DNA of 64,000 nt from a virus. Its lineage: Duplodnaviria > Caudoviricetes. How positions within the stretch are numbered: position 1 is the stretch's first letter; each line of letters starts with the position of its first letter. The notes below the pieces were generated by a model. That model did not search any database and was not told where the DNA came from. It saw only the letters and a list, made by a program, of their open reading frames with translations. Of the stretch, positions 1 to 64,000 are shown one piece after another. The position numbers were made by a program, and so were the translations under genes. The stretch lies in the IMG/VR virus record IMGVR_UViG_3300031555_010338. One strand, 5' to 3'.

Positions 1-51
1 AGGCTACTCCTTATATAATTGGAACTATCTGCTTATCCAGATGCACAGAAA

Positions 52-85
52 GGCATACCGAGGTTTTATTTTTCCTCGGTATGCC
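52..85 (-). terminator. Intrinsic terminator downstream of the lysS 3'-end fragment
   Basis: Perfect 12-bp inverted repeat ggcataccgagg/cctcggtatgcc, followed by tttct on the minus strand. Confidence 0.7.
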
Positions 86-99
86 ATTTCGTCTTGTAT

Positions 100-125
100 T
101 TAGTCCAGGGGCTTCATGGTGGGGA
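100..125 (-). other. att core 1 (outer prophage boundary), 3' end of lysyl-tRNA synthetase gene
   Basis: Minus strand reads CCC ACC ATG AAG CCC CTG GAC TAA = PTMKPLD*, the typical LysS C-terminus; nearly repeated at 4147-4176. Confidence 0.7.
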
Positions 126-231
126 TTATTCTTAGTGAGTTTTGTCATACTCTATCTTGTCCTGTCTCATGTGGTTTCACCCCAAATCCAGAACTTTTTC
201 ACTCTGTCTCGTTCTGTCTGCTTCGGTCTAT

Positions 232-267
232 TGAGGGGCAAATGTGGTAAGATTTGTGGTAAAATCA
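232..267 (+). repeat. Arm-type integrase binding repeat, copy 1
   Basis: tgaggggcaaatgtggtaagatttgtggtaaaatca, identical to 4283-4318; contains tandem TGTGGTAA. Confidence 0.75.
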
Positions 268-429
268 CATTTTATCATTGTCGGTAAACCCTACCTCAAA
301 TATTATGCTTAGTAATAATATACTACTAAATGTATCTTTGTCAAACCTCTTTTTCCTCATCCACCGCTCATCCGCTGTTTGACCAAAATAAACGCCGCCT
401 TCCTGTCTCGGAAAAGCGGCGGTAGTGTA

Positions 430-714
430 TCATCGATTTTTGAGAACTTTAACCATGCTGCATACAACAGAAGCTTCCTCATCGGTAAGTTCCGAAATAT
501 CCAAAAAACGCTTATCCTCCCGGCACAACAAATAGTCTACAGTCACTCCAAACAGGTCTGCAATGCGCACCATCACTTCAAAGGAAGGTAGGCGAATATC
601 AGTCTCATAGCTCGACACCATAGACGCAGTGACACCCACACGTTCTGCCACTTGAGCTTGCGTGAGATGCTTATCGTTTCTTAACTGTTTTAGTCTTTGA
701 GAAAAATCAACCAT
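430..714 (-). CDS. XRE-family helix-turn-helix transcriptional regulator
   Basis: RLKQLR...LTQAQVAERVGVT...VSSYE...RLPS motif; start moved to ATG 714 (AGGAGG upstream). Confidence 0.9.
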   Translation of the reverse strand: MVDFSQRLKQLRNDKHLTQAQVAERVGVTASMVSSYETDIRLPSFEVMVRIADLFGVTVDYLLCREDKRFLDISELTDEEASVVCSMVKVLKNR

Positions 715-865
715 AAGCCATACTCCTCCTTGCTTATAGTGTACACAGTCCATGTTTTCTCAAAGAAATATTTTATATATAATATAGTTGAGTTTTCGGT
801 GTTCCAATGTTAAAATAACTCTAACAATGATTTTGTAAGCTTCTATTGATTGGAGGATCTCGGAT

Positions 866-1615
866 ATGGACGCTGTTGTAACTCTGTTACTTGTTTTTGC
901 CTTCGTAATTGCTGGTTCTCTGCTTTTAATTTTTGTAAGCGGAACTTCCATAAAACGCTCTCAAAGCAAATTAGAGTCGTATAGAAAAGAAATTGATACT
1001 TTTAATACTCAACGAGAATTGCAGTACGTAAAAACAATTGAGCCAATCTTGGCACAAGCCTATCAAACTCTTTGCCAGAATTTTCAACAGCCAGATCATT
1101 TCTTAACGGTGGATATATTGAACGTAACCAGCGAAAAAGAATTACAGTTTCTTCAGCAACAGCTTCCGGAACAATGGTGCGCATGGCCTGTGACCTGCTC
1201 TTGCTGGGTCAACAGTAGCACTCTCTATATTCTTGAAACTTTTGACTCATGTGTATCAAAGGCCAAACTTTCTCCAGATTTATATGCTACTTTGGAAATG
1301 GCACAAGATCAAATTAAACATATCTCCATTCCTCTGGATGCCATCCATTATTACAAAGCAAAAGGCGACATTATTCGCTCTCAAAGAACAGCAGTCCACG
1401 AAAACACTTCTTACAGTGGAATCTCCGTTAATGGTATCAGCTTTGGAGAAGTGAAGACCACTCCTGCACTTATATTACCAAAAATCCTCGACACACGGTA
1501 TATTGTACTGTACTATCAAACACACGGCGAAGATGAATTGCAAGCATTATACTTTGGATACGATTCTTTGGATGCCCTTATCCGCATAATTCCACAACAT
1601 GAACGACATCCCTGA
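866..1615 (+). CDS. Membrane-anchored hypothetical protein
   Basis: 249-aa ORF with GGAGG RBS and N-terminal hydrophobic helix; divergent from the XRE gene. Confidence 0.75.
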   Translation: MDAVVTLLLVFAFVIAGSLLLIFVSGTSIKRSQSKLESYRKEIDTFNTQRELQYVKTIEPILAQAYQTLCQNFQQPDHFLTVDILNVTSEKELQFLQQQLPEQWCAWPVTCSCWVNSSTLYILETFDSCVSKAKLSPDLYATLEMAQDQIKHISIPLDAIHYYKAKGDIIRSQRTAVHENTSYSGISVNGISFGEVKTTPALILPKILDTRYIVLYYQTHGEDELQALYFGYDSLDALIRIIPQHERHP

Positions 1616-1744
1616 ACTTATAAAAATTGAATCTCTCATTTGCGCATAACTCTTGACGGTACCCGCATTTTTCATTACAGAACCATAAATGGCACCCCTT
1701 CTAAGTACCATGTACTCAAGAAGAGGTGCCATTATCAAGCTTGA

Positions 1745-3391
1745 TTATACCACATTCCAGTGCTTCGAAATGTACATCATGATTTCTTCTGCCGGATTTT
1801 TACCTTTTGCTTCCAGTTGTTTTATATTCTTTTTGGATGTATAGAAGAAATAATATCCATTCTTTTCGTCATCCTCAGGCTTTACACCCTTGATCGTTAG
1901 TGCTGTTCTAAGGGGGATAACCCGATTAGGTGCAAAGCTAATGTAAATATCAGCATTTTCCAGTTTCACATAATTGCTCTCATAATGGTTATCCATATAG
2001 ATAAACGCAAACTCAAAATCCAAGTTTTCCTCAGCCTTGAATTGCTCAAACAGATGAAAAATTTTCAGAACTCGATTTTGGGCACTTAAAGCACTCTGAG
2101 CCACTTCTTTAATTTGAGGATTTTCAGATCTGCAAGCTTCTTCCTGCACCTCTTTTTCCTTCTCCGCTGCCTCCAGCGTTTCCTGATTTATAAAGAAGAC
2201 ATTATCCTTTATGGCTTTTAATTCATTCTTAAATGAACGCCGAACCCCTTTGCCAATCAGTTCGCTTTCCAAATGGCGGAATTCAGTCTCACTTTTCCAA
2301 AGGGGTTTAAGCCTCGAAGAACGATCAAAAAATTGTTCTCCAATTTCCCGGCTGTCTGGATTATTCTTTAAGAAACAAATGATATCATCATCACACAGCA
2401 ATCTCAAAGGAATACCCTTTTCTTTATATCCCTCTGGGGATAATGCTGTTCTCGTAAAAATACTGCGCTCTGCTCCTAATTGTGCGCTATATTGGTCCAC
2501 CATACACTTATTATACATTTCAATGGCATTTTGAACCAACTTTACATCATACCAGATTGTCGGATTGTTCTGAATCCAATGCCGCTCCAAATCGTTGGCA
2601 AATGTAACATTTTCGATGACACTCAAAGAACCCTTTTTATAGGCCGCAACATTTCTCGAATTAGACGATGCATCGGTATACTTCACAATTGTATATCCCG
2701 CAAACAAGCGATCTACATCCAGTGCCATAGTATTAAAGCCTGTTACATATGCATCACGCAGCAAATAATCAAGCTTATCAACATCAATCAAGGATCCATT
2801 CAGCATCCCAATAATAGTATTCTCTATCAGTCTGTCGTTATTTTGATCCTTATAAGCAACTCCAATTATGGAACGCACAAACAGTTCTTCGTCAACATCA
2901 GAAATACTCTCTTCCCTTATCATGTCCAAACCGACTAATGCACTCATTGCCTCATGTGGCTTCCCAGTCCCACTCTTTTTAATATCTGAATGGAGACTGA
3001 TACTGTTAGGAAGAGTTTTTTCAAATTCGCTAACAAAATTTGTACTTTTACTGTAATATCCCTCTCCTGTATGAGAGAAAGGAGAGTGGCCAACATCGTG
3101 AAGCAAACACGCAAGAAGAAAAGACCGTTCCATCTTATTCCAGTTAACATGCGCGTACTCCGGGAACTTCGCCTTCTCAACATTTTCTTTAAAACAAGTA
3201 AATGCTTTTATTCCCAGATGAAAAACGCCAATTGAGTGGACAAACCTATTATGCAACGCAGACGGATATAACGCCTGGTATCCAGTCTGCCTAATATTTC
3301 TCAATCTCTGAAATTCCGCAGTATCAATCAAAGGAAGAAATATTTCATCAATGTCAATGTATCCATAAAGAGGATCCTTAAATTGCTTCAC
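1745..3391 (-). CDS. HD-domain phosphohydrolase (dNTP triphosphohydrolase/SAMHD1-like)
   Basis: FKDPLYG, FQRLRNIRQ, HNRFVHSIG, LLHDVGHSPFSH, DVDKLDYLLRD motifs. Confidence 0.9.
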   Translation of the reverse strand: MKQFKDPLYGYIDIDEIFLPLIDTAEFQRLRNIRQTGYQALYPSALHNRFVHSIGVFHLGIKAFTCFKENVEKAKFPEYAHVNWNKMERSFLLACLLHDVGHSPFSHTGEGYYSKSTNFVSEFEKTLPNSISLHSDIKKSGTGKPHEAMSALVGLDMIREESISDVDEELFVRSIIGVAYKDQNNDRLIENTIIGMLNGSLIDVDKLDYLLRDAYVTGFNTMALDVDRLFAGYTIVKYTDASSNSRNVAAYKKGSLSVIENVTFANDLERHWIQNNPTIWYDVKLVQNAIEMYNKCMVDQYSAQLGAERSIFTRTALSPEGYKEKGIPLRLLCDDDIICFLKNNPDSREIGEQFFDRSSRLKPLWKSETEFRHLESELIGKGVRRSFKNELKAIKDNVFFINQETLEAAEKEKEVQEEACRSENPQIKEVAQSALSAQNRVLKIFHLFEQFKAEENLDFEFAFIYMDNHYESNYVKLENADIYISFAPNRVIPLRTALTIKGVKPEDDEKNGYYFFYTSKKNIKQLEAKGKNPAEEIMMYISKHWNVV

Positions 3392-3436
3392 TCAATATCC
3401 CTCCACATCTTCTATCGTAAGTTTGTAGATATTGGG

Positions 3437-3793
3437 TTACATTTGCTGACAAACAGCTTTGCTTGCAGCATCTACCAAGAATGTTAACACATTAAATGGC
3501 AGGTATCCAATAAATCGACTTTCCAAATCCGAGATTTTCTTGGTTTTAACAACACGAATCTCTTGCGCCTCTGCATCAAATTCAAAATAATCCGTGAAAT
3601 CGAACAGTGCCATTGACAATTGATCTGAGGAAGACAGAAAAATCGCATCAATACCTTTTTCAATGGATAACTTCTGAATGTAGACACCCGCACTGCTTAG
3701 TTCTTCTAAAGAAATGAACTCTTTCTTATGATTCTTTTTCATTGCTATCAAAAGATTTGCAATAATATACTCCGCCCCGACAAATGTTGCCAT
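3437..3793 (-). CDS. Hypothetical protein, operonic with HD-domain gene
   Basis: 118-aa ORF with GGAGG RBS directly upstream of the HD gene. Confidence 0.7.
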   Translation of the reverse strand: MATFVGAEYIIANLLIAMKKNHKKEFISLEELSSAGVYIQKLSIEKGIDAIFLSSSDQLSMALFDFTDYFEFDAEAQEIRVVKTKKISDLESRFIGYLPFNVLTFLVDAASKAVCQQM

Positions 3794-4033
3794 AATAAAC
3801 CTCCATTTCAAAATTACCAATCACTTAAACCTCAACCAAAATACTAAATGTGGTAATACTTAATTATATAATTGCAACACTCTCTTTGCAATAACCACAA
3901 CTCAATTTTCTATCCCTTCCTGTAGACATGCCTCAGAAGGCTATTGCCAACAGATCACATCTCTGATTCACAAGAAAAGCATCCCACAATATATTGTAGT
4001 CTTCTTTGTTTGTACACAATATATACGAAATTG

Positions 4034-4056
4034 AAATGTGGTAGAATTTGTGGTAA
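4034..4056 (+). repeat. Arm-type repeat on the other side of att core 2
   Basis: aaatgtggtagaatttgtggtaa, variant of the tandem TGTGGTA motif. Confidence 0.6.
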
Positions 4057-4093
4057 CACAAAACACCGCTTATTTTTTATCAACTTTTTTGTG

Positions 4094-4133
4094 TAAAAAC
4101 ACCGCCATTTCATCAAGAATAGCGGTGTTTTTA
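4094..4133 (-). terminator. Terminator following replacement lysS 3' end
   Basis: taaaaacaccgc...gcggtgttttta inverted repeat. Confidence 0.65.
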
Positions 4134-4146
4134 ATATTTTTAGAGA

Positions 4147-4176
4147 TTAGTTTTCCAGAGGCTTCATGGTGGGGAA
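4147..4176 (-). other. att core 2, lysS 3'-end copy
   Basis: Minus strand reads FPTMKPLEN*; shares ccag(g/a)ggcttcatggtgggga with core 1. Confidence 0.7.
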
Positions 4177-4282
4177 CTTTACTCGATGAGTTCTGTCTGC
4201 TTCTGTTATGTTCTGTCCAGCAGTATTTCCAACACTTTTCATAACTTTTATTCTCCGTCATGCTCCGTCAAGCTCTGTCACA

Positions 4283-4318
4283 TGAGGGGCAAATGTGGTA
4301 AGATTTGTGGTAAAATCA
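4283..4318 (+). repeat. Arm-type integrase binding repeat, copy 2
   Basis: 36/36 identity to 232-267, at nearly the same distance (~108 nt) from its core. Confidence 0.75.
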
Positions 4319-4457
4319 TAATAGCAAAGCTCAGCAGCATCGACTTCGCCATAATCGCCCCAAAAACATTAAAAGACACTTTATTATATATCACCGATAT
4401 TCGCTTGTCAAATTTCTTATAACGAAAAAATAGGGAGAAGCGCAAATACACCTCTCC

Positions 4458-5144
4458 CTAAGCTATTAAGCTTTCATAGCCACGAACATCTTCAATGAAC
4501 AAATGCTTTCTTATACGATGCTCGTATGCTTCCCGAATAATACGGATAGCAACATCGACTTCGCCATTGGTCAGATCATGCTCATCAAGATATTTTTCAT
4601 ACTTGTCATATACTTTGAAGATCCTATTGAACTCTTCTCTTGACACCACAGCTTCGTCGTCTGCCACCTTGGTAGCAAAGTCAATAATCCTATCTCTGCT
4701 GTTCTGGATAAACATTTCTTCTGTCAGTTTCGTATTGTCCCTTAAAGCCTGTGTAACATCACGTAGGTTCTTACTGATCTCAATGATTGACTTATCGTAT
4801 ATCTCTGCTCTGTCATTTACCCAAGTCATCCAGTTATTTCGTTTTGTGATATTGTCCTCAGAGTAATGCCCATTGACTTCACTAAGAAGCTGTTTGACTT
4901 CTTTTAGCGTTTCTGCATTTTCCTCCCGCTCCATAAGAAGCTGTCTTACCTCTTTCAAGGTCTGCATGTTCTCAGCCTTCTCAGCCTTTTTGCGAGAAAA
5001 ATACTTGCGGACTTTCAGAAATTCAGGCACAACCTTACCCTTAAATTCTAACATCTCTCCAACAATCTGCATGATGAGAAATGCAGCAACAATCGCAATC
5101 GCTACCGTAGTTGGTACATTCAAGTATTCAATGTAGTTAAGCAT
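4458..5144 (-). CDS. Membrane-anchored lysis-module protein
   Basis: N-terminal TM helix plus coiled coil; last gene of lysis operon, followed by a hairpin at 4430-4460. Confidence 0.65.
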   Translation of the reverse strand: MLNYIEYLNVPTTVAIAIVAAFLIMQIVGEMLEFKGKVVPEFLKVRKYFSRKKAEKAENMQTLKEVRQLLMEREENAETLKEVKQLLSEVNGHYSEDNITKRNNWMTWVNDRAEIYDKSIIEISKNLRDVTQALRDNTKLTEEMFIQNSRDRIIDFATKVADDEAVVSREEFNRIFKVYDKYEKYLDEHDLTNGEVDVAIRIIREAYEHRIRKHLFIEDVRGYESLIA

Positions 5145-5171
5145 TCCTCAACACCCGACCTTTGTACTAAG

Positions 5172-5498
5172 TTAGGTGTTGGAATCGGTTGCGTTTACAA
5201 CCTTACTCATATCGCACAAGCTATCGATCATAGCACCTACAGCCTCGATATCAACATCGTAGTTGATTGTATCTGCTGAAGCCTTAACCATAGCAAGTAC
5301 CCACTCTTTACGATCTGCACCTTCTGCAAACTTAGCTTCTGCCTCTTCCATAAGGTCAATTACCAGATCAAGCATCTTGTTCCAGTTCTTTTCCTTTGTG
5401 GCTTTCTGGACATACTCGACCAGCTTAATGACCAGCGGAATAGCGGTGGCTAAGCCAGAAATGATGGCAAGTGCAAGTTTTACCCATTCCATTTCCAT
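5172..5498 (-). CDS. Phage holin (LL-H-like)
   Basis: 108 aa, one TM helix, EEAE..F..GADRKEWV pattern; near endolysin. Confidence 0.7.
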   Translation of the reverse strand: MEMEWVKLALAIISGLATAIPLVIKLVEYVQKATKEKNWNKMLDLVIDLMEEAEAKFAEGADRKEWVLAMVKASADTINYDVDIEAVGAMIDSLCDMSKVVNATDSNT

Positions 5499-5560
5499 AC
5501 CTATTTCCTCCTTATGTTCAAAAAAAAGAACAGCAGCCGGCAGACTACTGTTACTTTCAA

Positions 5561-5953
5561 TTAAATTGCGGGGCTTTCTTCACCCTCGTCATTTTCTTCC
5601 TCCTGGACAAATCCCTTTGCCATAGCGGAGGCATAGGTAATCCCGTCCCCAGAGGCGCTTGTATTTTCGTCTCTGTTCTTTTCAACAACTCTGCTGATTG
5701 CAATGCTCACAGCGGTTCCGATGGGCGTAAATACAACTGTCCAGCACATCAGAGCGCCAGTATAACCGTAGGAAATACTTTTCAGAGCAAGATAAAAGCC
5801 GCCGGCAAGACCAGCAGCTAAAAACAGCAGAATATATACCGCAAGCCGATTTGTGAAGCCCAAACTTTTCATGTGCTTCAGTACGCGAGATTTCTTCTTG
5901 CGCTTCTGCGGCTTTTTCGCAACTCGTGTTCCCTGTGTGCCGAACAATTTCAT
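5561..5953 (-). CDS. Two-TM membrane protein (holin-like)
   Basis: Basic N-terminus, two hydrophobic segments, acidic tail; start overlaps the endolysin stop. Confidence 0.6.
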   Translation of the reverse strand: MKLFGTQGTRVAKKPQKRKKKSRVLKHMKSLGFTNRLAVYILLFLAAGLAGGFYLALKSISYGYTGALMCWTVVFTPIGTAVSIAISRVVEKNRDENTSASGDGITYASAMAKGFVQEEENDEGEESPAI

Positions 5954-7269
5954 CACGCCTTGCCCATCATTTGTGCAAAACGATACAAAACGGTCACAAA
6001 CTGTTCGCGTGACAGAAAATCTTGCCACATACAGTTGGGTTGTCCATTGATGGTTGTGCCGTTACCAGCAATCAGACCAACATTGACAGCCCATTTTCTT
6101 GCTTCCTCGCTATATTGGCCTGCATCGTTATCTTGCAAGGTCTTTCTGTACTCCAACCAAGCCTCTTCAAATTTCTTTGGATCTGTCATGAAATCTTCAA
6201 CCTCCGTTCCTTCCAAAGCATCAATTCTTCTATTTACTTCTGCAGCAATCTCGCCATGACGATTGTAAAGGTAATCGCCTGGGCAAGCCTTGTTTGCAAA
6301 CCAACGGTGTACGGTCATATTCTGCTTGTCTACCTGACCAATCAGGTTTTTGTCGCCTTCCCATTTCAGATGTTTAATGCCTGGGTTCCGCTGACAAATA
6401 TCAACAAGCAGTTTAATCAAACCTTCATATGCCGCCTCAGTCACTGCATATGGATGTGTGGTATCACTTGCAACCTCAATAGTAATTGCTCGATGGTCGT
6501 TTGAATCTGAAGAAGTACACCATGATTGATCTTTCTCTTCTACATACATACCAATACGGCCATCCTTACCAACACCGTAGTTTGACGATGCTTGTTTGGA
6601 AGATGGTGCGAAAATGTCTCCAAGTGTTTCAACCGTACATTGGCCTACTACACAATGAATGGAGATTGTGTCGATCTCATGGTTTCGCGGACTTGTTTTA
6701 TTTGGTGAGATCTTCGTGTAGCTTATAAGTGGGCTGTTGCTCATAACAACACTCCCTCCTTTCTGCACTGTCTGGGCAAACTGGTCATAATATTTCTGAC
6801 CGAACCCAGCACGTTTCCTCTGTACGGCCTCGCTTTGATCCGCAGGCCGCTCGAACTTCAACAGCACGGCATTGGACGCTTCCAAAACGGATGACGCGGT
6901 TTTCAGCGTTTGCAAAACAGATTTGTAGCTTTCCGAAAGCTCTTTCCATAAAAAATCGAGCTGCATATCCAAGTCACCAATCGACTTGCCAGCAGCCCGT
7001 GCAAATGTTAAAAGATTTTCTTTTCTGCTCCAAAATGTCCATTGTACAAGGCCAAATCCTTGTTTGTCAAAGACAAAGTTTGTGTACTTTCCGCTATCAA
7101 CAGCAGATACATACGCATCGTCCGTCATGCCAAGTTTCTTATTGCCGGTGTTCTGGAGGTTGTTTGGCATTAGGCCAGATTCCGCATACAAATTGCCCAT
7201 CAGTCCTGCAATGCCATAATCATTCAATCCTTTATCATGAAAATAATTCCATATTTTTCTTTCGTTCAT
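5953..7269 (-). CDS. Endolysin: phage tail-type lysozyme + Amidase_2 + SLH-like C-terminus
   Basis: GIAGLMGNLYAESGL and GFGLVQWT (lysozyme); IHC, SSNYGVG, IEVA, HRWF, ACPG (zinc amidase); WAVNVGLIAG...SREQFVTVLYR. Confidence 0.85.
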   Translation of the reverse strand: MNERKIWNYFHDKGLNDYGIAGLMGNLYAESGLMPNNLQNTGNKKLGMTDDAYVSAVDSGKYTNFVFDKQGFGLVQWTFWSRKENLLTFARAAGKSIGDLDMQLDFLWKELSESYKSVLQTLKTASSVLEASNAVLLKFERPADQSEAVQRKRAGFGQKYYDQFAQTVQKGGSVVMSNSPLISYTKISPNKTSPRNHEIDTISIHCVVGQCTVETLGDIFAPSSKQASSNYGVGKDGRIGMYVEEKDQSWCTSSDSNDHRAITIEVASDTTHPYAVTEAAYEGLIKLLVDICQRNPGIKHLKWEGDKNLIGQVDKQNMTVHRWFANKACPGDYLYNRHGEIAAEVNRRIDALEGTEVEDFMTDPKKFEEAWLEYRKTLQDNDAGQYSEEARKWAVNVGLIAGNGTTINGQPNCMWQDFLSREQFVTVLYRFAQMMGKA

Positions 7270-7301
7270 AACACTACATCCAATTATTCTATACCTTGCG
7301 A

Positions 7302-8456
7302 TTACACTTTCGCATTTCTTACATCCTGAAACAAATTATTGTATATCTTGTTCATTCTTCTCAATACCATAGTGCTATTGCCTCTTTTCATATGTCCACA
7401 CCAACTTTGATAAGCCGTGTTCACATCTTCATATGTAAATCGCCCACTATCCACCCATTTCCTAAATTTTATCAACTTGCGTTTCATTCTTGTCGGAGAG
7501 CTTCTGTTCATCTTTCTAATAACCTTACCGCTATCCGTCAATGTAAACTTTGTTTTTAGGAATTTGAATCCAGTTCTCAATGGTACTATACGGGTTTTCT
7601 TCTTATTGAGATTTAAGCCAAGTTCTCTGCATTTATTTTCAATCTCTGACATACAATATCGCAAATAATCTGGGTCTTGATGAATTAAGTACAGATCGTC
7701 CATGTAACGTCCATAATACTTGATTCTAAGTTTCTCTTTTATAAAGTGGTCAAGTGGACTTGCCACCATTAACGCATCAATTTGAGAAACCTGACTACCA
7801 AGACCAAATCCAGTGTCGCCAAAATCCTCCATAAAACCATTGGCTAACTTTCTGATACGAGCGTCTTTTATTCTGCGCTCTCCCTCATAATAAATTACGC
7901 TATGCGGAGAGCTGTTGAAGAAGTCAGAAAAATCAGCAAGTAAGACAGCTCCAGAATTAACGCCTTTAGTTCCGTACTTATGGTAATAACGATGCAAATG
8001 TGCATCTACACGATCCATCGCAAAGTCTATTCCTTTGCCTTTCAGACTTGCAGCATTATCATAAATGAAAGAATTTGAAAACACTTCTACTAAAATATAA
8101 TCACATAAACATCGTTGCACAACACGTTCTGATATATGCACACTCTTAATATGTCGTAACTTTCCACGCTCAATGAGATCGAATTCGTGAAATCCCTTTG
8201 TACGAAACTTATCAGTCATCAATTTATCGTGCGTATCTGCAATATTGGCATTCAAACGACTCATATAGTTCTGTACACTATTTTTCCATGACACCCCTTT
8301 GGCGCAATTCTTTGCAGAATTATACAAATGCTCAAAAGAAAACACACTTTCAAAATCCCCACATTTTGAACTTAGTGCGTCTCGTTTTGCTTGTCGTGCC
8401 AATCTTCTTCTGTGGTATCGTGCTTCCTTGCGTTCTTCGCTTGTCGTCACTATCAC
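7302..8456 (-). CDS. DGR reverse transcriptase
   Basis: GLGSQVSQ, YYGRYMDD and GFKFL motifs; adjacent to TR and Avd. Confidence 0.95.
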   Translation of the reverse strand: MIVTTSEERKEARYHRRRLARQAKRDALSSKCGDFESVFSFEHLYNSAKNCAKGVSWKNSVQNYMSRLNANIADTHDKLMTDKFRTKGFHEFDLIERGKLRHIKSVHISERVVQRCLCDYILVEVFSNSFIYDNAASLKGKGIDFAMDRVDAHLHRYYHKYGTKGVNSGAVLLADFSDFFNSSPHSVIYYEGERRIKDARIRKLANGFMEDFGDTGFGLGSQVSQIDALMVASPLDHFIKEKLRIKYYGRYMDDLYLIHQDPDYLRYCMSEIENKCRELGLNLNKKKTRIVPLRTGFKFLKTKFTLTDSGKVIRKMNRSSPTRMKRKLIKFRKWVDSGRFTYEDVNTAYQSWCGHMKRGNSTMVLRRMNKIYNNLFQDVRNAKV

Positions 8457-8691
8457 TCTTTTCTTTGAATATAAAATGGTGTGCCGTACAGTAAAATTAT
8501 AGAGCGTGTGTTCTAACTGCTTAAACCTGCCACCATGAAATCGGTTATCACGCCATCACCGACCATGCAAGCAGCGTCCGGTGTAGATTATCGGCACACA
8601 GTTTTGGGCTTTATAAAGCCACGGGAACAAACCTCCCTTCAGCGGAAGTACGAATTTCGCCTTATAGGTTACTTTGATTGACTATATCCCG

Positions 8692-8823
8692 CAGAATCCG
8701 AAGGACACGCCATTACTGTTGTTGGCGTTGTTATTGTTGGCGTTGCCGTTGCTGTTAACATTACAGAAATTCGTGGAGTTGCTGGAATTAGGAGAACGCT
8801 CCCACCAGTTATTGGCTGAACCA
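8692..8823 (-). repeat. DGR template repeat (TR)
   Basis: 132 nt with 16 AAY codons in target frame; differs from VR1 and VR2 only at sense-strand adenines. Confidence 0.95.
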
Positions 8824-8887
8824 CGCAACGCAGCCCCAAGACACAACGAAACAGGAACGAGGTTTGACCCAAGAAAAAGCCAAATGC

Positions 8888-9355
8888 TTATTCTGTTACA
8901 TGACTGATTTCATCCTCTTCATCAGAAAATCTGCTAAATCTTCTTCTATCGGCTTTCTTTACTCCAACGATCAATGTCTTTTCCTTTTGGATCAGCCTTC
9001 CCCATTCAAGCATTGCATTTGAAAGCCATTTGAATTCTATACTCCAATTTGGATTTTTCTTTACAATGTCATACATAAGTTGCAATTTATCATCCAAACT
9101 GTTAAGTAGACCAAACGCCGTGTTCAAAAGGTCACGGCGAGTTTGAAACTCGTGTTCATTTGTTGGCAAAATAGCTTCTGCCAAGCGCACATGCGTATCA
9201 ATATCTTCTGCAAGAGATGCAATTTTATTTACAACCAGATATGTGTATCGTTTTGGAAACTTCACACAGTTGCTGATTGTATAAATCTGTAATTGTCTCG
9301 CAGTTTCTACATATTGAACCGCACTTGTACCACGTTTTGATTTATAAACTGACAT
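8888..9355 (-). CDS. avd: DGR accessory variability determinant (Avd-like four-helix bundle)
   Basis: 155 aa, basic, FPKRYTY motif; located between target gene and TR. Confidence 0.8.
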   Translation of the reverse strand: MSVYKSKRGTSAVQYVETARQLQIYTISNCVKFPKRYTYLVVNKIASLAEDIDTHVRLAEAILPTNEHEFQTRRDLLNTAFGLLNSLDDKLQLMYDIVKKNPNWSIEFKWLSNAMLEWGRLIQKEKTLIVGVKKADRRRFSRFSDEEDEISHVTE

Positions 9356-9478
9356 ATTTTCTTCTCACATACTGTATGGACATACACATCTCCCCTGAAC
9401 GGGGAGCGTGTGTAGTCCCAACAAAAACACCCGCCAGCTCAAAAAGCTTAACGGGTTGTCACTCATTCGGTTATTAGG

Positions 9479-11104
9479 TTAAACACAGAAGCCGAAGGAC
9501 ACGCCATAACTGATGTCGGCGCTGTAATAGTCGGCGGAGCCGCCGCTGCTAACACAACAGAAATACGTGGAGATGCTGGAACAAGGAGAACGCTCCCACC
9601 AGGGACTGGCTGAACCAGAACCATTAGAAAGATACTTGACTCTTTTTGCAGACGTGGTAGCATAGCTGCTGTAATAATCGTACTGCTTGCCTTCACCAGC
9701 AACAGAATAAGTTGTTGAACCAAAAATCTCTACCTCAGACAGCAAGAAACAATAATCGTTCGTTGTTTCAAGTGCCGTACCAGTATTGCCGACACTCGTA
9801 ACCTTCTGTACGGGGCGAATCACAGCCTTTACATCATCTGGGAGTGTGTCATAAATCGCACCTCCTGGCTGCAGTCTTGTACGCATTGCACAGCTTGCCC
9901 ATCCGCCAACATTGGTGCTGGACGAATTCATGGTGTTGGTTGATGCCATACTATTCTTCATACAGAATGTAATTCCGGCATAGCCAGTACCATCAGCAAG
10001 TACATCGTGAGTAAATCCGATGATCTGCAATGTCACCGTCTCTCCTGTTGTCAGCTCTACATCCTTTTCGTCTCCAAGCGTATAATACATTTCAGGGCTA
10101 CCGCTCTGAGCCAACGCACTGATCGTCTCCCAGGAATCCTCTGCAAGAATATGTTTATCGCTCAAATCTGCTGTTTTTGTGTACATAAACGGTGTAACAT
10201 CAAAAGAAACCTCCGCGATAATCGCATCTTCATAATCTGTAAACTGCCCCTTCCATGTACCAGTGGTTGGGAGTGCATATGTAATAGTCTGTCCTGCCTT
10301 GGTATAAGAGCCAGTCAACACATTACTGCCACAAGTCAAAGTAAGTGTATATGGAGTAATACCTGCGGGATATGGAGCAGGCAACTTCACGGACACATAT
10401 GCAACGGCCTTTGTTCCATCACCAACACAATCAACATAAGCATTTGTTGGATACAAAATCAACCCATTATAAACCCAATATGTAGAAGAATATCGGATAT
10501 TATTTACATAATTCTGTCCTTCAGAGCATGTCTCGCTCCAATCGGTCAGTTTCCATGTATCCTCAGATTTAACATATGTACATGACACCCATCCAATAGC
10601 GGTAAATTCGCTGGACGCAGTATCATATGTCTGGATGGCGAAATCAGATGTCATAAACATAACAGACACATGGTTTGAACTTTCCAAAATTGCCATGTGA
10701 TCGTAATCACCTGTGTACATGGTCTTTGCGTGTTCAACATAAGACTCATATACTTCTGGCAAGGACGCTGTTGGTGCAATTTCAAGTGTACCAGTCACAC
10801 CGTAGATTGTAACTCCTTCAGCGATATTCTGGGGTGCAAGGTTTTTATCTCCCGCAACAATGACTCGGCTAAAACCATCATATCCATCATCTGGATACTG
10901 AATAAATGATTTACCAGTAGGCTCAATCTCTCCAAGCTGAAGCAATACATCCTCTCCAGTTCCAGTAGGAATATCACGAATCAAGTCAGCATATTCGCGG
11001 AATGTTGCATCGTCTGGCAATTCCACACCCTTGCTCACGATTGCATTACCGATCTGGGTCTTTGTCTCCAGCAAATAATTCAATTTTGTTCCAATATCGC
11101 TCAT
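9479..11104 (-). CDS. DGR target 1: tail fibre/adhesin with C-terminal DUF6273-like (C-type lectin-fold) domain
   Basis: Ends WWERSP...GVSFGFCV containing VR1; at the end of the tail gene cluster. Confidence 0.85.
   Translation of the reverse strand: MSDIGTKLNYLLETKTQIGNAIVSKGVELPDDATFREYADLIRDIPTGTGEDVLLQLGEIEPTGKSFIQYPDDGYDGFSRVIVAGDKNLAPQNIAEGVTIYGVTGTLEIAPTASLPEVYESYVEHAKTMYTGDYDHMAILESSNHVSVMFMTSDFAIQTYDTASSEFTAIGWVSCTYVKSEDTWKLTDWSETCSEGQNYVNNIRYSSTYWVYNGLILYPTNAYVDCVGDGTKAVAYVSVKLPAPYPAGITPYTLTLTCGSNVLTGSYTKAGQTITYALPTTGTWKGQFTDYEDAIIAEVSFDVTPFMYTKTADLSDKHILAEDSWETISALAQSGSPEMYYTLGDEKDVELTTGETVTLQIIGFTHDVLADGTGYAGITFCMKNSMASTNTMNSSSTNVGGWASCAMRTRLQPGGAIYDTLPDDVKAVIRPVQKVTSVGNTGTALETTNDYCFLLSEVEIFGSTTYSVAGEGKQYDYYSSYATTSAKRVKYLSNGSGSASPWWERSPCSSISTYFCCVSSGGSADYYSADISYGVSFGFCV
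9486..9617 (-). repeat. DGR variable repeat VR1
   Basis: Ungapped 132-nt match to TR with 22 mismatches, all at TR adenines. Confidence 0.95.
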
Positions 11105-11106
11105 TG

Positions 11107-11427
11107 TTATACCTCTTCTCCGTTGATATTATCAAGAATAGTAGCAATATCTCCAATCTGAGAATCCACATACTCAGTAGTAGCAAAGCCACTTGTATCA
11201 GTAGAGCCTCCTGATGTAGTCACTGGCTCCCACTCAGATGTCGATGTATTATATACTTCAAACTGCTCTGTCTCCTTATTGTATCTCAGGCCGTGAATAC
11301 CACTTTCGTCCGACACATCACTGCCCATAAATTCATCAATAGCAGAAAAGTTTTCATTCAGATTTTCAATATCAATGACATCTGTGTACTCTGGCAACTT
11401 CAAATTTTTATTTGTTGTGTATTTCAT
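11107..11427 (-). CDS. Small tail-associated protein
   Basis: N-terminal TTNKNLKLPE...LNENF motif typical of tail fibre attachment segments. Confidence 0.55.
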   Translation of the reverse strand: MKYTTNKNLKLPEYTDVIDIENLNENFSAIDEFMGSDVSDESGIHGLRYNKETEQFEVYNTSTSEWEPVTTSGGSTDTSGFATTEYVDSQIGDIATILDNINGEEV

Positions 11428-11451
11428 GCCAAACTCCTTTTCATCTTTTCT

Positions 11452-11883
11452 TTATGCTCCACAAAGATCGCCCCAACAATATACGACACTGCTTGGCAAT
11501 CCATTTACACCATTTACATCTCCCCAGCGCAAAATGCCAGATACACTGGACGATGCAGATGGTGATACCATACCGTCTTCTCCGACCATAAGGATCTTGC
11601 CTTTATTACTTACTCCTTGAGAAATTGACACTTTTGTATCAACATCATCTTTTCGAGCGATATCAGTAGGAAGCAATTCCTTCTCAGTATTATCTTCATA
11701 ATAACGCAACCTATTGGCCTTATTTGAGTTGATCTGCACTCGCGCAGGGAGTCCATCTACATCAATAAAATCGAAAAACACATTGCCTGTGTTTGTGCAG
11801 TAATAAATGTACCCTTCAATCTTCTGAGACGGCAAATTAGTTTCATTTCCATAGTTCGCTTTGGAAAATGCCAATATAATCAC
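11452..11883 (-). CDS. Tail-associated hypothetical protein
   Basis: Tightly packed ORF with RBS in tail operon. Confidence 0.6.
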   Translation of the reverse strand: MIILAFSKANYGNETNLPSQKIEGYIYYCTNTGNVFFDFIDVDGLPARVQINSNKANRLRYYEDNTEKELLPTDIARKDDVDTKVSISQGVSNKGKILMVGEDGMVSPSASSSVSGILRWGDVNGVNGLPSSVVYCWGDLCGA

Positions 11884-11892
11884 CTCACTTAT

Positions 11893-12111
11893 TTATGTTG
11901 CATCGCTACTCAAACCATTTTTCAAATGTCCCCATGTAATCTGAGTAACAAGAACGCCATATTGCGCTTTTAATGCGGCAATCTCTTTATCCAGAATCAT
12001 CATGTTTGATTCGTCTGAATCTCCAGCGATTTCCGTTCTAAACGCAAGAAACTTCTTCTCATTATCAGATGACGGAGTAAGCGTTAATCCAATATTTGGA
12101 GATTTACTCAT
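11893..12111 (-). CDS. Hypothetical protein
   Basis: 72 aa, GGAGG RBS, operonic. Confidence 0.6.
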   Translation of the reverse strand: MSKSPNIGLTLTPSSDNEKKFLAFRTEIAGDSDESNMMILDKEIAALKAQYGVLVTQITWGHLKNGLSSDAT

Positions 12112-12124
12112 TGTTATACCTCCA

Positions 12125-12490
12125 TTACTCTAAAACTATATAATCAATATCAGCTAATGAGATATCATCCATTTCAGCTAATGTGCATTCATCAAATTCT
12201 TTAAGCGGCCTCCAATATGTATATAGAACATCACCATCAGAACTTAATCTCTTCCTATTCTTTTCACCAGGCAGCACATGCTTGACCACACTATCCGCAA
12301 AATCCAAACACACACGAAATATCTGGCCTGTTCCTGCTGATATTGTTTTTATTGTATTTGCTGCTGCGGCAGAAAGACGCATAATTGATGTGCCAGAATA
12401 AACGCGCAATGGCAGCTCTCTTAAAATAACATTTATTTCATGCCGCTTATGAATCTTAATTGAGTAGTTCTTCAAAGCCAACCACCACAA
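12125..12490 (-). CDS. Hypothetical protein
   Basis: Operonic ORF in tail region. Confidence 0.55.
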   Translation of the reverse strand: MWWLALKNYSIKIHKRHEINVILRELPLRVYSGTSIMRLSAAAANTIKTISAGTGQIFRVCLDFADSVVKHVLPGEKNRKRLSSDGDVLYTYWRPLKEFDECTLAEMDDISLADIDYIVLE

Positions 12491-12494
12491 TCTA

Positions 12495-12893
12495 TTAACT
12501 CATATTTTCAAGAACAAACTGGATATCTCCGGTTCTAAACATTACTGTTGTACTCGCTTCAACAGTTCTTGAGGTCGCCAATTTTGTAAAAACCAGCAGA
12601 TTGCCGCCAGTTATTGCATCATACACAACATAGTGCGTAATAACTCCCCAATTCCCCGTGCTTTCTGGTAATGCAACAATATCATCATTTGTAATTACTC
12701 CATTGTTGGGTTCAGATAAAACACTAAGTTTCACACGAGAATATCCACCAGATGTTGGTTCGGTCACTCCAGTGCCATCTACAGACGGAGTTGTTGTACT
12801 CACGCCTAAATACAACTCGTCAGGAAGGGTCGGAGTCTTTTTTGTACCAAACACATTCCCCATAATTTGATTCAAAAAGTATGTTGTATTCAT
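12495..12893 (-). CDS. Phage tail/baseplate protein
   Basis: LYLG.STT.P...GGYSRV...WG.ITH..YDA.TGGNLL pattern common in phage tail proteins. Confidence 0.65.
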   Translation of the reverse strand: MNTTYFLNQIMGNVFGTKKTPTLPDELYLGVSTTTPSVDGTGVTEPTSGGYSRVKLSVLSEPNNGVITNDDIVALPESTGNWGVITHYVVYDAITGGNLLVFTKLATSRTVEASTTVMFRTGDIQFVLENMS

Positions 12894-12902
12894 AAACCCT
12901 CC

Positions 12903-13286
12903 TTATTGAACATAAGATTTGTCAATATTATTTGTGATTAACATGATTCCTTGATTCGGGATTTCAACACGACCAGATTTATCTCGTAAAGAAATCTGAT
13001 AAACATATTTTCCATTCAATGCCACAGTATCTGACGGATTAAGTACAACACGCAAAGTATTAGGAGCTTGATCGGTTGTGCCTTCATCTGAATAAACTTC
13101 CATCTTCTTCGTCAATACAGGCACTCCATATTTATTAACATAATTGACTATCGCAAAATTTGCTTCACAATATGTCAAATCAAATCGTTCATTATTCTCA
13201 TAATAAAATATATGAAATAACAATTCCTGTGTTGATCCGCCGACAAAACTGATAATAGGCAATGTATATGGATTTGGAATATTCAT
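12903..13286 (-). CDS. Baseplate upper protein (BppU N-terminal-like)
   Basis: L.PSDT..L.GKYVYQI pattern; position in tail operon. Confidence 0.5.
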   Translation of the reverse strand: MNIPNPYTLPIISFVGGSTQELLFHIFYYENNERFDLTYCEANFAIVNYVNKYGVPVLTKKMEVYSDEGTTDQAPNTLRVVLNPSDTVALNGKYVYQISLRDKSGRVEIPNQGIMLITNNIDKSYVQ

Positions 13287-13313
13287 ATCAATACTCCCTT
13301 CTTTTCATATATA

Positions 13314-13340
13314 AAGCCGCACCACTTTTGTGGTGCGGCT
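13314..13340 (-). terminator. Intrinsic terminator
   Basis: agccgcaccac-tttt(g)-tggtgcggct hairpin. Confidence 0.65.
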
Positions 13341-13375
13341 ACTTTTACAAGTTAAAAGAGATGTAATATCCTCTA

Positions 13376-14599
13376 TTAAAATGTACCAACAGTGATAGCC
13401 GCCTCAACAGCAGTTACACGAGTGTCCATAGCAGTGTTCTTTCCGTCAGTGTAAGTCTGAGCGGCAGAAACAGCATCAGCCTCAGCCTGGTCAGCGTAAG
13501 CCTTAGCATCGGTCAGAGCCTGCTCAGCGGAACCAGCAGCATCGTAGTTAGATGCCAGACCATCAGCATAATCCTTGGCATTCTGCTCAGCAGCGTTCCA
13601 CTTGGCAACATCGCCGTCAGCGATCTTGTCCAACTCAGCCTTGTTAGCATGTTCGTGAGCCTTAGCCTCCAGAGCGGCAATACGAGCGATTGCGGCAGTC
13701 AGGTCAGAAGCCAGAGCATACTTGTCAACGCTGTCAACCTTCAGCGCAGCCTCAATAGCGGCGGTGATCTGGTCGGCAACGCCAGTAGTACCTACCAACT
13801 CTTCCAGAGCGGCAATGTCAGCCTCGTTTGCAGAAACCTTGTTGCTCAGTTCAAGAGCGTCAGCGGCGTGATCGTTGATCCAAGTGACCAGCTCATTGAT
13901 GGAATTCATGGTTTCATCGGGATTCTCCATGATAGCAGCAACAGCCTGAGCGATCTTGTAGTCAACTGAACCCTCGGTAGCAGAGTCAGCCTTCAGAGTG
14001 GAAACATCGCCCTCAACAACAGTCACACGCTCTTCAACAGCATCAACCTCACCCTGAGCCTTGTCAGCTGCAGACTTAGCAGCAGCGGCGGCAGTGGCGT
14101 TGGCTTCCTCAGCAGCCTTTGCACGATTGATTTCCTCAGTCAAAGCAGACTGCTCAGCCTTACCGTTGATCTTGTTAGTCAGATCAGTACCAAGCTCAGC
14201 CTCAGTCACTTCGTCCTTAGAGGCCAGAGCGCCCAAACCGTCGATAGAACCAGCGACTACATCCTCAACCTTCTGGTCAATGTAGTCCTTGGCAGCCTTA
14301 GAAGTAGGAACAGTGCTGTCGTCAGCATTCTCATCAATAACAGTTGTATAACCCTTGATGACATTTACCCATGCTGTACCATTCCAAACATCGCCAGTTC
14401 CTGTATTGGTGTTTACATAAAGAACGCCCTGTGCTGGAGATGTTGGTTTCCCCTCTTCTGTGGTGTAGAAACGGACAGCCTCAGTGTACAGATTTGCACC
14501 AAAGTACAGCTCACGGGTATCCTCACACAGATAGAAGGATGTGGCGTTACGCTCGGCGGGCAGAGATGCCTTGGAACCCTTATAAATCAAATTAGCCAT
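13376..14599 (-). CDS. Ala-rich coiled-coil virion fibre protein
   Basis: 407 aa; Ala-rich heptad-like segments, AKDYAD repeats. Confidence 0.65.
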   Translation of the reverse strand: MANLIYKGSKASLPAERNATSFYLCEDTRELYFGANLYTEAVRFYTTEEGKPTSPAQGVLYVNTNTGTGDVWNGTAWVNVIKGYTTVIDENADDSTVPTSKAAKDYIDQKVEDVVAGSIDGLGALASKDEVTEAELGTDLTNKINGKAEQSALTEEINRAKAAEEANATAAAAAKSAADKAQGEVDAVEERVTVVEGDVSTLKADSATEGSVDYKIAQAVAAIMENPDETMNSINELVTWINDHAADALELSNKVSANEADIAALEELVGTTGVADQITAAIEAALKVDSVDKYALASDLTAAIARIAALEAKAHEHANKAELDKIADGDVAKWNAAEQNAKDYADGLASNYDAAGSAEQALTDAKAYADQAEADAVSAAQTYTDGKNTAMDTRVTAVEAAITVGTF

Positions 14600-14715
14600 A
14601 ATGTTTACTTCCTTTCCGTCGTAATAACGACAATCAAAATGATAATGTGTACTTTGTGATAAAAACTACATGTTCTTCATCACATATATTGTTCAACTAA
14701 TTCCTATATGGAAAA

Positions 14716-15087
14716 TTAGAAAGAACCTACCAAAGATGAAATGACTTCATCCTTTGTTGCGACGCTATCTTCAACAACATCGCCTGCTGTGCCATTTTTC
14801 GGCACATGATATGTACGGATCTCTCCTGCGCTGATCCAAGTAAGCTTGCACTCATTATTATCATTGGACACATAAAACAGGTCGTCTTTCAAAGTTTCCA
14901 TCGCAATGCCATCTTCTGTCATTACCCAAGAACCTTCAATGTTATAAACACCAGTTTCCAACTCACAAATCACAACGGGAGATCCGATCAGATTTACAAC
15001 TGGTTTATTTGACAACTCATCATAATCAGATGAACCGCCAATACCTCCAGCAGAAACCATACCCACAAAGAAAGGCATATCAGACAT
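14716..15087 (-). CDS. Hypothetical virion protein
   Basis: GGSSDYDELSNKP motif seen in fibre proteins; AGGAGG RBS. Confidence 0.6.
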   Translation of the reverse strand: MSDMPFFVGMVSAGGIGGSSDYDELSNKPVVNLIGSPVVICELETGVYNIEGSWVMTEDGIAMETLKDDLFYVSNDNNECKLTWISAGEIRTYHVPKNGTAGDVVEDSVATKDEVISSLVGSF

Positions 15088-15099
15088 ATGATCCTCCTA

Positions 15100-15393
15100 T
15101 CAATACATATAATAAATATTCGCCGCTACAGCTTCCTTAAATACAAGGCTCGATACATCAATTTGCCCGAACCCAAGTTCAAACACACCAGACACGATAG
15201 GAATATCACACCCATTGATAGATACTTCTGTCCCCGCTGGACATTGAATGCCAATCTTCCTTACAATCATATGTGGAGAAAATGCAAGCGTACTATTTTT
15301 ATGCTTTTCCATTTCCTCTTTCTTAAAAATATCCAACATATTCACATTGGCTACGGTAGTTCCATTAAAACTACCAAGTGTACCCTTTGACAT
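15100..15393 (-). CDS. Hypothetical protein
   Basis: 97 aa from ATG 15393 with GAGGTG RBS. Confidence 0.6.
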   Translation of the reverse strand: MSKGTLGSFNGTTVANVNMLDIFKKEEMEKHKNSTLAFSPHMIVRKIGIQCPAGTEVSINGCDIPIVSGVFELGFGQIDVSSLVFKEAVAANIYYMY

Positions 15394-15415
15394 AATTCCA
15401 CCTCTAATCCAATAT

Positions 15416-16219
15416 TTATCCACCAACACTAACTGGAAATTCACATATAATTTCCACTACACACTTTCCAACGATCTTCAACCGATTATCGCCTCGAACA
15501 AGTTTCAAAAAGTTAAAATTGAAATATGGATATAGATTTAGATTCTCATTGTTAGTTATGATTCCGTTTTCATTATCAATCTCAACCTCTAAGTTTTCAC
15601 TTGGCAATTCAGAAAACTCAAATACATTTTCATTATCTGAATAATTTATAATCTGAACAAAATTGCTATTCTCAAATGTAATTTTGATCTTTGGAAAATA
15701 CTCACCTCTATAACTACTCAGATTCTGAATTATAAATTCTGTTTCGCCATCGATTTCATATGAGTAAGAAATTGGATATCTATAAGCGAACGGGGAATCA
15801 CAAACAACATCACAAGAAAAAGCGATAGGAAGGTTTCCAAGTTCTACTACAGATAATTTTGTGATTCTGCATTTGAATCGAACATGCTCCATATCAGACT
15901 GTTCAATTTCTAACCATTTATATCCATCAATCGGGGAAAGCCATGCGCTTATAACTTCAAGATCCCACGCATCAAAATATTCACCACGATTTGCGATTGA
16001 TTGATCTGCTCCAAAAACCATATTGAATGTTAGAGGCTTATTATGTGAAACTCCATAAAAAAAAGACTTGTATCTTCGCAGAATACGGTCTTCAGATATA
16101 TCAGATGGAATCGAAAATGATTTATTGCCTGGTGCCACCCCATTCACTTCATACAGTCGGAGGCCATATTCTGTACATGGAATTCCATCATAAACAAAAT
16201 AATTTCCCCAAAACGCCAT
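15416..16219 (-). CDS. Distal tail protein (Dit)
   Basis: F.CDSPFAY and FLKLVRGDNRL motifs; position near TMP/Tal. Confidence 0.75.
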   Translation of the reverse strand: MAFWGNYFVYDGIPCTEYGLRLYEVNGVAPGNKSFSIPSDISEDRILRRYKSFFYGVSHNKPLTFNMVFGADQSIANRGEYFDAWDLEVISAWLSPIDGYKWLEIEQSDMEHVRFKCRITKLSVVELGNLPIAFSCDVVCDSPFAYRYPISYSYEIDGETEFIIQNLSSYRGEYFPKIKITFENSNFVQIINYSDNENVFEFSELPSENLEVEIDNENGIITNNENLNLYPYFNFNFLKLVRGDNRLKIVGKCVVEIICEFPVSVGG

Positions 16220-16234
16220 GTTATTGCTCCTATT

Positions 16235-16402
16235 TTATGTAGACTCTGCTTTTTGGATTTCAGAAGAAGCGACAATTTCCTTCACTTCTTCTAATACAGC
16301 AATACTTCCGCTCAAATTAGCCAAATTTGCCTTACCACATACACTAATACTATTGAGTGCGGACAACACAGCACTCAAACGGCCAAGAATATCATTCTTC
16401 AT
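16235..16402 (-). CDS. Small hypothetical protein (55 aa, not in ORF track)
   Basis: MKNDILGRLSAV...KAEST*; GAGGTG RBS; fills the gap between Tal and Dit. Confidence 0.6.
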   Translation of the reverse strand: MKNDILGRLSAVLSALNSISVCGKANLANLSGSIAVLEEVKEIVASSEIQKAEST

Positions 16403-16403
16403 T

Positions 16404-19400
16404 TTACACCTCTACGGAATTTATTTTCTTTTCCAACTCATCGACACGTTGATACAACTTTTGAATCATATGTGTATTTAATGCAATAAACTCTGAATAA
16501 CGAAGTGAATACTCGTCCTCATAAGCCTTGTGAACATCTTCTACGCCAGACGCTTGAACAAGTCCCGCAAAATCTTGTGTTGAAATACAAGCATTCTTCA
16601 ATGCGGATTCCACATCCTGCGCTATATATCCAATGTGGTATCTATCACTTGTCCCCGCATTAAATTTATAATAACTCGGTTTCAACCCAAAAAAGAATTC
16701 GTCATACTTGCTCATTTCATAAGAAATATCATGCTTCATTCTTTGATCTGAAGTTGTCTCAATTTCTGTGTCAGCTACAATTCTTGTTTTTCCGATGGTA
16801 AACCCAATATTGGGACTTTGCATTCTAACTCCAGCGTTCGTTGCGATAAAGTAGAAATCAGGATCTGAGCCATACATCTTTGCACCATATGTATCACTTA
16901 CTCCATCATTTCCTACTGCGCAGCAAAATCCGCCCCAATAGCTTCCAAGTGTAACGAGATCAGCATCAATTAGGCCAGTTTTAATGGCAGACGCATTGAT
17001 TAAAATGTCTCCGTTATAACTGTAAATGCCATCGTCTTCATAAGCATTTAACAAGGCAGTATAAATGCTTCTTCGTGTAACAGACGCATTGCTGCCATTT
17101 TCGCCGCGAATTCTTACCGCTGCAGTCCAACTGATACCACCGTCATATGTGTACGATGCAAAATAATCAGAATCGCTCATAGATCGATGCCAACTACTGC
17201 TACCAATAGATGGGAACGAAGAGTAATTACCAGATGGCGCAGATAAGTATATTGTTGAGTATAGCACTTGTACCGGACTGCTCGTATTGCTCCACGTAAT
17301 ATCGCCAGCCAAATTGATACTTCCGGTCATAGTAATATTTCCCGTTTCTCCGTCGATCTGGATGTTTCCAAGATCAAGGTAATCGCTGTTAAATCTATTT
17401 GTACCAGCAACCAACATAGAATCTCCATTGCTGTCAAGAAAATCTTGCGCCTGTACCACTCCACTGAACTTACCATCGCATCCTTCCAGTATCCCCTTAA
17501 TATGCACATTGCCATTGGTATCAACCCAAAACTTAGCTCTGGTTTCATCAATGGTGTACTCATCATCGGTGTACAATGGGTATTCACCGATTGCAATACC
17601 GGAATGTGGATTGAGCGTAATATGTACCTTGTTGCCGTCATAAATATCGAAAACCGCGTTATGAAGAGACGCACCATTTCCATCCACACGAAATACAGCA
17701 GTATCTCCATCCTTTTTTGTGCTTTCGATAATCAGACTGTTGCCGGCCAACAGCTTACCAATCAAGCTATCTGCAATAACGCCACTAAGCAAAGCGCCGT
17801 CCTCAGACACCATTTGTCCGATTGCCAGATTTGCAGTGTTCCAGCTATCGGTTGTAAACATGATTGATCCGTTGTTCATCCATATCTCATAAGGTTCATA
17901 CTCAGTCGCAGAGCCATCTTTCCATTTGCGAAAACGCAAACCAGACTCGCCCCATGAAATCGCCTGCCCACTGGTTGACATGATATTGTTCTTGGCAATG
18001 TCCAACGCAGACTTCATAAACTTGCTTAGTGAAGTTTCTGCACCACTGTTGACAAACTGGCTATATGTCCACTTGCCAGCATCAAGTGTCGATCCAGCAG
18101 TCTTAGAGTCATCAAACAAATCAGTATAAAGGAACTTAAACCCGTTACTTGAATATTTGCTTGACAATTCAGCAGAAAAATCTTCAAAATTCTCAAATGA
18201 AATATGAACCGCGACAAGATATGGTTTCATAACTGTTCCGTCTCTCTTTTGCCAATACAATCGGCTGCCAAGTTCAAGCTTGTTCTTAAATGCCTCGAAC
18301 TCTGACATTGCCAAAAAGTTCGCCAAATCAAGTGAACAAGAGTAGGCTGGGTACGCCAACTTTTCCAACAACTCAACACCATAGTCAAACAAATCCCATT
18401 CAACGGAACGCTGCTCATACTCTGTTGTGCTTCTTGTGAAATACAAATCAGCCGTACCAACCTTGAAAGACATGTCTGTTCCATCGGAAATTGCACCACC
18501 AACCGTAGTGTCTTCTTTCACATTGGATGTAACAGAGCTTGCCGTGCCAGAAATAGATACGCAACCGCTTGGGAACGATTGCCCATTTAATTTGCCTCCG
18601 CTAAGTCGTGCCGTAAACAAAAGATTTTTGTCCGTGTCGTAATCGAGAGAAGCACGGATGAGATTTGCACTCAGCACAAACCCAGATGTTGAACATTCAA
18701 TTCGTCCACCGGATGCAGAGTAGATATCCTTACCAAGCTCATTCTCTGACATTGTAATGATACTATTTGTCAAATTGAAGATGGTTCCAGATACCTTTGT
18801 ACTCTCGCCAGCGCTGTCAAAAGCGTCAACCTCGATTGCAACAAAGGAGTCCTCCGAAATAGAATCTTCTTTCAAATATCGATCAACGATTTTATACTCA
18901 TCTTCTGTAAAAAATGCGCTCAGCTTTGTCTTCTGATTGATACTTTGCATTGTTACATTCAGGCTGGCTACTGCGGCTGAAATCGTTTCAATTTCACTCT
19001 GTTTTGTAGTAATTTCTCGTTTCTTTGCTTTGATGTTGCTGTTTGCGGCATTCAAGTCGCTTTGCTTTTTCAATCCCTGGGCAATGCCTTGGATAATTAC
19101 GGCCTGAATATTTTCCAAACTCGCAAGTTCTCCTTGCAAAGTAGTGAGCGCCGCCTGCTCTGTAACAAGCTGCGCAGTTTTCAAAGCTTCCTCAACGGTA
19201 AGGTTAAAATATTGCCGCTGATATGATTGGAAGGTTTGTTTCCAGCTTTTATACTTATCGATCATTTCTTGGCTGAAATTTTCAAGCGTCATGAAATAAT
19301 CGAGGTTAATAATGTTGGTTGTACCCATTGGGTTTACACTTCGGATATCCACACCTTCTGCGCCATATATACCAAGACTTGTAACAATGCTTTCAGTATC

Positions 19401-20060
19401 CTCGGCAATTTCGACATCCTTAACCAAGTTATTCATTGAAAACAAAACCGGCGAAATAGCTGGCTCATTGACAATATCGCGCACATAAATCACACGATTG
19501 TATGTATCAAAGTCAAAAACACATCCATAGCTTTCCTGCAAATCAGACTTCATGAAGTTGTAAATATTCTGATCGCCACTGTCATCAAATGTGCGGTATT
19601 TGTCAATCAGTGAAGCATCCACACTGCCGACCTTCCAAGACGGCATACAATCTAAAATCATGCCAAGAATAGTTCCGCTTGGTGCAATGGGATTCCACAA
19701 ATTGTATGTTCCAGCGGTCAAAGCAAGCTTCTTCAGTGTAAACTCATACTCCAATGAATAGGCTGTACAAGCTTTTACCAGTTTCACACCATCATCATTT
19801 TCCTTTGGATTTTGTAGCAGAAAGCGCCCATACCCTTTCAGGTCGATAATACGCATACCAATAACACGGTTGTAATTTGGTGTCAATTCTCCATCAACAT
19901 AACCAGGAAGATCGAACGTCAGTGTGGAGATTTCGTTATAGCAAAGATCAGCCTCCACATTGAAGGCATATTTCAATACTCCAACAGGAGTATCGTCCAG
20001 ATTTTGCAAAATAAGTAAAGGCGCTTCCTTGACATTAACCTTCGCAAAATCAATTACCAT
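16404..20060 (-). CDS. Tail spike/Tal-like protein with C-terminal intramolecular chaperone (peptidase S74-like)
   Basis: TSDQRMKHDI...GYIAQDV...LRYSEFIAL...IQKL C-terminus; directly after TMP; start moved to ATG 20060 (AGGAGG). Confidence 0.85.
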   Translation of the reverse strand: MVIDFAKVNVKEAPLLILQNLDDTPVGVLKYAFNVEADLCYNEISTLTFDLPGYVDGELTPNYNRVIGMRIIDLKGYGRFLLQNPKENDDGVKLVKACTAYSLEYEFTLKKLALTAGTYNLWNPIAPSGTILGMILDCMPSWKVGSVDASLIDKYRTFDDSGDQNIYNFMKSDLQESYGCVFDFDTYNRVIYVRDIVNEPAISPVLFSMNNLVKDVEIAEDTESIVTSLGIYGAEGVDIRSVNPMGTTNIINLDYFMTLENFSQEMIDKYKSWKQTFQSYQRQYFNLTVEEALKTAQLVTEQAALTTLQGELASLENIQAVIIQGIAQGLKKQSDLNAANSNIKAKKREITTKQSEIETISAAVASLNVTMQSINQKTKLSAFFTEDEYKIVDRYLKEDSISEDSFVAIEVDAFDSAGESTKVSGTIFNLTNSIITMSENELGKDIYSASGGRIECSTSGFVLSANLIRASLDYDTDKNLLFTARLSGGKLNGQSFPSGCVSISGTASSVTSNVKEDTTVGGAISDGTDMSFKVGTADLYFTRSTTEYEQRSVEWDLFDYGVELLEKLAYPAYSCSLDLANFLAMSEFEAFKNKLELGSRLYWQKRDGTVMKPYLVAVHISFENFEDFSAELSSKYSSNGFKFLYTDLFDDSKTAGSTLDAGKWTYSQFVNSGAETSLSKFMKSALDIAKNNIMSTSGQAISWGESGLRFRKWKDGSATEYEPYEIWMNNGSIMFTTDSWNTANLAIGQMVSEDGALLSGVIADSLIGKLLAGNSLIIESTKKDGDTAVFRVDGNGASLHNAVFDIYDGNKVHITLNPHSGIAIGEYPLYTDDEYTIDETRAKFWVDTNGNVHIKGILEGCDGKFSGVVQAQDFLDSNGDSMLVAGTNRFNSDYLDLGNIQIDGETGNITMTGSINLAGDITWSNTSSPVQVLYSTIYLSAPSGNYSSFPSIGSSSWHRSMSDSDYFASYTYDGGISWTAAVRIRGENGSNASVTRRSIYTALLNAYEDDGIYSYNGDILINASAIKTGLIDADLVTLGSYWGGFCCAVGNDGVSDTYGAKMYGSDPDFYFIATNAGVRMQSPNIGFTIGKTRIVADTEIETTSDQRMKHDISYEMSKYDEFFFGLKPSYYKFNAGTSDRYHIGYIAQDVESALKNACISTQDFAGLVQASGVEDVHKAYEDEYSLRYSEFIALNTHMIQKLYQRVDELEKKINSVEV

Positions 20061-20124
20061 TATCCAATACCTCCTTTTTTTTGATAGATAAAGCGGCCAC
20101 CCCGTTAAGAGTGGCCGCATAAAA

Positions 20125-23100
20125 TTATCGCAACATATGACTTCCTATTGTATTCTTTACCCCCTTGCGCTTTGCAGCAGACAGGAGCTGACCAATAGTG
20201 TAGTCGGAATAATAATCCGCAAACCGCTTCATATTTTCCTCAGTCACATTTTGCATATGGAACTCATTGTGGATCTCAATACCTTGCTCACTTACAGAGT
20301 TATCGGTATCTCCATTGTTGTTTGTAACGGATTTCATAACCTCGGAAACCACTGGCTCCGATGCAGTCAATCCACCTACCAAAGCGTCTACAACACCGAT
20401 TATTCCAGCCTTCATCTTATCAAACAATCCACTAAACTCTTCCTTGGTAAGCACTGCTTCTCCAATTTCAAGCTTAGCAAGAACCTCGTTTGGTTTCAAA
20501 GCTGGGTCTTCTCCTACAATGCCGCCAGTATGATAGGTATATTGACGATATTTGTCATAGAGCTGTTCACCGCCAACTCGATCTACATACCACACGCCAT
20601 CATTGCCACGAATTGCGGTAATGCCATACTGCGCCAACATAGCACCAAGCTCAAGATTTCTCTTGTTCAATCGTGCTTTTCCATCAGCATCTGCCGCCCC
20701 ATGCGCACGACTATTAGCGTACATCTCTTTGATGATCTGATGAATGACTTCTTCTGTGTACTGCTGATTCCTGATTTGCTCTTCCTCATAAGCAATACTT
20801 GAACTAATTCCACTCAACGCAGAAACGACATTTCCATATTCTTGCGCAGCGCCTCTTGCCGTCATCCACGCAGACGCGATGGAATCCTCGCCGTCAATCA
20901 TATCGCCGTACTGCTTATTCCAAGTGATAAGATCTCGATATAATTGTTGCCAGTTACTATCGATTCGATCAATAGCCGCATTATAGATTTCTTCTTCAGA
21001 ATCAACAGTTTCTTTTACCTTAGCGATCTCTTCATTCTTTGTGTCTTCAAAAGTCTCAGCTTCCTTATCCAAAGCGTCCACTTGCGCATTATACGCATAG
21101 TCGGCCTGGTAATCAGCCAATTCCTCTTGAAGTTGTGCCAACTCCTGAGCAAGCTGCTGTTTTTCAGCATTTGCTTCTCGGCTGTCGTCACGATCAAGCT
21201 GAGCGATTTTTGCTTGGATCTCTGCGATTTCAGCAACTCGCTTTGCAACCTCTTTTTCGTAGTCTTCCTCTTCCTCAGAGGTAGCGAGAGATTTCTTTTT
21301 CAGCTCGATAATTTTCTGGTAGTCCTCGATCTGCTGTTCAAGCGCCTCAACCTTATCTTCGGCTTCCTGACGCACCAACTCCATTGTCATTTCGATAATT
21401 TCTGTCAGTGCTTCTTTCTGCTCGGTGTAGATTTCGATTTGAGTTTCACGCAGGAGGCTATTGTACTCTTTCAAAGTCAATACGCCATCCTTAAACAGCT
21501 TATTGATTGCCGCGATCTTCTGCTTCAAATAGTCAACCTTGGTGAAATCAAGATCTCCCCAAAGCTCAAAGCTGTCCGCATACTCAATAAAGTCATCAAA
21601 GACCCCCAAAACATTTTCGGCAATCTGACCGTTAATATCTCGAATGGCGCTTTCAGCATCCCACCATGTATCAATACATTCTTGGATTGCATCGTCATTC
21701 TCTTCCAGTCCCATTGCACGAAGACGGTCTGCCTCTTCAACCGCAGCTCTTTGAATAGCTCGTTGCGCTTCAAGCTGCTTGTTGAGATTTTCCGTCATTG
21801 CATCGCCAGAGCGATTGCTGTCAAGAGCGTCATACTGACTCTCTAAATAACTGATCGTATTTTCATGCTCTTCAACAGTCGTTTTATAGATGTCGTGAAG
21901 CATGTCTTCGATGGTGTCCTGATAGTCCCACCATTTTTTCTGGAGTTCTTGGATATAATCAGAATTCTCATCCAAACCAAGAGCGCGATACGCTTCTGCC
22001 TGGTTGTGGACTTCCCTCTGCATAGCCTTATAGATCTCAATGATCTGCTCCGGAGTTCCACCGTTCTTTTCCAACAAGAAGATATCATGTTCAAAGTTTC
22101 CAAGGATTTCGTTGATATCCTCTTCCATCTTTTGCAGCGTATCTTCAAGCTGATCTTCAAGCTCTGTGTCGTCAAGTGTGGCTTCGATCTCAGCCTCAAC
22201 CTGCACATGATACGGATCTCCCGTTGTACCGGTCTTATTATCTTCAATACGAAGACCAGATGTAACAACACGACCTTCTGCGTAGGCAGGAATTACACCT
22301 CGAATTCCACGGCCTGAGCCGTTGAGAATTCTCTTTGTTTCGTCGGCAGGATATACTTGGTCGCCCTCGTTCAGATGAACGATTTCAGCGCCATCCGTAC
22401 CAACAAGATACGCACGATTGCCGGACTTGACAAGCTCAGCACCCTCTTCACCAACCAGCGCCTTGCCAGCAGGTGCAGAATCAGTACCCTTAGCAAATCC
22501 AAGGATACCAGCCAAGCCACCAAGAATACCGTTCTTTTGCTTTACACTGTAATAAACGGTACACTCTTTACCATCCACACTGTCAATAGCAGTTCCAATA
22601 TCGTAAACCTTAGTGACTGCAACATCGGCAGCACTTCCAATGGCTTCGATTTCAGAAACCGCATTATCAGTAGATGATTCATCAAGTTCCCCTACAGCAT
22701 CAGTCACGCCATCAACACCAGCCGTTACCTCGGTAAAAGTAATGGTGTCAATGTATTCCAAAGCGTCGCTTACATCTTTGACTTCGCCATTTGCATTTGC
22801 AAGAGTGATGTTGTCGGTTTCTCCAAGCTTTGTGATAAGCTCTTGTGTCTCATCATATGTATAGCCCAGATTTGCCATCAAATTTGCCAAGCCTTCATAA
22901 TCCACTGTGATGGTAATGCCATTATCAGCAGCCAATCCAAGATTGGTCAAACTGGTAATCAAAGTATCAACATCGCCCGTAATCGTAAAGAGGCTTACGC
23001 CATCCAAATCCTGCAAAGCTTGCAGAATATCGTGAACATCCTTCTCGTTCTTTCCAAGCGTCAGCAACTGCTCTGTCAGACGCTCAACATTGATTGCCTT

Positions 23101-26100
23101 ATCACCAGTTGTCTCACAAGAAAGCCCGATTTTGTCAATGACCTCAATAACCTCTGTCAGATCATAGAAGTCAATGTCGCCCCACATGGACAACGCTTCC
23201 AAACAGGCCAGTGCAGCCTCTTCGGTAATGCCCATCTTCTCTGCGATCTCTTCCAGGTTATCTGGATCAATATCAAAGAAGTAAGCGCCGGTTGCATCCT
23301 TGCCAATCTCCAAAAGCTTTTCGCCCTCTTCGTTGACAAGCTTGCCAGCCTCAGCCATTTCGTACAGTCGCTCGATAAATCCAGCGCCAGCACTTTCAGC
23401 ATCGCCAAACACGGTCTTGTTGTTCTGCATAGCAGTGTAGATCTCATCAAGACCATCGCTCCATCCCCATACCGCAAGCTGTTCGCTACCGAATAAGAAT
23501 TCAGCAGCAGCCCAGAAAGCGTTAGAGTTTGTTGTGCCGGCTTCAAACTGAGCGTTCAACTCTTCAAATGCTTCTGCGTAAGATCTAAAATCGGTGTCCT
23601 TCTCTTCAACAGACATTGCGGCATCATAACGAGCCTTAGCTTCTGTTACCTGATCGAACTTTCCGACCATTCCTTCGAGAGCATCATTAAGCTTCAACGC
23701 ATCGTCGGTAATCAGCGCAAGACCATCACCGCCCTCAGCCATAGACTGAAGTACATTGGCGAGGAATGCGGCATTCATACCATCCTCTTCAAGAATTCCA
23801 GCAAGAATTTCGCTTTCGCCTGCAAGCTCTTCAATGGCCTGCGGTGTAATTCCATCGAGGGTTTGAAACATAGCAACAAGATCTTCCTTGGCATCTGCAA
23901 AGTCCTCAGACTCCCACAATCCCTGAATACTCTTTCTAAGTTGCTCAGTATGTCTCCGTGCGACCTCTTCCTCACTGCTATAATTCTCAATCGCAGCAGT
24001 AATCTCTTCCCATGTCGTCGCACCTTCATTGATAACTGCATTATAGGCAATCTCAAAATCTTCATCGGAAAGATCTCTCAGTTTATCTTTGACCTCTTCA
24101 ATTTTGATACCCCAATTATCAATAGCATGGAAATGAGCCGCTGTTCCTGGTGTCAGATCTTCATAATCCTTTGGAACAAGCGCCTCTGCAATCGTCTGCA
24201 TCTTCTGACTTACTTGCTTTGCGGCGTATTCACGCTCTTCAAGCTGGTTAAGCAATTCTGCATACTGACTTACAGAACCAAGAGCATTGTCAACGAGTTC
24301 TTCAGCGGAATAAGTCCCATCCTCATCAAAGTTCACGCTGTTTCTGACATTCTTAATCATGTCTGCGCGGAACTGTTCAAACTCGTCCAAAGTCTCAGGA
24401 TTTGCAAGCTTTTGTGCGGCAAGAAGCGCATCTTGTGCAATCATCTGATTTTCCGCATCAATCTTCTTGATAGCGTCAGAAAGAGCAGCATCGTATTCGT
24501 TATATGCGTCCGCAAGAACTTCAAATACAGGGTTTTCGCTGCCAAACTTGTCTCCGACAGCATTCATAGTATCGCGCAGATACTCATAGTTTTCCATCAA
24601 ATCGGAGAACTCGACATCTTCCAATCCGCCACCTGTGCTGTACACACTTGGCAGGAAAATCGTGCCGCCACCCTTAGAGCCAGTATCATCAATTCCAGTG
24701 AAACCAAGCTCTTTGAGGTATGCCATTGCTTTGCCGGCCTCTTCTCCGATTGCGGAGAACATATTATTGCCATCAAAATATCCGTCAAGTTCATCTACGG
24801 CATCTTCCTTAGCAATATCAGCAGCGCGAATACCTTGTGAAATGTCTGTTTGCAACTGCTGTCTTGCCGCGTCAATGATTGAGTCACGCAAATCAACATA
24901 GTCGCCAGACAAATTCTGGACTGCAACTCCTTGCTCTTCCAAATAAGCAATCAGCTCATCTTGAATGCTGATAAGATCTTCTTGTGATCCAGTCCCATTT
25001 TCTACAGCGTAGCTGAGTTCCAGATAAGATGTAGCAAGATCATACAGTGTGTTTGCATTCTCTACAGCAGCGTTTCCAGCTTCCAGCGCCGCCTCTTTTG
25101 CTTCTTTTTGCTTATTGATAAGTGCTGTGATACCAGATACGATTGCATTGATAGCAAGTCCGATACCAAGGTTGATGAGCATATTCAATGCTGTCTTCAA
25201 CACCTGCACACCAACAGCAGCCGCCTTAGAAGCAACGCCCATTGCTGTAGTTGAAGCAGAAGCGCCTTGCATGGCGCTCTTATATGTTGTTGTTGAAGCG
25301 GCGGCATCATCGGTGACACGAACCGCTGTCTTCAGATTATTACTACCACGACCAATCGTATCGTTCCAGATAATCTGTCTTTGTGTTAAATCGTTTGTTG
25401 ATTTTCCGAGGCCAGAAATCTTGGTATTATACTCTTCCAGCAAACGGATATCATTTTCAAGCTCTGCCTTTCCAGTATTCCATGCAAATGAGATACCAGT
25501 GCCAGTTCCAAGCCAGTTCTTTGAAGTTGTACTCTTGAGAAGCTGCATCTTATCAAAGAATGGTGTGATTGTTGCAAGCAGTGTTGGGAACGCACCAAGC
25601 GTCTCAACAAGCTCTGTCAGCCAACCAAGCAATCCAGTACCAGCATCAAAAACGCCCTTGATAAGTTCACTATCAAGAATAGCATTTGCAAGTGCCTCAT
25701 ACTGAGCCTGGAAGGTCTGCTGCTTGGCCTGAATACTATCCATCCACTTTTCATGCTCTTCCAGTGCGGAACCTTCTGCATCCATAGAAGTTTCCATGAC
25801 CTTAACTGCGTCCTTCATGTTGGTAAGTGCAGCAGCAAGAGCATTACCCTGTCGCTTGCCAGCCAAAAGCTCCAGCAAAGCGGCCTGGTCAATATCGCTC
25901 ATCTTTTCCCATACTTCACTAATACCAAGAATAATATCGTAGGTACTCTTGAAGTTGTCGGCATCGAGCATGATATCAAAACCACCAAGACCATCTACAT
26001 TGGTCAGCGCCTTAACCTTCTTCTGCAAAGAAGCTGTACTCTCTGCCATGTACTCGGTTTCAAGTCCAGCGGCTTCCAGTTCGGTTGTAGCGCCGCGAAT

Positions 26101-27975
26101 ACGCATGGAAACAGTCTTCCACATCGTACCAACCATTGTTGGATCTTGGATAACATTGTTTGCGGCAACCATCAAAGCGATAGACTCGTCGATGGTGTTG
26201 TTTGCAGCGGCCAGAGCAGAAGCGCTTCGTTGCATAGCTTCGCCAATACCGCCAGAACTGATGGCGAAGTTGTTGCCCACCTCATTGAACTTGTCAACGA
26301 TCAGCATTGCATCCTCAGTCTGGATGTTAAATGCCTTCATGGTGGAAATGATAGAGCTGGTAGCGTCCTCAACACCATTGATTTCGTCGCCAACCACGCT
26401 GTAAATTGTAGCTACCTCAGCCAGAGATGCAGCATCGTCCATTGTATAACCAAGACGAGCAAAATCGGAAGTGGCGGTTACAAAGTCAGCATAAGAAGCA
26501 CCGATCTGAACTGCTTTGTCAGCAGCGGTTGAAAGGAACGCATCGTAAGCAGCGTCAGTTTCATTTGTGACCTTTTTCAATTCGGTCATTGCGGTATCCA
26601 GATCAACAACCGCATCGTAAAGACCAGTTACACCACGCATGACACCGGCGATAACACCGCCAAGAACCATCCATGTTCCCATCTTTACAGCATTAGCCTT
26701 CAGCTCATCAAACAGAGAACGACTATGCTTTCCAGCACTGATAAGCTCCTGCTCAAACAGGCGAATTTTTGCATTCAGATTAGTCAGTTCTTTTTGTGAA
26801 CTTATAACCTGAGACTCATCAAACAACGCCTGCCATTTACCCAGAAGATTCGGATCGCTTACAAATCCACTGTAAGTATTCTTCAAATTCTGAATTCTGA
26901 GCTGTGCTGTCTGAATATTAGAGTTCAATCTTTCTGCATCCAAAATCTTTCCGGATGCAGAACTATCAAGCTTCATCTGCTTAAACTGCTGGGAAATGAG
27001 AGAAAGCTGATGACGATATGCGTCAAGATCTGTTGGATCTAATGCGTTATCAAGTGTGGTCTTAGCCTTATTAACAGCAGCTTCAAAATCTCCGCCGAAC
27101 AATCCTGCGTTAGTCCACTTCTTGATATCTGTTTGCAATGCCGCTTGAAGCTCAGCCTTCTTGTTAGAGAAGGTGGCAGCATTCAAATCTGTTGCGGCAT
27201 AAGCAGTAGACTGCAGCTCCTTAGCGTAGCGTTGGAGATCTGCAACCATCGAATCGATCTCGCGTTTATGATCTGCTGAAAGCGTTGTGTTTGCGCTCTT
27301 GATCTCTTCGATTCTCGCCTTAACCTCGCTAAGCTTGGTTTGATATTGGTTATATTGCTCCATATCTCCAAGCAGAGGCTTCGATGTATTTACCAAAGTT
27401 CTGCTGGTGATATCAGCAATTTTAGTGTCAATTCTATTCAGGTAATTAAGCGTCTGCTCAAGACCACTGCCAGCATTTTTATCTGACAGGATAGAGTTGC
27501 TCTGAACAAAGCCATTGAAAGACTTCGCCCCTTCTTTGATCTTTGCAAGCTCAAAATTGAACTTCTCAACAACGCCATCTGCCTTGGTGACACTTGCGGT
27601 AAAACTCTGAATGTTACCCTTCGCATCCTTAAACACGTTGGTAACATCAACCTTACCCATTTTGCTGAACTCAGTCTGCACACGAGAAACGATATCTTTG
27701 ACACCACTGAAATACTTCTGACCATCGGCCTGAAGTTGCACACTGTCAAATACCTTGATCTGCGCACCCTTGCCAGCTCCACTTGTATTTACCTGTTTGG
27801 CGATTGCCTGCAACTGACTCTGGACTGACTTAACAGAGCTTTCTTCAAGCGCAACCTTCAAATTGATCTTGTGCGCCTCGCCAAGCTTCTTTGCCAAGCT
27901 GCCCAACTGCGAATCCATACTTTGTTCGCTGCTATCATCAACAATCGCTTTTACAAGAATTTGCAGTTCGTCCAC
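20125..27975 (-). CDS. Tape measure protein
   Basis: 2616 aa, helical; TP901-type core (LDTAMTELKKV...DKFNEVGNNFA); FAKGT and YHTGG motifs. Confidence 0.92.
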   Translation of the reverse strand: MDELQILVKAIVDDSSEQSMDSQLGSLAKKLGEAHKINLKVALEESSVKSVQSQLQAIAKQVNTSGAGKGAQIKVFDSVQLQADGQKYFSGVKDIVSRVQTEFSKMGKVDVTNVFKDAKGNIQSFTASVTKADGVVEKFNFELAKIKEGAKSFNGFVQSNSILSDKNAGSGLEQTLNYLNRIDTKIADITSRTLVNTSKPLLGDMEQYNQYQTKLSEVKARIEEIKSANTTLSADHKREIDSMVADLQRYAKELQSTAYAATDLNAATFSNKKAELQAALQTDIKKWTNAGLFGGDFEAAVNKAKTTLDNALDPTDLDAYRHQLSLISQQFKQMKLDSSASGKILDAERLNSNIQTAQLRIQNLKNTYSGFVSDPNLLGKWQALFDESQVISSQKELTNLNAKIRLFEQELISAGKHSRSLFDELKANAVKMGTWMVLGGVIAGVMRGVTGLYDAVVDLDTAMTELKKVTNETDAAYDAFLSTAADKAVQIGASYADFVTATSDFARLGYTMDDAASLAEVATIYSVVGDEINGVEDATSSIISTMKAFNIQTEDAMLIVDKFNEVGNNFAISSGGIGEAMQRSASALAAANNTIDESIALMVAANNVIQDPTMVGTMWKTVSMRIRGATTELEAAGLETEYMAESTASLQKKVKALTNVDGLGGFDIMLDADNFKSTYDIILGISEVWEKMSDIDQAALLELLAGKRQGNALAAALTNMKDAVKVMETSMDAEGSALEEHEKWMDSIQAKQQTFQAQYEALANAILDSELIKGVFDAGTGLLGWLTELVETLGAFPTLLATITPFFDKMQLLKSTTSKNWLGTGTGISFAWNTGKAELENDIRLLEEYNTKISGLGKSTNDLTQRQIIWNDTIGRGSNNLKTAVRVTDDAAASTTTYKSAMQGASASTTAMGVASKAAAVGVQVLKTALNMLINLGIGLAINAIVSGITALINKQKEAKEAALEAGNAAVENANTLYDLATSYLELSYAVENGTGSQEDLISIQDELIAYLEEQGVAVQNLSGDYVDLRDSIIDAARQQLQTDISQGIRAADIAKEDAVDELDGYFDGNNMFSAIGEEAGKAMAYLKELGFTGIDDTGSKGGGTIFLPSVYSTGGGLEDVEFSDLMENYEYLRDTMNAVGDKFGSENPVFEVLADAYNEYDAALSDAIKKIDAENQMIAQDALLAAQKLANPETLDEFEQFRADMIKNVRNSVNFDEDGTYSAEELVDNALGSVSQYAELLNQLEEREYAAKQVSQKMQTIAEALVPKDYEDLTPGTAAHFHAIDNWGIKIEEVKDKLRDLSDEDFEIAYNAVINEGATTWEEITAAIENYSSEEEVARRHTEQLRKSIQGLWESEDFADAKEDLVAMFQTLDGITPQAIEELAGESEILAGILEEDGMNAAFLANVLQSMAEGGDGLALITDDALKLNDALEGMVGKFDQVTEAKARYDAAMSVEEKDTDFRSYAEAFEELNAQFEAGTTNSNAFWAAAEFLFGSEQLAVWGWSDGLDEIYTAMQNNKTVFGDAESAGAGFIERLYEMAEAGKLVNEEGEKLLEIGKDATGAYFFDIDPDNLEEIAEKMGITEEAALACLEALSMWGDIDFYDLTEVIEVIDKIGLSCETTGDKAINVERLTEQLLTLGKNEKDVHDILQALQDLDGVSLFTITGDVDTLITSLTNLGLAADNGITITVDYEGLANLMANLGYTYDETQELITKLGETDNITLANANGEVKDVSDALEYIDTITFTEVTAGVDGVTDAVGELDESSTDNAVSEIEAIGSAADVAVTKVYDIGTAIDSVDGKECTVYYSVKQKNGILGGLAGILGFAKGTDSAPAGKALVGEEGAELVKSGNRAYLVGTDGAEIVHLNEGDQVYPADETKRILNGSGRGIRGVIPAYAEGRVVTSGLRIEDNKTGTTGDPYHVQVEAEIEATLDDTELEDQLEDTLQKMEEDINEILGNFEHDIFLLEKNGGTPEQIIEIYKAMQREVHNQAEAYRALGLDENSDYIQELQKKWWDYQDTIEDMLHDIYKTTVEEHENTISYLESQYDALDSNRSGDAMTENLNKQLEAQRAIQRAAVEEADRLRAMGLEENDDAIQECIDTWWDAESAIRDINGQIAENVLGVFDDFIEYADSFELWGDLDFTKVDYLKQKIAAINKLFKDGVLTLKEYNSLLRETQIEIYTEQKEALTEIIEMTMELVRQEAEDKVEALEQQIEDYQKIIELKKKSLATSEEEEDYEKEVAKRVAEIAEIQAKIAQLDRDDSREANAEKQQLAQELAQLQEELADYQADYAYNAQVDALDKEAETFEDTKNEEIAKVKETVDSEEEIYNAAIDRIDSNWQQLYRDLITWNKQYGDMIDGEDSIASAWMTARGAAQEYGNVVSALSGISSSIAYEEEQIRNQQYTEEVIHQIIKEMYANSRAHGAADADGKARLNKRNLELGAMLAQYGITAIRGNDGVWYVDRVGGEQLYDKYRQYTYHTGGIVGEDPALKPNEVLAKLEIGEAVLTKEEFSGLFDKMKAGIIGVVDALVGGLTASEPVVSEVMKSVTNNNGDTDNSVSEQGIEIHNEFHMQNVTEENMKRFADYYSDYTIGQLLSAAKRKGVKNTIGSHMLR

Positions 27976-28036
27976 GCAATCACCTCACTTTCAAATTGTT
28001 TTGTTAATTCCTTGTAGAATAGAAAAAGCATAGCCG

Positions 28037-28522
28037 TTATTTCACAGCTATGCCTTGTCTTTTAAGTCCATTTTTCAATGCGGTTGTACAAGCTCCAGAC
28101 GCTTCAAGACGCTCAATCGTCTTTGCGGTAAATGGTCTTGCCTTTGGCTTAGGCCAATAATCATATCCTGGATCTCCAGACATGCTACGGCCAAACTCAA
28201 TCAGATATTGCAAGTTTTTATTTGTTGTCGCAAACTCTCCACTCGCTCCGTTCAAATATGGATTTGGCACAGTTACATTTACAACAGACAAAATTCCATT
28301 TTTAGCCACACCGCCCTTGATTACAATATTGTATGAATCTCCGAAACCGTCATACTCACCACGACGACGATAATATCCAGATGTCGGCTGACTATACACC
28401 ACATCTACGATTGTATCTGCCTCAGTCTCTTGTACAACTGGATACACATCTTCAGTCAAAGCACGATCAACAGACTTTCTAATGTAGGCCATAAGATCGG
28501 CGGTGCTTTTGAATTGTGGCAT
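28037..28522 (-). CDS. Tail completion/neck-like virion protein
   Basis: LIEFG...ARPFT pattern resembling HK97 gp10-like proteins. Confidence 0.5.
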   Translation of the reverse strand: MPQFKSTADLMAYIRKSVDRALTEDVYPVVQETEADTIVDVVYSQPTSGYYRRRGEYDGFGDSYNIVIKGGVAKNGILSVVNVTVPNPYLNGASGEFATTNKNLQYLIEFGRSMSGDPGYDYWPKPKARPFTAKTIERLEASGACTTALKNGLKRQGIAVK

Positions 28523-28555
28523 ACAATCACCTCAAAAAAAACAGAGAGGACAAAT

Positions 28556-28816
28556 TTACTCTGTCCTCTCTAAATCATTTTGTTCCTGTTTTCGCTTTTG
28601 CAATTCTTCTTCAAGTACCTCACGATAACTCTTATGCGTTTTCACATACCATTCTGCATACGCTCTGCCGATTTTATCATACAAAAACGCACCGATAAAT
28701 ATTGTGGCAAAAGCAAGCACAGGCGAAAGGGGTAGTAACACAGTTGCTACCACAATGAGTACAACCCACCCCTTACTATTCGTTTGAGCTTGACTTGGAC
28801 GAGATCTCTTTTTCAT
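28556..28816 (-). CDS. Small membrane protein
   Basis: Hydrophobic core; preceded by TTGACT-17-TAAAAT promoter-like sequence. Confidence 0.55.
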   Translation of the reverse strand: MKKRSRPSQAQTNSKGWVVLIVVATVLLPLSPVLAFATIFIGAFLYDKIGRAYAEWYVKTHKSYREVLEEELQKRKQEQNDLERTE

Positions 28817-28878
28817 AGGATCACCCCATAAATAGAATTATCTCCATTTTACAGTAATCTCGCCATCCAGTCAACGCA

Positions 28879-29592
28879 TCACATATATCTCAAATTATCT
28901 GCGTGTTGGCTGATCCATCCTCGATAGTTGGTACGCAGTTCACATACTGCACAACGATTATCCTCGGAAAACCAGTCCAAATAACGAGAAAACCCCGATC
29001 TCTCAGGGTTTTTGTACAGATCGATTTGTCCGCAATGACCAATCACAACAACCTTGCAGCTATCATGAATTCTGGTCAACACTTTCATAAGCTCGTCAAA
29101 ATAGAAGTTTTGCGCTTCATCAATAATAACGACCTTATTCTCAAAATTTGTACCGCGCAAGAAGGTGTGCGTCATGCACTTAATATAGGCTGTCTGATAT
29201 TTTTCATTGATGCCATTATCGAAAAACGCCGTATTCCGATTAACACCAATCTTATCCAACGCCTGATAAAACGGCTCGAAATAAGGTTCTGACTTTTCCT
29301 CGATAGATCCAGCCAAATAACCTTGTTTCTGCTCCTGCGTTGGAGACGCAATATACACAATTCCCTCATAGAAACCGTACTGACACAAGAGGTCTGCGGT
29401 TCCTGTTGCGATTGTGGTTTTTCCAGTACCAGCCTTTGCATCGCAAAACACGATCAGCTTTTCTGGGTTCCAAATTGCATCACGAAAACGAGCCTGGTCT
29501 TCATCCAATGTCAGCCCATAAAAAGGAAGCCCCGCAAGTGACTGCGGAGCATTCTTCTTCAGCATGTCGTCCGGTGTATTCTTTCGCGCCAT
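28879..29592 (-). CDS. phoH: PhoH-family ATPase
   Basis: AKAGTGKT Walker A, FLRGTNF, IIDEAQN, VIGH..QIDL. Confidence 0.9.
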   Translation of the reverse strand: MARKNTPDDMLKKNAPQSLAGLPFYGLTLDEDQARFRDAIWNPEKLIVFCDAKAGTGKTTIATGTADLLCQYGFYEGIVYIASPTQEQKQGYLAGSIEEKSEPYFEPFYQALDKIGVNRNTAFFDNGINEKYQTAYIKCMTHTFLRGTNFENKVVIIDEAQNFYFDELMKVLTRIHDSCKVVVIGHCGQIDLYKNPERSGFSRYLDWFSEDNRCAVCELRTNYRGWISQHADNLRYM

Positions 29593-29604
29593 AAACCGGC
29601 CTCC

Positions 29605-30231
29605 TTACATAATTTCGTCGATATCTGAAATAATTCTATCTGCGATGCCATACTTGATCGCATCTTCGCTGAACATAAACCAATCCCTACGATAGTTCTT
29701 TTCCAGAAGATCCTTTGGGATTTTGGTATGCTCCAAAATGAAATTGCACACACGCTCTTCTGATTCCTTGGTGAATTCCAAATTATCCAAAACCTTGCCA
29801 GTATCACCGATAGCTCCAGTAGAACCGTCGTGGATCAGAATAGAAGTCGTGTCAAAGATAAGTCGCTTATGACCGGCCATCAGCAGTAATCCGCCGCTGC
29901 TGTATGCTCGTCCCATACCAATCGTGATAACCGGAGTTTTTGAAAGAGCAATCACGTTGGCAGTAAACAGCGTAACATTAACATCGCCGCCGTTAGAATT
30001 GATAAAGATTTTGATCGGCTTTCTTTTCTCAACAGGAACTCCGCTGTCTTCTTTGTTCCATTTGAAAATGTACAACGGAATATCAATCATACAGTCGTTA
30101 ATGATATCGTTCCAAACAATCTCCCTATCCCGTAATCTGCGATAGAATTCTACCAGTTCAGGGGGGGGTAATGTGGTGTCCATCAGCGTACCAATATCTT
30201 CAAAATCCTCTTCAAACAATGCTCTGTTCAT
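29605..30231 (-). CDS. clpP: ClpP-like serine protease
   Basis: PIKIFINSNGG, G.AYSSG (catalytic Ser), IHD, RDWFM.SEDAIKYGIAD. Confidence 0.85.
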   Translation of the reverse strand: MNRALFEEDFEDIGTLMDTTLPPPELVEFYRRLRDREIVWNDIINDCMIDIPLYIFKWNKEDSGVPVEKRKPIKIFINSNGGDVNVTLFTANVIALSKTPVITIGMGRAYSSGGLLLMAGHKRLIFDTTSILIHDGSTGAIGDTGKVLDNLEFTKESEERVCNFILEHTKIPKDLLEKNYRRDWFMFSEDAIKYGIADRIISDIDEIM

Positions 30232-30247
30232 AATGCGCCCTCCATTG

Positions 30248-30868
30248 TTACTGCTTTGTGCTTTTCTCCACAATCGCTCTCGCCATATCCTGAGCGGTCA
30301 CTTCGGTATTCTTCGCCATTCCAGCCATACCGGTAATAAACTCGGACATTTGTTCACCACTTACACCATCAAAAAGAGATGCCATATTATTTGTGACACG
30401 CTCAATCTCAGATGTAAGCTTACGGATCTGAGCCTCTTGACCGAAAAGCATTTTCTGCTTTTCAAATTCAATACGCTCATGAATACAACCCTGAATCATG
30501 TTGTACTGGTGCATATCAATCGTGTTCATAATTGCACCGATGATTTCACTTGCACCCATAACAAGGTCATACGCCTTGTTGGTGTCAGAAGGCATTGTAA
30601 AGTTGCCGTAGTATGTCAGAATGTTCTTGCCACAAATATACTCCTTCGCCATAGGGACAATCAGCATGTCATCTTCCATGATTGTTGCACTTACGACATC
30701 CTCAATAAAACGCATGGTTTCCTCAAGAGAAAGACGCTTCTTTACCTCGCAGGTAATTTCGTCATCTTCTCCGATAGAGAAGGTCATTGTAACTACGTTT
30801 TCAGGCCACACATGCTTGCAGAACTTTTCCAACGCATTGATGGAAACATTACTCTTTTTCTTTGCCAT
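30248..30868 (-). CDS. Hypothetical protein
   Basis: 206-aa operonic ORF. Confidence 0.7.
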   Translation of the reverse strand: MAKKKSNVSINALEKFCKHVWPENVVTMTFSIGEDDEITCEVKKRLSLEETMRFIEDVVSATIMEDDMLIVPMAKEYICGKNILTYYGNFTMPSDTNKAYDLVMGASEIIGAIMNTIDMHQYNMIQGCIHERIEFEKQKMLFGQEAQIRKLTSEIERVTNNMASLFDGVSGEQMSEFITGMAGMAKNTEVTAQDMARAIVEKSTKQ

Positions 30869-31415
30869 GAAGTGTCTTCCCTTCTAAGTTAAAATGGTTG
30901 ACCGCATAATGCCCAAGACAAATCGCATCAGATAAGTTGTCATTATCCGTATCAACATTAAATTTCTCTTTTACAAACTGGATCGAGAGGATCTTCGACT
31001 CCTTCTTTCCAGACGCTTCCAGGGCTTTAATTTTTTCTTTGATTTCTTTTGAACTCCGACCTCTTGCCTTGCAGTAGTTCTGCCATTGTGTCGGAGCCAC
31101 AAAATCGTACAAGTATTCGTTCTTCTCAAAAAGATTCACGAGGACACCCTGTAATTGCGCAAGTTTCTTGAACGACTGCACATTCATACGAAGCTGGATA
31201 TCTTCAATGAAAACAGCCGAAATACCATAAGCCTTGATAATTGTGTCTACAAGACTTTCAATCGCAAGAATAGCCTTGGCATATGTATAATCCTTACTTC
31301 CAAAAGAAAAGGTTCCATATGTCTCAAGCTTTTTGCTCTCATAGTCAAATACAGCCCATGCGCCATTTCTTGCTTGATCTATTGCCAAAATCTTAATACT
31401 ATCATCCTCCGTCAT
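30849..31415 (-). CDS. RuvC-like Holliday junction resolvase
   Basis: ILAIDQ, VFIED, P.QW, DNLSDAI catalytic pattern. Confidence 0.8.
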   Translation of the reverse strand: MTEDDSIKILAIDQARNGAWAVFDYESKKLETYGTFSFGSKDYTYAKAILAIESLVDTIIKAYGISAVFIEDIQLRMNVQSFKKLAQLQGVLVNLFEKNEYLYDFVAPTQWQNYCKARGRSSKEIKEKIKALEASGKKESKILSIQFVKEKFNVDTDNDNLSDAICLGHYAVNHFNLEGKTLHGKEKE

Positions 31416-31435
31416 AAGAAAAAGAAAGGGAGAGG

Positions 31436-31693
31436 TTATTCCTCTCCGCTTTCTACATCATGTGAAGGGATTTCTACCTCTGGTTTTGGCTGGCGCACCT
31501 CTGAAATGCGAACCCTGCCATTCTTCATTTCATAATAGATTTCCTCTCCCACGCACTTTTCAATGCCGCAGGACTTTGGGAGGCAAACCTGAACTTCTTT
31601 CAGTTCATTGCCGACCTCCATCAGCGCCATAACAACGCACAACTCGCCAGCACAAGGCAGAACTTCGCTCACAAAAATCTTCTTTTTACCCAT
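31436..31693 (-). CDS. Hypothetical protein
   Basis: 85-aa ORF with RBS. Confidence 0.55.
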   Translation of the reverse strand: MGKKKIFVSEVLPCAGELCVVMALMEVGNELKEVQVCLPKSCGIEKCVGEEIYYEMKNGRVRISEVRQPKPEVEIPSHDVESGEE

Positions 31694-31766
31694 TGTTCGT
31701 CACCTTGCCTCAAAAAAGTTGAGGGGAGGGATTTTACACCCTCCCCGTTTTATCTCGCATTAGCGA

Positions 31767-32555
31767 TCAATACTTCACCATCTGGATCATAGCGCCAGTG
31801 TCAGAATCTCTCATGACCTCGCACTCGAAAGTAGTGGTGGAAGGATCGCCTTCGGCAGCAAAGCCCAGCTCCAGGTTAGAAGTAAACTTCAGGTTAGGAA
31901 TTGTGACCTGGAATGCCTCGTCCTTACCGGTCTTCTGGTTACGAAGCACGGTGTCGCCAACCAGCTTGTAAGTGCCACTGAAATGCTCAGCATCGATTAC
32001 ATAAGTCTCGGCAGTTGCCTCACTGTCGTAATCATAGTAAACAACCACACGCTGATCTGCAGCAGCAGCGATAGTAAGCTCAGTGCCAGACAGAGTAGCG
32101 CCGGTCATATCGAACAGAGCCTCTTCCTCGCAGTCAGAGTCGTAAGGATACACAAGCACCTTATCGGCAGTGGTGTTAGGAGCGAAAGCCAGGTTGATCT
32201 TGCCGTCTGCATCAGCCTTCAGCGGATACAGCTTACCCTTGTTCTCGCCGTTCTCGTACTCAGTTACCTGTCTCATGCGGATGGTCTGTACGCCGACCTT
32301 ACGAGCAATACCGGAAACAAGCTCCAGAGACTTAGGAGAAATCAGAGCGTCCTCGATAGTCAAAGTAGCTTCCTTATTGATTTCCCAAGTGATGAGCTTA
32401 GGATTGCCCTTACCGCCTCGTGCGTAAACCTTCTCAGAAGTTACGCTAATGCTGGAAGTCTTCAAGCTGTCAAACTGAATAACGGGCTTGTCTGTCTCCA
32501 TATCGTAGAGAACAACGTCCATGACTTCCTTTGCGCCAAATTTTGCGTTAGCCAT
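31767..32555 (-). CDS. Major tail protein
   Basis: ARGGKGNPKLITW and AEGDPS motifs; followed by terminator hairpin ~31723-31746. Confidence 0.8.
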   Translation of the reverse strand: MANAKFGAKEVMDVVLYDMETDKPVIQFDSLKTSSISVTSEKVYARGGKGNPKLITWEINKEATLTIEDALISPKSLELVSGIARKVGVQTIRMRQVTEYENGENKGKLYPLKADADGKINLAFAPNTTADKVLVYPYDSDCEEEALFDMTGATLSGTELTIAAAADQRVVVYYDYDSEATAETYVIDAEHFSGTYKLVGDTVLRNQKTGKDEAFQVTIPNLKFTSNLELGFAAEGDPSTTTFECEVMRDSDTGAMIQMVKY

Positions 32556-32610
32556 TTATGTACCTCCTTATAAAAATAACAGCCTGGGACAAATCCAGAC
32601 TGCCGTTCAT

Positions 32611-33339
32611 TTATTCTGCATCACGCTTTATCTTCGTGATCCAATGTGTCAAATTGACATCCTCTTTCTTAGCGCCGTGCAACAGCGCCTGTACGCTGAC
32701 CTCATAATCATCCATGATTTTCAAGCGGTTAAATTGGTCGTTGAACTGATAAAGATCGTACTCCATTACTGCGTCCATAGACATACCAAGTCCACTCGCA
32801 AGGATGCTTACCAGATCGGCCAGCGTGATTGCCGATTCCTCATCAGGCTCTTTAGCCTTTCTGCGCTTCATACGCTCTTCTTTTCTGCGTTGCAGCACTC
32901 TTCGCGCCGCTTCATTGTCTGGATTTTCCTCTTCCTCGTTAATATCTTGCAATCCGTTCCGAAGCCGAATTACGGCCTGTACATCTTCAAAGTTGTCCTT
33001 TGTGATTTCAAAAGCACCACCAGAAAAGCACATTCTTTTCTGAGAAAAAGAAATACGGCTGCGCGTTACCTGCGACAGCCAAAACACCAGAGCATTCATG
33101 AACTCAGAATCGCTTAAAGCGCTTCCGACTAAATACGCATATATACCGACCTTGGAAATATCCTTGCCGGTCAACGCCTGAATGTCGCTTTCTGTCAAAC
33201 ATAAAAGCCGCATCTCAGCGTTAAAGCGTTTATATCCTATCTTCGCAATAGTCTTCAATGTAATCGGGAATACTGGAACGCCATCCACATAAACTGGATC
33301 TTTCGAGCAAAGCTGCAAACCAAGATCTTTTGTGTCCAT
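32611..33339 (-). CDS. Virion morphogenesis protein (tail chaperone-like)
   Basis: C-terminal LYQFNDQF.RL...HW pattern; position next to major tail gene. Confidence 0.5.
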   Translation of the reverse strand: MDTKDLGLQLCSKDPVYVDGVPVFPITLKTIAKIGYKRFNAEMRLLCLTESDIQALTGKDISKVGIYAYLVGSALSDSEFMNALVFWLSQVTRSRISFSQKRMCFSGGAFEITKDNFEDVQAVIRLRNGLQDINEEEENPDNEAARRVLQRRKEERMKRRKAKEPDEESAITLADLVSILASGLGMSMDAVMEYDLYQFNDQFNRLKIMDDYEVSVQALLHGAKKEDVNLTHWITKIKRDAE

Positions 33340-33343
33340 TCCT

Positions 33344-33808
33344 TTACTCCCTATTGAAATCTACCGTTCGATAAACAAGAGATCTTCCGTGAAAATCCTC
33401 TGCCGGTGTGAATCTATCCCAAGTCATTAGCTCAACTCTGCCAAGGCCAAAACCTCGGCTTCCGTTGATAAGCTTGTCTAACTCGATTGTCAGAAGATCC
33501 GTTACCAACCCCTTTGGCGTTTTCATTCGTCTCTCGTGTGATATGATCCAAAAATCAATTCTGAAATCAGTAAAGTTGCGGTCTATAACCCTCGGAGCAA
33601 CAACATCGAAACAAATGTAAGTACCAACTTCCGTTGTTTTGTCGATGATATGTCCATACGGAAAAATATACTTGTAAGGCATCTCCGACGTTTTCATTGT
33701 TGGCTGTTCTTCTGGGCGCAACAGATCAATAATTGCATCACACTTACAGATACTCTCCATGATGGTATCTCTGTAATTAGGGATCTCTTCAAAATACATC
33801 AATACCAC
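33344..33808 (-). CDS. Tail terminator-like protein
   Basis: Size and position between head-tail and major tail genes. Confidence 0.5.
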   Translation of the reverse strand: MVLMYFEEIPNYRDTIMESICKCDAIIDLLRPEEQPTMKTSEMPYKYIFPYGHIIDKTTEVGTYICFDVVAPRVIDRNFTDFRIDFWIISHERRMKTPKGLVTDLLTIELDKLINGSRGFGLGRVELMTWDRFTPAEDFHGRSLVYRTVDFNRE

Positions 33809-34836
33809 CCCTTTACTCTCAGAATTACTTGCTCGGAAATACCGTGTTCTGCATTCTCAACAGCAACGGTAATTTCCTGTCCAATATAGTCTCGGTTATC
33901 AAGCGCCCGAACTATAAAATAGTCCTCCCCGATCTCCTTGAGTGTGCCGTACTCTAATCCATCTGTAATTGAAATATTCAGAGGAATAGCATCAGCAACA
34001 ACACCATTATTCATGAATGCGATTGCAACACGACATTCTTCACCAAACACGACTTCGCCGTTTTGATCGTCTGTGGTTATAGTCACACTATAACCAACTG
34101 CCGGCTCATCTGGCTTTGAATGCTCAGATACGCCATAGTAGTCGGCAACCATAAGTTCTCGGCTGTCTGTTTCTTCGTCAAACTGGCTCTCTACAACCGT
34201 CCATTGGATTACGCCATCATGTTCACCGCAGGCATACGAACCTGGGTCAACTTGCGCCAAGCGATAAGCAGTTGGTTTCTCATGGTTTTTATCAATCAAA
34301 AACCGAAACCCGCTATCAAGTCGAATGGTTTCTTCGTTGTAGGGGATATATACCAAGTGCTGAGCAGAACCAATCGTCATGTACTCCTTAGCAGTTTCAC
34401 CAGATCCGTACTGAGTGCTATTGATGTCATACACTGGATACTCCACAACTTTTCCAGTCAACGGGGAGATGAATCGAATGGAGTATTTGCACTGCCAAGC
34501 AACGGCTTTTTCGTACATCTTGTTATTATCAGGCTTAGAATAAATCATCCAAATCTGATCTCTTGCCTTGATGTACTGTCCACTACGAAGCGTACCGATA
34601 CGGCAAAGAAATTGGCGAAGCACACTATTGTTATAGGTGTCGCTTGTCGTACCTTGAATAACCGCTCTTGTAATAACAGGCTCTACACTCATTCGCTTTT
34701 CGTATATCTCGACATCCTCAGCAAGAAAAGATTCAAGCACTTCCTCAAAACCGTCCTGTGCGAATGCAGCAAACTCGTCGCCTTCAAACCCACTGTTGTA
34801 TAAAGGGCGTGTCATCAAATACCATTCAACAGGCAT
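33799..34836 (-). CDS. Head-tail connector/closure protein
   Basis: 345 aa; position in SPbeta-like gene order. Confidence 0.5.
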   Translation of the reverse strand: MPVEWYLMTRPLYNSGFEGDEFAAFAQDGFEEVLESFLAEDVEIYEKRMSVEPVITRAVIQGTTSDTYNNSVLRQFLCRIGTLRSGQYIKARDQIWMIYSKPDNNKMYEKAVAWQCKYSIRFISPLTGKVVEYPVYDINSTQYGSGETAKEYMTIGSAQHLVYIPYNEETIRLDSGFRFLIDKNHEKPTAYRLAQVDPGSYACGEHDGVIQWTVVESQFDEETDSRELMVADYYGVSEHSKPDEPAVGYSVTITTDDQNGEVVFGEECRVAIAFMNNGVVADAIPLNISITDGLEYGTLKEIGEDYFIVRALDNRDYIGQEITVAVENAEHGISEQVILRVKGWY

Positions 34837-34847
34837 GGCACACCTCC

Positions 34848-35246
34848 TTATTCAAAACAATGCGTCTTCATCTTGTGAAGCATCTGATTTACACGACTAA
34901 TTTCATGCTCCAGCTCTTGCTTTGTTACTCGCTTGGTCGCATCCCCACCCGTAATCTGAATATCCTTACCATAGATACCATTCAAGGCCATAACCCTGCT
35001 CAGTTCTCTTTGTAGATAAGACACATACATCATGAGTGCGAGAATACGCACGGTGGGGCGATCAAGCTTTTCCGCAAATGCTTTGCTCTGCGTGTCATAT
35101 TTCAGATCGCAGCTCAATTCAAGCTCATAATCAGCAACAGCAGTTTTCAGCCATTCTTGCTCCAACTCCTGTGCGATTACATACTTGGTAAGAGGCATGG
35201 AGTGAAAGCTTGTCTCGATCTCCGTGAAAGTAGTAGGCTGATCCAT
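34848..35246 (-). CDS. Head-tail adaptor
   Basis: Helical 132-aa protein, downstream of capsid genes. Confidence 0.5.
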   Translation of the reverse strand: MDQPTTFTEIETSFHSMPLTKYVIAQELEQEWLKTAVADYELELSCDLKYDTQSKAFAEKLDRPTVRILALMMYVSYLQRELSRVMALNGIYGKDIQITGGDATKRVTKQELEHEISRVNQMLHKMKTHCFE

Positions 35247-35262
35247 ACCTCATCCTCCTTAC

Positions 35263-35739
35263 TTACAGTACAGTTGTTTCAGCCAGCTTATTGATAGCTT
35301 CCATCTTCCAGGCCGCTACATCATCTCCGCCAGCTTCCTTAGCAAGCTGCACGACCATCTTCTTCTCAGCGTCGGTCTTCACCAGCTCTTCAAGCTGACG
35401 ATTGAAGTCTTCCTTCTTCTTGACAGCCAGCAGCTTTGTAACGCTTTCGGCATTCAAAACAAGAGCATCGTCGCCGGTTTCCTCACCGTATCCCAGCAAC
35501 TCTTTACGCTGCTTATCGTCTACGATGAACAGTCTTGCATGATCGCCAGGACGCATCTCGTCATTGCCGATGAACAATTTATTTCCAGATTGGATCTGCA
35601 TCTGCACCTCAGCAACATCCAGCATGGCAAAGTTCTTTACTCTTGCGGGAACACGGATATCACCAACACCGTTCAAACGACGGAAGTACAGCGCCCAATC
35701 GCACAAATTATTGATTAAAACCTTATCGGTCAGTTCCAT
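35263..35739 (-). CDS. Hypothetical virion-region protein
   Basis: 158-aa ORF with AAGGAG RBS. Confidence 0.65.
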   Translation of the reverse strand: MELTDKVLINNLCDWALYFRRLNGVGDIRVPARVKNFAMLDVAEVQMQIQSGNKLFIGNDEMRPGDHARLFIVDDKQRKELLGYGEETGDDALVLNAESVTKLLAVKKKEDFNRQLEELVKTDAEKKMVVQLAKEAGGDDVAAWKMEAINKLAETTVL

Positions 35740-35814
35740 TTGCTTATCGCTCCTTATGATAAATTAGGAGGGAGAATATTATCTCCCTCCTTTTAAGATT
35801 GTTTAACTAATTTC

Positions 35815-36927
35815 TTACAGAGAAGGAACCTCGAAATTAGTGTCAGACAGAAGACCAATCTGATCCTCCATACCCTCGGCCACGCCTGCGCCGATCTCCA
35901 TATCGAAACGGGTCATGTGCTGACGAGTTACGATATCATCACCAGTCATAGTGGTCAGGCCGCCACGACGGAAGATCTGGAGAGGTGCAACATTGCCCTG
36001 AGGAATGAAGAAGAGCAGACCCTGAGGCATATACAGCTCATAGGAAGTCTTGTCCGCATTCATGCGGGTAAAGTCCAGAGCGTTAGGCAGCTCTACGATG
36101 TGAGAGCCGTTGTAGTAGCTCAGCAGGCCAGTCTTGCGGATCTCTTCTGCAACAACATCAGCACCGAAAGGAATGGTGTTTGCGCCGAAGGTCTTGTGAC
36201 CAGCGAACTCGTTGAGCTGAGAAACCACGGAATAATCACCGCAGATGTTCACACGGCCATAACGACGCATTGCCTTCAGCATGTCGTCAACGGCAGTCTG
36301 AGTAATACCCTGAGACTCAGCAAAATGCTTCACGCCCTTGGCGTTCTTCAGAGCGTCATACAGCTTGGCGATTACATAGTAAACAGCCTTGTTCTGCATG
36401 TCAGTCTGAACCTGAGCAATACCCTCGGCAATAGTGCCGTCAAAGTTACCGCTCTGCAGCTCACGGTAGTCGCAAGCATAACCGGCAGAGATGGTCTGTG
36501 TGCCGATTGGATACTCACGGAAGCTGTGAGTTGCAAAAGGTACGTCACCGCTTGAAGCCTGGAAACGAGAATCAATGCTCTCGTACTTGTAGGTCTTCAT
36601 CATAGGAACGGTGTCATATGGCAGGGACTTATATGTACCCATGAAATTGAAGATCTTGATAGCCTCGATCAGCTTAGGCTCGATAGTGAAACGCTGAATG
36701 GCGTTCAGCTCGGAAATTGCCTGATGATCGCCGTCGATTGCACGGCCAGCCAGATCCTTGATATGCTCAACGGACTTGTCAACAACCTTGCCGTCAATAC
36801 CGTTCAGACTCTTACCCTGAACCAGAGCAGAGAACACTTCGACAACGGGGGATGTTGCCTTTACCTTAGATGCGCCAACAGTATCTTTAACATTGTTGAC
36901 GGTATTCATTTCAAAAATGTTATCCAT
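35815..36927 (-). CDS. Major capsid protein
   Basis: 370 aa; position after scaffold/decoration; strong RBS; terminator at 35766-35791. Confidence 0.75.
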   Translation of the reverse strand: MDNIFEMNTVNNVKDTVGASKVKATSPVVEVFSALVQGKSLNGIDGKVVDKSVEHIKDLAGRAIDGDHQAISELNAIQRFTIEPKLIEAIKIFNFMGTYKSLPYDTVPMMKTYKYESIDSRFQASSGDVPFATHSFREYPIGTQTISAGYACDYRELQSGNFDGTIAEGIAQVQTDMQNKAVYYVIAKLYDALKNAKGVKHFAESQGITQTAVDDMLKAMRRYGRVNICGDYSVVSQLNEFAGHKTFGANTIPFGADVVAEEIRKTGLLSYYNGSHIVELPNALDFTRMNADKTSYELYMPQGLLFFIPQGNVAPLQIFRRGGLTTMTGDDIVTRQHMTRFDMEIGAGVAEGMEDQIGLLSDTNFEVPSL

Positions 36928-36958
36928 TATCGTCTATCCTCCTTATACAACAAAACCC

Positions 36959-37420
36959 TTACAGAGATACGATCTCAGCAAGGATTCCATCATCCATATA
37001 TGCGGTCTTAGCAATTACCTTGAAGGAAACTGCATAACCAGTTGCGTCGTCAGCCTTCTTTACAAGGCCAGTAGTGTCAAACACCAGAGTATCGCCAACA
37101 GCGATATCAGCAGTGCCGCCAACGATCTCAAATGCGGCGAACTCGATCTCAAGACCGTTCACGGTTCTCAGATCATCTGCGCGTACATACTCGCCAGCAT
37201 TCACAACATAAGTCTCAGGGCTGTTATGCAGCTCAGGCTTGTCGTTGATGTTGGTTACGATATAAACTGCGGTCTTAGCCTCGTCCTCAGATGCAGGCAG
37301 AGCAGCGGTCTTGGCTACGCGGTCAAGAATAACGCCCATGCCAACATGAAGATCTACTGTTGCCTTGCAGTAAGGCACATTCTGTACATTCTTAAATGCA
37401 CCAATAGTCTTGTATTTCAT
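36959..37420 (-). CDS. Capsid decoration/cement protein
   Basis: 153 aa, beta-rich; between scaffold and capsid. Confidence 0.55.
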   Translation of the reverse strand: MKYKTIGAFKNVQNVPYCKATVDLHVGMGVILDRVAKTAALPASEDEAKTAVYIVTNINDKPELHNSPETYVVNAGEYVRADDLRTVNGLEIEFAAFEIVGGTADIAVGDTLVFDTTGLVKKADDATGYAVSFKVIAKTAYMDDGILAEIVSL

Positions 37421-37438
37421 TCTGTTGTCCTCCTTCGA

Positions 37439-38587
37439 TTAACCGAAAATGTCAACTTCGCCCTTGTCTTCGGGAGAGCTTACCCCGCCGAAAATATCAG
37501 GTGCGCTGTTCTGTTCATTGGTGTGTGCTTCTTTGTTCTTGCGTACCATTTCTACGCAAATCTTGCTGGTGATGCTATTCAACTCGACAGAGTTGGGGTC
37601 TGCCTTGAATGCGTCGATCTCTGCCTGTGCAAGAGCCTGTTCCTCAGCACTGAACTCAGACAGTGCAGAATTCAGCTCTGCCAGCTTCTTCTCCTTCTCC
37701 AGAGCGGCATTGGTATCCTTCAGACTATTCAGCTCAGTATTCTGTGCTTCGATGGTCTGATCCTTAGCCGCCACATCCGCCTGTGCTGCAGAAAGCTTCT
37801 CATTCAACTCAGCGATTTCTGCATCCTTAGCGGCCAACTGGCCGTTCAACTCAGAAATCTTACCCTCATACTCTTCGCTTTTATTGTTAAGCTCAGTAAT
37901 GGTCTGATTGACGGAAGTTTTCACAAGCTCGACGAACTGACCCATAATCTTTTCGTCCATAATTGTGTCCTCCTTGTTTTCTTCCAATTTATTATTTAAC
38001 TCCATGACGATTGCGGTATCATCTGCCGGTCTGATACCAAGAATGGCATATCCACTATAATCGTAGATTTGTGGTACTCTACCCTTCTCTTTCCAACCGC
38101 CATCGTAAATAATACGATTTTCGTATTCCGGACGACCAACAATTTCAACGCTGCCCTTAACGCCGTCCGTTTTCATCTTCTCTTGCAACCACGCAACAAA
38201 CTTCGGATATCGCATCTCATCGATATAGCCTTCAGCAACAAGAACCTTCTTTGTTTCGCCGTCGATTTCAACATCTGCGATGTAACCCTTTTCGCAATGA
38301 CCTACCACAGTTGCATCTTCCAAATACGGCATATTATCCCTAATCTCTGTCAGTCCGTGTCCATATGGCAGTCTGCGTTCTTCGCTCAAAAACTCAACGC
38401 ACAAGGACATGTTAGATACAGATTCAAGGTTCTGCGCTGTATAGGTTTCATCCCATGAGATACCGTTTGTTTGCCAGATATCACGGCTTGGATAGATCTC
38501 GTGCAAAATAAGCTTGATCTTTCTTCGGCCTGCAATCTGTCTGTCGTTCGAGAGTTCAAAAATGCGCCCCATAATTTCCTTGCTCAT
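37439..38587 (-). CDS. Prohead protease/scaffold
   Basis: N-terminal protease-like region (GHG...GSVEI...YAILG..PAD) plus C-terminal coiled coil. Confidence 0.65.
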   Translation of the reverse strand: MSKEIMGRIFELSNDRQIAGRRKIKLILHEIYPSRDIWQTNGISWDETYTAQNLESVSNMSLCVEFLSEERRLPYGHGLTEIRDNMPYLEDATVVGHCEKGYIADVEIDGETKKVLVAEGYIDEMRYPKFVAWLQEKMKTDGVKGSVEIVGRPEYENRIIYDGGWKEKGRVPQIYDYSGYAILGIRPADDTAIVMELNNKLEENKEDTIMDEKIMGQFVELVKTSVNQTITELNNKSEEYEGKISELNGQLAAKDAEIAELNEKLSAAQADVAAKDQTIEAQNTELNSLKDTNAALEKEKKLAELNSALSEFSAEEQALAQAEIDAFKADPNSVELNSITSKICVEMVRKNKEAHTNEQNSAPDIFGGVSSPEDKGEVDIFG

Positions 38588-38599
38588 TCTCTCACCCCC

Positions 38600-40267
38600 T
38601 TATCCAGTTGATGGCTTGGGCTGCTGATTTGCTCCATTCGTCTTTTGCTGAACCGCCGCAGGATTGTCACTATCAGATGTTGGTCTTCCACCACCCTGAT
38701 TGTGATCCTCATGCTCTGGATCATCTTTGCCCGTAACAGTAAACGATGTTCTATGCACAGGATAGCGATTCTCAAAATCCTCCTGAAGCTCATATTCCAT
38801 AAGCGCAATGTAATTGTCTGGATTAAAGCCCGTAGATGCAATCCATGCGTACAGACTACCCTTACCACGAGCGTACAGATCGGACATGTATCCAACCATC
38901 TTGTCCTTGTTGACCATAGTTACAGGCAAAACATAGAACTCAACCCGACAACTGGAATCGTTGATAATGTTCTTGTTGATGCACTTATTCAGTTCTTCAA
39001 CAATATCTTCGATCCAGGTATAGATATTGGCTGCAACAAGCTCCAAGTTCAAGTTTGCAGTGGAGTAGTTGCCAGTGCTGCTGCCATCCAGCGCACTTGC
39101 GCTCACGCCAATATCCTTATTTACAGAATCCACAATGGAGTTCTCGTTTTTCTCATCAAGCAAAGAAACATCCAGCGAAATACTATTGAGCTTCGTTCCT
39201 GCTGCCAGTGAGAAGAAGGATGTGCCACCAGCATTTCTGCTCTTACTTGCAAGAGCGCTCTTAACCAAATCATGCTGTTGTCTCTGCTGTTTTTCAGTCA
39301 GTGCAGATGTTCCCTTTTCTTTGCCCTCAGGGAATGTCTCATACACAATCTGATTATTTACAGAGTCCAAAACATTTCTCTTGGTATCTACGAAATACTG
39401 AGCGTAGCTAATATCATCCAGCGCAGCGATTGCAAACGGGACACCATACGGATCTGAGATCTCGCTTTTTATCTTCGTCACAATCGTCTTATTGTTGTCC
39501 AATACAAGCCACGGCGCTGACATATCTCTGTTGTTGTATCTCAGCCACCCTTCTTGAATTTCCTTTGGGAAGCCTGCAAGCTTACGCTTACGCGCTTCGT
39601 CAGTAAGACCATCAAAATATCGCAAATCAAATGCGATTTGGTAGCTGTTGTTGCGTCGTCCCACAATTCTTACATAGTTGATAGGAAGTGGGATTACCAT
39701 AGCATTCATACCAATTGCATTGATCTCAGTGATATTGTGCATATCATAATCAGTCAAAGCCATCCTGTAATCTGGTGTAGAAGTGGCCGTCTCAAAATAA
39801 GCCGCGTACATACCGTCGTTTGCATCTTTGAAAATTGCATCACGGATTACCTGCTTATATCGAATTGTGTTCAGCGTTGCTTCCATCTTGGATTTATTCA
39901 TACGATAGTTACGGGGTCTGCTTCCGTCTGCCCTTTTCGACTTACACACAATAACACCGTCAAGGGTGTGCATTGTCTTCATATAGTCAATAGCACTTGC
40001 TACAACGCCATTTGTGTGATATGCCCACTGCGCCATACTTCTGATTTCGGCAATGTGCGCCAACGGATTTTTCGTAAACGCACGAATTTCTTGAATGGTG
40101 TATGGCATTTCTCCAGCACTTTGCAGCATTCGGATATATGCCGTTCCGATATCGGTATTGAATTCGTGAACCGGCTCTTCCGCAACAGCAATAGCCGAAT
40201 TCTCTTCAAATACATCGTCGCGTTTCCAAAACTGGAACCATTTTCGATTACTTGGCAATCTTCTCAC
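38600..40267 (-). CDS. Portal protein
   Basis: 555 aa directly after terminase; GGRP low-complexity tail. Confidence 0.75.
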   Translation of the reverse strand: MRRLPSNRKWFQFWKRDDVFEENSAIAVAEEPVHEFNTDIGTAYIRMLQSAGEMPYTIQEIRAFTKNPLAHIAEIRSMAQWAYHTNGVVASAIDYMKTMHTLDGVIVCKSKRADGSRPRNYRMNKSKMEATLNTIRYKQVIRDAIFKDANDGMYAAYFETATSTPDYRMALTDYDMHNITEINAIGMNAMVIPLPINYVRIVGRRNNSYQIAFDLRYFDGLTDEARKRKLAGFPKEIQEGWLRYNNRDMSAPWLVLDNNKTIVTKIKSEISDPYGVPFAIAALDDISYAQYFVDTKRNVLDSVNNQIVYETFPEGKEKGTSALTEKQQRQQHDLVKSALASKSRNAGGTSFFSLAAGTKLNSISLDVSLLDEKNENSIVDSVNKDIGVSASALDGSSTGNYSTANLNLELVAANIYTWIEDIVEELNKCINKNIINDSSCRVEFYVLPVTMVNKDKMVGYMSDLYARGKGSLYAWIASTGFNPDNYIALMEYELQEDFENRYPVHRTSFTVTGKDDPEHEDHNQGGGRPTSDSDNPAAVQQKTNGANQQPKPSTG

Positions 40268-40273
40268 CTCCTT

Positions 40274-42070
40274 TTAATTAAATAATGGTACATACTCATA
40301 CTCAGAGCTGTCAGAAAGCAAATCATGCTCCAACATCTGAGCAAAATAATTACCGTAAGAAACCGAAGTGTATCGGTCTTTACGGTCATTGTTGTTTATG
40401 ATCTTAATAAGTCCTGTCTGTTCACCGCGCTCATATTCCAAGTTAATCATCTCGTTAATCAGAGCTGCGGTTTCCAAATATGGACGCTCAAAGAAAAGCT
40501 GCGTATCCACATCCGCAGTTGCGTACTCAGGAATGAAGTTTGCAATCTCATCAACAGCCTCTGTATTGCTGATAAGCAGATCAATCATCCCAGAATTCAG
40601 TCCATTACGCATTGACTCAGCAATATTGCTGTTTGTCTCCAACTGAGCCTTGATAACATACACATTCTCTTCTGCGCCGGCAATTTGAATACGATTTGCA
40701 ACCTTATCGTCATTCATACATTTCCAGGGCTTATACTCTACATTACGCTCTTCATCAAACAAGACCTTCGCCAGCATGTCATAAACTGAAATACCAGCAT
40801 TTCGTCCGTCCAATACACAATAGTCTGCATTGAAGTCGGTATAGAGCTGCTTAATACGAATAGCCTGCTTGGTAGTCTCTCCGCCATGCACGGCTTCCAT
40901 ATAAACAATCTGTCTTCTATATCCACGCTTTACTTCGATATGCTCACCGGTAGTATCCATAACTTTGTACTCTTGGCTTTCTGGGAGCAAACGAATGCAC
41001 GAGAAAATGGAGTTATCTGTCGCATTACCGCCTTCCATAGCGATATCGCATGATAGGATACGGATTTCTCCAACTTGCTTTGGAATATCGTATTTGTTCC
41101 TTTGCTTCAAAAGCACCTCATCATTGCGACGAGGATAAAAAGCTCGTTTCAGTCTTCTATTGCGGTTCAACTGGTCATAGTTAAAGAACGATTTTGCATT
41201 TTCTGCAATCATCTGGTTCTCATACTCGATTGCCCAAGACATCGGATCGAGCTTCTTCCGCTCTTTAATCAAGAAGTTTCTCGTCTTAATGTTGTGCTTC
41301 AACGAAATACTGTAGTCCATTGCAATCACGCAAGAAGACTGATCGGTAAGCATATCCTTAACAAATCCACGAATCAGATTCCACATCCAATGGTTCTGAT
41401 ACCATGCAGAGCTGATATATACTTCCTTTGGCTCTTCTCTCATGTGTGCATACTCTTCGTATTTCAAGAAATCGGCCTGTCTGATATAAAGGAACGGAGA
41501 AAGAACACTATCAATAATGTTCTTAACGATCATACGGAACTCTTCGTAAATCATTACAGTAGCACGATAACCACGAGCATTTTCATTTGCAGCAACAACC
41601 ACAATAGAACTGCCGTTCTTAAATACAACCTCGATTTCATTCTGGTTATCCTTAAAACTATCGATCTCCGCTTCAAGCAATGGCGACTTTGGTATGAGTT
41701 CTTTTCTGATTTTCTCAGAAACAATAAGACGCGCCTGCTTTTTCGTTGCAGACGCGACAACAATCTTTGCACCAGGCCGCAGAATTGCTTCCTTACATGC
41801 AAACACAGCAATCAGGAATGACTTTGCTGCAGATCGAGCAGCAACAATACAAAAGCTTGGAAAAAACTCCATCAAATACAAAATCAAGTGCTGGTACAGA
41901 TGGAGTGTAATACCGAAATAGTGTTCCACAAACCTTGACGGGTTGCGTCTATAAAAAGTGATCCACAACATCAGCCGTTCAACATTTTCCCGTCTGCCCA
42001 AATAATGAGTGGAAGGATAATGCTCATGAATTTTCGCCTGACGCTCATCCATCAATTCTGCATAATTCAT
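40274..42070 (-). CDS. Terminase large subunit
   Basis: LHLYQ, AARSAAKS (Walker A variant), ARGYRA, IYEEFR, ISSA, CDIA...D, KDRY nuclease motifs. Confidence 0.9.
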   Translation of the reverse strand: MNYAELMDERQAKIHEHYPSTHYLGRRENVERLMLWITFYRRNPSRFVEHYFGITLHLYQHLILYLMEFFPSFCIVAARSAAKSFLIAVFACKEAILRPGAKIVVASATKKQARLIVSEKIRKELIPKSPLLEAEIDSFKDNQNEIEVVFKNGSSIVVVAANENARGYRATVMIYEEFRMIVKNIIDSVLSPFLYIRQADFLKYEEYAHMREEPKEVYISSAWYQNHWMWNLIRGFVKDMLTDQSSCVIAMDYSISLKHNIKTRNFLIKERKKLDPMSWAIEYENQMIAENAKSFFNYDQLNRNRRLKRAFYPRRNDEVLLKQRNKYDIPKQVGEIRILSCDIAMEGGNATDNSIFSCIRLLPESQEYKVMDTTGEHIEVKRGYRRQIVYMEAVHGGETTKQAIRIKQLYTDFNADYCVLDGRNAGISVYDMLAKVLFDEERNVEYKPWKCMNDDKVANRIQIAGAEENVYVIKAQLETNSNIAESMRNGLNSGMIDLLISNTEAVDEIANFIPEYATADVDTQLFFERPYLETAALINEMINLEYERGEQTGLIKIINNNDRKDRYTSVSYGNYFAQMLEHDLLSDSSEYEYVPLFN

Positions 42071-42072
42071 GT

Positions 42073-43038
42073 TCAGTCCTCCTTAGAAAGACTGAACTCC
42101 TTATCCAGCTCCTTAGAACCGGTCAGAAGATTCTTCAAAGGTCTAAAAATAAATCTGCTTGCATATGAGCCAAGACCATCTGAGTCGTGATACAAACTTT
42201 TATCCTTGTAATACTCTGCCGGCGTATGTTTCTCAATATCAGATATCCATACACCAAGCGGATCTAACTTGACCGCATCTTCCTTTTTCTGCTTTCGATC
42301 TTCAAGCTCAGTCGTAGCAGCATTGATATACTCCTTATAAGTTTTAGCAAGAGCGCCAATACCAGTATCTCCATTCTGTACATACTTTTGGAGCTGGAGC
42401 TTCAAATAACAAATGCTTTTATAAAGCTCTTCTTGTCGCTTATCTTCTGGAATGCCATACTTTGCCGCCCAATCGTCATACTCATACTGAAGTGTTTCAT
42501 AATCCTGGTCGCTAAATCCAAGGCCAAATAGCTTAACCGTCTCAATCGGAGTGCCGATTGATGGGTTGTCTTGAACCTCTTGAATAGATGAAGCATTCTC
42601 CACCTTATTTGCCTCACGATAAAGAATTGTGTCCGCATAAGATGCGCCTTTTGTCTGAGACAAATTAAGCTTAGAGAAATAAACGCTTACCTTACTACGA
42701 TTGCTCTGCGGATGCTTCTTAGCATTCGCCCAGGCCGTCTCGTCAAAACAGGTGTTAATGGTAGCACACAAAAGCTCCATAGCCTTGTCTTGATCGCCAC
42801 CAAAAACCTCATCTCTGTAATATTCAAATGATTTATCCAAACAGCGTTTGCAAACATGAAGATAACCGCCGTTTTTCTCATAATACGGGGACGGAGATAC
42901 ATTGAAGTTGTCCTTCTGTCTCGTATATCCTTTGCCACATGCAGTACAGTGGTATGGATATTTGTCAACGCTGTCAAAAGTCAGCTTTTCAGATTTCGTC
43001 CCTTTTGCGCTACTGGTCTTTTTAACATCGCCTGCCAC
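42073..43038 (-). CDS. Zinc-finger protein upstream of terminase (small terminase candidate)
   Basis: CTACG...CKRC; start moved to GTG 43038 (AAGGAGG), avoiding overlap with tRNA-Lys. Confidence 0.6.
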   Translation of the reverse strand: MAGDVKKTSSAKGTKSEKLTFDSVDKYPYHCTACGKGYTRQKDNFNVSPSPYYEKNGGYLHVCKRCLDKSFEYYRDEVFGGDQDKAMELLCATINTCFDETAWANAKKHPQSNRSKVSVYFSKLNLSQTKGASYADTILYREANKVENASSIQEVQDNPSIGTPIETVKLFGLGFSDQDYETLQYEYDDWAAKYGIPEDKRQEELYKSICYLKLQLQKYVQNGDTGIGALAKTYKEYINAATTELEDRKQKKEDAVKLDPLGVWISDIEKHTPAEYYKDKSLYHDSDGLGSYASRFIFRPLKNLLTGSKELDKEFSLSKED

Positions 43039-43094
43039 GCTCCGTCCTCCTTTCGTTTCAAAATAAAAAAAACACACGATTTCTCGTGTGTTGC

Positions 43095-43170
43095 TGGTGC
43101 GCCTGAAGGGAGTTGAACCCCCGACCATCGGCTTAAAAGGCCGCTACTCTACCAACTGAGTTACAGGCGC
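43095..43170 (-). tRNA. tRNA-Lys(UUU)
   Basis: Cloverleaf, loop CU-UUU-AA, encoded CCA. Confidence 0.92.
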
Positions 43171-43233
43171 ATACTTCCGGTTTGCACGGTTTCCCCCACT
43201 TATTTAACGTCCATTGGTGACTCTCTTTAGACA

Positions 43234-43302
43234 CAAGACATGACATATTTGACCAAAAATATGATTTGAAATGGTGGTTCAAGAAATTGCTGTACATGCC
43301 TT
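43234..43302 (-). ncRNA. ACAGCAA stem motif, copy A
   Basis: aaggcat-gt-ACAGCAA...atgtctt-g. Confidence 0.6.
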
Positions 43303-43305
43303 TAT

Positions 43306-43382
43306 TGGTGGATCGGGAAGGTAACGATCCTTCATCCTACGGTTTTTCAGACCGTCGCTCAGACCTCATAAGCTACCGATCC
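43306..43382 (-). tRNA. tRNA-Phe(GAA)
   Basis: acggt-CU-GAA-AA-accgt; atypical T loop AUCGUUA; CCA. Confidence 0.85.
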
Positions 43383-43421
43383 ATATAAACCCAGAGCGCC
43401 GTAGCGCATCTGAGTATGATC

Positions 43422-43514
43422 TGGCGGCGGAAGTAGGACTCGAACCCACAAGCCGCTCATCACGGCCAACAGTTTTCAAGACTGCTCCCCGCACCTACTG
43501 GGGTCAATTCCGCC
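43422..43514 (-). tRNA. tRNA-Ser(UGA)
   Basis: gcagt-CU-UGA-AA-actgt, long variable arm, G73, CCA. Confidence 0.88.
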
Positions 43515-43519
43515 ATATA

Positions 43520-43637
43520 TGGTGGGTGAGGGTGGATTTGAACACACCGAACGGTTGTCAACCGATCTCTTTTACGAAGTAGGGCGACACTCCTACTCTG
43601 CCGGCGAGACTCCTTTGACCTCTTGGTTACTACACCC
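43520..43637 (-). tRNA. Aberrant Tyr-like tRNA with 36-nt anticodon loop (intron-containing or tRNA-like RNA)
   Basis: Acceptor, D, variable and T arms and ACCA recognisable; anticodon loop holds an extra hairpin and ends UCGUAAAA. Confidence 0.55.
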
Positions 43638-43642
43638 ATATT

Positions 43643-43729
43643 TGGTAGGGGAGGTGGGAGTCGAACCCACTCAGCCCGAAAGCAACGGTTTTACAGACCG
43701 CCCCAGCTCTCCGACTCTGGCGCTCCCCT
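43643..43729 (-). tRNA. tRNA-Tyr(GUA)
   Basis: gcggt-CU-GUA-AA-accgt, variable arm, CCA. Confidence 0.88.
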
Positions 43730-43891
43730 ATATCAAGTGCGGCTTCATGACATTTCAGAGGCGCAAAGCCGCAACGCTTTCTCTCCTACTGCCAGCTATT
43801 TCTCCCATAGCCAGGGCGCACTATCCTTGCGAATAGCTAAATACGCCGAACATCCTATTGGAGCGCTTTCACCTTGCGGGACTTCTATTGC

Positions 43892-44737
43892 TTAATTGCC
43901 GGTAGAATTTGAACCATTAACCGTGGCGTATGCTTTTACTGTATTTTTCAGCAATGCAACTCTGGTCATCAGGCCAACGCCGCCAGGAACCGGAGTAATC
44001 GCACTACACTTCTCGCTTACCGATGCAAAATCAACATCACCGCAAAGCTTACTATCTTCGCCTCTATTGATTCCAACATCCACAACAACCGCGCCATCCT
44101 TTACCATATCAGCCATAAGGAAACCAGGCTTCCCAACTGCACAAACGATAATATCTGCGTTTCGTGTGTAAGTAGAAATGTCTTTTGTTTTTGAATGACA
44201 TGTCGTTACAGTGCCACCCATACTGGTCAGCAATGCAGACATAGGTTTTCCAACAACATCACTTCTGCCGATCACAACACAATTCTTTCCCTCGACTTTA
44301 ATATCAAAGGCTTCCAGCAGATCAACAATACCAGAAGGTGTACACGGCATAAACGTCGGCCTACCAAGAACCAGCTTGCCAACACTCTCAGCCCTAAAGC
44401 AGTCCACATCTTTTTCTGGGTGGATATGCTCAATTACTGCGTTCTTGTCGATATGCTGCGGAAGAGGAAGCTGCACCAAAATACCGTCAACATCGTTTCG
44501 ATGATTTAGCGTCTGTACAGCGACAATTAAATCGCTTTGAGCTACTGTATCGTCAAAACGATATACACGGCAATCAATACCGCATTCCTCGCAATCCTTC
44601 TCCTTACCTCTGACATAAGCCTGAGAAGCAGGATTGTTACCTACCATGATTACGGCAAGCTTTGGTGGTCTTGCGAAGTTAGATATCGTTCTTCTTATTT
44701 TTTCTTTTTCTCTTGCGGCAACTTCCTTGCCGCTCAT
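43892..44737 (-). CDS. folD: Bifunctional methylenetetrahydrofolate dehydrogenase/cyclohydrolase
   Basis: YVRGK, GILVQLPLP, KDVD, PCTP, VIGRS.VVGKP, DVGIN, ITPVPGGVG. Confidence 0.95.
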   Translation of the reverse strand: MSGKEVAAREKEKIRRTISNFARPPKLAVIMVGNNPASQAYVRGKEKDCEECGIDCRVYRFDDTVAQSDLIVAVQTLNHRNDVDGILVQLPLPQHIDKNAVIEHIHPEKDVDCFRAESVGKLVLGRPTFMPCTPSGIVDLLEAFDIKVEGKNCVVIGRSDVVGKPMSALLTSMGGTVTTCHSKTKDISTYTRNADIIVCAVGKPGFLMADMVKDGAVVVDVGINRGEDSKLCGDVDFASVSEKCSAITPVPGGVGLMTRVALLKNTVKAYATVNGSNSTGN

Positions 44738-44775
44738 CAGAATGTAACTAATAGAAATCAGTCCTTACATGAATT

Positions 44776-44867
44776 TGGTGCCGGCAGTAGGACTCGAACC
44801 CACAACCTGCCGCTTATCTGGCGCAACGGGGTATAATTCCGCTGCTCTACCATTGAGCTATGCCGGC
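44776..44867 (-). tRNA. tRNA-Ile(UAU) with long variable arm
   Basis: Loop AU-UAU-AC; extra arm with loop CA-GAU-AA; A73, CCA. Confidence 0.75.
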
Positions 44868-44874
44868 ATACAGT

Positions 44875-44949
44875 TGGTGCGGGTGGAGGGAATTGAACCC
44901 ACGACCTTGTGATTAAGAGTCACCTGCTCTACCGCTGAGCTACACCCGC
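44875..44949 (-). tRNA. tRNA-Lys(CUU)
   Basis: Loop CU-CUU-AA, CCA. Confidence 0.92.
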
Positions 44950-44968
44950 AAACATGGATGAAAGAAGA

Positions 44969-45074
44969 CAAGACACATAAGAAAGGGAGGTGAATGAAAG
45001 AAAGGAGCTGCTTATGGAGAAAGCACATTGTAAAAAACATAGTTTTGATTTTGTTATTTTGCTGTGTGTGTCTT
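44969..45074 (-). ncRNA. ACAGCAA stem motif, copy B
   Basis: aagacac-ac-ACAGCAA...gtgtctt-g. Confidence 0.6.
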
Positions 45075-45081
45075 TGTTGTT

Positions 45082-45156
45082 TGGCAGGAGCTGAAGGACT
45101 CGAACCCTCACGAACAGTTTTGGAGACTGTCATGCTACCGATTACATCAAGCTCCT
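45082..45156 (-). tRNA. tRNA-Trp(CCA)
   Basis: acagt-CU-CCA-AA-actgt. Confidence 0.92.
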
Positions 45157-45157
45157 A

Positions 45158-45235
45158 TGGGGTGGATGACGGAACTCGAATCCGCGACCTTTGGAGCCAC
45201 AATCCAACGCTCTAAGCCATCTGAGCTACATCCAC
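45158..45235 (-). tRNA. tRNA-His(GUG)
   Basis: ttgga-UU-GUG-GC-tccaa, C73; no encoded G-1. Confidence 0.9.
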
Positions 45236-45236
45236 A

Positions 45237-45313
45237 TGGCGACGCATACGGGACTTGAACCCGTGACCTCCGGCGTGACAGGCCGGCGTTCTACTCTTCT
45301 GAACTAATGCGCC
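45237..45313 (-). tRNA. tRNA-Asp(GUC)
   Basis: ccggc-CU-GUC-AC-gccgg. Confidence 0.92.
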
Positions 45314-45317
45314 ATAT

Positions 45318-45394
45318 TGGTGATGCGTATGGGGCTTGAACCCATAAATTCCAGCGTGAAAGGCTGGTGACTCTACCAATTCGTCCAACGCACC
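45318..45394 (-). tRNA. tRNA-Glu(UUC)
   Basis: ccagc-CU-UUC-AC-gctgg. Confidence 0.92.
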
Positions 45395-45398
45395 ATAT

Positions 45399-45485
45399 TG
45401 GTACTGCTAATGGGACTTGAACCCATACGAGATTTCTCCCACCAGCCCCTCAAGCTGGCGTGTCTGCCTATTCCACCATAGCAGC
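45399..45485 (-). tRNA. tRNA-Leu(GAG)
   Basis: ccagc-UU-GAG-GG-gctgg, variable arm. Confidence 0.9.
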
Positions 45486-45490
45486 ATATT

Positions 45491-45745
45491 TTATTCATTC
45501 CAATCAATTAGGGGATATAGATCGTAGGGTGAATTACCAGTTACCAACTTCTCATATCCTCCATCCACAATGCGCCAAAGCGTATGCTTTTTCTTTTCTG
45601 GATTTTGACTGATCTGATATTGCTTACCAGACTTTGTTTTACACAACACACCAGTACCGCATTCAGAAGCTGGAAGTTTCTTGACAACCTTTGATGTCTT
45701 TTCTTTTACAACATTTGCTGCCTTTCTCGGCATATATTCACCCAC
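45491..45745 (-). CDS. Small basic hypothetical protein within tRNA array
   Basis: 84-aa ORF filling a gap between tRNAs. Confidence 0.6.
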   Translation of the reverse strand: MGEYMPRKAANVVKEKTSKVVKKLPASECGTGVLCKTKSGKQYQISQNPEKKKHTLWRIVDGGYEKLVTGNSPYDLYPLIDWNE

Positions 45746-45861
45746 TTATATATAATGGCAAGGCGCTTCCAGTTGGAAGCCTTATTACGGCAAGCGGGTC
45801 ATGAATCCGCAATTTCTGCTATAACAACTTGTGCGCACAAGCCCCTTCGCAGATCCACCTC

Positions 45862-45938
45862 TGGTACTCCCAACGGGACTCGAACCCGTATTACCGGCTT
45901 GAGAGGCCAGCCTCCTATTCCAGTTAGAGGATGGGAGC
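45862..45938 (-). tRNA. tRNA-Glu(CUC)
   Basis: ctggc-CU-CUC-AA-gccgg. Confidence 0.9.
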
Positions 45939-45949
45939 ATATAAACAAA

Positions 45950-46040
45950 TGGCTGGGGTAGCAGGACTCGAACCTGCGGACGAGGGTAAACCTCTTGTCG
46001 GAGTCAAAGTCCGATGCCTTACCAACTTGGCGATACCCCA
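45950..46040 (-). tRNA. tRNA-Gln(UUG) with non-canonical long variable arm
   Basis: tcgga-CU-UUG-AC-tccga, U1-A72, G73; extra gagg-tttac-cctc hairpin. Confidence 0.85.
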
Positions 46041-46047
46041 ATATAAA

Positions 46048-46124
46048 TGGTACGCCAGAGAGGACTCGAACCCCCAACCGTAGGATTAGAAATCCCATGC
46101 TCTGTCCAGTTGAGCTACTGGCGC
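46048..46124 (-). tRNA. tRNA-Arg(UCU)
   Basis: tggga-UU-UCU-AA-tccta. Confidence 0.92.
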
Positions 46125-46127
46125 ATA

Positions 46128-46201
46128 TGGAGATACCGATAGGATTTGAACCTATGATCCTGGGGTTGCAACCCAGAGCCTTCCCACTTGGCTACGGTAT
46201 C
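46128..46201 (-). tRNA. tRNA-Cys(GCA)
   Basis: ctggg-UU-GCA-AC-cccag, U73. Confidence 0.92.
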
Positions 46202-46205
46202 ATAT

Positions 46206-46282
46206 TGGTACGCCTGGGAAGACTCGAACTCCCGACACATCGGTTCGTAGCCGATTGCTCTATTCCACTGAGCTACAGGCGC
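46206..46282 (-). tRNA. tRNA-Arg(ACG)
   Basis: atcgg-CU-ACG-AA-ccgat. Confidence 0.92.
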
Positions 46283-46399
46283 ATAAAAGAAGGAGCCTAA
46301 ACAGCGCCAACAATGCCTTACACATCGGCTGTCGCCATCCAATAGGAAGTCTCAGGGTTACTGGTTTGCTCCTTGGCCTACTAAAAACCCTTGTTCGGT

Positions 46400-46487
46400 T
46401 GGTGCTGGCGGTGGGACTTGAACCCACACGGTATTGCTACCAACGGATTTTGAGTCCGCCGCGTCTGCCGATTCCGACCACGCCAGC
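46400..46487 (-). tRNA. tRNA-Leu(CAA)
   Basis: gcgga-CU-CAA-AA-tccgt, variable arm. Confidence 0.9.
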
Positions 46488-46494
46488 ATAAAAA

Positions 46495-46562
46495 CAGAGC
46501 GCCTTGTTTTGGTTGTATCAGTTAAAAGTTGATTCCAGAAAGAAAGTTGCTGTAAGCGCTCT
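46495..46562 (-). ncRNA. ACAGCAA stem motif, copy C
   Basis: agagcgc-tt-ACAGCAA...gcgctct-g. Confidence 0.6.
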
Positions 46563-46566
46563 TGAA

Positions 46567-46653
46567 TGGTACAGGAGACAGGACTTGAACCTGCACGACC
46601 TTGCGGCCAATAGACTCTGAATCTACCGCGTCTGCCAATTCCGCCACACCTGC
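46567..46653 (-). tRNA. tRNA-Leu(CAG)
   Basis: gtaga-UU-CAG-AG-tctat, variable arm. Confidence 0.9.
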
Positions 46654-46659
46654 ATATTG

Positions 46660-46735
46660 TGGAGTAGATGACGAGACTTGAACTCGCAACAGCCAGCTTG
46701 GAAGGCTGGAACTCTACCAGTTGAGCTACATCTAC
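46660..46735 (-). tRNA. tRNA-Gly(UCC)
   Basis: ccagc-CU-UCC-AA-gctgg, U73. Confidence 0.92.
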
Positions 46736-46738
46736 AAA

Positions 46739-46814
46739 TGGTACACGATGACGGGATCGAACCGCCGACATCATCCTTGTAAGGGACGCGCTCTCCCTGC
46801 TGAGCTAATCGTGC
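46739..46814 (-). tRNA. tRNA-Val(UAC)
   Basis: cgtcc-CU-UAC-AA-ggatg. Confidence 0.92.
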
Positions 46815-46977
46815 GTATTGGCCTACTCACACCGCAGGCCGTGGTGTCGGCTCGTACTTCGCCCACCGATTTGCGTCGGTTTTACTCCCAAAACCTTGTA
46901 AAAGTCATCACTGCCAGATGTGAAGGTTTCCATTTCCCATTCAGTTTACAGTCTCCGCTCTGTTTGTGGGACGGGCA

Positions 46978-47052
46978 TGGTTGCGGGGGTGGGACTCGAA
47001 CCCACGATTCCCAGCTTATGAGGCTGGTGAGATGCCGCTTCTCTACCCCGCA
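46978..47052 (-). tRNA. tRNA-Met(CAU), initiator-like acceptor stem
   Basis: ccagc-CU-CAU-AA-gctgg; acceptor tgcgggg/ccccgca; lacks the three G-C anticodon-stem pairs of fMet. Confidence 0.85.
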
Positions 47053-47175
47053 ATATATACCGTGGATAGACCACGGGCATACGGCGTTGCGCCTAATGTG
47101 TTTGATGACAGTTCTAAAATCAGCACCAGTGCAGGCACTGGCCTCTTCTAAACTCCCTGTCATGTTTTGTTCTGC

Positions 47176-47251
47176 TGGCTGGCATGGTGGGACTCGAACC
47201 CACGACATACGGATTAACAGTCCGCCGTTCTACCAACTGGACTACACGCCA
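47176..47251 (-). tRNA. tRNA-Asn(GUU)
   Basis: gcgga-CU-GUU-AA-tccgt. Confidence 0.92.
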
Positions 47252-47259
47252 ATATCTAA

Positions 47260-47371
47260 CGAGACGCATCAATTCCATTTTGTGAAAACACCTCGGCGTT
47301 TACCGCCGAAACTTGATAAATTCAAACTTACCTTTTTTCTTCATCATATAGAAAGTTGCTGTTCGCGTCTC
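47260..47371 (-). ncRNA. ACAGCAA stem motif, copy D
   Basis: gagacgc-ga-ACAGCAA...gcgtctc-g. Confidence 0.6.
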
Positions 47372-47381
47372 TATGTATGTT

Positions 47382-47438
47382 CAAGGCACATCATCTTCTT
47401 TTACCGCAAAAAGTATGTAGTGTTGCTGTTCGTGCCTT
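47382..47438 (-). ncRNA. ACAGCAA stem motif, copy E
   Basis: aaggcac-ga-ACAGCAA...gtgcctt-g. Confidence 0.6.
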
Positions 47439-47463
47439 TGTTATTTTGCGCGGAATTTCCGCG

Positions 47464-47539
47464 TGGTCTGAGTGGTGGGGATCAAACCCACGGCCTCGTG
47501 ATCCCAAATCACGCGCTCTATCATCTGAGCTACACCCAG
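47464..47539 (-). tRNA. tRNA-Pro(UGG)
   Basis: cgtga-UU-UGG-GA-tcacg. Confidence 0.9.
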
Positions 47540-47544
47540 ATATT

Positions 47545-47965
47545 TGGTGGAGTAGGCGGGAATCGAACCCGCGTCCGAAATTCCTACATGTACAAAACAT
47601 TCTTACGCAATAGTCGATAGTTTCTGCATTTACCGAATGGAAGGCTGCTTAGATGATCGACACAACAAATGCCCAGGGCGCACCGGTTTAGTGGCCTCCA
47701 CCACCTTGTTTCTTTTCACAGTGACAAGGAAAACTGCAATGCTGGCTGAATCATTATCCTCAGACGCTCACCCAACCAGAGGTGCGTCGTTTTGGTATCC
47801 GAACTGCTGTTAAGCAGCAACCCTCTCTGCCACACAAGCGGCCAGTGCAGGATGGATCATAACGAAAACTTCAGTGTTGTCATTTCATTTTTGTTTGAGC
47901 CGTAAGGAGGACTCATACCTGCGTGTTTTGCACTCTCAAAACCCCGTCGAACCCATTACTACCCC
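47545..47965 (-). ncRNA. ssrA: tmRNA
   Basis: 5' GGGGUAGUAAUGGGUUCGAC; 3' UUCGGACGCGGGUUCGAUUCCCGCCUACUCCACCA; G3-U70 pair; tag ORF ending VAA*. Confidence 0.92.
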
Positions 47966-47979
47966 ATATTAAATTGTAG

Positions 47980-48055
47980 TGGTCGAGACGAATGGGATTG
48001 AACCATTGACCTTTCGATTATCAATCGAATGCTCTACCAACTGAGCTACGCCTCG
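47980..48055 (-). tRNA. tRNA-Ile(GAU)
   Basis: ttcga-UU-GAU-AA-tcgaa. Confidence 0.92.
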
Positions 48056-48172
48056 ATATTAGGCCATGCGTCCGAAAAACCTCGTCTGCAGCCGATAGGT
48101 TTTTAGCTGAGATAGCAGTAAAAGTAATGAGCTGAACCGCACAAACGCTAACATAACCAACATGGCACATTC

Positions 48173-48248
48173 TGGTGGAACTGATGGGGGTCGAACCCAC
48201 GACCTCCTGCTTGCAAGGCAGGCGCTCTCCCAACTGAGCTACAGCCCC
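48173..48248 (-). tRNA. tRNA-Ala(UGC)
   Basis: cctgc-CU-UGC-AA-gcagg, G3-U70. Confidence 0.93.
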
Positions 48249-48254
48249 AGGTAT

Positions 48255-48276
48255 TCCCGCCCCTTTCGGGGCAGGA
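48255..48276 (-). promoter_or_regulatory. GC-rich hairpin (GAAA loop) downstream of VR2, probable DGR target-recognition hairpin
   Basis: tcctgcccc-gaaa-ggggcggga, 17 nt after the stop codon. Confidence 0.6.
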
Positions 48277-48293
48277 GTTTTTAGGTTATAAGG

Positions 48294-49097
48294 TTAGCAA
48301 CAGAAGCCGAAGGACACGCCACAACTGGTGCCGGCGCCGTTAAGGTTGGCGTCGCCGCCGCTGGAAACAGAACAGAAACTCGCGGAGATGCTGGAAAGAG
48401 GAGAACGCAGAAAATTCCATCGTCGATCTCCAAAATCGTCTTCCTTGTAGTATGGGACATCTTCCTGTTTATAGAACTCATACCACTTACCCTCTCCAGG
48501 GACAGAGTAAAAACATCTACCGTATAATTCCTTCTCGCTTTTCAACCACAGTTTACAGACACTCTTGACGATTTCCTTGCTACAGTTACCAGCGCTGGTC
48601 AACTTAATAACAGGCTTAATAATCGCCTGAATATCATCAGAACACAAATTGATAATCTCATCGTTTAACCTACGATTCATATCACAGGCATCCCAACCAC
48701 CACGATTCGTGCAGTCTTGATTCATCCGCATGTCTTCTTTGTAAATATTCACCATATCCCAAGAAATGGGAGCCTTACCGGAGCCATCAGCAAGATCGTC
48801 GTGGTCAAAACCAATAATCTGCCATACAGCAACGAAGCCGTTCTTCATGTAGTCCTTCTTCTGAGCGCCAAGAGCAAATGTCTCTCGCGCCTTACCAGAA
48901 CGACCAACATCATCAATTTTATCCCACGAAAGATGGTTGAGATCCTTCATTGGAAGCGCCATAGGCGCAACAAACCCAATGTCCAGCGGCTCATGCTTCA
49001 TCTCCGAACCAAAGTCGAATGTCACGACACCATTGTTACACGAGATATTCAAAGAGCCAAACCTTCCGATATCTTTCTCACTGATACTGACCTGCAT
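48294..49097 (-). CDS. DGR target 2: stand-alone DUF6273-like (C-type lectin-fold) protein
   Basis: Paralog of target 1 C-terminal domain (QIIGF.HD.LADG.G; N.GGW..C.M; LRSP...GVSFGFC). Confidence 0.85.
   Translation of the reverse strand: MQVSISEKDIGRFGSLNISCNNGVVTFDFGSEMKHEPLDIGFVAPMALPMKDLNHLSWDKIDDVGRSGKARETFALGAQKKDYMKNGFVAVWQIIGFDHDDLADGSGKAPISWDMVNIYKEDMRMNQDCTNRGGWDACDMNRRLNDEIINLCSDDIQAIIKPVIKLTSAGNCSKEIVKSVCKLWLKSEKELYGRCFYSVPGEGKWYEFYKQEDVPYYKEDDFGDRRWNFLRSPLSSISASFCSVSSGGDANLNGAGTSCGVSFGFCC
48301..48408 (-). repeat. DGR variable repeat VR2 (remote)
   Basis: Ungapped 108-nt match to TR 8692-8799 with 22 mismatches, all at TR adenines. Confidence 0.95.
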
Positions 49098-49130
49098 TCA
49101 TTAACACTCCCTTGTGTTGTTTAGTTACTT

Positions 49131-49766
49131 CCTTGAAAAATTCAATATCTCAATCACACTCATCATTCGGCCTTCGCCGTACCTCCATTACCTTCTTCCA
49201 ATCTTCTGCCACCAGGGAGACAAGTCTGAGCTTCGGGGAGCGACCCCTAACTTCTTGCCCCAGTCCCCGCCCTAAAAGAGCCGAACCACGAGTCCTGTGC
49301 GGGATTGTTTACCCGCAAATTTCACCGTTCGTTCAGAAATTGTTACTTTTACAATAACGCACCCAATTTGCATTATAGAAAGATCATCTTCTTCTCCGTC
49401 CTACGGCTACTTTAACCGGCGACTTTCGTTATAGCCGAATTTCTTCGACATCAAGACGGAAACGCATTGCTGGCTTTACCTCCGTCATTATGGCTGCCAC
49501 ACCATAACCCCATAGGCTTATTCTTCCACCGGAAGCGTCTATTGCTGCGCCCGAAAGTTCCGTGCATTTTGTAGCGATAACTCTTAGCACCACACATTTT
49601 TGTTGGCGGTTTCCGCCTCCCCACAATACATCGCTGCATCGCAGCCGCCCAGCAATAAAAGGTATCCCTCGTAAGCCAAACGGAAATTACTGCGTGTCTC
49701 TGAGTGCTGACGCACTTTGTTCACAGAGTTAATAATAAGCATGATTCAGATATTGAATTTTCAAGG
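49131..49766 (-). ncRNA. Large structured ncRNA, ROOL-like
   Basis: ~630 nt without a credible ORF, closed by a 25-bp terminal inverted repeat, many internal hairpins, inside a phage tRNA operon; family assignment from recalled similarity, not a search. Confidence 0.7.
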
Positions 49767-49771
49767 TTCTT

Positions 49772-49847
49772 TGGAGCTGGTGACAGGAATCGAACCCGCA
49801 ACCCACTGATTACAAATCAGTTGCGCTACCTGTTGCGCTACACCAGC
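49772..49847 (-). tRNA. tRNA-Thr(UGU)
   Basis: actga-UU-UGU-AA-tcagt. Confidence 0.92.
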
Positions 49848-49880
49848 AGATTGTTTAGTTAGTTCCTCTTGACAAGTATT

Positions 49881-49909
49881 ACTATACCAGACAGAAACCG
49901 ATTTGTCAA
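49881..49909 (-). promoter_or_regulatory. SigmaA promoter for the RNA island
   Basis: TTGACA-17 nt-TATAGT with extended -10 TG and AT-rich upstream element. Confidence 0.8.
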
Positions 49910-49940
49910 TAGGAATTAGCAAAATAATTTCAAAAATTTT

Positions 49941-50016
49941 TGGTGGCTGGGATCGGACTCGAACCGATGTCTCCAGCTTATGAGGCTGGCAAGAAAACCA
50001 ACTTCTCCACCCAGCC
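49941..50016 (-). tRNA. tRNA-Met(CAU) (elongator or Ile2)
   Basis: ccagc-CU-CAU-AA-gctgg, G1-C72. Confidence 0.88.
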
Positions 50017-50045
50017 ATAATTAGGCGGGGCGGATGCCCCACCTA

Positions 50046-50330
50046 TTATGCGTCTCTTACAGAGCGTGTAAGCTCGTCTCCAGGACGGAACACCACATTC
50101 TGAAAACTTGGAACCATAATGCGTTCCTTGGTTTCTGGATGCACCGCAGGATGAGCCTTAAACTCTTTTACTTCAAATGTACCAAATCCACGGATCGTCA
50201 CCTTTTCACCTCGGATAAGTGCCGCCTGGATTTCGTCAAAAATGTCGTCAATTACATTCTTGACAATATACTTCTTATTGCCCTGCTTACCAGCAACGGC
50301 ATTGATAAGATCCGTTTTATTCATACTCAC
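50046..50330 (-). CDS. hup: HU-family DNA-binding protein
   Basis: MNKTDLI...GEKVTIRGFGTFEV...P.T.E...VP...FRPG. Confidence 0.9.
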   Translation of the reverse strand: MSMNKTDLINAVAGKQGNKKYIVKNVIDDIFDEIQAALIRGEKVTIRGFGTFEVKEFKAHPAVHPETKERIMVPSFQNVVFRPGDELTRSVRDA

Positions 50331-51571
50331 GCCGCTTTGTCGCTCCTTTGCGGACGATAAGCACTGGTATCAAAATCAACATCGCAAAACGCTTTTACTC
50401 CGGTATAACTACATACGCAAATAAGCTGCTGCTGAGCGCCATAAATGCGCTTTCCTACGCAATAGTCATCCATACCAAGAAAGCTTCCTGCCATGATTGT
50501 TTTTACACCCTGTACATTGTCGATTTTGTTATGATGCAAATGGCCTGACAGAATTGCATATACTGGCTCTTTCGCCATTGTCTGCAAAGACTGAACTTTG
50601 CTTGCAGATCCATCATAATCGCCATGTACACCAAGATAGGTCTTCCCTCTGATGTCGAGCAGATACATAGTATCGTCTATCTTGCGATAGTGGTCAAACA
50701 CAATGTTCTCAAAATTCTGCAACCTTGCTTTCAGATACCACTCAACCAGATCATCCATTCGTTCATGCGGTGAAGCAAGCTCCTTCTCTTCCAATCTGGA
50801 ATGATTTCCAGCAACAGAAGAGAAATACACATGGCGGAAATGTTTGCTCAGTTCTGCAAGGAATTCAGAAATCAACTCAGAAACTCCTACAACCTGCTCA
50901 ATCACATTTTCTCGGTTAGATACCGCAATAGACTTATGAATATTGCCACTGATTAAGTCTCCATTTGCCCAAACATAGCAATTCTCTGCTCCATATCGTT
51001 CTGCCGTCTCAACAATGCTGACAAGATACTCTTGCAGCAACTGCCGGCACACATCAGAATTATAATAATTCCAGTAATTGTCTACACATGCGCCAAAATG
51101 CAGATCATTCAAGCTGACAAGCAAATCGCTGTCAGAAGCTTCAACAGAATTAGGCGCATATACAAGCTGAGGGATCACGCCATTCGTGATTGCTCGTTCC
51201 AGGATATCTGCATTCTCATCTTCACGAGCCATCTTACGCACAACCTTATTCAGCGCATTGCGCTGGTCAAAGAATCGCTGACGCTCCTTCTGGAATTCAA
51301 GCATCTTACGATCAAGCTCACTCAGATACGATGTCTCATCACCACTCTGGGCATACTTTGTTTTGAAATACTTCATCACATTGTAACCGGAATACGGTGT
51401 GACGTTCGCAGCCTTACGCAAGCTGTCATAGTGGATATTCAGGCCAAGCAGATCTACAATATCAGACCATTCAAGATCTGTTGGGTTTTGCTCAACCTTT
51501 GTTTCAATCAGGCGAAGACCGTACTCATACTCGCTTTCGTTTTCAAGCCGATTATATTTTGGATTCATCAT
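50327..51571 (-). CDS. Metallophosphoesterase-domain protein
   Basis: DLHFG, GDLISG, GNH, HGD, GHLH motifs; start moved to ATG 51571. Confidence 0.85.
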   Translation of the reverse strand: MMNPKYNRLENESEYEYGLRLIETKVEQNPTDLEWSDIVDLLGLNIHYDSLRKAANVTPYSGYNVMKYFKTKYAQSGDETSYLSELDRKMLEFQKERQRFFDQRNALNKVVRKMAREDENADILERAITNGVIPQLVYAPNSVEASDSDLLVSLNDLHFGACVDNYWNYYNSDVCRQLLQEYLVSIVETAERYGAENCYVWANGDLISGNIHKSIAVSNRENVIEQVVGVSELISEFLAELSKHFRHVYFSSVAGNHSRLEEKELASPHERMDDLVEWYLKARLQNFENIVFDHYRKIDDTMYLLDIRGKTYLGVHGDYDGSASKVQSLQTMAKEPVYAILSGHLHHNKIDNVQGVKTIMAGSFLGMDDYCVGKRIYGAQQQLICVCSYTGVKAFCDVDFDTSAYRPQRSDKAA

Positions 51572-51765
51572 TCGTCCCTCCCGTCTGGTGGTATAGGGAC
51601 GATTCTGTGAATTGACAGCGTAATACCTACTACACCGTCCCATCGTTTCAAAAACTCGGTCAGACTATAACTTCTAACAAAATCTTTTCCGTACTCCGTT
51701 ATCGTCATGTCTTTTGTGTCAATGATGGCGTTTGTAAAGCTTTCACTTTTCAACGTCTGCGCCAT
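51568..51765 (-). CDS. YonK-like small protein
   Basis: 65 aa, ITE..KD....YSL...L..W.G pattern; SPbeta-like synteny. Confidence 0.5.
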   Translation of the reverse strand: MAQTLKSESFTNAIIDTKDMTITEYGKDFVRSYSLTEFLKRWDGVVGITLSIHRIVPIPPDGRDE

Positions 51766-51766
51766 C

Positions 51767-52000
51767 TCATTGACCTCTCTGCTGAATCAGGCGCTTACGC
51801 TTCAATTCTCGCTCACGATCAATTCTCGCTACGATCTCAGCCGCCGCATGGTTTGTACCAGCAATCGCCCTCATCATACTCTCATTCTCTGTTGCATAGT
51901 AATGATGCCGCTTGGAGTCCTGCATCATCGTTCTCGTTACTTTGTACTCAGGATACAGTTCCCGAAGCACACGAGCCTCTTCCTTTGTCACTGGAATCAT
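51767..52000 (-). CDS. Hypothetical protein
   Basis: 77 aa with AAGGA RBS. Confidence 0.65.
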   Translation of the reverse strand: MIPVTKEEARVLRELYPEYKVTRTMMQDSKRHHYYATENESMMRAIAGTNHAAAEIVARIDRERELKRKRLIQQRGQ

Positions 52001-52257
52001 GTAATTTTCAGTCCTTCTTTATAAGATGTCCCAGGCTGTGAGGATAAACCCCACAGCCATACGGACGGGAGATGCCGATTATCTTAATAAAAACGGTTTT
52101 CTTCCCTTATAGGTATTTATCGTTTTGGGACAGAAAACATCGTTGATGAACGACCACAACTAAGCCAAAAGTCAATTTTTATCGACTTATTTGTGCGCTT
52201 TAACAAGCGTTGTTCAACGGCATTTTGTCAAAGCCGGACTTCAAAATAAAAACCGTC

Positions 52258-55035
52258 TTAATTCTTATGACTTTGGTAATATCTGGCGTTTCGCTTAGCT
52301 CTTTTCTCCTTATCCCGCACATCTTGACAAGCGTCGCAGCGCTTCTTGTTCTTCACAATTCCATCGACCTCGAAATCCTTTCCGCAATCAATACAGCGAA
52401 TGGTCTTTTTGACAATAGGATGATAGACGGCGCAATTATTACAAAGCTTCTGCTGCGCAGTCATCGGAACAAAGCGCTCTCCGCATTTCTTACACTGGAT
52501 AGATCCATCTGGCAGATTATTCCGAAGGTTGGTCAAAACCATATCGCCAAAACACATCCAGAAAACATTTTTCCGTTTACTCTGTTTGGTGTGGAAAAGA
52601 TACTTTACGAGAACATCACATACATCCTTCATGTCGTACCCAAGAGCGGCGAATCGCTCCAAAATCATATCTCGCACATATGCAAGGTTTGTCATATCGT
52701 CATAGAAGCTGATTGCGTAACGATACTGTTTTTCGATTTCGTTATATAAGTCAACAACGTCCTGTAACATACTCACCTTCAAGGAAGGATTATTGAGCAT
52801 GTACTGATATCGAAAAACACCAATGTTCCTTGCAGAAAAGGACATACGCTTGTTTGGAACGATTGCTTCCAGACGGTTTACTGCACTGTAATTCAACCGC
52901 TGTACTCTGCCGCCATCCTTTTTCTTCGCATATACAAAGAAATGTGGGGCTTTCATGCTGGTAATTCTCGCCAGTCTTGCGTTTACATCGTCCGGACGAG
53001 TTGGCTTAAACAAAGTCTTCGCATAGTCAATACAGAAGTTGTTCTCCATACACAAGATCTTAATAGCGTCGATATCTACATCGTCGCTGTTCCAGATTTT
53101 CGTGATGTCGTTGCTGATAACACCGATATTGCCTCCAGTCCAGGCCGCACGAAGACCTTTGAATATCTCTTCATTTGTTATGGTGACAGCGCCGGCCTTT
53201 GCCATCTCATAATACAGAGGGACAATGCCTTCCATGTTTCGCTCCGCGATTTCTACCAAAAGACGATCCGCGCATACAAGGCTCTTATCTCCATCGCAGT
53301 CAAACTGCAAAATCTTTGAAATAAGATCATGACAACTCGTATAAATAGCGTTTGGAGTAAACCACTTTCTTGTCATTGGTGTAACGACATTACGCCGTAC
53401 TGCATGTTCTCTATACAAATGTGGCGAACGCAAACAATCCAGCTTCTCAATATTGCGATAAAGATAGCAAGATACCTCGCCATCAGCCAGCAAACCCTTT
53501 GGATCTCGATTACCAAGGAAAAGCCACTCGCAAAATGCGTACAAATCAGGAATTAAGAACATATACTTCGCAGACAAATCCAGCTTTGCTGCCTTTGCCT
53601 CTTGCACCAGGTTCTTTTTTATCTGTCGAAGCATTTCCTTTGTGTACGGATCAGAAAGAAGCTCTGGATAAATCTGCAAACACTCCTGAAAGGCATTTTT
53701 GTTTTTGAACTGAGAAGAAGCACCGAAAACATCAAGCATGGTTTCACGATCAGACGCGATCCTAACAATCTTGTCAACGGACTTCTCAGCAAGTGACTGC
53801 AGCTCTTCTTCCGTAATATCTGTCAGTGTCTGAAGCATCTGATAATTCAGCTTTGCGTCAGGAAGAAAGTCTTCTTCCTCATTGCACTTGCCAGCCGTGC
53901 ATCCATTTTCAAGATACATCGCAATATACTCATTCCAACTTTCGTAGTATTTGTACATCTTGAACTGGCTTTTAGTAAAAATTACCTCAATGCCCTCAGC
54001 AATGATATCATGCTCTTTCCCGTAAATATCCTTTACAACGCCATGGCTTACACTCGGATCGTTCTGATCTGCCTCTCTTATAAATCGGTCAAACGGGAAT
54101 ACCGCAAGAAGACCTTTTACCCAAGGCAAACGAACCATTGTGTTTTTGGGACAGCAGGTAGGTAGCACCATGCCGCACCCATCTGTATGTGTGATTGGGA
54201 TATCCATTTGCTTTCGCTCTGTCTGATATGTTCGGTGGTCAATAAAATCCACTGTGCCAGCAACCAATGTTTCCATATCATCGACTACGATAGACTTTTG
54301 AATATCAAAACCATCCCAAGGATCTGTTGCACTATTGCAAAGAGCAAGGTAAGCAAGATATTTATTGATGTTAATACCTCCGCGCTCATTGATGCTATCA
54401 ACTGTCAGGCCACACATCAGAGTTTTTTGATACTTCTCCCAAACCTTCTCTTTGATGAACACTGTTTTCTTTGTTCGGATCTGGCCGGCAGAAGCAGTAA
54501 AGCAAATATAACGCTCTCCGTTGTAGGTATATCCATTCAGAATCATATCTTCAATGACATCGAAGTAATATGTACGAATAACCATGAAATCGTCATACAG
54601 CTTGCCGGTTTGCATACCAAGGGTTCTTGTCAACATCGACTCAAACACAGAGATGATGTTCTTATCGATTACATACTCGCTTCTCAACTCTCTCGTCTCC
54701 CTATGTTTCTGCAACAGAGAAACAAGCTCATCCTTATACAGCTTCATCGCTGTATTTTTGCCCTTCAGCTCTTTGTTGATCTGGCGAATACGATCCTTGT
54801 CGCCTATTTCTACCTGCTCATCACGGCGAATCTTATACAGCGCACGATACTGAGACTGAGCCTTTTCGAGTGAAAGTCCGCCGTAGTGATAGCTTGATAG
54901 TATTTCCCGCTCTGCCTTCAACTTGTTCTTTTCGTTGCAGAGCTTGTTTATTTCAATCTCCAGCTTGCGCTCTTCGTCCGTATAAAACGCACTGGTATCA
55001 AAGCTGTAGATATGGATTTGCTTATCGAGACTTAT
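52258..55035 (-). CDS. YonO-like single-subunit RNA polymerase (RdRP-like fold) with C-terminal zinc fingers
   Basis: TDGCG, RLPWVKG, RSPH, QFDCDGD catalytic motif; frame stays open to ATA 55035 behind AAGGAGG. Confidence 0.88.
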   Translation of the reverse strand: MSLDKQIHIYSFDTSAFYTDEERKLEIEINKLCNEKNKLKAEREILSSYHYGGLSLEKAQSQYRALYKIRRDEQVEIGDKDRIRQINKELKGKNTAMKLYKDELVSLLQKHRETRELRSEYVIDKNIISVFESMLTRTLGMQTGKLYDDFMVIRTYYFDVIEDMILNGYTYNGERYICFTASAGQIRTKKTVFIKEKVWEKYQKTLMCGLTVDSINERGGININKYLAYLALCNSATDPWDGFDIQKSIVVDDMETLVAGTVDFIDHRTYQTERKQMDIPITHTDGCGMVLPTCCPKNTMVRLPWVKGLLAVFPFDRFIREADQNDPSVSHGVVKDIYGKEHDIIAEGIEVIFTKSQFKMYKYYESWNEYIAMYLENGCTAGKCNEEEDFLPDAKLNYQMLQTLTDITEEELQSLAEKSVDKIVRIASDRETMLDVFGASSQFKNKNAFQECLQIYPELLSDPYTKEMLRQIKKNLVQEAKAAKLDLSAKYMFLIPDLYAFCEWLFLGNRDPKGLLADGEVSCYLYRNIEKLDCLRSPHLYREHAVRRNVVTPMTRKWFTPNAIYTSCHDLISKILQFDCDGDKSLVCADRLLVEIAERNMEGIVPLYYEMAKAGAVTITNEEIFKGLRAAWTGGNIGVISNDITKIWNSDDVDIDAIKILCMENNFCIDYAKTLFKPTRPDDVNARLARITSMKAPHFFVYAKKKDGGRVQRLNYSAVNRLEAIVPNKRMSFSARNIGVFRYQYMLNNPSLKVSMLQDVVDLYNEIEKQYRYAISFYDDMTNLAYVRDMILERFAALGYDMKDVCDVLVKYLFHTKQSKRKNVFWMCFGDMVLTNLRNNLPDGSIQCKKCGERFVPMTAQQKLCNNCAVYHPIVKKTIRCIDCGKDFEVDGIVKNKKRCDACQDVRDKEKRAKRNARYYQSHKN

Positions 55036-55053
55036 AATGCAACCCTCCTTGGG

Positions 55054-55392
55054 TTATTCTTCTACCTTAATGAGATCGCCTGTCCAGAACAACCAAGTAG
55101 GCTCTTCTTTCAAACTTACGACGGTTTTCAACTTTCCGCCGCGTTCATCACGACTTACCGTAAAAATCTGTTCCGTATTATTTTCTACGAACTGCTTATA
55201 TTGTTCTGACAGCCTATCGTAATCGGCGTGTCCCTGGATAGCCTTCAAGTTCAGTCTTACTTTGTCGCCGTCTTCCAGATCCACTGGAGACACATCCATT
55301 TCTTTCAGCCGCAAATATACGTCAGCGATGCGCTTATCTACGCCCTTCTTTTTCGCAGCCTTCACGAAATTTCTCTTCTGCTTTCGATTCAT
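55054..55392 (-). CDS. Hypothetical protein
   Basis: 112 aa, translationally coupled. Confidence 0.65.
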   Translation of the reverse strand: MNRKQKRNFVKAAKKKGVDKRIADVYLRLKEMDVSPVDLEDGDKVRLNLKAIQGHADYDRLSEQYKQFVENNTEQIFTVSRDERGGKLKTVVSLKEEPTWLFWTGDLIKVEE

Positions 55393-55946
55393 CAGGCAAC
55401 TCCCTTTTGGTTCAGATAGGTTTCCAGAGAGTCCAAAATCTCTTCAACAAATGCGATCCAGTTGGGATCGATGCGAATCTCATTCTTATGGATGCGGTAA
55501 TACTGCGGAGCAGAGTCGCCCATGACATAGCCCATTGCCTGCCAGTCACAAATCATCTCCAGATATGCGCACAGCTTCTCATCAACACCGCCATAGTTAA
55601 TGAAAGTGCCGTCCTCTGCCACCCAATACTGCCAATGGTGGTCGTTTCGGGAGTAATGGCATCTCCACGCCTGCTCATACGCAGCTTCATTTACAGTCTC
55701 ACCATCAATGGGGTAGAAATGCTGACGATACGGCAGGAACTCTTCCTCGCTCATCTTACTGTCATCATGCCGGCGCACACGCCAATTCATTTCGTTAATA
55801 ATACAGTCTCTCTGCAGCAGAGGGATATCCTTCAGTGCCTCTTTCAGCTCAGCCCACGCAAGAATAATGTTCTTCTTGTGCTGCTCGATATAGGCCATAT
55901 ACTCGCTTGTCTTTTCCATCCAAGCACCCTTATTAAACTCGCTCAT
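55392..55946 (-). CDS. HD-like domain protein (DUF5662-like)
   Basis: H...HDDSK...HY.RNDHHW...EMICDW. Confidence 0.7.
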   Translation of the reverse strand: MSEFNKGAWMEKTSEYMAYIEQHKKNIILAWAELKEALKDIPLLQRDCIINEMNWRVRRHDDSKMSEEEFLPYRQHFYPIDGETVNEAAYEQAWRCHYSRNDHHWQYWVAEDGTFINYGGVDEKLCAYLEMICDWQAMGYVMGDSAPQYYRIHKNEIRIDPNWIAFVEEILDSLETYLNQKGVA

Positions 55947-55959
55947 ACCGTTCTCCTTC

Positions 55960-57123
55960 CTATGCGAACATAGATCTTAACTTTTTGATGTTTTTGGCAA
56001 GCAGCAACGCCGCAGTCTCTACATCGTCGCTCGTATTGCTTGAACCAAAAGAAATCCGTATCGTGCAATGCGCATCTTTAGCGCTCATACCGATGGCCGT
56101 TAAAACATGGCTTGGCTCCAAAGAACCTGCGGAGCAAGCAGAAGCCGCAGAAATGCAAACTCCATCCGCATCCATAAGTCGTAACAACGCTTCCGCTTCA
56201 ATTCCAGTGTTTGTTATGCTCAAAATATTCGGCAGGCACATACCATCGAAATCCGAATTGACGCGGTACATACACCCGTTATCTTCCATAGCCTTAACAA
56301 ACGTGCTTTTAAGATATGCGTATCTTCGGATATATTCAGAAAGATAATCCTGCGTATTACGCGCCGCTGCACCAAGTCCAACAATAGCAGCCACGCTCTC
56401 TGTGCCAGAACGCATTCCTCGTTCCTGACCTCCACCGATGATAATTGGTGAGATATTCTTCATAACAGAAGCCTTGACATATAGTGCGCCGATACCCTGT
56501 ACTGTACCAAACTTATGTCCGCTCATGGACAGCAGATCAACGCCAAGCGACTTCACATCTACCACCATATGTCCAACCGCCTGTACAGCATCTGTATGTA
56601 CCAAGCAATCACACTGATGGCAGATAGATGAAATAACAGACATTTTCTGTACCACACCAATCTCATTATTTGCAAGCATCACGCTTACAAGGCCGACATC
56701 ACCAACCTGCAAATACTCATGGAGAACAGACACATTTACTCTTCCAAACTGGTCAACTGGTAAAATCTTTACTGTCATACCAGCATCGGCCAGCGGCTTT
56801 TGCAAGTTTAGAATCGCATGATGTTCGATGGCGCTTATCACAACGGTTGTCTTGCCAATCCTTTTCAAATATGGAACCATACCCATAATCGCCATATTGT
56901 CTGACTCAGTTCCACCAGAAGTAAAGATGATTTCTTCCTTCTTGTCGGCGTTAATGAGCCGCATTACATCATGCCTCGCTCCTTCGATTGCTTCTTTTGC
57001 GGCTCTTCCTGCCGAATGCAGCGTACTCGGATTGCCAAAATGTTCCCCATCCAACCACGGCAGCATTGCCATGCGAACGGAAGGGAGAACTCTGGTTGTA
57101 GCTGCATGATCCAAATAAATCAT
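55960..57123 (-). CDS. iscS: Cysteine desulfurase (IscS/NifS family)
   Basis: IYLDHAATT, FTSGGTESDN, HTDAVQ, SGHK (PLP Lys), SACSAG (catalytic Cys). Confidence 0.93.
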   Translation of the reverse strand: MIYLDHAATTRVLPSVRMAMLPWLDGEHFGNPSTLHSAGRAAKEAIEGARHDVMRLINADKKEEIIFTSGGTESDNMAIMGMVPYLKRIGKTTVVISAIEHHAILNLQKPLADAGMTVKILPVDQFGRVNVSVLHEYLQVGDVGLVSVMLANNEIGVVQKMSVISSICHQCDCLVHTDAVQAVGHMVVDVKSLGVDLLSMSGHKFGTVQGIGALYVKASVMKNISPIIIGGGQERGMRSGTESVAAIVGLGAAARNTQDYLSEYIRRYAYLKSTFVKAMEDNGCMYRVNSDFDGMCLPNILSITNTGIEAEALLRLMDADGVCISAASACSAGSLEPSHVLTAIGMSAKDAHCTIRISFGSSNTSDDVETAALLLAKNIKKLRSMFA

Positions 57124-57215
57124 AAATCTCACCATCCTCGGCTGGGACGGGCGTTAGCCCGTCCGTAGCCATCGATAACAAAAATATTGGATACTAACAA
57201 CTGGTTTGTTAGTGT

Positions 57216-57392
57216 TTAGCCATTTGCCTCTTGGACAACAGAACGATATTCTTCGTCGTTCTCCTTCAAGATGTTTTGATAATATAGAATGTCGCTCTCC
57301 TGATTTGTCGGAGTGTAGTCCTCACATCGGGCGCTTGACTTGCAACTGTCTTCCCAGAGACATCCGCGACATGTATTCTCGTCATGTTTCAT
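57216..57392 (-). CDS. Small Cys-rich protein (58 aa, not in ORF track)
   Basis: MKHDENTCRGCLWEDSC...C...EANG*; starts immediately after the upstream stop. Confidence 0.55.
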   Translation of the reverse strand: MKHDENTCRGCLWEDSCKSSARCEDYTPTNQESDILYYQNILKENDEEYRSVVQEANG

Positions 57393-57393
57393 A

Positions 57394-57723
57394 CTAAATC
57401 GATTCCTTTCCTTGACCTACATGCGCATTCTCATCTCCAATCTTCTCTAATCGTTTCTTCCTGCCCTGTTCAAGACGCGCCTTTGACGCTTCTATCTGCG
57501 CCTGTGTAAGACAAACTTTCTTTTTGGGTTTTACCTTGAACCACGATGCTGGGATATGAGCCAACAGACTGCCATCTTCGTTGACATGTCTGATCTCTAC
57601 CTCGTCGGGATACTGCTCTTTCAGCTTCCAAATGAGATTGATCCACTTCTTCTCACTGCTGTAAAAACTTGCGTAATCCTCGCCAGCTACATGGTCGATT
57701 GCTGTTTCTCTGATTTCGCTCAA
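57394..57723 (-). CDS. Hypothetical protein
   Basis: 109 aa, coupled to neighbour. Confidence 0.65.
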   Translation of the reverse strand: MSEIRETAIDHVAGEDYASFYSSEKKWINLIWKLKEQYPDEVEIRHVNEDGSLLAHIPASWFKVKPKKKVCLTQAQIEASKARLEQGRKKRLEKIGDENAHVGQGKESI

Positions 57724-57956
57724 ACTGATTCCTCAATTACACGCTGATTCAGAAACGCCACGATTTTTTCCTTGCAGATCTCACGACCAGTCTTACGGAA
57801 CCCATCGACTGCGGAACAATCGCCACCACAAATCAATACACATGGCGGCAGCACCACACGATCTGCTAAAAATTCAGCCATAGCTTCTGGCGAAGAAGAA
57901 ATTTTCTGGAATAATGTTGCATTGCTGTTATCCATCGAAGCCCTCCATTCGCTCAA
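57720..57956 (-). CDS. Hypothetical protein
   Basis: 78 aa, Cys cluster, operonic. Confidence 0.55.
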   Translation of the reverse strand: MSEWRASMDNSNATLFQKISSSPEAMAEFLADRVVLPPCVLICGGDCSAVDGFRKTGREICKEKIVAFLNQRVIEESV

Positions 57957-58500
57957 AAGTTACGACCCATACAAATGGGTTATTTGTCCAGCCATACTTT
58001 TCTCGCTTAGCTTCTGATAATGAACCATCCCACATTTCTGCGAATGTCACCTCTGGGAGCAATGTGCCTCTCAACCAAACACCCTCACGAGCAATATCCA
58101 GCATGGAAATATCGTGAAGCTTTTCAAATCCAACGTGAGTAACTTTCAAATAAAGACGAACCGCGTCTTTTGGCATATGAACAGATGACTTCCAGGCTGT
58201 CAAATGCCAACCAGCCGGCATTGCGTCATCCGCCTTATACACATACTCTCCATCAAGCTCTGCCCAGGTTTCTTTTACACCAATAACATCTCCGATTTCA
58301 TACGGCGGCTTAATGACCTCGCCTCCGATATTCGGTGAATCTTGGATACCCGCAAACAAACCGGCTGCGGTCATCGTGCCACCTAAAATATCCTGTTTCT
58401 TCAAGGCGAATCGCATTTGAGTTTTTCTACCTTCCAGTATTCCACTCACCGCTTCGCCATTAAGCCGTATGTACTTTACTTCCCTGTCAATCATCGGCAA
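57928..58500 (-). CDS. ASCH/PUA-like domain protein
   Basis: ILEGRKTQ.R, GD...VKETW, W.SS.HMP, NPFVWVV.F. Confidence 0.7.
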   Translation of the reverse strand: MPMIDREVKYIRLNGEAVSGILEGRKTQMRFALKKQDILGGTMTAAGLFAGIQDSPNIGGEVIKPPYEIGDVIGVKETWAELDGEYVYKADDAMPAGWHLTAWKSSVHMPKDAVRLYLKVTHVGFEKLHDISMLDIAREGVWLRGTLLPEVTFAEMWDGSLSEAKREKYGWTNNPFVWVVTFERMEGFDG

Positions 58501-59242
58501 GCACTTCGATCCAAGGACGGTATGCCGGCATCGGCATCATCTTAAAAGCATTTGCATGATGAAGATTATCAATCTTGGCCTTAACTGCCTCATCGTCGCA
58601 TTTTCCAGTTCGGATGTAGGTATCAAGCGCAGCATATGTGAAGCCAAAATTATCCTCATCGGTCTTTCCGCTCAATCCATCAGACGGAACCTTATGGATA
58701 AGATCATCTGGCAGGCCAAGAACCTCGCCAATCTGAACAACCTCACCAACCGTCAACTGAGAAATCGGAGCAAATTGGCCTACACTGTCTCCAAACAAAG
58801 TGGAGTATCCAATCCAGTCCTCAGACAAATTACAGGTGTTTGCCACCCTGCCGTTGCAGCTCTGAGATACCGCAAATAAAGTTGCCATACGGATTCGCGC
58901 CGGCAGCTTTACTCTGGTTTGATGACTGGTAATAATACCAGTATTTCGCATACCACCAAGCACTTCCATAACCGCGTCTCGGATATTGATTTCAAAATGC
59001 TTAATGTTAAGGTGTTGCACAAGCGCATAGCTGGCAGAAATATCAGATTGAACGCCCTGTGGCATCAAAACACCAATCACACGATCTTTACCAAGAGCTT
59101 CTACACACAATGCGGCAACAACTGACGAATCTTTACCACCAGAAATACCGACGATTGCGTTACACGTTGCGCCATTCTTCTCAAAATAGTCTCTGATCCA
59201 TGCAACACACTCGTTTTTCACTTTCTCCGCATCAAAGCCCAT
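58487..59242 (-). CDS. nadE: NH3-dependent NAD+ synthetase
   Basis: GISGGKDS, ARIRM, N.SE..IGYST.FGD, PSDGL...TDED..G. Confidence 0.93.
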   Translation of the reverse strand: MGFDAEKVKNECVAWIRDYFEKNGATCNAIVGISGGKDSSVVAALCVEALGKDRVIGVLMPQGVQSDISASYALVQHLNIKHFEINIRDAVMEVLGGMRNTGIITSHQTRVKLPARIRMATLFAVSQSCNGRVANTCNLSEDWIGYSTLFGDSVGQFAPISQLTVGEVVQIGEVLGLPDDLIHKVPSDGLSGKTDEDNFGFTYAALDTYIRTGKCDDEAVKAKIDNLHHANAFKMMPMPAYRPWIEVLADD

Positions 59243-60735
59243 CAGAACCCTCCATTCTCAGCATGGAGACGGTTTCTGATTTCGCTCAGCGTGTATTCCT
59301 TAGTAATCGCACCATCACGGAACACAGTCTCCAGCATGTTTTCTCCGCTCACTGTTGCGGGTGTCAGCCCGTCTTCATATACGATCTGTCCGTCTGTATC
59401 GTGGTACACTCTACAAACCCCGCGCTGGCTCTTCTTGAATCTTCCAGTATCGGTCTTAGGATTTTTGAAAATCTCAAATCCCTTGCCGTTGACCTCTCCA
59501 TATGTCGCCTTAACCGCAATGCCAAACGTATCTCTGGTAAAGGGGTTAAGGATCGTTTCGTCCTTATCGTTGACTGTCTCGACGCACTGCATGGAAAAGC
59601 TGCCAACACCAAGAGAGACATTGTTGCAGGCAAATCCAGCCTCAATCAGTCTGCGGTAGATTTCAGCACAGCGATTTACGGTAATAGAATCACCGTACAA
59701 AGCCTTCACATGGGGGTCGAGAACCTTGTATCCCTTACTGTTTACGGTTCCTCCGAAAATGTCCCACAGATGAAATACAGTCTCAGTCACGATTTCAACA
59801 GGATCGCCGCTATCGCCGCGAACCAGAAGACATCCGTTATGGTTCATGATTTCATCCTTGAGCTGAGGAAGAATCTCATCAACCAAGTGCCAGTAGTCGT
59901 AGCTATCGGACACCATAGAGAAGTTGTGATTGGGATAAATCTCAGTCAGAAGTCGGCGCACGAAGGAGATCTCATCACCGTCGATGGCGTAGTTACTGCA
60001 CATCACGCTATGCTCCGTAGAGATTGCGCCGTATGCAACCGGCTCCTTAGTACAGTCGCAGTTATACATCTTTTCAAGGTACGGAATTGCGGGGACAGTT
60101 GCCGTATTGAGGAAAGACAGACAAAAACCAGCGCTGCTCTTAACGGCTGACTGCAAGCTCTCCTGACCACGGAAGGAGAAATCGCCCAGCGCACGACTGC
60201 GAGGAATATTGTCATCCACGGAAATGTCGTATGCACGATTGACGATCTCACGATACCAATAGCCAACATTGGCGGAAATCATCGGATGCCACAGCTCAGC
60301 GGACATCAAAGACTCAATGGTGTTCACCAGCCACGCAAAATCGGGGTGTGTATTGCTGATCTCGATCATAGGAACCTTGATAGGAACACGGGTTCCCTCA
60401 GGAATCGCCTTAATCTCCAAGGGCAGATACCCAAGCTTGTGCAGATCGACAATCTTACCAAGGTCATAAGTACCAACGCCAAGCGTACTGTCGAGAACTC
60501 TCTGATACTCAGCAGCGACCTCTTCACGACTACGGTTGAAGAAATACTTGTTGAAGTAGTCCACAAGATATGTCTTCAAAAACGCCTGCAAGCTGAACAT
60601 GACAAGCTTATCCTGACCGCCAATTCTGCTCATACGAGGTGTCAGATAAGACACCAGCTTTGTCAGGCCACTCGGATACTGCTCGTGGTGAGTAGTCTTG
60701 TAAAAATCCAGCAAAAGCAAAGGATTAGTTTCCAT
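59242..60735 (-). CDS. NAMPT-family phosphoribosyltransferase (Namat-like)
   Basis: DFYK..H, DFSFRG, TEHS, VSDSYD, RGDSG, YGDSI, GVGS, K.PKTD, KKS..G. Confidence 0.9.
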   Translation of the reverse strand: METNPLLLLDFYKTTHHEQYPSGLTKLVSYLTPRMSRIGGQDKLVMFSLQAFLKTYLVDYFNKYFFNRSREEVAAEYQRVLDSTLGVGTYDLGKIVDLHKLGYLPLEIKAIPEGTRVPIKVPMIEISNTHPDFAWLVNTIESLMSAELWHPMISANVGYWYREIVNRAYDISVDDNIPRSRALGDFSFRGQESLQSAVKSSAGFCLSFLNTATVPAIPYLEKMYNCDCTKEPVAYGAISTEHSVMCSNYAIDGDEISFVRRLLTEIYPNHNFSMVSDSYDYWHLVDEILPQLKDEIMNHNGCLLVRGDSGDPVEIVTETVFHLWDIFGGTVNSKGYKVLDPHVKALYGDSITVNRCAEIYRRLIEAGFACNNVSLGVGSFSMQCVETVNDKDETILNPFTRDTFGIAVKATYGEVNGKGFEIFKNPKTDTGRFKKSQRGVCRVYHDTDGQIVYEDGLTPATVSGENMLETVFRDGAITKEYTLSEIRNRLHAENGGF

Positions 60736-61528
60736 ATTTTAATTCCTCCACATCAAATACTGTAATCAGAGGGTGGTTCTTGCGGAAAATAGAGTTGGTG
60801 GTATAAATACCGGCCAAAAGTCCACTGTTGATAAGCTCCCCCTCAAGGATCGTGTTCTCGCAATGCGTTACATACAGAAACACATTCTCAACGCCCAGGC
60901 TCTTCAAAGCCCGTGCGGTATGTAAGAAAGTTCCGCCTTTACTACAAATATCATCGCAGATCAGCGCCGACTTCTTACCATTTAGGCCGTTGCCCATGAT
61001 TTCCAGCCCCTCGATTGCTCCGGTACTCCAATCACGCTTCTTTACGCCAAATGCGTATGGAATTCGGAACATGTCAGAGTAGCGCTTCATCGCACCCTCA
61101 TCTGGATACACCATAGCAATTTCAGACTGCATAATGTCATTCAGCGCCGCACTGACGAACTTATTTGGAGTAAAAACCTGAACTCTGTCGATCAGAGCAG
61201 CGGAAACGCTGGAATGAGGATCAAGTACATAGACGTTCTGGAAATGAAGGCTGTTGATAATGTCAGCAAAATACTTCAGCGTAAACACCTCATTATCCGC
61301 CTTTACACGATCCATCCTCGCATTCGGGATGTATGGCATATACAGGTTGATTGGGAAGCAACCATACTGGCGAAGATGGGACACAATATAGATCAGCGCA
61401 GGCAGCTCATGTTCGCCATCATACATCCATGTGACATTTTTAGCCTCGCCGCTAACACCGACCTTCAGCAGCGGAGTTCCATCCGGAAAATGTCTTAACT
61501 GAATTTCTTGTCCATTGACCTTAATCAT
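60725..61528 (-). CDS. Ribose-phosphate pyrophosphokinase-like protein (Adps-like)
   Basis: FPDG, PYIPNARMDR, DPHS, PDEGA, DDICSKGGT. Confidence 0.9.
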   Translation of the reverse strand: MIKVNGQEIQLRHFPDGTPLLKVGVSGEAKNVTWMYDGEHELPALIYIVSHLRQYGCFPINLYMPYIPNARMDRVKADNEVFTLKYFADIINSLHFQNVYVLDPHSSVSAALIDRVQVFTPNKFVSAALNDIMQSEIAMVYPDEGAMKRYSDMFRIPYAFGVKKRDWSTGAIEGLEIMGNGLNGKKSALICDDICSKGGTFLHTARALKSLGVENVFLYVTHCENTILEGELINSGLLAGIYTTNSIFRKNHPLITVFDVEELKYGN

Positions 61529-62066
61529 GACTTTCCTCCATATTCAGAATTTCAATCTGACAAGCCTTCATTGCATTCAGTGCATTGTTATGACTCTCAG
61601 GAGTTACACCAGCGCAGCAGGCCGCATCAACCATCACAGGGGTTTCAGGGCAAAAAGCCTTGATTACCATCGCATTGGAGATCACGCAAATATCCGTACA
61701 GACACCAACCAGCTCTACACTGTCGATAGTACCCTTCATAAACTGCTCCGTCACAAAAAGGCCAAGCTGTACAGAACCAAACGTGTACTTCTCAACGGTA
61801 AAGCATCTGTCTTTGTATGCCTCCAGCTCCGGTACAAGACGATGACCGTCAGTGCCGCGAATGCAATGCTTGACAGGGAGGTTCTTTCCCTCCTGAGTAT
61901 TCAGATAGTCTTCATTGTGAGTGTCGAAGGTAAAGATAACCATTTCGGTATTGGCAACCTTACTCACAATGCCATTTACCACGGAAGCGGCTTCCTTTGA
62001 GCCAAGCACACCATCCACGAAATCTCGCTGCATATCCACAACGACCAAAAGTTTTTTACTATCCAT
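61521..62066 (-). CDS. pncA: Nicotinamidase (isochorismatase family)
   Basis: VVDMQRDF, DTH, HC..GT.G, EK.TFG, G.CTDICV (Asp-Lys-Cys triad). Confidence 0.8.
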   Translation of the reverse strand: MDSKKLLVVVDMQRDFVDGVLGSKEAASVVNGIVSKVANTEMVIFTFDTHNEDYLNTQEGKNLPVKHCIRGTDGHRLVPELEAYKDRCFTVEKYTFGSVQLGLFVTEQFMKGTIDSVELVGVCTDICVISNAMVIKAFCPETPVMVDAACCAGVTPESHNNALNAMKACQIEILNMEESHD

Positions 62067-62079
62067 GTTCAAATTCCTC

Positions 62080-62673
62080 CTAAACATGAGTCCATATTGT
62101 TCCCTTAATGATTTTCGAGATCAGATTTGCCGAAACGCCGAATTGTTCAGCGAGTTCTTGTCTATTGCACTTCTGCCCCTTCCCTTTCGGGATATAAACG
62201 CTGCGGATATAAAGGACATCCGCCTCGCTTAGCTTTGACATACCATTACAGCTACCAGAGTAAACCCCCATCTGAGAGTAATATCCAAGCTGGTAAGGCA
62301 CATCGTAATCAATCAATTCAAGATCTACGGCGTGAAAGTAGTTCTCTCTTCTCGTACACCACTCCAGATTTGCAACATCGTTATGTTGCTTACATCCGTC
62401 CATATGGTTCACGATCTCATAGTTCGCTACATTCGGAAGATAAGTCTCCGCGACACAACGATGCACATGTACATTGATCCGTTTTCCATTGACAGAGATA
62501 CAGGCTTGCAAATATCCGCCATCTCCATAGCCGAACGAATAGATACGCTTAGTCTTAGCGTTTCGCAGTCTACCCCAGGTAGACACCTCAAATCTCCATG
62601 AATAGTCGATACCTTGATAAACTGCGCCAGTCCATTCTTCTGGAATCTGGTTTCTAATCGTTTCCTCGCTCAC
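62080..62673 (-). CDS. HNH homing endonuclease (NUMOD4-type)
   Basis: EVS..GRLRN, VHRCVAETY, VNHMDGCK.HN...NLEW. Confidence 0.85.
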   Translation of the reverse strand: MSEETIRNQIPEEWTGAVYQGIDYSWRFEVSTWGRLRNAKTKRIYSFGYGDGGYLQACISVNGKRINVHVHRCVAETYLPNVANYEIVNHMDGCKQHNDVANLEWCTRRENYFHAVDLELIDYDVPYQLGYYSQMGVYSGSCNGMSKLSEADVLYIRSVYIPKGKGQKCNRQELAEQFGVSANLISKIIKGTIWTHV

Positions 62674-62884
62674 AGAACATTTGATGGAACATCAACCGCC
62701 TTTCTTTTCTCTGCACTTCTTCGTCAGCCGGTATTCTACGGATGCAGTTCTCGCCAGGTTCACATCCACGCATCTTTCCCGTCACCAGAAGATAGTGACA
62801 ACAGAAGCACATACCAGCATCTCTCCAATAGTGACAGCCTTCGCAGGGGTGATTTTCCACTGCTTGAGCTATTTGCAAGTCCAT
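62654..62884 (-). CDS. Small Cys-rich protein
   Basis: CEGC...C.Y...TG..RGC...C. Confidence 0.55.
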   Translation of the reverse strand: MDLQIAQAVENHPCEGCHYWRDAGMCFCCHYLLVTGKMRGCEPGENCIRRIPADEEVQRKERRLMFHQMFCERGND

Positions 62885-62910
62885 AATGATTACCTCCCGT
62901 AATTGTTTAG

Positions 62911-63168
62911 CTAATTGCTTATTGCGATAGCCGCGATTTTCTGATAATATTGCTGCCAGATAGCATCCACGATCATCATCCGCCGCTCATCCGTATCGGC
63001 ATTCTTCAGAGCAGTCAGTACAGTTTGGATTGCATCGTTCTTTCGGTCAACAACCTGCATAACCTTCCATACTTCGTTACCAACCGCATCACCGAATTCA
63101 CTCCGTAGCGCTTTCGGCATGATGGCCTCTTGTGTGGCCTGTTTGATATCACCCATGACAAGCACCAC
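62911..63168 (-). CDS. Hypothetical protein
   Basis: 85 aa, operonic. Confidence 0.5.
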   Translation of the reverse strand: MVLVMGDIKQATQEAIMPKALRSEFGDAVGNEVWKVMQVVDRKNDAIQTVLTALKNADTDERRMMIVDAIWQQYYQKIAAIAISN

Positions 63169-63379
63169 CCGAACGACGAGGACACCAACTTGGAATCTCG
63201 CATTCTTTCCTTAGTTGATATGGACGGCAAGCACATGTCACAATTCGCTCGGCATCGCCATGCCGACATAAAACTTTCTCATCATCGTCGCAAAACCAGT
63301 CATGCGGATCAGGATCGGGTAACACAACATGGTCTGGACAATCCATACAATTATCAATCATGATAGCTACTTTGCTCAT
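63149..63379 (-). CDS. Small Cys-rich protein
   Basis: C.DCP...C...C...IP.WCP. Confidence 0.55.
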   Translation of the reverse strand: MSKVAIMIDNCMDCPDHVVLPDPDPHDWFCDDDEKVLCRHGDAERIVTCACRPYQLRKECEIPSWCPRRSGGACHG

Positions 63380-63646
63380 TTAACTCGCCTCGCTTTCACA
63401 TCGAATTTCCATACCTGGCTGAATAAGTGATACTCCACGCCGGCACTCTGGCGGACATGTACAATCCTTCGCACGAGAGCCAACAATATGCCGATTACAT
63501 TCAGAGAAATCATGCTCTTTGCCGCAAAACAGATCACATTTCAAGCAGTTCGTCTCCACAAGAGCCTTGGTAATTAGCTGATTGTTCGGCGTGTCTACTT
63601 TCAACCCTTTGTATTTGGCGGGGTGTACATATTTCATTACTTCCAA
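63380..63646 (-). CDS. Small Cys-rich protein
   Basis: 88 aa, operonic. Confidence 0.5.
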   Translation of the reverse strand: MEVMKYVHPAKYKGLKVDTPNNQLITKALVETNCLKCDLFCGKEHDFSECNRHIVGSRAKDCTCPPECRRGVSLIQPGMEIRCESEAS

Positions 63647-63990
63647 ACTCCCCTCTCCAAATACTCACCGACGAACTCTTCTTTCACCTGATACACATCC
63701 ATATGACAGGCATTGCATACACCGAAGATGTCTTTACCATCAAACTCGTAATGGTAACAGTTGGAGCCGCAGCCACACGGATTTCCTTGCTTCGCAACAT
63801 AGTAAGTCCAAATATTCTGTTCGCCGTCCGAATGGCAGAGGATCTTTCTGCGCGGCGGATGCTGATGCACTTCATTGGAAGGAATTCTGGATCGTAACAC
63901 ATCGATTGCGTAGTTTGCAGCTTCTCGAAGAACGCCGCCAAGGTTCGCACTTTCCAGGATATCGATTGCTCTTTGGTCAGTCATCTCCAT
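63637..63990 (-). CDS. Hypothetical zinc-binding protein
   Basis: PCGCGS...CNAC. Confidence 0.55.
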   Translation of the reverse strand: MEMTDQRAIDILESANLGGVLREAANYAIDVLRSRIPSNEVHQHPPRRKILCHSDGEQNIWTYYVAKQGNPCGCGSNCYHYEFDGKDIFGVCNACHMDVYQVKEEFVGEYLERGVWK

Positions 63991-64000
63991 CCAAACTCAC

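What the first reader, a model, noticed from the sequence alone, without database searches (positions are those of the whole stretch)
43234..47438. Five dispersed copies of an unrecognised structured RNA motif (7-bp stem + NN + ACAGCAA) between tRNAs
Seen on the transcribed strand at 43234-43302, 44969-45074, 46495-46562, 47260-47371 and 47382-47438: a 7-bp closing stem, exactly 2 nt, invariant ACAGCAA, a variable insert (total length 57-112 nt), the complementary strand, then G. The stems differ yet pair (aaggcat/atgtctt, aagacac/gtgtctt, agagcgc/gcgctct, gagacgc/gcgtctc, aaggcac/gtgcctt), which is direct covariation. The 7 bp + 2 nt + 3' G geometry mimics a tRNA acceptor stem and discriminator without CCA. 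Copy C has a Lys-like CUUUUAA loop. I cannot assign it to a family. Inference: small RNAs released by tRNA processing, with a constant protein-binding handle and variable payload (nuclease decoys, antitoxin mimics or guides).
Basis: partly seen in the sequence, partly recalled or inferred. Interest (0 to 1): 0.88.

Follow-up and report, generated by a model that had tools for sequence, protein, structure and literature searches.

The report
Phage handle RNAs, Ro60-like partner
Five small RNA genes hidden among this gut phage's tRNA genes share one conserved "handle" (a short helix next to the letters ACAGCAA). The same handle turns up in hundreds of phages that also encode a Ro60-like ring protein, so these are probably an uncatalogued, Y-RNA-like class of viral small RNAs.

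Summary
Five copies on the minus strand each have a 7-bp closing helix, 2 nt, ACAGCAA, an insert of 33-88 nt, the partner strand and then G. No Rfam family reaches its threshold.

They are not confined to this phage. A pattern scan of IMG/VR found the module in many phages, with covarying helices. It was always on the tRNA strand (90 of 90 copies within 300 nt of a tRNA).

Outside the window, the same genome has at least 8 more copies directly upstream of a DUF2828/vWA gene. My model of that protein matches only Ro60/TROVE structures as full-length hits.

Co-occurrence is strong:
- 35/49 motif-bearing records carry DUF2828, against 1/50 controls.
- 79/80 loci around viral DUF2828 homologues carry modules, almost all upstream on the gene strand.

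Payloads often hold a canonical anticodon-arm look-alike (copy C: Lys CUUUUAA). A circularly permuted form of the module sits inside tRNA-shaped genes.

Best reading (about 0.6): Y-RNA-like partner RNAs of a phage Ro60-like protein, cut out of the tRNA transcript. Binding, expression and function are untested. The handle also matches the hallmark of Dictyostelium Class I RNAs, but the copies fail that Rfam model.

This scan has already noted the same family on more than 50 other genomes. I found no published description.

The parts
43234..43302 (-). Copy A: AAGGCAU-GU-ACAGCAA, 45-nt insert, AUGUCUU-G (69 nt). It begins 3 nt after tRNA-Phe and lies upstream of tRNA-Lys and the operon terminator.
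   Evidence: model R1 37.3 bits (it was in the training set)
44969..45074 (-). Copy B: AAGACAC-AC-ACAGCAA, 82-nt pyrimidine-rich insert, GUGUCUU-G (106 nt). The payload holds a 5-bp hairpin with loop UCUCCAU (Gly-UCC-like, but with C at position 33).
   Evidence: R1 partial match 20.6 bits, E 0.007 (not in the training set)
46495..46562 (-). Copy C: AGAGCGC-UU-ACAGCAA, 44-nt insert, GCGCUCU-G (68 nt), between tRNA-Leu(CAG) and tRNA-Leu(CAA).
   Evidence: orthologues 87-91% identical in L101, L090, L072, L100 and others, with a G-C to A-U swap at helix pair 6; weak RF01414 match of 21.4 bits
46517..46533 (-). Anticodon-arm look-alike inside copy C: AUCAA-CUUUUAA-CUGAU. The 7-nt loop is identical to that of the phage's own tRNA-Lys(UUU).
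   Evidence: read from the sequence; enrichment across the family
47260..47371 (-). Copy D: GAGACGC-GA-ACAGCAA, 88-nt structured insert, GCGUCUC-G (112 nt). It ends 8 nt before tRNA-Asn.
   Evidence: (fold z-score -3.97); R1 partial match 18.1 bits (not in the training set)
47382..47438 (-). Copy E: AAGGCAC-GA-ACAGCAA, 33-nt insert, GUGCCUU-G (57 nt). It lies 10 nt upstream of D and 25 nt after tRNA-Pro.
   Evidence: R1 44.5 bits (it was in the training set)
43095..50016 (-). Host operon: 27 tRNA genes plus tmRNA (47545-47965) and ROOL RNA (49149-49752), all on the minus strand. The five copies sit in its spacers.
43071..43092 (-). Intrinsic-terminator-like hairpin with a U run that ends the operon right after tRNA-Lys.

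Best explanation
The five elements are genes for small non-coding RNAs of an uncatalogued viral family, which I call 'ACAGCAA-handle RNAs'.

How they are probably made: they are most likely transcribed as part of the minus-strand tRNA/tmRNA/ROOL operon. The enzymes that trim the flanking tRNAs would then free them.

The constant part (the handle) consists of:
- a 7-bp helix whose junction-proximal pairs are C-R-C/G-Y-G;
- a 5'-side bulge NN-ACAGCAA;
- an A-rich 3'-side strand (often AAU);
- a G after the 3' strand.

I propose that this handle is the binding site for the phage's own Ro60-like ring protein. That protein is a 505-aa DUF2828 + vWA protein encoded about 48 kb away, outside the window, at G000:C1:95034-96551, where at least 8 further handle RNAs lie directly upstream.

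The variable part is a payload held on the protein: an anticodon-arm look-alike in copy C and other hairpins in A, B, D and E. By analogy with Ro60-Y RNA particles, the payload would tether or titrate proteins that recognise tRNA parts. Possible examples are anticodon nucleases, tRNA-modifying enzymes or exonucleases.

Shown here: the motif, its covariation, its orientation with tRNAs, its co-occurrence with DUF2828, and the Ro60-like fold of the model.

Inferred only: transcription, processing, protein binding and all function.
For: Motif and covariation:
- The motif and its closure are present in all five copies.
- The family is widespread, with 123 unique closed copies in the pattern-scan loci.
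- Six of the 7 helix pairs show double changes.
- In an unbiased sample, 326 of 445 ACAGCAA sites within 3 kb upstream of DUF2828 genes are closed, against 2 of 39 on the opposite strand.

Orientation and operon:
- 90 of 117 unique copies lie within 300 nt of a tRNA, and all 90 are on the tRNA's strand.
- The operon ends in a terminator, and there is no promoter-like site in front of A-E.

Partner protein:
- The genome has one DUF2828/DUF7788(vWA) gene.
- The AlphaFold model has pLDDT 77.5.
- The 13 best PDB matches are all Ro60/TROVE over the full length, including Thermus phage phiLo Ro60, Xenopus and human Ro60 and Deinococcus Rsr. E-values run from 6e-8 to 1.5e-4 and TM-scores (TMq) from 0.40 to 0.56, with 12 of the 13 at 0.46 or above.

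Co-occurrence:
- DUF2828 is present in 35/49 motif-bearing virus records (12/13 of those at least 90% complete), against 1/50 control records.
- 79/80 viral loci around DUF2828 homologues carry modules. Of 343 modules, 341 are on the gene's strand and 327 are upstream. A reversed-core control gave 6.
- 55/68 bacterial or MAG contig loci with at least 1 kb of upstream sequence also carry them.

Parallel with Y RNAs:
- Known Y RNAs have a closing stem with the Ro60 site on the 5' strand plus a tRNA-like module, and are encoded near Ro60 (PMC4201824; PMC12135203).
- Payloads here carry anticodon-arm look-alikes (44/102 against 3.9 in shuffles).
- 120/131 permuted modules sit inside tRNA-shaped genes.
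Against: - There is no expression or end-mapping data.
- No binding test was possible.
- The five window copies are 48 kb from the protein gene, unlike classical Y RNAs, which lie within about 2 kb.
- The handle lacks the GNCGAA/CGAA motif that canonical Ro60 proteins contact. The protein also does not hit Pfam TROVE by sequence, so Ro60-style recognition is an analogy, not a demonstration.
- The co-occurrence counts come from related phages and are not phylogenetically independent.
- One virus record estimated as complete carries modules but no DUF2828 (G013).
- Payloads A, B, D and E have no recognisable orthologues and no canonical anticodon loop.
- The second helix that I drew after the bulge is barely above what base composition alone gives.
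Confidence: 0.6

Rival explanations
1. The handle is read by a host or other phage factor and not by DUF2828, for example an RNase, a tRNA-modifying enzyme or an RRM-type protein such as the one that binds Dictyostelium Class I RNAs. Under this reading, DUF2828 merely shares a pathway or a phage lineage with the RNAs.
For: - The window copies lie 48 kb from the DUF2828 gene.
- One complete record has modules but no DUF2828.
- The only protein shown to bind an ACAGCAA-type RNA directly is the RRM protein Rnp1A in Dictyostelium (PMC7919456).
- The handle lacks the canonical Ro60 CGAA motif.
Against: - The linkage is very tight and directional. 327 of 343 modules lie within 3 kb upstream of the gene, 201 of them within 500 nt, and they are on the same strand.
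- The linkage holds down to about 45% protein identity and in contigs assigned to several bacterial phyla.
Confidence: 0.17
2. The module is a selfish or intron-like insertion. It is a roughly 43-nt element that inserts into the anticodon arms of tRNA genes, and also persists as free-standing copies in tRNA arrays, with no function for the phage.
For: - One tRNA-shaped gene in this genome (L009:2809-2925) becomes a perfect tRNA-Asn(GUU) if 43 nt carrying the hairpin and ACAGCAA are removed from the 5' strand of its anticodon stem (and reading).
- 120/131 permuted modules lie inside tRNA-shaped genes.
- Payloads turn over fast.
Against: - Helices differ between copies within one genome yet keep pairing. 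That argues for selection on RNA structure, not for recent copying.
- Orientation relative to tRNAs is strict and linkage to one protein family is tight.
- No target-site duplications or mobility genes were seen next to the copies.
- Bacteria have no known machinery for splicing such inserts (my own knowledge).
Confidence: 0.08
3. They are processing devices for the tRNA operon: a small self-cleaving ribozyme or a nuclease entry site that separates neighbouring tRNAs, as theta (HDV-like) ribozymes do in gut phages.
For: - They sit in tRNA spacers a few nucleotides from tRNA ends.
- tRNA-linked ribozymes do exist in gut phages (PMC10879173, listed; not read).
Against: - No ribozyme family of Rfam matches, even at E <= 5-10. 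The only ribozyme hit is Twister-sister at 46543-46611 (19.6 bits against a gathering score of 34, E 1.9). It clips the 5' end of copy C and runs into the neighbouring tRNA-Leu, and I take it as chance.
- The layout cannot form the HDV-like nested pseudoknot, because there is no partner for a P2 strand downstream of S3.
- Most tRNA junctions in the same array lack the module.
- The module also occurs inside tRNA-shaped genes, and in arrays upstream of a protein gene with few tRNAs to separate.
Confidence: 0.05
4. They are extremely reduced ('armless') tRNAs that still decode codons.
For: - Short copies have a 7-bp end helix, a connector, a canonical anticodon arm and a short 3' connector, about 60 nt in all.
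- The loops keep tRNA-specific features, such as G37 with the Pro UGG anticodon.
Against: - There is no CCA, although the phage's real tRNAs encode it, and the phage has no CCA-adding enzyme gene.
- There are no D or T arms for bacterial EF-Tu, the ribosome or the synthetases (my own knowledge).
- Only one of the five window copies has a canonical loop.
- The phage already encodes tRNAs for all 20 amino acids.
Confidence: 0.03

Closest known systems
Ro60/Rsr with Y RNAs: bacterial and phage YrlA/YrlB, Deinococcus Yrn1, and Yrl1/Yrl2 of Thermus phage phiLo (PMC4201824; PMC12135203; Rfam RF02553)
   Same: - Small RNAs (about 60-130 nt) closed by a helix.
- A conserved protein-contact element on the 5' strand, next to a bulge.
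- A variable module that mimics tRNA parts.
- Several paralogues per genome.
- In the second cluster of this genome, genes lying directly upstream of a ring-shaped TROVE-like + vWA protein gene.
   Different: - The conserved element is NN-ACAGCAA beside C-R-C/G-Y-G pairs, not GNCGAA/CGAA.
- The protein is DUF2828/DUF7788. It is Ro60-like only by predicted fold (12-18% identity to solved Ro60 proteins), with no Pfam TROVE hit.
- Payloads show anticodon arms, which YrlA lacks.
- Many copies, including all five here, are scattered in a tRNA operon far from the gene.
- A circularly permuted form sits inside complete tRNA-shaped genes.
- There is no RtcB in this genome.
Class I RNAs of dictyostelid social amoebae (Rfam RF01414; PMC7919456)
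   Same: - Size of 42-65 nt.
- A short helix joining the 5' and 3' ends, whose sequence varies while pairing is kept.
- A conserved single-stranded motif immediately 3' of the 5' strand. The Rfam consensus reads ...C-CUUACAGCAA.
- A variable remainder.
- Conserved bases after the 3' strand (UG in the Rfam consensus; G, often GU, here).
   Different: - Only copy C matches the Rfam model, at 21.4 bits against a gathering score of 41.5. About 25 modules in 11 related loci give nothing at E <= 1.
- The helix is 7 bp here against 6 bp.
- There is no DUSE promoter. The RNAs here sit in an operon, whereas Class I RNAs are single genes.
- The known direct binder in Dictyostelium is an RRM protein, Rnp1A.
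- The authors reported the class as absent outside Dictyostelia.
Phage T4 species 1 and 2 stable RNAs (rnaC, rnaD) in the T4 tRNA cluster
   Same: Small stable RNAs of unknown function, encoded at the end of a phage tRNA operon and annotated next to tRNA-Arg.
   Different: There is no helix + NN + ACAGCAA module in either. rnaD only has CACAGCAG near its 3' end. T4 has no DUF2828-type gene in that region.
Theta (minimal HDV-like) ribozymes next to phage tRNAs (PMC10879173)
   Same: Short structured RNAs found beside tRNA genes of gut phages.
   Different: No Rfam HDV-type or other ribozyme model matches, and the architecture is incompatible with the HDV double pseudoknot. I did not read this paper beyond its abstract.

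Membership tests
Rfam RF01414 Dicty_Class_I_RNA | Score at or above the curated gathering score (41.5 bits) | tested here: not met
   Copy C scores 21.4 bits and the other four give no match at E <= 10. No match at E <= 1 in 11 related loci holding about 25 modules.
Rfam RF01414 Dicty_Class_I_RNA | Short helix joining the 5' and 3' ends, structure conserved but sequence variable | tested here: met
   7-bp helix in all five copies. Six of 7 pairs covary across 41 family members. Caveat: those members were chosen for perfect pairing.
Rfam RF01414 Dicty_Class_I_RNA | Conserved 11-nt motif next to the 5' strand of the helix (Rfam consensus C-CUUACAGCAA) | tested here: inconclusive
   The last 7 nt (ACAGCAA) are invariant here. 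The preceding positions are variable (NN), apart from the C that ends the helix.
Rfam RF01414 Dicty_Class_I_RNA | Own upstream DUSE promoter about 60 nt upstream; dictyostelid genome | tested here: not met
   The copies lie 3-25 nt from neighbouring tRNAs inside a phage operon. The DUSE requirement is taken from PMC7919456.
Y RNA, YrlA type (Rfam RF02553) | Score at or above the gathering score (69 bits) | tested here: not met
   Only 19-28-bit partial matches, and those fall on ordinary tRNA D/T arms. None falls on copies A-E.
Y RNA, YrlA type (Rfam RF02553) | Ro60-contact motif GNCGAAN0-1G (CGAA) near the 5' end | tested here: not met
   Absent from A-E by reading the sequences. The motif definition is from PMC4201824.
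Y RNA, YrlA type (Rfam RF02553) | tRNA-like domain with D and T arms | tested here: not met
   A-E have none; C has only an anticodon arm. Outside the window, three permuted copies sit in full tRNA-shaped genes, and two open copies enclose T-arm-bearing tRNA-like bodies.
Y RNA, YrlA type (Rfam RF02553) | Encoded close to (within about 2 kb of) a Ro60 orthologue | tested here: not met
   A-E lie about 48 kb from the only Ro60-like gene. The second cluster in the same genome does lie within 1.6 kb upstream of it.
tRNA (Rfam RF00005; ARAGORN) | Cloverleaf recognised by tRNA models | tested here: not met
   No tRNA call on A-E.
Known self-cleaving ribozymes (Rfam hammerhead, twister, twister-sister, pistol, hatchet, HDV-like) | Match to the family covariance model | tested here: not met
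   The only hit is Twister-sister at 46543-46611 (19.6 bits against a gathering score of 34, E 1.9). It clips the first 20 nt of copy C and runs into tRNA-Leu.
Provisional 'ACAGCAA-handle RNA' family (defined in this scan, not published) | 7-bp helix with proximal C-R-C/G-Y-G, 2 nt, ACAGCAA, closure in open or capped topology, G after the 3' strand | tested here: met
   All five copies. Copy A has U instead of C at helix position 7.
Provisional 'ACAGCAA-handle RNA' family (defined in this scan, not published) | Same strand as, and next to, tRNA genes; genome encodes a DUF2828/vWA Ro60-like protein | tested here: met
Ro60/TROVE protein family (for the putative partner) | Sequence match to Pfam TROVE (PF05731) | tested here: not met
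   The Pfam scan lists DUF7788, DUF2828 and VWA_2, plus a sub-threshold vWA_Ro60 hit (E 0.0077). TROVE is not listed.
Ro60/TROVE protein family (for the putative partner) | HEAT-repeat ring plus vWA fold | tested here: met
   In Foldseek against the PDB, ranks 1-13 are all Ro60/TROVE chains aligned over about 500 columns. This rests on a model with pLDDT 77.5, not on a solved structure.

The most novel reading that the evidence does not exclude
The phage Ro60-like protein and its handle RNAs form a new kind of viral ribonucleoprotein. It displays anticodon loops and other tRNA parts as bait, trapping or redirecting host tRNA-targeting defence nucleases or tRNA enzymes. In addition, because the same handle marks the unexplained Class I RNAs of Dictyostelium, the handle and its reader would be an ancient pair shared by viruses and eukaryotes. 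That would point to a missing protein partner for Class I RNAs.
Probability: 0.15. Interest if true: 0.92.

Novelty: new variant of a known kind. Interest (0 to 1): 0.78.

Why it matters
If the reading holds, phages carry a widespread counterpart of the Ro60-Y RNA particle that neither Rfam nor the papers I could search describe. I saw it in hundreds of IMG/VR contigs and in gut-bacterial contigs.

- It uses a different RNA handle and a protein family still labelled "domain of unknown function".
- It would give DUF2828/DUF7788 a first functional context.
- It would explain part of the unannotated spacer sequence in phage tRNA arrays.
- It offers a natural scaffold that presents anticodon arms. 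This bears directly on the arms race over tRNA cleavage between phages and bacterial defence systems.
- The shared signature with Dictyostelium Class I RNAs makes an old open question (what those RNAs bind and do) testable from a new angle.

Tried and rejected
- **Rfam.** Searches at gathering and permissive thresholds gave no family. The only related hit is a sub-threshold RF01414 match on copy C.
- **HDV-like/theta ribozyme and k-turn readings.** Rejected by inspection: there is no P2 partner downstream of S3, and no tandem G-A next to the bulge.
- **T4 rnaC/rnaD.** Fetched and read; they do not carry the module.
- **Acceptor-stem mimicry.** Rejected as the reason for the 3' G, because the G is equally conserved as a loop base in the capped form.
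- **Orthologues of the window copies.** A blastn-short search found them only for C. A, B and E gave nothing, and D gave only a 19-nt handle match.
- **Homologous arrays through the FolD gene embedded in the array.** Only 5 distant loci came back, and I did not pursue them.
- **ARAGORN intron mode on the permuted copies.** It gave inconsistent anticodons for two of three. My deletion scan is robust only for the Asn gene. The other two have loops UAUGGGA and AAGCCAA, with A at position 33.
- **A second helix right after the bulge.** It is only marginally above base composition, so I do not claim it.
- **RtcB and a CCA-adding enzyme.** Both are absent from this phage.
- **Literature.** Searches for DUF2828, phage Ro60 and Y RNA, and ACAGCAA found no description of this RNA family. 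The ACAGCAA search returned only primer noise.

Full report
**1. What is in the window**

The window is part of a 143.8-kb IMG/VR virus record. From 43095 to 50016 the minus strand carries 27 tRNA genes, a tmRNA and a ROOL RNA.

- a 7-nt strand (S5), two nucleotides, then ACAGCAA;
- an insert of 45, 82, 44, 88 or 33 nt;
- the complementary strand (S3), then G.

ACAGCAA is only mildly over-represented in the window as a whole (20 sites against 12.2 +/- 3.2). However, five of its ten minus-strand sites lie in 4.2 kb of tRNA spacers, and all five are perfectly closed. A relaxed scan of the array adds one minus-strand candidate: an ACAGCAG hairpin at 47810 inside the tmRNA, which I take as chance. 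The plus-strand control gave a few imperfect matches.

No Rfam family reaches its threshold.

**2. It is a widespread family**

An exact-pattern scan of IMG/VR returned more than 117 loci. About half were chance hits to the pattern. The other half carried one to seven closed copies each.

Their helices covary freely, for example TAGACAC/GTGTCTA, TCGACAC/GTGTCGA, GGGACAC/GTGTCCC, TAGTCGC/GCGACTA and AAGAGAC/GTCTCTT.

The consensus of 123 unique copies is N-A-G-R-C-R-C, NN, ACAGCAA, YUUU ... (A)AU, G-Y-G-Y-C-U-N, G. On an alignment of 41 short members, six of seven pairs show changes on both sides. Those members were chosen for perfect pairing, so that count is biased.

An unbiased count gives the same picture. 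In loci picked only by a protein gene, 445 ACAGCAA sites lie in the 3 kb upstream on the gene's strand, about 30 times what length predicts. Of these, 326 are closed, against 2 of 39 on the opposite strand.

Of 117 unique copies, 90 lie within 300 nt of a tRNA (median gap about 12 nt), and all 90 are on the tRNA's strand. So the structure is read on the RNA strand of the tRNAs.

**3. A second cluster and a partner gene in the same genome**

Outside the window, at G000:C1:93486-94976, eight more copies stand in a row. One of them has the variant core GCAGCAA. Directly downstream is a 505-aa gene (L009:3535-5052).

I looked for that gene only after earlier notes of this scan named a Ro60-like DUF2828 protein as a recurring neighbour. 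I then tested the claim myself:
- Pfam gives DUF7788 (a vWA domain, E 1.5e-45) and DUF2828 (E 1.8e-34). There is no TROVE hit.
- It is the only such gene in the genome.
- An AlphaFold model built from 12 homologues has pLDDT 77.5.
- Its 13 best PDB matches are all Ro60/TROVE chains aligned over the full length: Thermus phage phiLo Ro60, Xenopus and human Ro60, and Deinococcus Rsr. E-values run from 6e-8 to 1.5e-4 and TM-scores (TMq) from 0.40 to 0.56, with 12 of the 13 at 0.46 or above. Below them come only isolated vWA domains.

**4. Co-occurrence, tested in both directions**

From RNA to protein:
- Of 49 virus records holding closed copies, 35 contain DUF2828 above Pfam's cut-off. Among records at least 90% complete, the figure is 12 of 13.
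- Of 50 control records (chance hits to the same DNA pattern), one does. That one has a closed copy with an atypical helix.

From protein to RNA:
- Of 80 viral loci fetched with the protein alone, 79 hold modules.
- Of 343 modules, 341 are on the gene's strand, 327 are upstream and 201 lie within 500 nt.
- A reversed-core control gives 6.

The association also holds in bacterial and MAG contigs down to about 45% protein identity: 55 of 68 loci with enough upstream sequence carry modules. The closest bacterial contigs are Oscillospiraceae and Clostridiales, which suggests the host.

These counts are not phylogenetically independent, and I could not correct for that.

**5. Anatomy of the RNAs**

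In short copies (55-66 nt) the payload commonly holds a hairpin that obeys the rules of a tRNA anticodon arm: a 5-bp stem and a 7-nt loop Y-U-NNN-R-N. Examples are CUUUUAA, CUGUUAA, CUUGAAA, CUGAUAA and UUUGGGU, the last with G37 as in real tRNA-Pro. Perfect examples occur in 44 of 102 payloads, against 3.9 (maximum 9) in shuffles.

Among the window copies:
- Copy C carries the Lys-type loop, identical to that of the phage's own tRNA-Lys(UUU).
- Copy B has a Gly-like loop with C at position 33.
- A, D and E carry other hairpins.
- Only C has recognisable orthologues in related phages. Payloads therefore turn over fast while the handle stays.

The module also exists in a circularly permuted, capped form: S3, a loop that starts with G (GUAU, GUAC, GUAA ...), S5, NN, ACAGCAA. 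This form is set into the anticodon arm of tRNA-shaped genes. Of 131 such contexts, 120 lie inside tRNA-shaped genes. One of these genes in this genome becomes a perfect tRNA-Asn(GUU) if 43 nt are removed from the 5' strand of its anticodon stem. A first-reader note on this genome made that point, and I confirmed it.

The G after S3 is present in 88% of open copies when it is not required. It is the first loop base in 91% of capped copies. It is therefore part of the module, not a discriminator base, and the helix does not need free ends. A second helix right after the bulge is only marginally supported.

**6. How it most likely works**

What is shown:
- the motif, its covariation and its orientation with tRNAs;
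- its tight, directional linkage to one protein family;
- the Ro60-like fold of that protein's model.

What is inferred:
- The copies are co-transcribed with the tRNAs. The array ends in a terminator at 43071-43092, and no promoter-like site precedes A-E.
- tRNA end-processing frees them.
- The helix-bulge junction with ACAGCAA is the docking site for the Ro60-like ring.
- The payload is presented to other proteins.

This mirrors what is established for Ro60 and Y RNAs. There, a closing stem carries the protein site on its 5' strand, a variable module mimics tRNA, and the RNA tethers Ro60 to partners such as PNPase (PMC4201824; phage example PMC12135203).

What the phage particle acts on is open. 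Because it shows anticodon loops, proteins that read anticodon loops are the obvious candidates.

**7. Comparison with known families**

- **Y RNAs.** The copies work like Y RNAs on paper but fail the YrlA membership tests. There is no CGAA motif, no match to RF02553, no D/T-arm domain in A-E, and they are not next to the gene.
- **Dictyostelium Class I RNAs.** The copies share the hallmark of this class: a short end-joining helix followed by ...CUUACAGCAA, a variable rest and conserved bases after the 3' strand (PMC7919456). They still fail that Rfam model, with 21.4 bits for C only. They also lack the DUSE promoter context. The authors of that class found it in no other organism.
- **T4 rnaC/rnaD.** These are only a conceptual analogue.

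I found no paper describing this phage RNA family or a function for DUF2828. A review of jumbo phages mentions TROVE proteins with a tRNA-like partner only in passing (PMC7824862).

**8. Verdict**

I can now name a candidate protein for it. The acceptor-stem analogy is not supported.

This scan has already flagged the same family on more than 50 other genomes and on the second cluster of this genome. Those notes gave me the lead to DUF2828 and to Class I RNAs. The tests reported here are my own.

Expression, binding and function remain untested.

Noticed in passing
G000:C1:93486-94976 (outside the window; L009:1987-3477): A second cluster of eight handle RNAs lies directly upstream of the DUF2828/vWA gene. 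It comprises two anticodon-arm types (Pro UGG and Ser UGA), one copy in a tRNA-like body, three capped modules inside tRNA-shaped genes, and two open copies whose payloads are tRNA-like. One of these last two has the core GCAGCAA.
   Followed up: yes
window 43515-43642 (-): A tRNA-shaped element of about 125 nt lies between tRNA-Ser and tRNA-Tyr. It has an acceptor-like end, encoded CCA and a T arm, plus a long internal insert. Neither ARAGORN nor Rfam calls it. Fold z-score is -2.2.
   Followed up: partly
window 44776-44867 and 45950-46040 (-): tRNA-Ile(UAU) and tRNA-Gln(UUG) are called at 92 and 91 nt. That is unusually long for these tRNA types and suggests extra arms or inserts.
   Followed up: no
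window 43892-44737 (-): A FolD gene (methylene-tetrahydrofolate dehydrogenase/cyclohydrolase; Pfam E 5e-66) is embedded in the middle of the tRNA array.
   Followed up: partly
window 49149-49752 (-), 47545-47965 (-), 8459-8686 (-): A ROOL RNA (384 bits) and a tmRNA lie in the same operon as the tRNAs. An RT-2 RNA (156 bits), a motif linked to reverse transcriptases, lies elsewhere in the window. Related phages keep the same arrangement of ROOL, tmRNA, tRNAs and handle RNAs.
   Followed up: no
window 44977-45215 (+): Antisense to copy B there is a strong Shine-Dalgarno-like GGGAGGTGA followed by ATG, opening a 73-codon frame that runs antisense through tRNA-Trp and into tRNA-His. It is probably just the complement of B's pyrimidine-rich payload. 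It also gave a weak CRISPR-DR47 hit.
   Followed up: no
window 47053-47175 (-) and 46815-46977 (-): Two further spacers of 120-160 nt in the array have no annotation. The first folds well (z-score -2.8) into two long hairpins. Neither carries the ACAGCAA module.
   Followed up: partly
window 48294-49097 (-): A 267-aa DUF6273 protein gene sits inside the RNA operon, between tRNA-Ala and ROOL. A first-reader note on this window calls it a target of a diversity-generating retroelement. I did not check that.
   Followed up: no

Follow-up and report, generated by a model that had tools for sequence, protein, structure and literature searches.

The final 108 nt of an open reading frame located 39 kb from the only DGR cassette of a 144-kb SPbeta-like prophage very probably constitute a genuine, non-adjacent second target of that DGR. 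The window, by which we mean the entire 64,000-nt stretch analysed here, carries both the cassette with its adjacent target (target 1, containing VR1) and the remote gene (target 2, containing VR2); the positions of all features are collected in Table 1. A repeat search (family D5) returned exactly three related copies, namely the TR, VR1 and positions 48301-48432, and the whole virus record of 143,788 bp similarly holds three TR-like copies, together with one RT and two DUF6273 genes. With one RT and one TR in the genome, this inventory agrees with the proposal made in an earlier, sequence-only reading of the window that a single RT drives both targets.

Table 1 Features of the DGR cassette and of the target 2 region (window coordinates)
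Feature	Position	Strand	Basis and remarks
DGR reverse transcriptase (RT)	7302-8456	-	RVT_1, E=8.9e-12; LGSQVSQ and YMDD in translation; sole RT of the genome
RT-2 RNA motif	8459-8686	-	Rfam RF03077, 156 bits; between TR and RT
TR	8692-8823	-	Sole template repeat of the genome; 39 of its 132 nt are A, most of them within AAY codons
Avd-like accessory gene, 155 aa	8888-9355	-	Between target 1 and TR
Target 1, 541 aa	9479-11104	-	VR1 at 9486-9617; C-terminal DUF6273, E=1.8e-15
Phage tmRNA	47545-47965	-	Rfam RF00023, 97.8 bits; further downstream in the RNA island
tRNA-Ala(TGC)	48173-48248	-	ARAGORN and Rfam; 6 nt downstream of the hairpin
GC-rich hairpin	48255-48276	-	By folding; 9-bp stem (one G-T pair), GAAA loop
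Post-VR motif TAACCTTATAACC	48284-48296	-	Spans the stop codon; counterpart TAACCTAATAACC at 9469-9481, after VR1
Target 2 ORF, 267 aa	48294-49097	-	Stand-alone DUF6273/C-type-lectin-fold protein; Pfam PF19789, E=1.4e-7
IMH-like 3′ constant segment GGCGTGTCCTTCGGCTTCTG	48301-48320	-	20 nt, identical to the VR1 counterpart
VR2	48301-48408	-	Last 36 codons of the target 2 ORF; A-only match to TR
Shine-Dalgarno-like AAGGGAG	49107-49113	-	Read from sequence; 9 nt before the target 2 ATG
ROOL RNA	49149-49752	-	Rfam RF03087, 384 bits (gathering score 99.1), model positions 1-574
tRNA-Thr(TGT)	49772-49847	-	ARAGORN and Rfam; between promoter-like site and ROOL
Sigma-A-type promoter-like site, TTGACA-17-TGgTATAGT	49881-49909	-	TG-extended; 11/12 consensus positions
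YonO-like RNAP	52258-54921	-

Alignment of the TR (8692-8823, minus strand) with VR1 (9486-9617) revealed 22 mismatches over 132 nt, every one of them at a TR adenine. VR2 (48301-48408, minus strand) aligned ungapped with TR positions 8692-8799 over 108 nt and, as had already been noticed from the letters alone, its mismatches (22/22) also fell exclusively on TR adenines, with none of the 75 non-A sites changed between the two; the hypergeometric probability of 22 mismatches all landing on the 33 A sites of this span is ~4e-15. The substitutions sit at the first and second positions of AAY codons, with the exception of a third-position GGA/GGC site. Taking VR1 and VR2 together, 26 A sites were changed (15 in both, four in VR1 only and seven in VR2 only), and only eight of them carry the same base in both VRs while 18 differ, which argues that VR1 and VR2 were written separately and sustains the earlier observation that their substitutions are mostly different.

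As a control, the orthologous stretch of three sister phages (L108, L109 and L110) was compared to the TR of the window. Despite ROOL and tRNA-Ala flanks that are 98-100% identical to those of the window, these phages displayed 28-32 non-A mismatches. Near-identical flanks around mismatched orthologous VRs indicate that the VR2 of the window has been overwritten from the TR and is not a mere paralogous tail. The likeness of VR2 to the TR could in principle reflect ordinary paralogy with target 1 (DUF6273 is present in both proteins), or chance, with no retrohoming involved. Upstream of the VR, however, the two targets are merely 41% identical at the protein level, while within the 108 nt all non-A bases equal those of the TR, and the TR match is absent from the sister-phage orthologs; the A-only pattern and its attendant probability rule out both paralogy and chance, to which we assign virtually no weight. 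Past retrohoming at VR2 is certain.

The sequences bordering VR2 resemble those expected of a DGR target site. VR1 and VR2 both read GGC where the TR reads GGA, and the same difference recurs in the DGR of G007 and in that of the distantly related G010. Its recurrence in two further DGR lineages makes it more likely to be an IMH/IMH* marker than a product of random mutagenesis, and we infer that the 3′ constant segment of VR2 represents the IMH and its TR counterpart the IMH*. Immediately downstream, the motif that the sequence-only reading had reported across the stop codon of both targets was confirmed at the positions given, as was the related TAACCTATAAG after the TR (8661-8671), which lies within the RT-2 RNA. 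TAACCTAATAACC and TAACCTTATAACC are the sole two matches to the motif in the 64 kb and both are located at VR ends, although this statistic is weak, two or more matches being obtained in 14 of 100 shuffles. The placement relative to the stop codon recurs in relatives, in which a TAA-YC-N4-5-AAYC pattern is found.

The hairpin described earlier after VR2 starts 24 nt past the end of VR2 and 17 nt past the stop codon. It conforms to the target element defined by Guo et al. (2011), who described a GC stem of 7-10 bp with a 4-nt 5′-GRNA loop at 4-34 bp from the VR and found that changing the loop from GAAA to CTTT abolishes homing (PMC3240598). Related hairpins occur across the 79 loci of the target 2 family surveyed below, placed 17-21 nt downstream of the stop codon and having covarying stems and GAAA, GGAA, GCAA, GAGA or GTAA loops. 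The region downstream of VR1 harbors a terminator-like structure, in contrast to the canonical GAAA hairpin found after VR2. We rejected the VR2 hairpin as an intrinsic terminator, its sense strand being devoid of a U-tract. It could nonetheless stabilise the 3′ end of the mRNA after cleavage of tRNA-Ala by RNase P.

The order of elements is that of Bordetella phage BPP-1, in which an IMH at the 3′ end of the VR is followed by a GC stem with a GRNA (here GAAA) loop and in which the avd-TR-RT unit can act in trans (PMC3240598). BPP-1 differs in having a single, adjacent target, Mtd, and the function of the elements described here is deduced from their sequence. By the mechanism that we propose, the RT and the Avd-like protein would copy the TR RNA, which is followed by the RT-2 motif, into cDNA with random bases incorporated opposite adenines; this cDNA would then have replaced the last 108 nt of the target 2 ORF in trans across 39 kb, guided by the 3′ constant segment that VR2 shares with VR1 and by the GC-stem/GAAA-loop hairpin. 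The product would consist of a short N-terminal unit and a C-type-lectin-fold DUF6273 domain presenting the variable residues. As to the cassette itself, the Avd-like ORF resembled the PHROG entry 'Avd protein of DGR' weakly (E=8.8e-4) and had no match in Pfam, and the RT-2 RNA motif adjoins the TR in a further locus of the survey (L093).

The competence of VR2 for retrohoming looks intact, as no drift has accumulated at its non-A sites and both the IMH-like segment and the hairpin are whole. Its current activity did not show in the contigs, on which VR2 occurs as one variant while VR1 varies: 12-16 contigs, drawn from 10 or more samples, encode an identical target 2 protein, its 90%-identity cluster has one member, and no population variation was detected at VR2 of the window phage among these 12-16 contigs, whereas target 1 sequences of this phage do differ from one another at positions coded by TR adenines, and VR1 occurs as four variants among closely related contigs. 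The sequence-only reading had named a VR2 invariant across relatives, or varying at non-adenine sites, as refuting its view; VR2 is indeed invariant on the contigs of the window phage, but the orthologous remote VRs of relatives do vary at TR-A-coded codons. The 90%-identity clusters of these relatives have 22 to 4169 members and those sampled vary almost only at VR codons, which is the DGR pattern, and 8 of the 79 contigs of the survey end inside the VR, as hypervariable sites would predict.

It is rather unlikely, in our view, that VR2 of the window strain is a frozen relic, that is, a sequence once written from the TR that has either ceased to be a substrate or been fixed by selection. Such a relic would fit the one VR2 protein variant set against several for VR1, yet the 12-16 contigs may stem from one strain or study, and 75 undrifted non-A sites, an IMH-like segment equal to that of VR1 and an intact GAAA-loop hairpin are not what a relic would be expected to retain. 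Inactive-looking alleles do exist in relatives, and lend the relic some credence. One of them, the L004 type, has remained unchanged on 16 contigs; its VR2 carries an indel of +9 nt relative both to related TRs and to the VR1 of its own contig, and its hairpin loop is TTGT. No cognate TR of this relative was found, the TRs of L093, L100 and L101 being related but non-cognate. Indels opposite AAC repeats are known in DGRs (PMC5758913). A second case is provided by L108 and L116, whose TR is identical to that of the window but whose VR2 is unmatched to it and followed by a hairpin with a TTTC loop. This VR2 appears to be an orphaned allele, judging from the alignment, and indicates that the TR/VR2 pairing can be lost.

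Comparison with other phages indicates that the arrangement has been kept over considerable divergence. Among the public phage genomes of INPHARED, the region has no close relative, the search returning tRNA matches and three weak protein matches only. Among relatives, the L004-type phage (62% identity) as well as L108, L109 and L110 (58-79%) preserve the succession tRNA, ROOL, target 2, hairpin, tRNA and/or tmRNA. Two complete genomes, G010 and G012, encode an RT only 34% identical to that of the window, yet they also carry a ROOL-adjacent VR2, located 41-43 kb from their TR, VR1 and RT, and the mismatches of this VR2 across the equivalent 108 nt all fall on A (12/12). Preservation of this layout in spite of so divergent an RT indicates that the remote gene remains matched to the particular cassette of its phage. 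A remote A-only VR is present in G007 as well (RT 78% identical), in this case within a 219-aa DUF6273 gene lying among tRNAs. No ROOL was found near the G007 remote target in an Rfam scan of the first 14 kb of this genome; a ROOL search in G006-G009 gave no match, and control genomes were equally silent.

The target 2 gene is also a local hotspot of divergence, with 40-90% identity between flanks that are 98-100% identical, the divergence being concentrated in the VR and in residues ~100-135. Its product has a mass of 30 kDa and a pI of 5.1, and is devoid of signal peptide and transmembrane segment. Its alignment with target 1 (41% identity) is confined to residues 324-540 of the latter; as the sequence-only reading had it, target 2 lacks the virion N-terminal part of target 1. 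An AF2 model of the protein (pLDDT 91.9) resolved a low-confidence N-terminal unit (residues 1-56) and a C-type-lectin-like DUF6273 domain (residues 59-267) with the variable residues at its C-terminus. Structure matches (VIA) to residues 59-267 included 9qa6 (Z 17.2), the DGR variable protein TvpA (2y3c, Z 7.4) and many CTLDs (Z ~5), consistent with the description of DUF6273 as a C-lec domain (PMC10743442). Viral matches of target 2 are DUF6273 and tail-fibre-like proteins. The N-terminal unit is poorly conserved and no paralog of it was found in the genome. Target 2 is thus taken to be a soluble protein in which a short N-terminal unit precedes a domain of C-type-lectin fold.

Read along the minus strand, target 2 is preceded by genes for the YonO-like RNAP, an SbcD-like exonuclease and HU, then by tRNA-Met, the promoter-like site, tRNA-Thr and ROOL, and is followed by the hairpin, tRNA-Ala, tRNA-Ile, the tmRNA, more than 20 tRNAs with FolD, a YonG-like gene, TerL and portal; head and tail genes, target 1, the remainder of the DGR cassette and endolysin come after portal. 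An NAD salvage operon is located 10 kb upstream of target 2. The position of target 2 directly downstream of a ROOL-like RNA, as first described, was borne out by the RF03087 match, the gap between the two measuring 51 nt and containing the Shine-Dalgarno-like sequence. A sigma-A promoter had also been proposed for target 2, and a conserved site of this type does exist, although not where that proposal implied: it lies ~780 nt before target 2, upstream of both tRNA-Thr and ROOL. This site (49909-49881) is the sole promoter of consensus grade; five lineages share its hexamers unchanged but differ in the spacer, and no promoter above the scan threshold was detected in the 51-nt gap between ROOL and target 2. 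Target 2, tRNA-Thr and ROOL probably share one transcript that starts at this conserved sigma-A-type promoter, and the simplest reading of the gene order is that the transcript would run on from target 2 into tRNA-Ala.

A protein search returned 327 clusters of full-length homologs of ~260-270 aa, and 79 IMG/VR loci of the target 2 family were surveyed. As the 79 loci collapse into a handful of independent syntenic clades, they amount to few independent observations. ROOL is found immediately upstream of the gene, within tRNA arrays, at 37 of the 79 loci, each with 57% or more identity to the query, and is absent nearby from the remaining 42. At 25 loci a Pnkp-like gene, combining P-loop kinase, metallophosphatase and T4-type RNA ligase, follows ~100 nt downstream; a 26th locus (L176) has the same upstream neighbor as these Pnkp-type loci, its contig ending in the VR. 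Eight loci place the gene between a PDDEXK nuclease and a primase-helicase, and at the rest it adjoins integrase, Hjc, helicase and C5-methylase or Dam genes, or unannotated genes (L158 and L159). None of the 79 loci was located in a tail module, the context being non-structural in all of them.

The survey bears directly on the suggestion, made in the sequence-only reading, that target 2 could be a partner of an RNA cage, and on the accompanying proposal to look for conserved ROOL adjacency in related phages. The adjacency is constant within one syntenic clade but missing from other clades of the protein family; it amounts to synteny retained within a single clade of SPbeta-like phages and provides no evidence of ROOL partnership. 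For target 2 to be a functional partner of ROOL, e.g. a hypervariable adaptor bringing cargo to the RNA cage, appears very improbable to us. The spacing between the two is admittedly kept at 51-60 nt in 37 loci from at least five lineages, the two probably share one transcript, and ROOL has no known protein partner (10.1101/2024.12.08.627333). However, ROOL was seen neither near 42 of the 79 family loci nor in G007, it generally sits near tRNA islands in any event (10.1101/2024.12.08.627333), and it remains 98-100% identical where target 2 genes fall to 40-90%, with no co-variation between the two.

A non-virion, hypervariable binder acting in phage-host conflict is our best guess for the role of target 2, a tentative one that falls short of even chances. 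The earlier notion of an intracellular binder, possibly one with an anti-defence function, is plausible in the light of a protein with neither signal peptide nor transmembrane segment and of 79 loci that lie, never in a tail module, but in tRNA/ROOL, Pnkp-like or replication/recombination/methylase settings; gene neighborhood is weak evidence for function. The next-ranked role, which we hold to be possible though somewhat doubtful, is that of a virion component (a second receptor-binding protein, accessory adhesin or decoration protein) that would be anchored to the particle by its first 56 residues, with its gene simply lying outside the tail module. DUF6273 also forms the end of target 1 and of many phage proteins annotated as tail fibres or RBP-like, the small DUF6273 targets of published two-target phage DGRs have been read as RBPs (PMC10743442, PMC11792537, 10.1101/2024.10.15.618418), and the RNA island is situated just upstream of the TerL/portal module. 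A virion role is harder to reconcile with the 0/79 count of tail-module loci, with an N-terminal unit that is poorly conserved and has no paralog in the genome, and with a promoter resembling those of host sigma-A, given that the phage carries a YonO-like RNAP. Any timing that such a promoter would imply here is extrapolated from SPbeta.

More specifically, the ~260-270-aa DUF6273 proteins might act as DGR-diversified intracellular binders in a phage-host conflict waged at the level of RNA, for instance as inhibitors of host nucleases that target tRNA. Unlikely as we deem this version, it would explain why the gene is found by tRNA/tmRNA/ROOL islands or upstream of a Pnkp-like enzyme in independent clades, why it is kept matched to a cassette 40 kb away even though the RT and the type of TR have been exchanged, and why the second target of Quimbyvirus adjoins a tRNA ligase.

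Quimbyvirus, a Bacteroides phage studied by Benler et al. (2021), harbors a second C-lec target within a defence-related island, where methyltransferases and a tRNA ligase are its neighbors, and a non-structural role in phage-host conflict was inferred for this target (PMC8008677). Both phages pair a C-lec target near the tail genes with another far from the structural module, and the relatives of the present gene are likewise found by methylases or upstream of a Pnkp-like gene. The two second targets are likened here by setting. Quimbyvirus belongs to another phage family and infects another host phylum, its RT is frameshifted, and no ROOL, tRNA-array or tmRNA context was described there.

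Wu et al. (2018; PMC5758913) described numerous phage-associated DGRs in which an adjacent target is accompanied by a non-adjacent one, no more than 50 kb away in the same prophage. Like them, the present system combines a target-avd-TR-RT cassette with a second A-to-N-only VR located within 50 kb, at the C-terminus of a C-lec-type protein, and is equipped with IMH/IMH* and a GC inverted repeat; in contrast, the target family and its genomic setting were left uncharacterised in that survey, whereas here the second target is a stand-alone protein of 267 aa in a tRNA/ROOL/tmRNA island. Two-target DUF6273 DGRs are further known from Faecalibacterium and gut phages (Baykov 2023, PMC10743442; PMC11792537; Egorov, 10.1101/2024.10.15.618418), among them Toutatisvirus, in which 17.5 kb separate the TR from the second VR, the latter being part of a core gene of unknown function. 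They share with the present DGR one large and one small DUF6273/C-lec target served by a single TR, and differ from it in that their targets were read as receptor-binding proteins and in the 39-kb distance and RNA-gene island seen here. Since non-adjacent and non-structural phage DGR targets have already been published, the arrangement as such is known and the present locus is another case of it; what appears to be new is that the gene is paired, in a conserved manner, with ROOL/tRNA/tmRNA islands and that in other clades it has a Pnkp-like neighbor.

Phage DGRs are usually regarded as tropism switches acting on tail fibres. Here, the retroelement that acts on the tail-fibre gene (target 1) rewrites a small, soluble protein of lectin fold as well; the large family to which this protein belongs is hypervariable in metagenomes of the gut and rumen and was never seen among virion genes. 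Should this family act inside the cell, DGRs would supply adaptive binders against variable host factors, beyond surface receptors. VR1 and VR2 moreover form a natural pair for the dissection of DGR target recognition, to which the relatives add variants of the hairpin loop and of VR length by indel.

When the second target gene was compared between phages (window 48301-49097 against two related phage loci, L108 and L109), the flanking ROOL and tRNA-Ala genes were 98-100% identical, while the identity of the target-2 gene between the same phages was only 40-90%, with a fall at the VR as well as near residues 100-135. The target-2 gene is a local divergence hotspot. In the sister phage represented by L108 and L116, the TR was identical to that of the window, whereas the VR of the target-2 gene (L108 5001-5804) was of another type, with 28 non-A mismatches. 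The hairpin loop of this target 2 is TTTC, and its cluster comprised one variant. The remote target of the sister phage looks orphaned.

Coordinates of features in the window and in related phage loci
Feature	Location	Strand	Basis or remark
RT-2 RNA motif	window 8459-8686	(-)	Rfam RF03077, 156 bits
RT-2 RNA motif, second instance	L093 8288-8537		
TR of sister phage	L116 8286-8417		
L004-type VR2	L004 6690-6816		
NAD salvage operon, 4 genes	window 58487-62087	(-)	Pfam
YonO-like single-subunit RNAP	window 52258-54921	(-)	PF05183
YonG_N-like protein	window 42073-43128	(-)	
tRNA-Ile(TAT)	window 44776-44867	(-)	92 nt, unusually long call
tRNA-Ser(TGA)	window 43422-43514	(-)	93 nt, unusually long call

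The VR2 of the related L004-type phage was 9 nt longer than VR1 on the same contig and was followed by a hairpin with a TTGT loop. The exact L004-type protein was found on 16 contigs without changes, and the 269-aa members of its cluster were hypervariable. A 42-kb contig (IMG/VR 3300024272_000184; L091, L087) spans VR2 to VR1 and is broken at both ends; contig 000103 from the same sample terminates within another VR2 version.

The spacer from TR to RT in the window is occupied by the Rfam RT-2 RNA motif, which may serve this DGR lineage as its spacer RNA or priming RNA. Inside the motif lies an TAACCTATAAG element similar to the motif spanning the stop codon after both VRs. No canonical GRNA-loop hairpin was found after VR1 [window 9400-9478 (-)]; this segment carries an imperfect terminator-like hairpin with a U-tract, then a second hairpin, CTCCCC/GGGGAG.

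In another clade, a target-2 homolog was located ~100 nt upstream of a Pnkp-like gene at L114 (5890-8082) and 25 further loci (L164-L193). The ~730-aa Pnkp-like protein combines AAA_33 kinase, Metallophos and RNA_lig_T4_1 domains, which is an RNA-repair architecture.

Because of the YonO-like RNAP and YonG_N-like protein, together with YonK in relatives, the ~144-kb prophage was assigned as SPbeta-like. The NAD salvage operon, which is upstream of the RNA island at a distance of 10 kb, encodes NAD synthase and NAMPT-like, Prs-like and isochorismatase/PncA-like proteins and resembles phage NAD-reconstitution counter-defence cargo. The RNA genes of the prophage include 27 tRNAs, one tmRNA and ROOL; the tRNA-Ser(TGA) was scored by Rfam as tRNA-Sec, barely over threshold.

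Follow-up and report, generated by a model that had tools for sequence, protein, structure and literature searches.

Among bacterial RNAs without a known function, ROOL and GOLLD rank with the largest; the cages that they form were solved in 2025, and their production in the cell is not understood. The locus described here, a 636-base segment among the tRNA genes of a phage, raises this question in a concrete form: which RNA does it encode, and how would such an RNA be transcribed, folded and released from its precursor? ROOL is a described family of phages and prophages, often found near tRNA islands, that reaches the level of 16S rRNA in one strain, where it is non-essential, and builds RNA-only cages, octameric or hexameric, of unknown function (PMC5737381, Weinberg et al. 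2017; PMC12286853; PMC12990946). Members from env-120, E. faecalis and L. salivarius have been studied by cryo-EM (PMC12286853, PMC12990946), and in the solved structure the linker is disordered and faces the interior of the cage (PMC12286853). A discrete, stable transcript has been shown for the L. salivarius ROOL, with mature ends mapped by circular RACE (520 nt) and a promoter that reporter assays place 225-450 nt upstream (PMC5643018), so that this RNA must be excised from a longer precursor. The family itself is thus already known; what is new here is a boxA-like element in the outer 5' strand of the helix that closes the RNA. Since the RNA belongs to a known family, its expression signals become open to study on a molecule of solved structure.

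A full-length ROOL RNA in an SPbeta-like provirus

The window, that is, the whole stretch of 64,000 nt that was analyzed, lies within a provirus whose IMG/VR record has 143,788 bases, a completeness rating of 100% and a single ROOL copy. The start of the provirus contig corresponds to window positions 430-64000; bases 1-429 of the window fall outside the contig, yet include no N. The large terminase is 39% identical to those of SPbeta-like Bacillus phages, and we read the phage as an SPbeta-like temperate phage of a gut Bacillota host. A terminase search recovered 77 related viral loci. Of 48 related records, 35 carry ROOL, never in more than one copy, and fragments account for many of the rest.

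Scanning the window with cmscan gave a single ROOL match (RF03087), with 384 bits for a gathering cut-off of 99.1 (E = 2e-88), that spans model positions 1-574 of 574 and is not truncated. The preliminary description had called the segment a ROOL-like giant RNA with a hairpin-rich interior and had named a covariance-model match as the test of the label; the score bears the label out, and the interior is the full-length match itself. Membership of 49131-49766 (minus strand, 636 bases) in the ROOL family is as good as certain. The parts of the RNA are as follows.

49149-49752, minus strand: ROOL RNA core by the Rfam model ends
49339-49404, minus strand: variable internal linker of ROOL (model alignment and relatives), holding GAUCUUU at 49379-49385

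Within the model ends, the RNA measures 604 nt, compared with a family norm of about 580 nt with multistem junctions and a pseudoknot. Its model alignment contains few non-standard pairs, and the bracketed pseudoknot strands are complementary. The folding energy of a 648-nt stretch had a z-score of -6.4, and none of 20 shuffles folded as well. In the alignment of relatives (A2), the linker columns (about 415-490) diverge with indels, whereas the flanking columns are nearly invariant. In all of this (a length of about 600 nt, a full-length model match, conserved loops and pseudoknot strands, a variable linker, and a place in a prophage tRNA array, with the same orientation as the tRNAs) the window RNA behaves like the rest of the family. 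Cages are known only for other members, and from family membership this one would be expected to assemble likewise. GOLLD (RF02032) is also a large, ornate RNA found near tRNAs in phages and prophages, and it forms cages too, but with another fold and another stoichiometry, and its model had no match in the window; nor did OLE or any other non-ROOL, non-tRNA family match between 49000 and 49900 up to E = 1 (cmscan). Short ORFs (62-81 aa) that overlap ROOL were rejected as genes because of the ROOL model match and the covariation.

The minus strand carries, in this order, HU, tRNA-Met, a promoter-like site, tRNA-Thr, 5 nt, and ROOL with its stem (49766-49131), followed by 33 nt with a ribosome-binding site, a DUF6273 gene, tRNA-Ala, tRNA-Ile, a tmRNA, 22 tRNAs and the terminase. 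Altogether, 27 tRNAs and one tmRNA surround ROOL on the same strand.

49881-49909, minus strand: sigma-70-type promoter-like site, TTGACA-17 nt-TATAGT with TG before the -10 (11/12 matches)
49772-49847, minus strand: tRNA-Thr (UGU) with encoded CCA, first gene of the unit (ARAGORN; Rfam tRNA, 69.3 bits), ending 5 nt before the stem
43095-48248, minus strand: downstream array of tRNA-Ala, tRNA-Ile, tmRNA and 22 further tRNAs (tRNA and Rfam searches)
47545-47965, minus strand: phage tmRNA inside the tRNA array, downstream of ROOL (97.8 bits)
43892-44737, minus strand: folD-like gene within the array (protein-domain search)

Both promoter hexamers are kept in 25 of 26 distinct relatives while the sequence of the spacer varies and, therefore, the site looks like a real promoter. 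The order promoter-like site, tRNA-Thr, ROOL would make ROOL the second gene of an operon, in agreement with the preliminary description. Further upstream (52258-54921, minus strand), there is a gene for an 887-aa protein that matches a eukaryotic-type RdRP family, like the single-subunit RNA polymerase YonO of SPbeta. The phage carries this YonO-like polymerase of its own, yet the ROOL unit has a host-type promoter-like site.

A long helix closes the RNA

The two duplex arms that had been quoted for the ends of the segment were both recovered, at 49766-49742 (5' arm) and 49156-49131 (3' arm) of the minus strand, and they form 24 standard pairs with one G-G mismatch and one bulged U. Another 11 pairs continue inward, so that 35 of 36 positions pair between 49766-49731 and 49167-49131 (minus strand).

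49731-49766, minus strand: 5' strand of the extended P1, leader-like (pairing, covariation, fold)
49131-49167, minus strand: 3' strand of the extended P1, trailer-like (pairing, covariation)

The Rfam model covers only the inner 16 of these pairs as P1, and about 19 lie beyond the model ends. The helix appears in the minimum-energy and centroid folds of the 648-nt stretch alike. Among 19 distinct relatives, 90.2% of the helix cells are paired, a value that falls to 37-48% once the 3' strand is shifted by 1-3 columns, and compensatory changes on both sides were found at 11 of the 36 pairs; the observed values were reached by none of 500 shuffles. The closing stem is a real helix under selection, and we see very little room for doubt here. 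Neither is it a peculiarity of this phage, since folding of 5' versus 3' flanks showed that many ROOL lineages have closing helices of 28-35 pairs that extend far past the Rfam ends.

A boxA-like element in the 5' strand

In the leaders of rrn operons, boxA is the site for NusB-S10, and RNase III cleaves the 16S leader-trailer helix (PMC13753749, PMC10250234, PMC3177189). In E. coli, active 30S subunits cannot be made without this helix, with a contribution from boxA (PMC10250234). In B. subtilis, boxA is found upstream of both the 16S and the 23S genes, and NusB binding has been shown by NMR (PMC13753749); the rrn consensus is AUGAUCUUUGAAA in this species and UGCUCUUUAACA in E. coli (PMC13753749, 2026). 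Our literature search found no paper with both boxA and ROOL, and none tying ROOL to RNase III. The published description of the family does not include a boxA-like sequence either, whereas the extra outer part of P1 in the window carries one.

49756-49771, minus strand: boxA-like element, outermost 5' strand of the closing helix (likeness to 16S leaders and to B. subtilis boxA)

Its 11-mer occurs exactly once in the 64-kb window, and GAACCTTGAAAA or close variants begin the 5' side of many ROOL closing helices, as they do here. A copy with one mismatch, of the type found before 23S genes, is located at 60071-60081 (minus strand) inside a NAD-salvage gene cluster, probably by chance. Compared with the B. 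subtilis boxA consensus, which may not be that of the host, the window agrees at 10 of 13 positions; in sister phages of the L094 group the agreement is complete (13 of 13), starting from the last A of the tRNA's CCA.

For a closer comparison, rrn operons were fetched from Clostridia genomes. They were drawn from other genomes of the same class because the 16S gene was absent from the ROOL-bearing metagenome-assembled genomes tested. The Clostridia 16S leaders carry the motif, with a second copy in the spacer before the 23S gene, and we call it boxA by its position and its likeness to the B. subtilis element. When leaders were folded against trailers, the motif was located in the 5' strand of a long 16S leader-trailer helix, the same layout as in ROOL. 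The window arm shares 14 contiguous identical bases (17/19 overall) with the 16S leader of one Clostridia genome (L249). The preliminary description had spoken of an rRNA-style processing stem, and this label turns out to be better founded than it could know, as the stem has sequence in common with real 16S leader-trailer helices; cleavage itself would follow by analogy.

The parallel with an rrn leader extends to the motif, the strand and the place in a 5' strand that encloses a large structured RNA, and probably also to the transcription unit, which appears to lie behind a host-type promoter and to have tRNAs in the transcript. There are differences as well. The enclosed RNA is ROOL and not rRNA, and the loop is about 560 nt long instead of about 1500; a tRNA precedes boxA in place of a leader hairpin, and the window unit has one boxA. 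NusB-S10 binding and helix cleavage belong to the rrn operons and would, by analogy, be predicted for the window RNA.

Conservation within the phage clade is clearly asymmetric. Pairwise identity is 0.80 for the 5' motif, 0.59 for its 3' pairing partner and 0.48-0.54 for the flanks, and in several relatives the partner strand has drifted out of register and no longer pairs with the motif. There is almost no compensatory change in the outer pairs and much of it in the next eleven. That the 5' motif is conserved beyond a partner that is sometimes unpaired indicates a constraint on the sequence of the 5' strand, and not only on pairing.

Recurrence across ROOL lineages

From viral contigs and bacterial genomes we assembled a set of 24 ROOL lineages, with model ends taken exactly from the covariance model, and scored the 5' base of P1 with a matrix built from 13 rrn sites. 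Nine of the 24 lineages scored above the 99th percentile of the background, where about 0.24 would be expected, the lineage clustering, the matrix and the background being our own and all small. The 3' side, used as a control, gave 0/24 above the same percentile. The remaining 15 lineages fell below the line, three or four of them with near-threshold variants, and one of these variants (L221) is an E. coli-like boxA. We tried to infer the host of L221, in order to see if the type of boxA follows the type of host, and the search returned only tRNA matches. In the L. salivarius ROOL (RefSeq record of pMP118), there is neither a boxA nor a long stem; together with the 15 lineages below the line, this means that boxA and the long stem are not needed for ROOL as such.

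Relatives were collected by conserved motifs. A first motif proved too narrow for the scan of viral contigs (4 loci), and a second one gave 59 viral and 33 genomic loci; among the records then searched, 45 of 47 viral and 11 of 19 genomic ones proved to contain ROOL. By blastn, the region gave tRNA-Thr alone in cultured phages and nothing in plasmids, so that relatives of this ROOL are beyond the reach of sequence similarity alone.

These data could also be accommodated by an ordinary ROOL with a long P1, in which the stem protects the ends from exonucleases or projects from the cage and Nus factors play no role. The boxA-like sequence would then be a passive remnant of rrn flanks that were once captured, or a convergence of A/U-rich stems. 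Closing helices of 28-35 pairs in many lineages without the motif agree with this explanation, as do the great abundance of the L. salivarius RNA, which lacks it, and the folding and assembly of ROOL in vitro without proteins (PMC12286853). However, a passive sequence fits poorly with a motif confined to one position and one strand in 9/24 lineages (0/24 on the control side), with a 5' strand conserved above its partner, and with outer pairs that show few compensatory changes next to pairs that show many. We regard this alternative as possible but rather unlikely.

Upstream of ROOL, just before P1, six unrelated lineages (L206, L207, L216, L224, L231 and L237) have a conserved segment of ca. 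35 nt at a distance of 20-60 nt. ARAGORN does not recognize a tRNA in it, and it may represent the 3' terminus of another small RNA.

The DGR target gene next to ROOL

The gene that follows ROOL is a target of a diversity-generating retroelement (DGR), of which the window contains a complete cassette.

48294-49097, minus strand: gene for a 267-aa DUF6273 protein (Pfam), starting 33 nt after the stem with a ribosome-binding site
48301-48432, minus strand: DGR variable region 2, the 3'-terminal part of the 267-aa gene and the third copy of a 132-nt repeat
7302-11104, minus strand: complete DGR cassette (target 1, accessory ORF, template, RT-2 RNA and the ORF in the reverse-transcriptase position)
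9486-9617, minus strand: variable region of DGR target 1 (541 aa), in the cassette
8692-8823, minus strand: DGR template repeat, the adenine-rich reference copy, between the accessory gene and the reverse transcriptase
8459-8686, minus strand: RT-2 RNA (156 bits), preceding the reverse transcriptase

The accessory ORF has 155 aa, and the one in the reverse-transcriptase position has 384 aa. Every mismatch read against the template falls at a template adenine. Variable region 2 adjoins ROOL at 39 kb from the cassette, and target 2 shares 41% identity with target 1 over the latter's C-terminal 218 residues. The earlier claim that ROOL lies directly upstream of a hypervariable gene is therefore right, the ORF at 49097-48294 ending in a variable copy of the DGR template. 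This arrangement is not part of the ROOL family as described. The ORF is syntenic in most close relatives (57-65% protein identity) and absent in L099 and in the more distant L109-L112, in which a tRNA comes directly after ROOL. Hence, the adjacency is a feature of a subclade and provides no evidence of joint function.

The preliminary description had raised the binding of ROOL to the DGR target, a claim that found no support, as sister phages have a tRNA at that position. A broader version, in which ROOL and the target protein act together, for instance by the variable protein binding or riding the cage, would have in its favor the adjacency and the probable cotranscription in the window subclade. 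But the adjacency is limited to this subclade, L099 and L109-L112 being without the ORF; other ROOL lineages are flanked by tRNAs or unrelated genes, and the sequences give no hint of contact. We consider joint action highly improbable. A general functional link between ROOL and DGR targets was likewise rejected, given the sister clades without the gene.

There is another way in which the neighbor could matter. The stem might act chiefly as an RNase III site by which the amount of DGR-target mRNA is set, like the sites between genes of phage T7, and the cut would leave that mRNA with a fixed 5' terminus 33 nt ahead of its start codon. On the minus strand, no promoter-like site was found between ROOL and the ORF and no terminator after the stem, so that the ORF probably relies on read-through, and in most close relatives it does lie directly behind ROOL. 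Nevertheless, stem and motif are kept in the sister phages that have a tRNA and no ORF after ROOL, and they are also found in unrelated ROOL lineages with other neighbors, which makes this function improbable as the main one.

A possible rRNA-like mode of production

Sequence identity, position, recurrence and asymmetric conservation point to a common reading, in which the 5' strand would be a functional boxA and the unit would be made like rRNA, with transcription by a Nus-modified host polymerase, chaperoned closure of P1 and endonucleolytic release. We lean towards this explanation, if only with somewhat better than even confidence. Host RNA polymerase would start at the conserved promoter and make tRNA-Thr. 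The boxA-like element would then emerge single-stranded and could recruit NusB-S10 and other Nus factors, converting the polymerase into a fast, termination-resistant complex that would carry transcription through ROOL and through a further, largely untranslated stretch of roughly 6 kb with the tRNA and tmRNA genes. Some 600 nt later, the trailer strand would close the 35-bp leader-trailer helix, isolating the folding of ROOL from its flanks. As a long, near-perfect duplex, the helix might be a substrate of RNase III or of a comparable enzyme; tRNA-Thr would be freed by RNase P together with the enzymes acting on tRNA 3' ends. Once released, ROOL would assemble with copies of itself into a hollow cage, as the solved members do. 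Nus binding, antitermination, cleavage, cage assembly and copy number are all things that we infer for this locus. The element would be of obvious use beyond ROOL, since an untranslated array of about 6 kb needs protection from Rho. It counts against this reading that boxA is buried in the duplex after the helix forms, so that any Nus binding must be transient; the same applies to the 16S leaders of Clostridia.

Should at least a third of ROOL genes have the boxA of host rRNA in a leader-trailer-like helix, a concrete hypothesis would follow for the biogenesis of these RNAs: transcription that depends on Nus factors, a chaperoned P1 closure and an RNase III cut that sets the RNA free. It would also suggest that the Rfam model of ROOL ends too early on both sides, and that the natural mature RNA may not be identical to the constructs of structural work. 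The presence of boxA also hints at an interaction of ROOL with the machinery of ribosome synthesis.

The linker

Inside the otherwise fast-diverging linker, the heptamer GAUCUUU (49379-49385, minus strand) exactly reproduces the B. subtilis boxA consensus in its core. It is kept in the window, L083, L099 and L111 and appears as variants in L094, L105 and L112; most other lineages do not have it. One could imagine that ROOL is a mimic of an rRNA precursor, acting as a decoy for the ribosome-biogenesis machinery of the host (NusB-S10, other Nus factors and RNase III), with the linker heptamer allowing the cage to hold or titrate NusB-S10. This is a speculative idea that we think unlikely. If true, it would link the function of ROOL to the way in which rRNA synthesis or ribosome assembly of the host is controlled in the course of an infection.

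The linker is also the site of an insertion in another ROOL lineage (L233 and L238; IMG/VR G103 and G114), where it contains a tRNA-like insert that ARAGORN recognizes as a tRNA, with its identity undetermined. This insert resembles the tRNAs reported inside GOLLD linkers.

Follow-up and report, generated by a model that had tools for sequence, protein, structure and literature searches.

The window analysed here is a 64,000-nt stretch of IMG/VR record IMGVR_UViG_3300031555_010338; the complete phage record comprises 143,788 bp, is rated 100% complete and represents a large tailed phage of gut Clostridia. A four-gene cassette occupies positions 58487-62066, with all genes on the minus strand and overlapping by 8, 11 and 1 nt in the order pncA/Prs-like/transferase/nadE. 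An earlier reading (hereafter the sequence-only reading) had claimed four overlapping pncA, prs-like, NAMPT-like and nadE genes in this interval, and both the genes and their coordinates were confirmed. The genes, together with the sites of the transferase discussed below, are as follows:

61521-62066, minus strand: pncA-like nicotinamidase, isochorismatase type; 181 aa from the ATG at 62066
60725-61528, minus strand: Adps-type Prs-like enzyme; 267 aa, predicted ADP-ribose pyrophosphokinase
59242-60735, minus strand: Namat-like transferase with a remodelled base pocket; 497 aa, predicted nicotinate ADP-ribose transferase
58487-59242, minus strand: nadE, single-domain NH3-type NAD synthetase; 251 aa
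60106-60108, minus strand: Asn210 codon, at the Namat Gly213 site; co-varying pocket site
60100-60102, minus strand: Ala212 codon (GCA), at the site of Namat Asp215 / human NAMPT Asp219
60019-60021, minus strand: Ser239 codon, at the Namat Ala242 site; co-varying pocket site
59530-59604, minus strand: remodelled selectivity-clamp segment, residues 378-402 (GSF...PFTRD), with a 14-residue insertion relative to Namat

The pncA-like ORF is open from 62087, and the ATG at 62066 is its likely true start because an AGGAGG lies 9 nt upstream. A promoter scan returned fewer promoter-like sites than shuffled sequence and none on the minus strand, and terminator-like sites occurred at chance level; the transcription unit of the cassette is without defined limits. 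Three short exact contigs at 60314-60740 in one metatranscriptome run do not demonstrate transcription. Two "transcriptomic" runs are probably DNA. The neighbouring genes (HNH endonuclease, phrog_874, class-V aminotransferase, DUF5662 and RdRP-like) were rejected as cassette members, since their recurrence is limited to the five closest loci. No macro gene was found in the cassette, and the only macro match elsewhere in the genome was weak, below threshold and distant from it.

Identity of the four gene products

The PncA-like protein matched PF00857 (9.7e-26) and phrog_19305, and its best solved relatives are the nicotinamidases 1im5, 3o90 and 3pl1. It met the test for a nicotinamidase, an Asp-Lys-Cys triad with an Asp/His/His metal site: alignment with the Pyrococcus PncA motifs identifies D18, K100 and C134 as catalytic residues and D55, H57 and H74 as metal ligands, and none of the six varies among 68 cassette homologues. 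The NCBIfam equivalog cut-off was missed (26 bits vs 174). The NadE protein matched PF02540 (9.8e-50) and TIGR00552 (167 bits vs a cut-off of 63.65), its best solved relatives are NH3-dependent NAD synthetases, and its SGGxDS loop shows no variation across 69 cassette homologues; a glutaminase domain is absent from it, meeting the test for an NH3-dependent synthetase. Its second-best solved relative is 3fiu, which we take to be the Francisella enzyme that amidates NaMN; the substrate of NadE is therefore not settled by homology, and that it is NaAD rather than NaMN remains an inference.

The Prs-like protein matched phrog_619 (7.7e-67) and fell below the cut-off of all PRPP-synthetase models of Pfam and NCBIfam. 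Full-length alignment with the Adps of SPbetaL1 showed 36% identity (6e-49), and that Adps gave no product from ribose-5-phosphate; solved PRPP synthetases matched at 1e-18 or weaker. The ICP1 Adps residues F18, R87, H121, D161, D212 and D213 and the catalytic K185 are all present, as they are in at least 148 of 151 Prs-like homologues linked to transferases with Ala or Ser at the base site described below. Sequence comparison thus supports assignment of this gene to the Adps family and not to the PRPP synthetases; conversion of ADPR to ADPR-PP is inferred. At the position of Adps F92 the window protein has Lys, a site that also varies among classical Adps proteins (Glu in SPbetaL1).

The transferase matched phrog_448 (1.8e-159) and carries an N-terminal NAMPT_N domain (PF18127). 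Its closest relative is the solved Namat (9w5x), with 44% identity and 428 bits, against 182 bits to human NAMPT. It also matched NCBIfam NF006629, named nicotinate phosphoribosyltransferase (463 bits vs a cut-off of 405). A PncB-type NAPRTase was rejected, since the NAMPT_N domain is present and the close structures are all Namat, NadV or NAMPT. An AlphaFold model (pLDDT 96) had Namat as its best fold match (TM 0.90-0.93, rmsd 1.6 A); the model confirms the fold and predicts an ordered hairpin, yet it cannot decide ligand preference.

In Namat, D215 hydrogen-bonds nicotinamide and is equivalent to human D219 (PMC12774641). By eye, the sequence-only reading had aligned FLNTATV of the window protein with human FKGTDTV and proposed an Asp-to-Ala change. 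This held in a HMMER alignment, which placed NTATV opposite GTDTI of 9w5x. The test for the nicotinamide-binding Asp is not met in the window protein (Ala212) nor in any of the 182 distinct clade members, which have Ala (162) or Ser (20). Two further sites differ: that of Namat A242 is Ser in 180 of 181 Ala/Ser-type sequences vs Ala in 183 of 185 Asp/Glu-type sequences, and that of G213 is N or K in the Ala/Ser type vs G in 191 of 192 of the Asp/Glu type. In Namat, all three sites lie in the lining of the nicotinamide pocket or beside it (pocket residues: PMC12774641). Core residues are kept in Ala/Ser transferases, namely F189, R192, H245, R306, D308, G360, D361, GS390-391 and TRD398-400. As for published mutants, Namat D215A has about 8-fold lower activity with nicotinamide, while human NAMPT D219S is listed as a substrate switch (Khan et al. 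2006) and D219A as inactive (both in PMC4919578). Since human D219A is reported inactive, Ala alone is no proof of nicotinate use, and the earlier statement that loss of this Asp favours nicotinate needs refinement: here the change is accompanied by A242S and G213N/K.

The selectivity clamp retains Phe380 (Namat F392) and Arg37 (Namat R40), has an aromatic residue before TRD, and Cys replaces Namat Tyr396. The window protein departs from the Namat-specific clamp motif: position 3 is Phe as required, but Cys occupies position 7 and an extra 14 residues stand ahead of TRD; the model shows the insertion as a confident beta-hairpin at 384-398. The whole crown group, to which the window protein belongs, has a clamp rebuilt in this way (Tyr396 to Cys, with a hairpin insertion of 9-14 residues), and it is possible that adenine recognition, and with it the preference for ADPR-PP, was altered. 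In Namat, a double mutant of R40 and F392 was crippled only in its use of ADPR-PP, and the enzyme is able to use PRPP in vitro.

Linkage, phylogeny and the missing adenylyltransferase

Comparison was made with 418 related loci from phages, metagenomes and bacterial assemblies, linkage being counted on loci with full flanks. Among the 81 closest loci, all four genes were present in 80 and Ala occupied the base site in every one (81/81), a recurrence far beyond chance. PncA, NadE and Adps lay near an Ala/Ser-type transferase in 187 of 196 full-flank loci (140/142, 3/3 and 44/51 by search set). Near Asp/Glu-type transferases, Adps was found in 111 of 113 full-flank loci and PncA or NadE in none (0/113). 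Hence the co-occurrence of the base-site change with pncA and nadE across phages, by which the sequence-only reading could be checked, was borne out for Ala/Ser, and it was absent from Asp-type NARP1 loci. In the phage database at large, 2041 records had a Namat/Nampt homologue, against only 50 with a NadE and 11 with a PncA. The Ala/Ser cassettes show at least five gene orders, and conserved flanking genes were not found in the compared loci; the four genes therefore move as a unit. One natural protein (P0083) is a fusion of an Ala/Ser-type transferase to a NadE domain. A second apparent fusion (P0104), in which 37 residues of a PncA tail run into part of a transferase, was set aside as an artefact of gene calling or assembly.

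About a fifth of the Ala/Ser cassettes include a macro-like gene: one belonging to the family that accompanies classical NARP1 occurs within or beside 19 of 112 dereplicated cassettes, and a single profile picked up such genes within or beside 22 of the 112 and at 19 of 144 Asp/Glu NARP1 loci. A chromosomal version of the cassette exists in gut Clostridia; related chromosomal operons adjoin NrtR-type NAD regulators, and five chromosomal loci lack an adjacent NadE.

In a tree with KVP40 NadV as outgroup, the Ala/Ser enzymes formed one clade (support 0.98), sister to all Asp/Glu Namat proteins. All Ala/Ser enzymes thus derive from one switch, and the linkage is therefore one long-maintained event and not many independent ones. 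Basal Ala/Ser lineages (P0021, P0023, P0037, P0115 and phage phAss-1, the last being the only one whose cassette was observed) retain the Namat-specific clamp motif, which PRPP-preferring Nampt enzymes do not have. Scanned against IMG/VR, P0021 and P0037 had no match above 47% identity and hence no close relative there; the loci recovered from metagenomes with an alignment of basal Ala/Ser proteins were mostly of the Asp type.

The sequence-only reading had noted the lack of an NMN/NaMN adenylyltransferase in the window. This held and extends to the complete record: PF01467 (NMNAT/NadD/NadR/NadM family) had no match in either, with matches in all 14 of 14 control genomes. It was also missing from 28 of 30 other cassette-bearing phage records; one cassette-bearing phage genome (L421) has a PF01467 gene about 6.5 kb from the cassette. 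NadD is near-universal in bacteria. Hosts possess this enzyme, and its absence from the phage therefore does not exclude a route through NaMN.

A proposed deamidated route to NAD+ and its rivals

The gene identities, the conserved catalytic residues, the three pocket substitutions, the near-absolute linkage to pncA and nadE and the lack of an adenylyltransferase are shown. On comparative genomics only, without biochemistry, we lean towards the view that the cassette is a nicotinate-type (deamidated) version of phage NARP1 NAD+ reconstitution. The trigger would be cleavage of NAD+ to ADP-ribose and nicotinamide by a host NADase defence, an anti-defence role that is itself inferred. PncA would convert nicotinamide to nicotinate; the Adps-type enzyme, with ATP, would convert ADP-ribose to ADPR-PP; the Namat-like transferase, through its Asn210, Ala212 and Ser239 pocket, would join nicotinate to ADPR-PP and give deamido-NAD (NaAD) directly; and NadE would convert NaAD to NAD+. 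The same PncA/ADPR-PP/NaAD/NadE scheme had been put forward in the sequence-only reading, and it is supported in that all its testable sequence-level predictions proved favourable, the donor and the NadE substrate being inferred only. That nicotinate is the base is a likely inference. The main open point is whether the donor is ADPR-PP, giving NaAD, or PRPP, giving NaMN; we infer the former, with only a modest margin of confidence. A bolder reading, which we regard as slightly more likely to stand than to fall, is that the cassette represents a further, deamidated pathway of NAD+ reconstitution with a new reaction, nicotinate + ADPR-PP -> NaAD + PPi. The enzyme would then be a nicotinate ADP-ribose transferase that bypasses both NAPRTase and NaMN adenylyltransferase, and the genes would form a chromosomal operon for recycling ADP-ribose and nicotinamide in gut Clostridia, often beside an NrtR-type regulator, and would travel in the large phages of these bacteria as a mobile counter-defence cassette. 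Neither a nicotinate-type cassette nor its implied reaction was described in the literature searched.

The strongest rival, which we still consider unlikely, is a Preiss-Handler-like route dependent on the host, whereby the transferase works as a nicotinate phosphoribosyltransferase and joins nicotinate to PRPP from the Prs-like enzyme or the host, host NadD converts the resulting NaMN to NaAD and phage NadE finishes. In its favour, Namat and Nampt share their chemistry and Namat accepts PRPP in vitro; in the crown group the clamp lacks Tyr396 and is lengthened by an insertion; NF006629 carries the name of a nicotinate phosphoribosyltransferase; bacteria almost universally have NadD; and a PF01467 gene lies near the L421 cassette. 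Against it, the Prs-like protein is a short member of the Adps family, shares 36% identity with an Adps that does not form PRPP, and retains the adenine-stacking F18. PRPP-using phages (NARP2) carry Nampt and Nmnat without a Prs-like gene, basal clade members retain the ADPR-PP clamp, macro-type genes are embedded in related cassettes, and 28/30 cassette-bearing phage genomes are without an adenylyltransferase.

It is very unlikely that the cassette is an ordinary NARP1 system, making NAD+ from nicotinamide and ADPR-PP, in which PncA and NadE merely boost host deamidated salvage in parallel. The Adps-Namat pair alone suffices in known phages, and the five chromosomal loci without adjacent NadE would fit. 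However, the nicotinamide-binding Asp is missing from every cassette member, the corresponding Namat and human alanine mutants are impaired or inactive as cited above, the three pocket sites co-vary with pncA and nadE in sampled sequences, the transferase would have to vie for nicotinamide with a PncA of its own operon, and the P0083 transferase-NadE fusion exists. Also very unlikely is a product other than NAD+ (another pyridine carboxylate being loaded, or NaAD itself being the end product, for instance one that decoys or inhibits NADase effectors or from which a signal is made), for which the pocket rebuilt at three sites, the new clamp hairpin and the chromosomal loci missing an adjacent NadE can be cited, but against which stand the linkage of NadE in 187/196 full-flank loci and its fusion in P0083, nicotinate being the only known PncA product, and the NrtR-type NAD regulators beside related chromosomal operons.

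Relation to known systems

NARP1 (Adps and Namat) is known from phages SPbetaL1, Bas63 and ICP1 (bioRxiv 10.1101/2024.02.11.579819; structures PMC12774641, PMC13586617). The window cassette resembles it in having an Adps-family gene directly upstream of a Namat-family gene, thereby meeting the membership test for the pair, and in keeping the Adps residues and the catalytic core, R40, F392 and TRD of the transferase. Unlike NARP1, its transferase has Ala for Asp215, Ser for Ala242, Asn for Gly213 and a clamp hairpin without Tyr396, a nicotinamidase and an NAD synthetase accompany it (0/113 classical NARP1 loci have either), and its predicted product is NaAD instead of NAD+. NARP1-AP adds to NARP1 a macro-domain ADPR-1''-phosphate phosphatase, Adpp, which yields ADPR from ADPR-1''-phosphate (bioRxiv 10.64898/2026.01.28.702374); some related Ala/Ser cassettes likewise have a macro-like gene in or beside them, whereas that of the window does not. 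NARP2 (Nampt and Nmnat, Vibrio phage KVP40) also rebuilds NAD+ with a NAMPT-fold transferase. KVP40 NadV, however, is only 30% identical, with Asp and Ala occupying the pocket sites and no aromatic clamp; Nmnat, needed by NARP2, is absent from the window phage, and the criteria for a PRPP-dependent Nampt are not met.

Preiss-Handler salvage (PncA, PncB, NadD and NadE) shares its first and last enzymes with the cassette, deamidating first and re-amidating last. The cassette differs in having no PncB-type NAPRTase and no NadD but an Adps/Namat-type pair in the middle, which would merge two steps, with ADP-ribose replacing PRPP plus ATP. Human NAMPT D219S (PMC4919578) is altered at the same pocket residue and its substrate preference is reportedly switched; this is a PRPP enzyme engineered at a single residue, whereas the enzymes described here are a natural clade with Ala/Ser and two further pocket changes. 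The gene set is also that of phage phAss-1 (OQ749652), where three of the genes bear separate annotations (nicotinamidase, ribose-phosphate pyrophosphokinase and nicotinamide phosphoribosyltransferase) and a NadE-like ORF comes after them; no pathway was proposed in the paper on this phage (PMC10607447). Unlike that of the window, its transferase is of the basal Ala type with the classical Namat clamp, and phAss-1 recodes TAG.

If the proposed pathway is correct, NAD+ would be made from ADP-ribose via a deamidated branch that takes three enzymatic steps once deamidation is done and relies on a reaction absent from current maps of NAD metabolism, and another pathway would join NARP1, NARP1-AP, NARP2 and NARP3 in the phage NAD+ counter-defence set. 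It would explain how phages of nicotinate-salvaging hosts cope with NADase defences, and would point to a probable housekeeping operon for ADP-ribose recycling in abundant gut Lachnospiraceae and Ruminococcus. The clade would also provide a natural recipe of three residue changes (Gly to Asn/Lys, Asp to Ala/Ser and Ala to Ser) by which base selectivity is set in the NAMPT fold, and cassette genes named nicotinamide/nicotinate phosphoribosyltransferase or ribose-phosphate pyrophosphokinase would probably encode neither.

Base pocket of the transferase and its genetic linkage

ORF calling placed the four cassette genes on the minus strand within 58487–62087 of the window, with overlaps of 8, 11 and 1 nt. 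The sequence-only reading had put the cassette at 58487–62066, and these coordinates proved exact, since an AGGAGG is positioned 9 nt upstream of the ATG at 62066. The transferase has a NAMPT fold (PF04095 and NAMPT_N; phrog_448, 1.8e-159), and its top solved relatives are the Namat structures 9w5x and 9w5w at 428 bits, with human NAMPT at 182 bits. Its AlphaFold model (pLDDT 96.2) superimposed on Namat with a TM of 0.90–0.93, an rmsd of 1.6 Å and 44% identity.

The nicotinamide in Namat is contacted by F189, R192, D215, A242 and R306 together with D13 and Y15 of the partner chain; D215 forms a hydrogen bond to nicotinamide, and a D215A substitution lowers NAD+ synthesis ~8-fold (PMC12774641). 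When 374 distinct homologues were placed on these pocket positions, two cleanly separated classes emerged, Asp/Glu and Ala/Ser, defined by the residue at site 215 (human NAMPT D219). The Asp-to-Ala change that had been claimed for the window protein held, with Ala212 mapping to Namat 215, and the remaining catalytic core of the Ala/Ser class, including the catalytic His, is unaltered.

Residues at three Namat pocket sites in the two transferase classes
Site 215: Asp/Glu class, D 175 and E 17; Ala/Ser class, A 162 and S 20; window, Ala212
Site 242: Asp/Glu class, A 183/185; Ala/Ser class, S 180/181; window, Ser239
Site 213: Asp/Glu class, G 191/192; Ala/Ser class, mostly N (144) or K (24); window, Asn210

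It had also been claimed that loss of the Asp favours nicotinate. A single Ala is insufficient as proof of nicotinate use because human NAMPT D219A is listed as inactive, D219S being the one listed as a substrate-preference switch (PMC4919578, table 2; PMC7096376). We regard the natural triple change in the pocket, which adds two hydrogen-bond donors, as a more telling signal than the Ala alone.

A total of 418 loci were gathered from IMG/VR, metagenomes, bacterial and archaeal assemblies and phage records, and their flanks were searched with cassette-derived profiles, with counts restricted to loci with full flanks. The comparison of the residue change with pncA/nadE co-occurrence across phages, which the sequence-only reading had suggested, came out in its favor.

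Cassette partners encoded beside transferases of each class
Ala/Ser, IMG/VR and phage records: PncA, NadE and Adps in 140/142
Ala/Ser, metagenomes: PncA, NadE and Adps in 3/3
Ala/Ser, genome assemblies: PncA, NadE and Adps in 44/51; five others lack NadE only
Asp/Glu, all sources: PncA or NadE in 0/113; Adps in 111

At least five gene orders were observed among Ala/Ser cassettes and their surroundings are not conserved among loci, which argues that the four genes are the unit. A Namat/Nampt homologue was present in 2041 of 50,697 phage records, NadE in 50 and PncA in 11. A library protein of 865 aa, P0083, has a Ser-type transferase (residues ~1–520) fused to a NadE domain (612–833).

Within the Asp/Glu class, loci L220, L224, L229 and L233–L249 have Glu at the base site (GSETIPA) and the clamp KSRDS. 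Adps is located downstream of Namat in these Glu-site loci, and neither PncA nor NadE is present in any of them.

Evolutionary history and bacterial versions

A tree of 266 dereplicated transferase sequences was rooted on KVP40 NadV, a PRPP-preferring Nampt whose pocket sites are Asp and Ala and which lacks the aromatic clamp. The Ala/Ser sequences formed one clade (support 0.98) whose sister comprises all 188 Asp/Glu Namat sequences; the linkage therefore reflects a single switch retained across a clade that has diverged down to ~40% identity. The basal Ala/Ser branches, phage phAss-1 included, keep the Namat clamp (aromatic-x-aromatic-x-aromatic before TRD), indicating that the change in the base pocket came to a scaffold already equipped with the ADPR-PP clamp and partnered by Adps. 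The crown group, to which the window protein belongs, has Cys in place of Namat Tyr396, an aromatic residue directly ahead of TRD, and an insertion of 9–14 residues that is modeled by AlphaFold as a confident hairpin.

Close homologues, at 60–71% identity, were found in Lachnospiraceae, Ruminococcus and Oscillospiraceae assemblies, and isolates with close homologues include Ruminococcus albus KH2T6 and AR67 and Pseudoruminococcus massiliensis. The chromosomal cassette of R. albus KH2T6 is as follows.

5589–8509 (locus L415): pncA, adps-like and transferase genes, without an adjacent nadE

It is surrounded by genes for ribosomal protein S2 (rpsB), EF-Ts (tsf) and other housekeeping functions. 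A gene for an NrtR-type regulator, with NUDIX and NrtR winged-helix parts, adjoins the cassette in 58 of 80 assembly loci, against 1 of 150 IMG/VR phage loci. The housekeeping setting and the NrtR neighbors in assemblies thus indicate that gut Clostridia also have the pathway as a chromosomal operon, and it is likely that the phages and their hosts have it in common.

Partner enzymes and the identity of the donor

The pncA product belongs to the isochorismatase family (PF00857, 9.7e-26) and possesses the nicotinamidase Asp-Lys-Cys triad and an Asp/His/His metal site, all invariant in 68 homologues. The NAD synthase (PF02540, 9.8e-50) has a single domain and is of the NH3 type, scoring 167 bits on TIGR00552, whose cut-off is 63.65. 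The Prs-like protein matched phrog_619 strongly (7.7e-67) and PRPP-synthetase models weakly; it aligned over its whole length with SPbetaL1 Adps (36% identity, 6e-49), and with solved PRPP synthetases at 1e-18 at best. SPbetaL1 Adps converts ADP-ribose to ADPR-PP and yielded no product from ribose-5-phosphate (bioRxiv 10.1101/2024.02.11.579819). Also retained are F18, R87, H121, D161, K185, D212 and D213, which serve ADPR contact or transfer catalysis in ICP1 Adps (PMC13586617).

In the proposed four-step mechanism, PncA would make nicotinate, the Prs-like protein ADPR-PP, the transferase would join the two into NaAD, and NadE would amidate NaAD to NAD+. The observation behind this proposal is confirmed and the interpretation is supported by comparative genomics; on that basis we lean modestly towards the full mechanism, with donor identity as its weakest link. 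Several findings favor ADPR-PP. The Prs-like partner is of the Adps family, the classical clamp is kept by basal members, and Namat R40 and F392 are conserved in Ala/Ser transferases; an R40/F392 double mutant of Namat lost 16.6-fold of its ADPR-PP-dependent synthesis with PRPP activity untouched (PMC12774641). The absence of an adenylyltransferase from the window, as had been claimed, held and extends to the whole 143,788-bp record: PF01467 (NadD, NadR, NadM, NMNAT family) gave no match there, nor in 28/30 other cassette-bearing phage genomes, and matched in 14/14 control genomes. By analogy, we also count a macro-like gene, found with one profile in or beside 19/112 dereplicated Ala/Ser cassettes and beside 16/144 classical NARP1 loci; the macro protein of NARP1-AP converts ADPR-1''-phosphate to ADPR (bioRxiv 10.64898/2026.01.28.702374), and the representative macro-like protein had only a borderline Pfam Macro score (21.6 bits vs 22).

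The alternative, a PRPP/NaMN route, is considered unlikely. In its favor, the rebuilt clamp of the crown group speaks against ADPR-PP, Namat is capable of using PRPP in vitro, NaMN could be adenylated by host NadD, and the second-best solved relative of the cassette NadE is 3fiu, an enzyme that amidates NaMN. Against it stand the findings listed for ADPR-PP.

As to PF01467 genes elsewhere, the 245-kb phage genome containing cassette locus L059 has a cytidylyltransferase-like gene of this family (L421; G021:C1:130977–131474) ~6.5 kb from the cassette, possibly a NadR/NMNAT-type addition, and a second cassette-bearing genome, G027, has two matches.

No description joining NARP1, Namat or ADPR-PP with nicotinamidase, NadE, nicotinic acid or NaAD was found in the full-text literature searched, and pncA and nadE go unmentioned in the original NARP1 preprint and in the two preprints that followed it. 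NARP3 consists of PnuC and NadR and is hence distinct. The phAss-1 paper lists annotations of the cassette genes and nothing further (PMC10607447); we saw that cassette directly in the phage record. The cassette would thus represent a variant of NARP1-type NAD+ rebuilding undescribed in the literature searched, an inference from comparative genomics.

Phage genome and cassette surroundings

The window derives from an IMG/VR virus record of 143,788 bp, rated complete, of a tailed phage encoding terminase, portal, tail proteins, endolysin and 27 tRNA genes. The exact stretch is present in animal gut and faeces metagenomes from at least 17 studies. Other features of the window are listed below.

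20125–27975, minus strand: ORF of 2616 aa, probable tape-measure protein, as in phAss-like siphoviruses
43095–50016, minus strand: array of 27 tRNA genes covering most amino acids
52258–54921, minus strand: 887-aa protein, Pfam RdRP PF05183 (1.2e-13), phrog_8308 (7e-257)
55392–57135, minus strand: class-V aminotransferase/cysteine-desulfurase-like gene (PF00266, 1.2e-74) and adjoining DUF5662 gene
62080–62673, minus strand: HNH endonuclease gene, its end 14 nt upstream of the pncA start

No suppressor tRNA was seen in the 27-gene array, unlike the related phAss-1, which recodes TAG. The 887-aa protein, whose C-terminus is weakly HNH-like, could be a homologue of the YonO/crAss-type single-subunit RNA polymerases. 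The aminotransferase–DUF5662 pair is unusual for a phage and, apart from the five closest loci, does not recur. HNH/LAGLIDADG domains or large insertions were present in many library transferase homologues (e.g., proteins P0044 and P0058), suggesting frequent invasion by homing elements.
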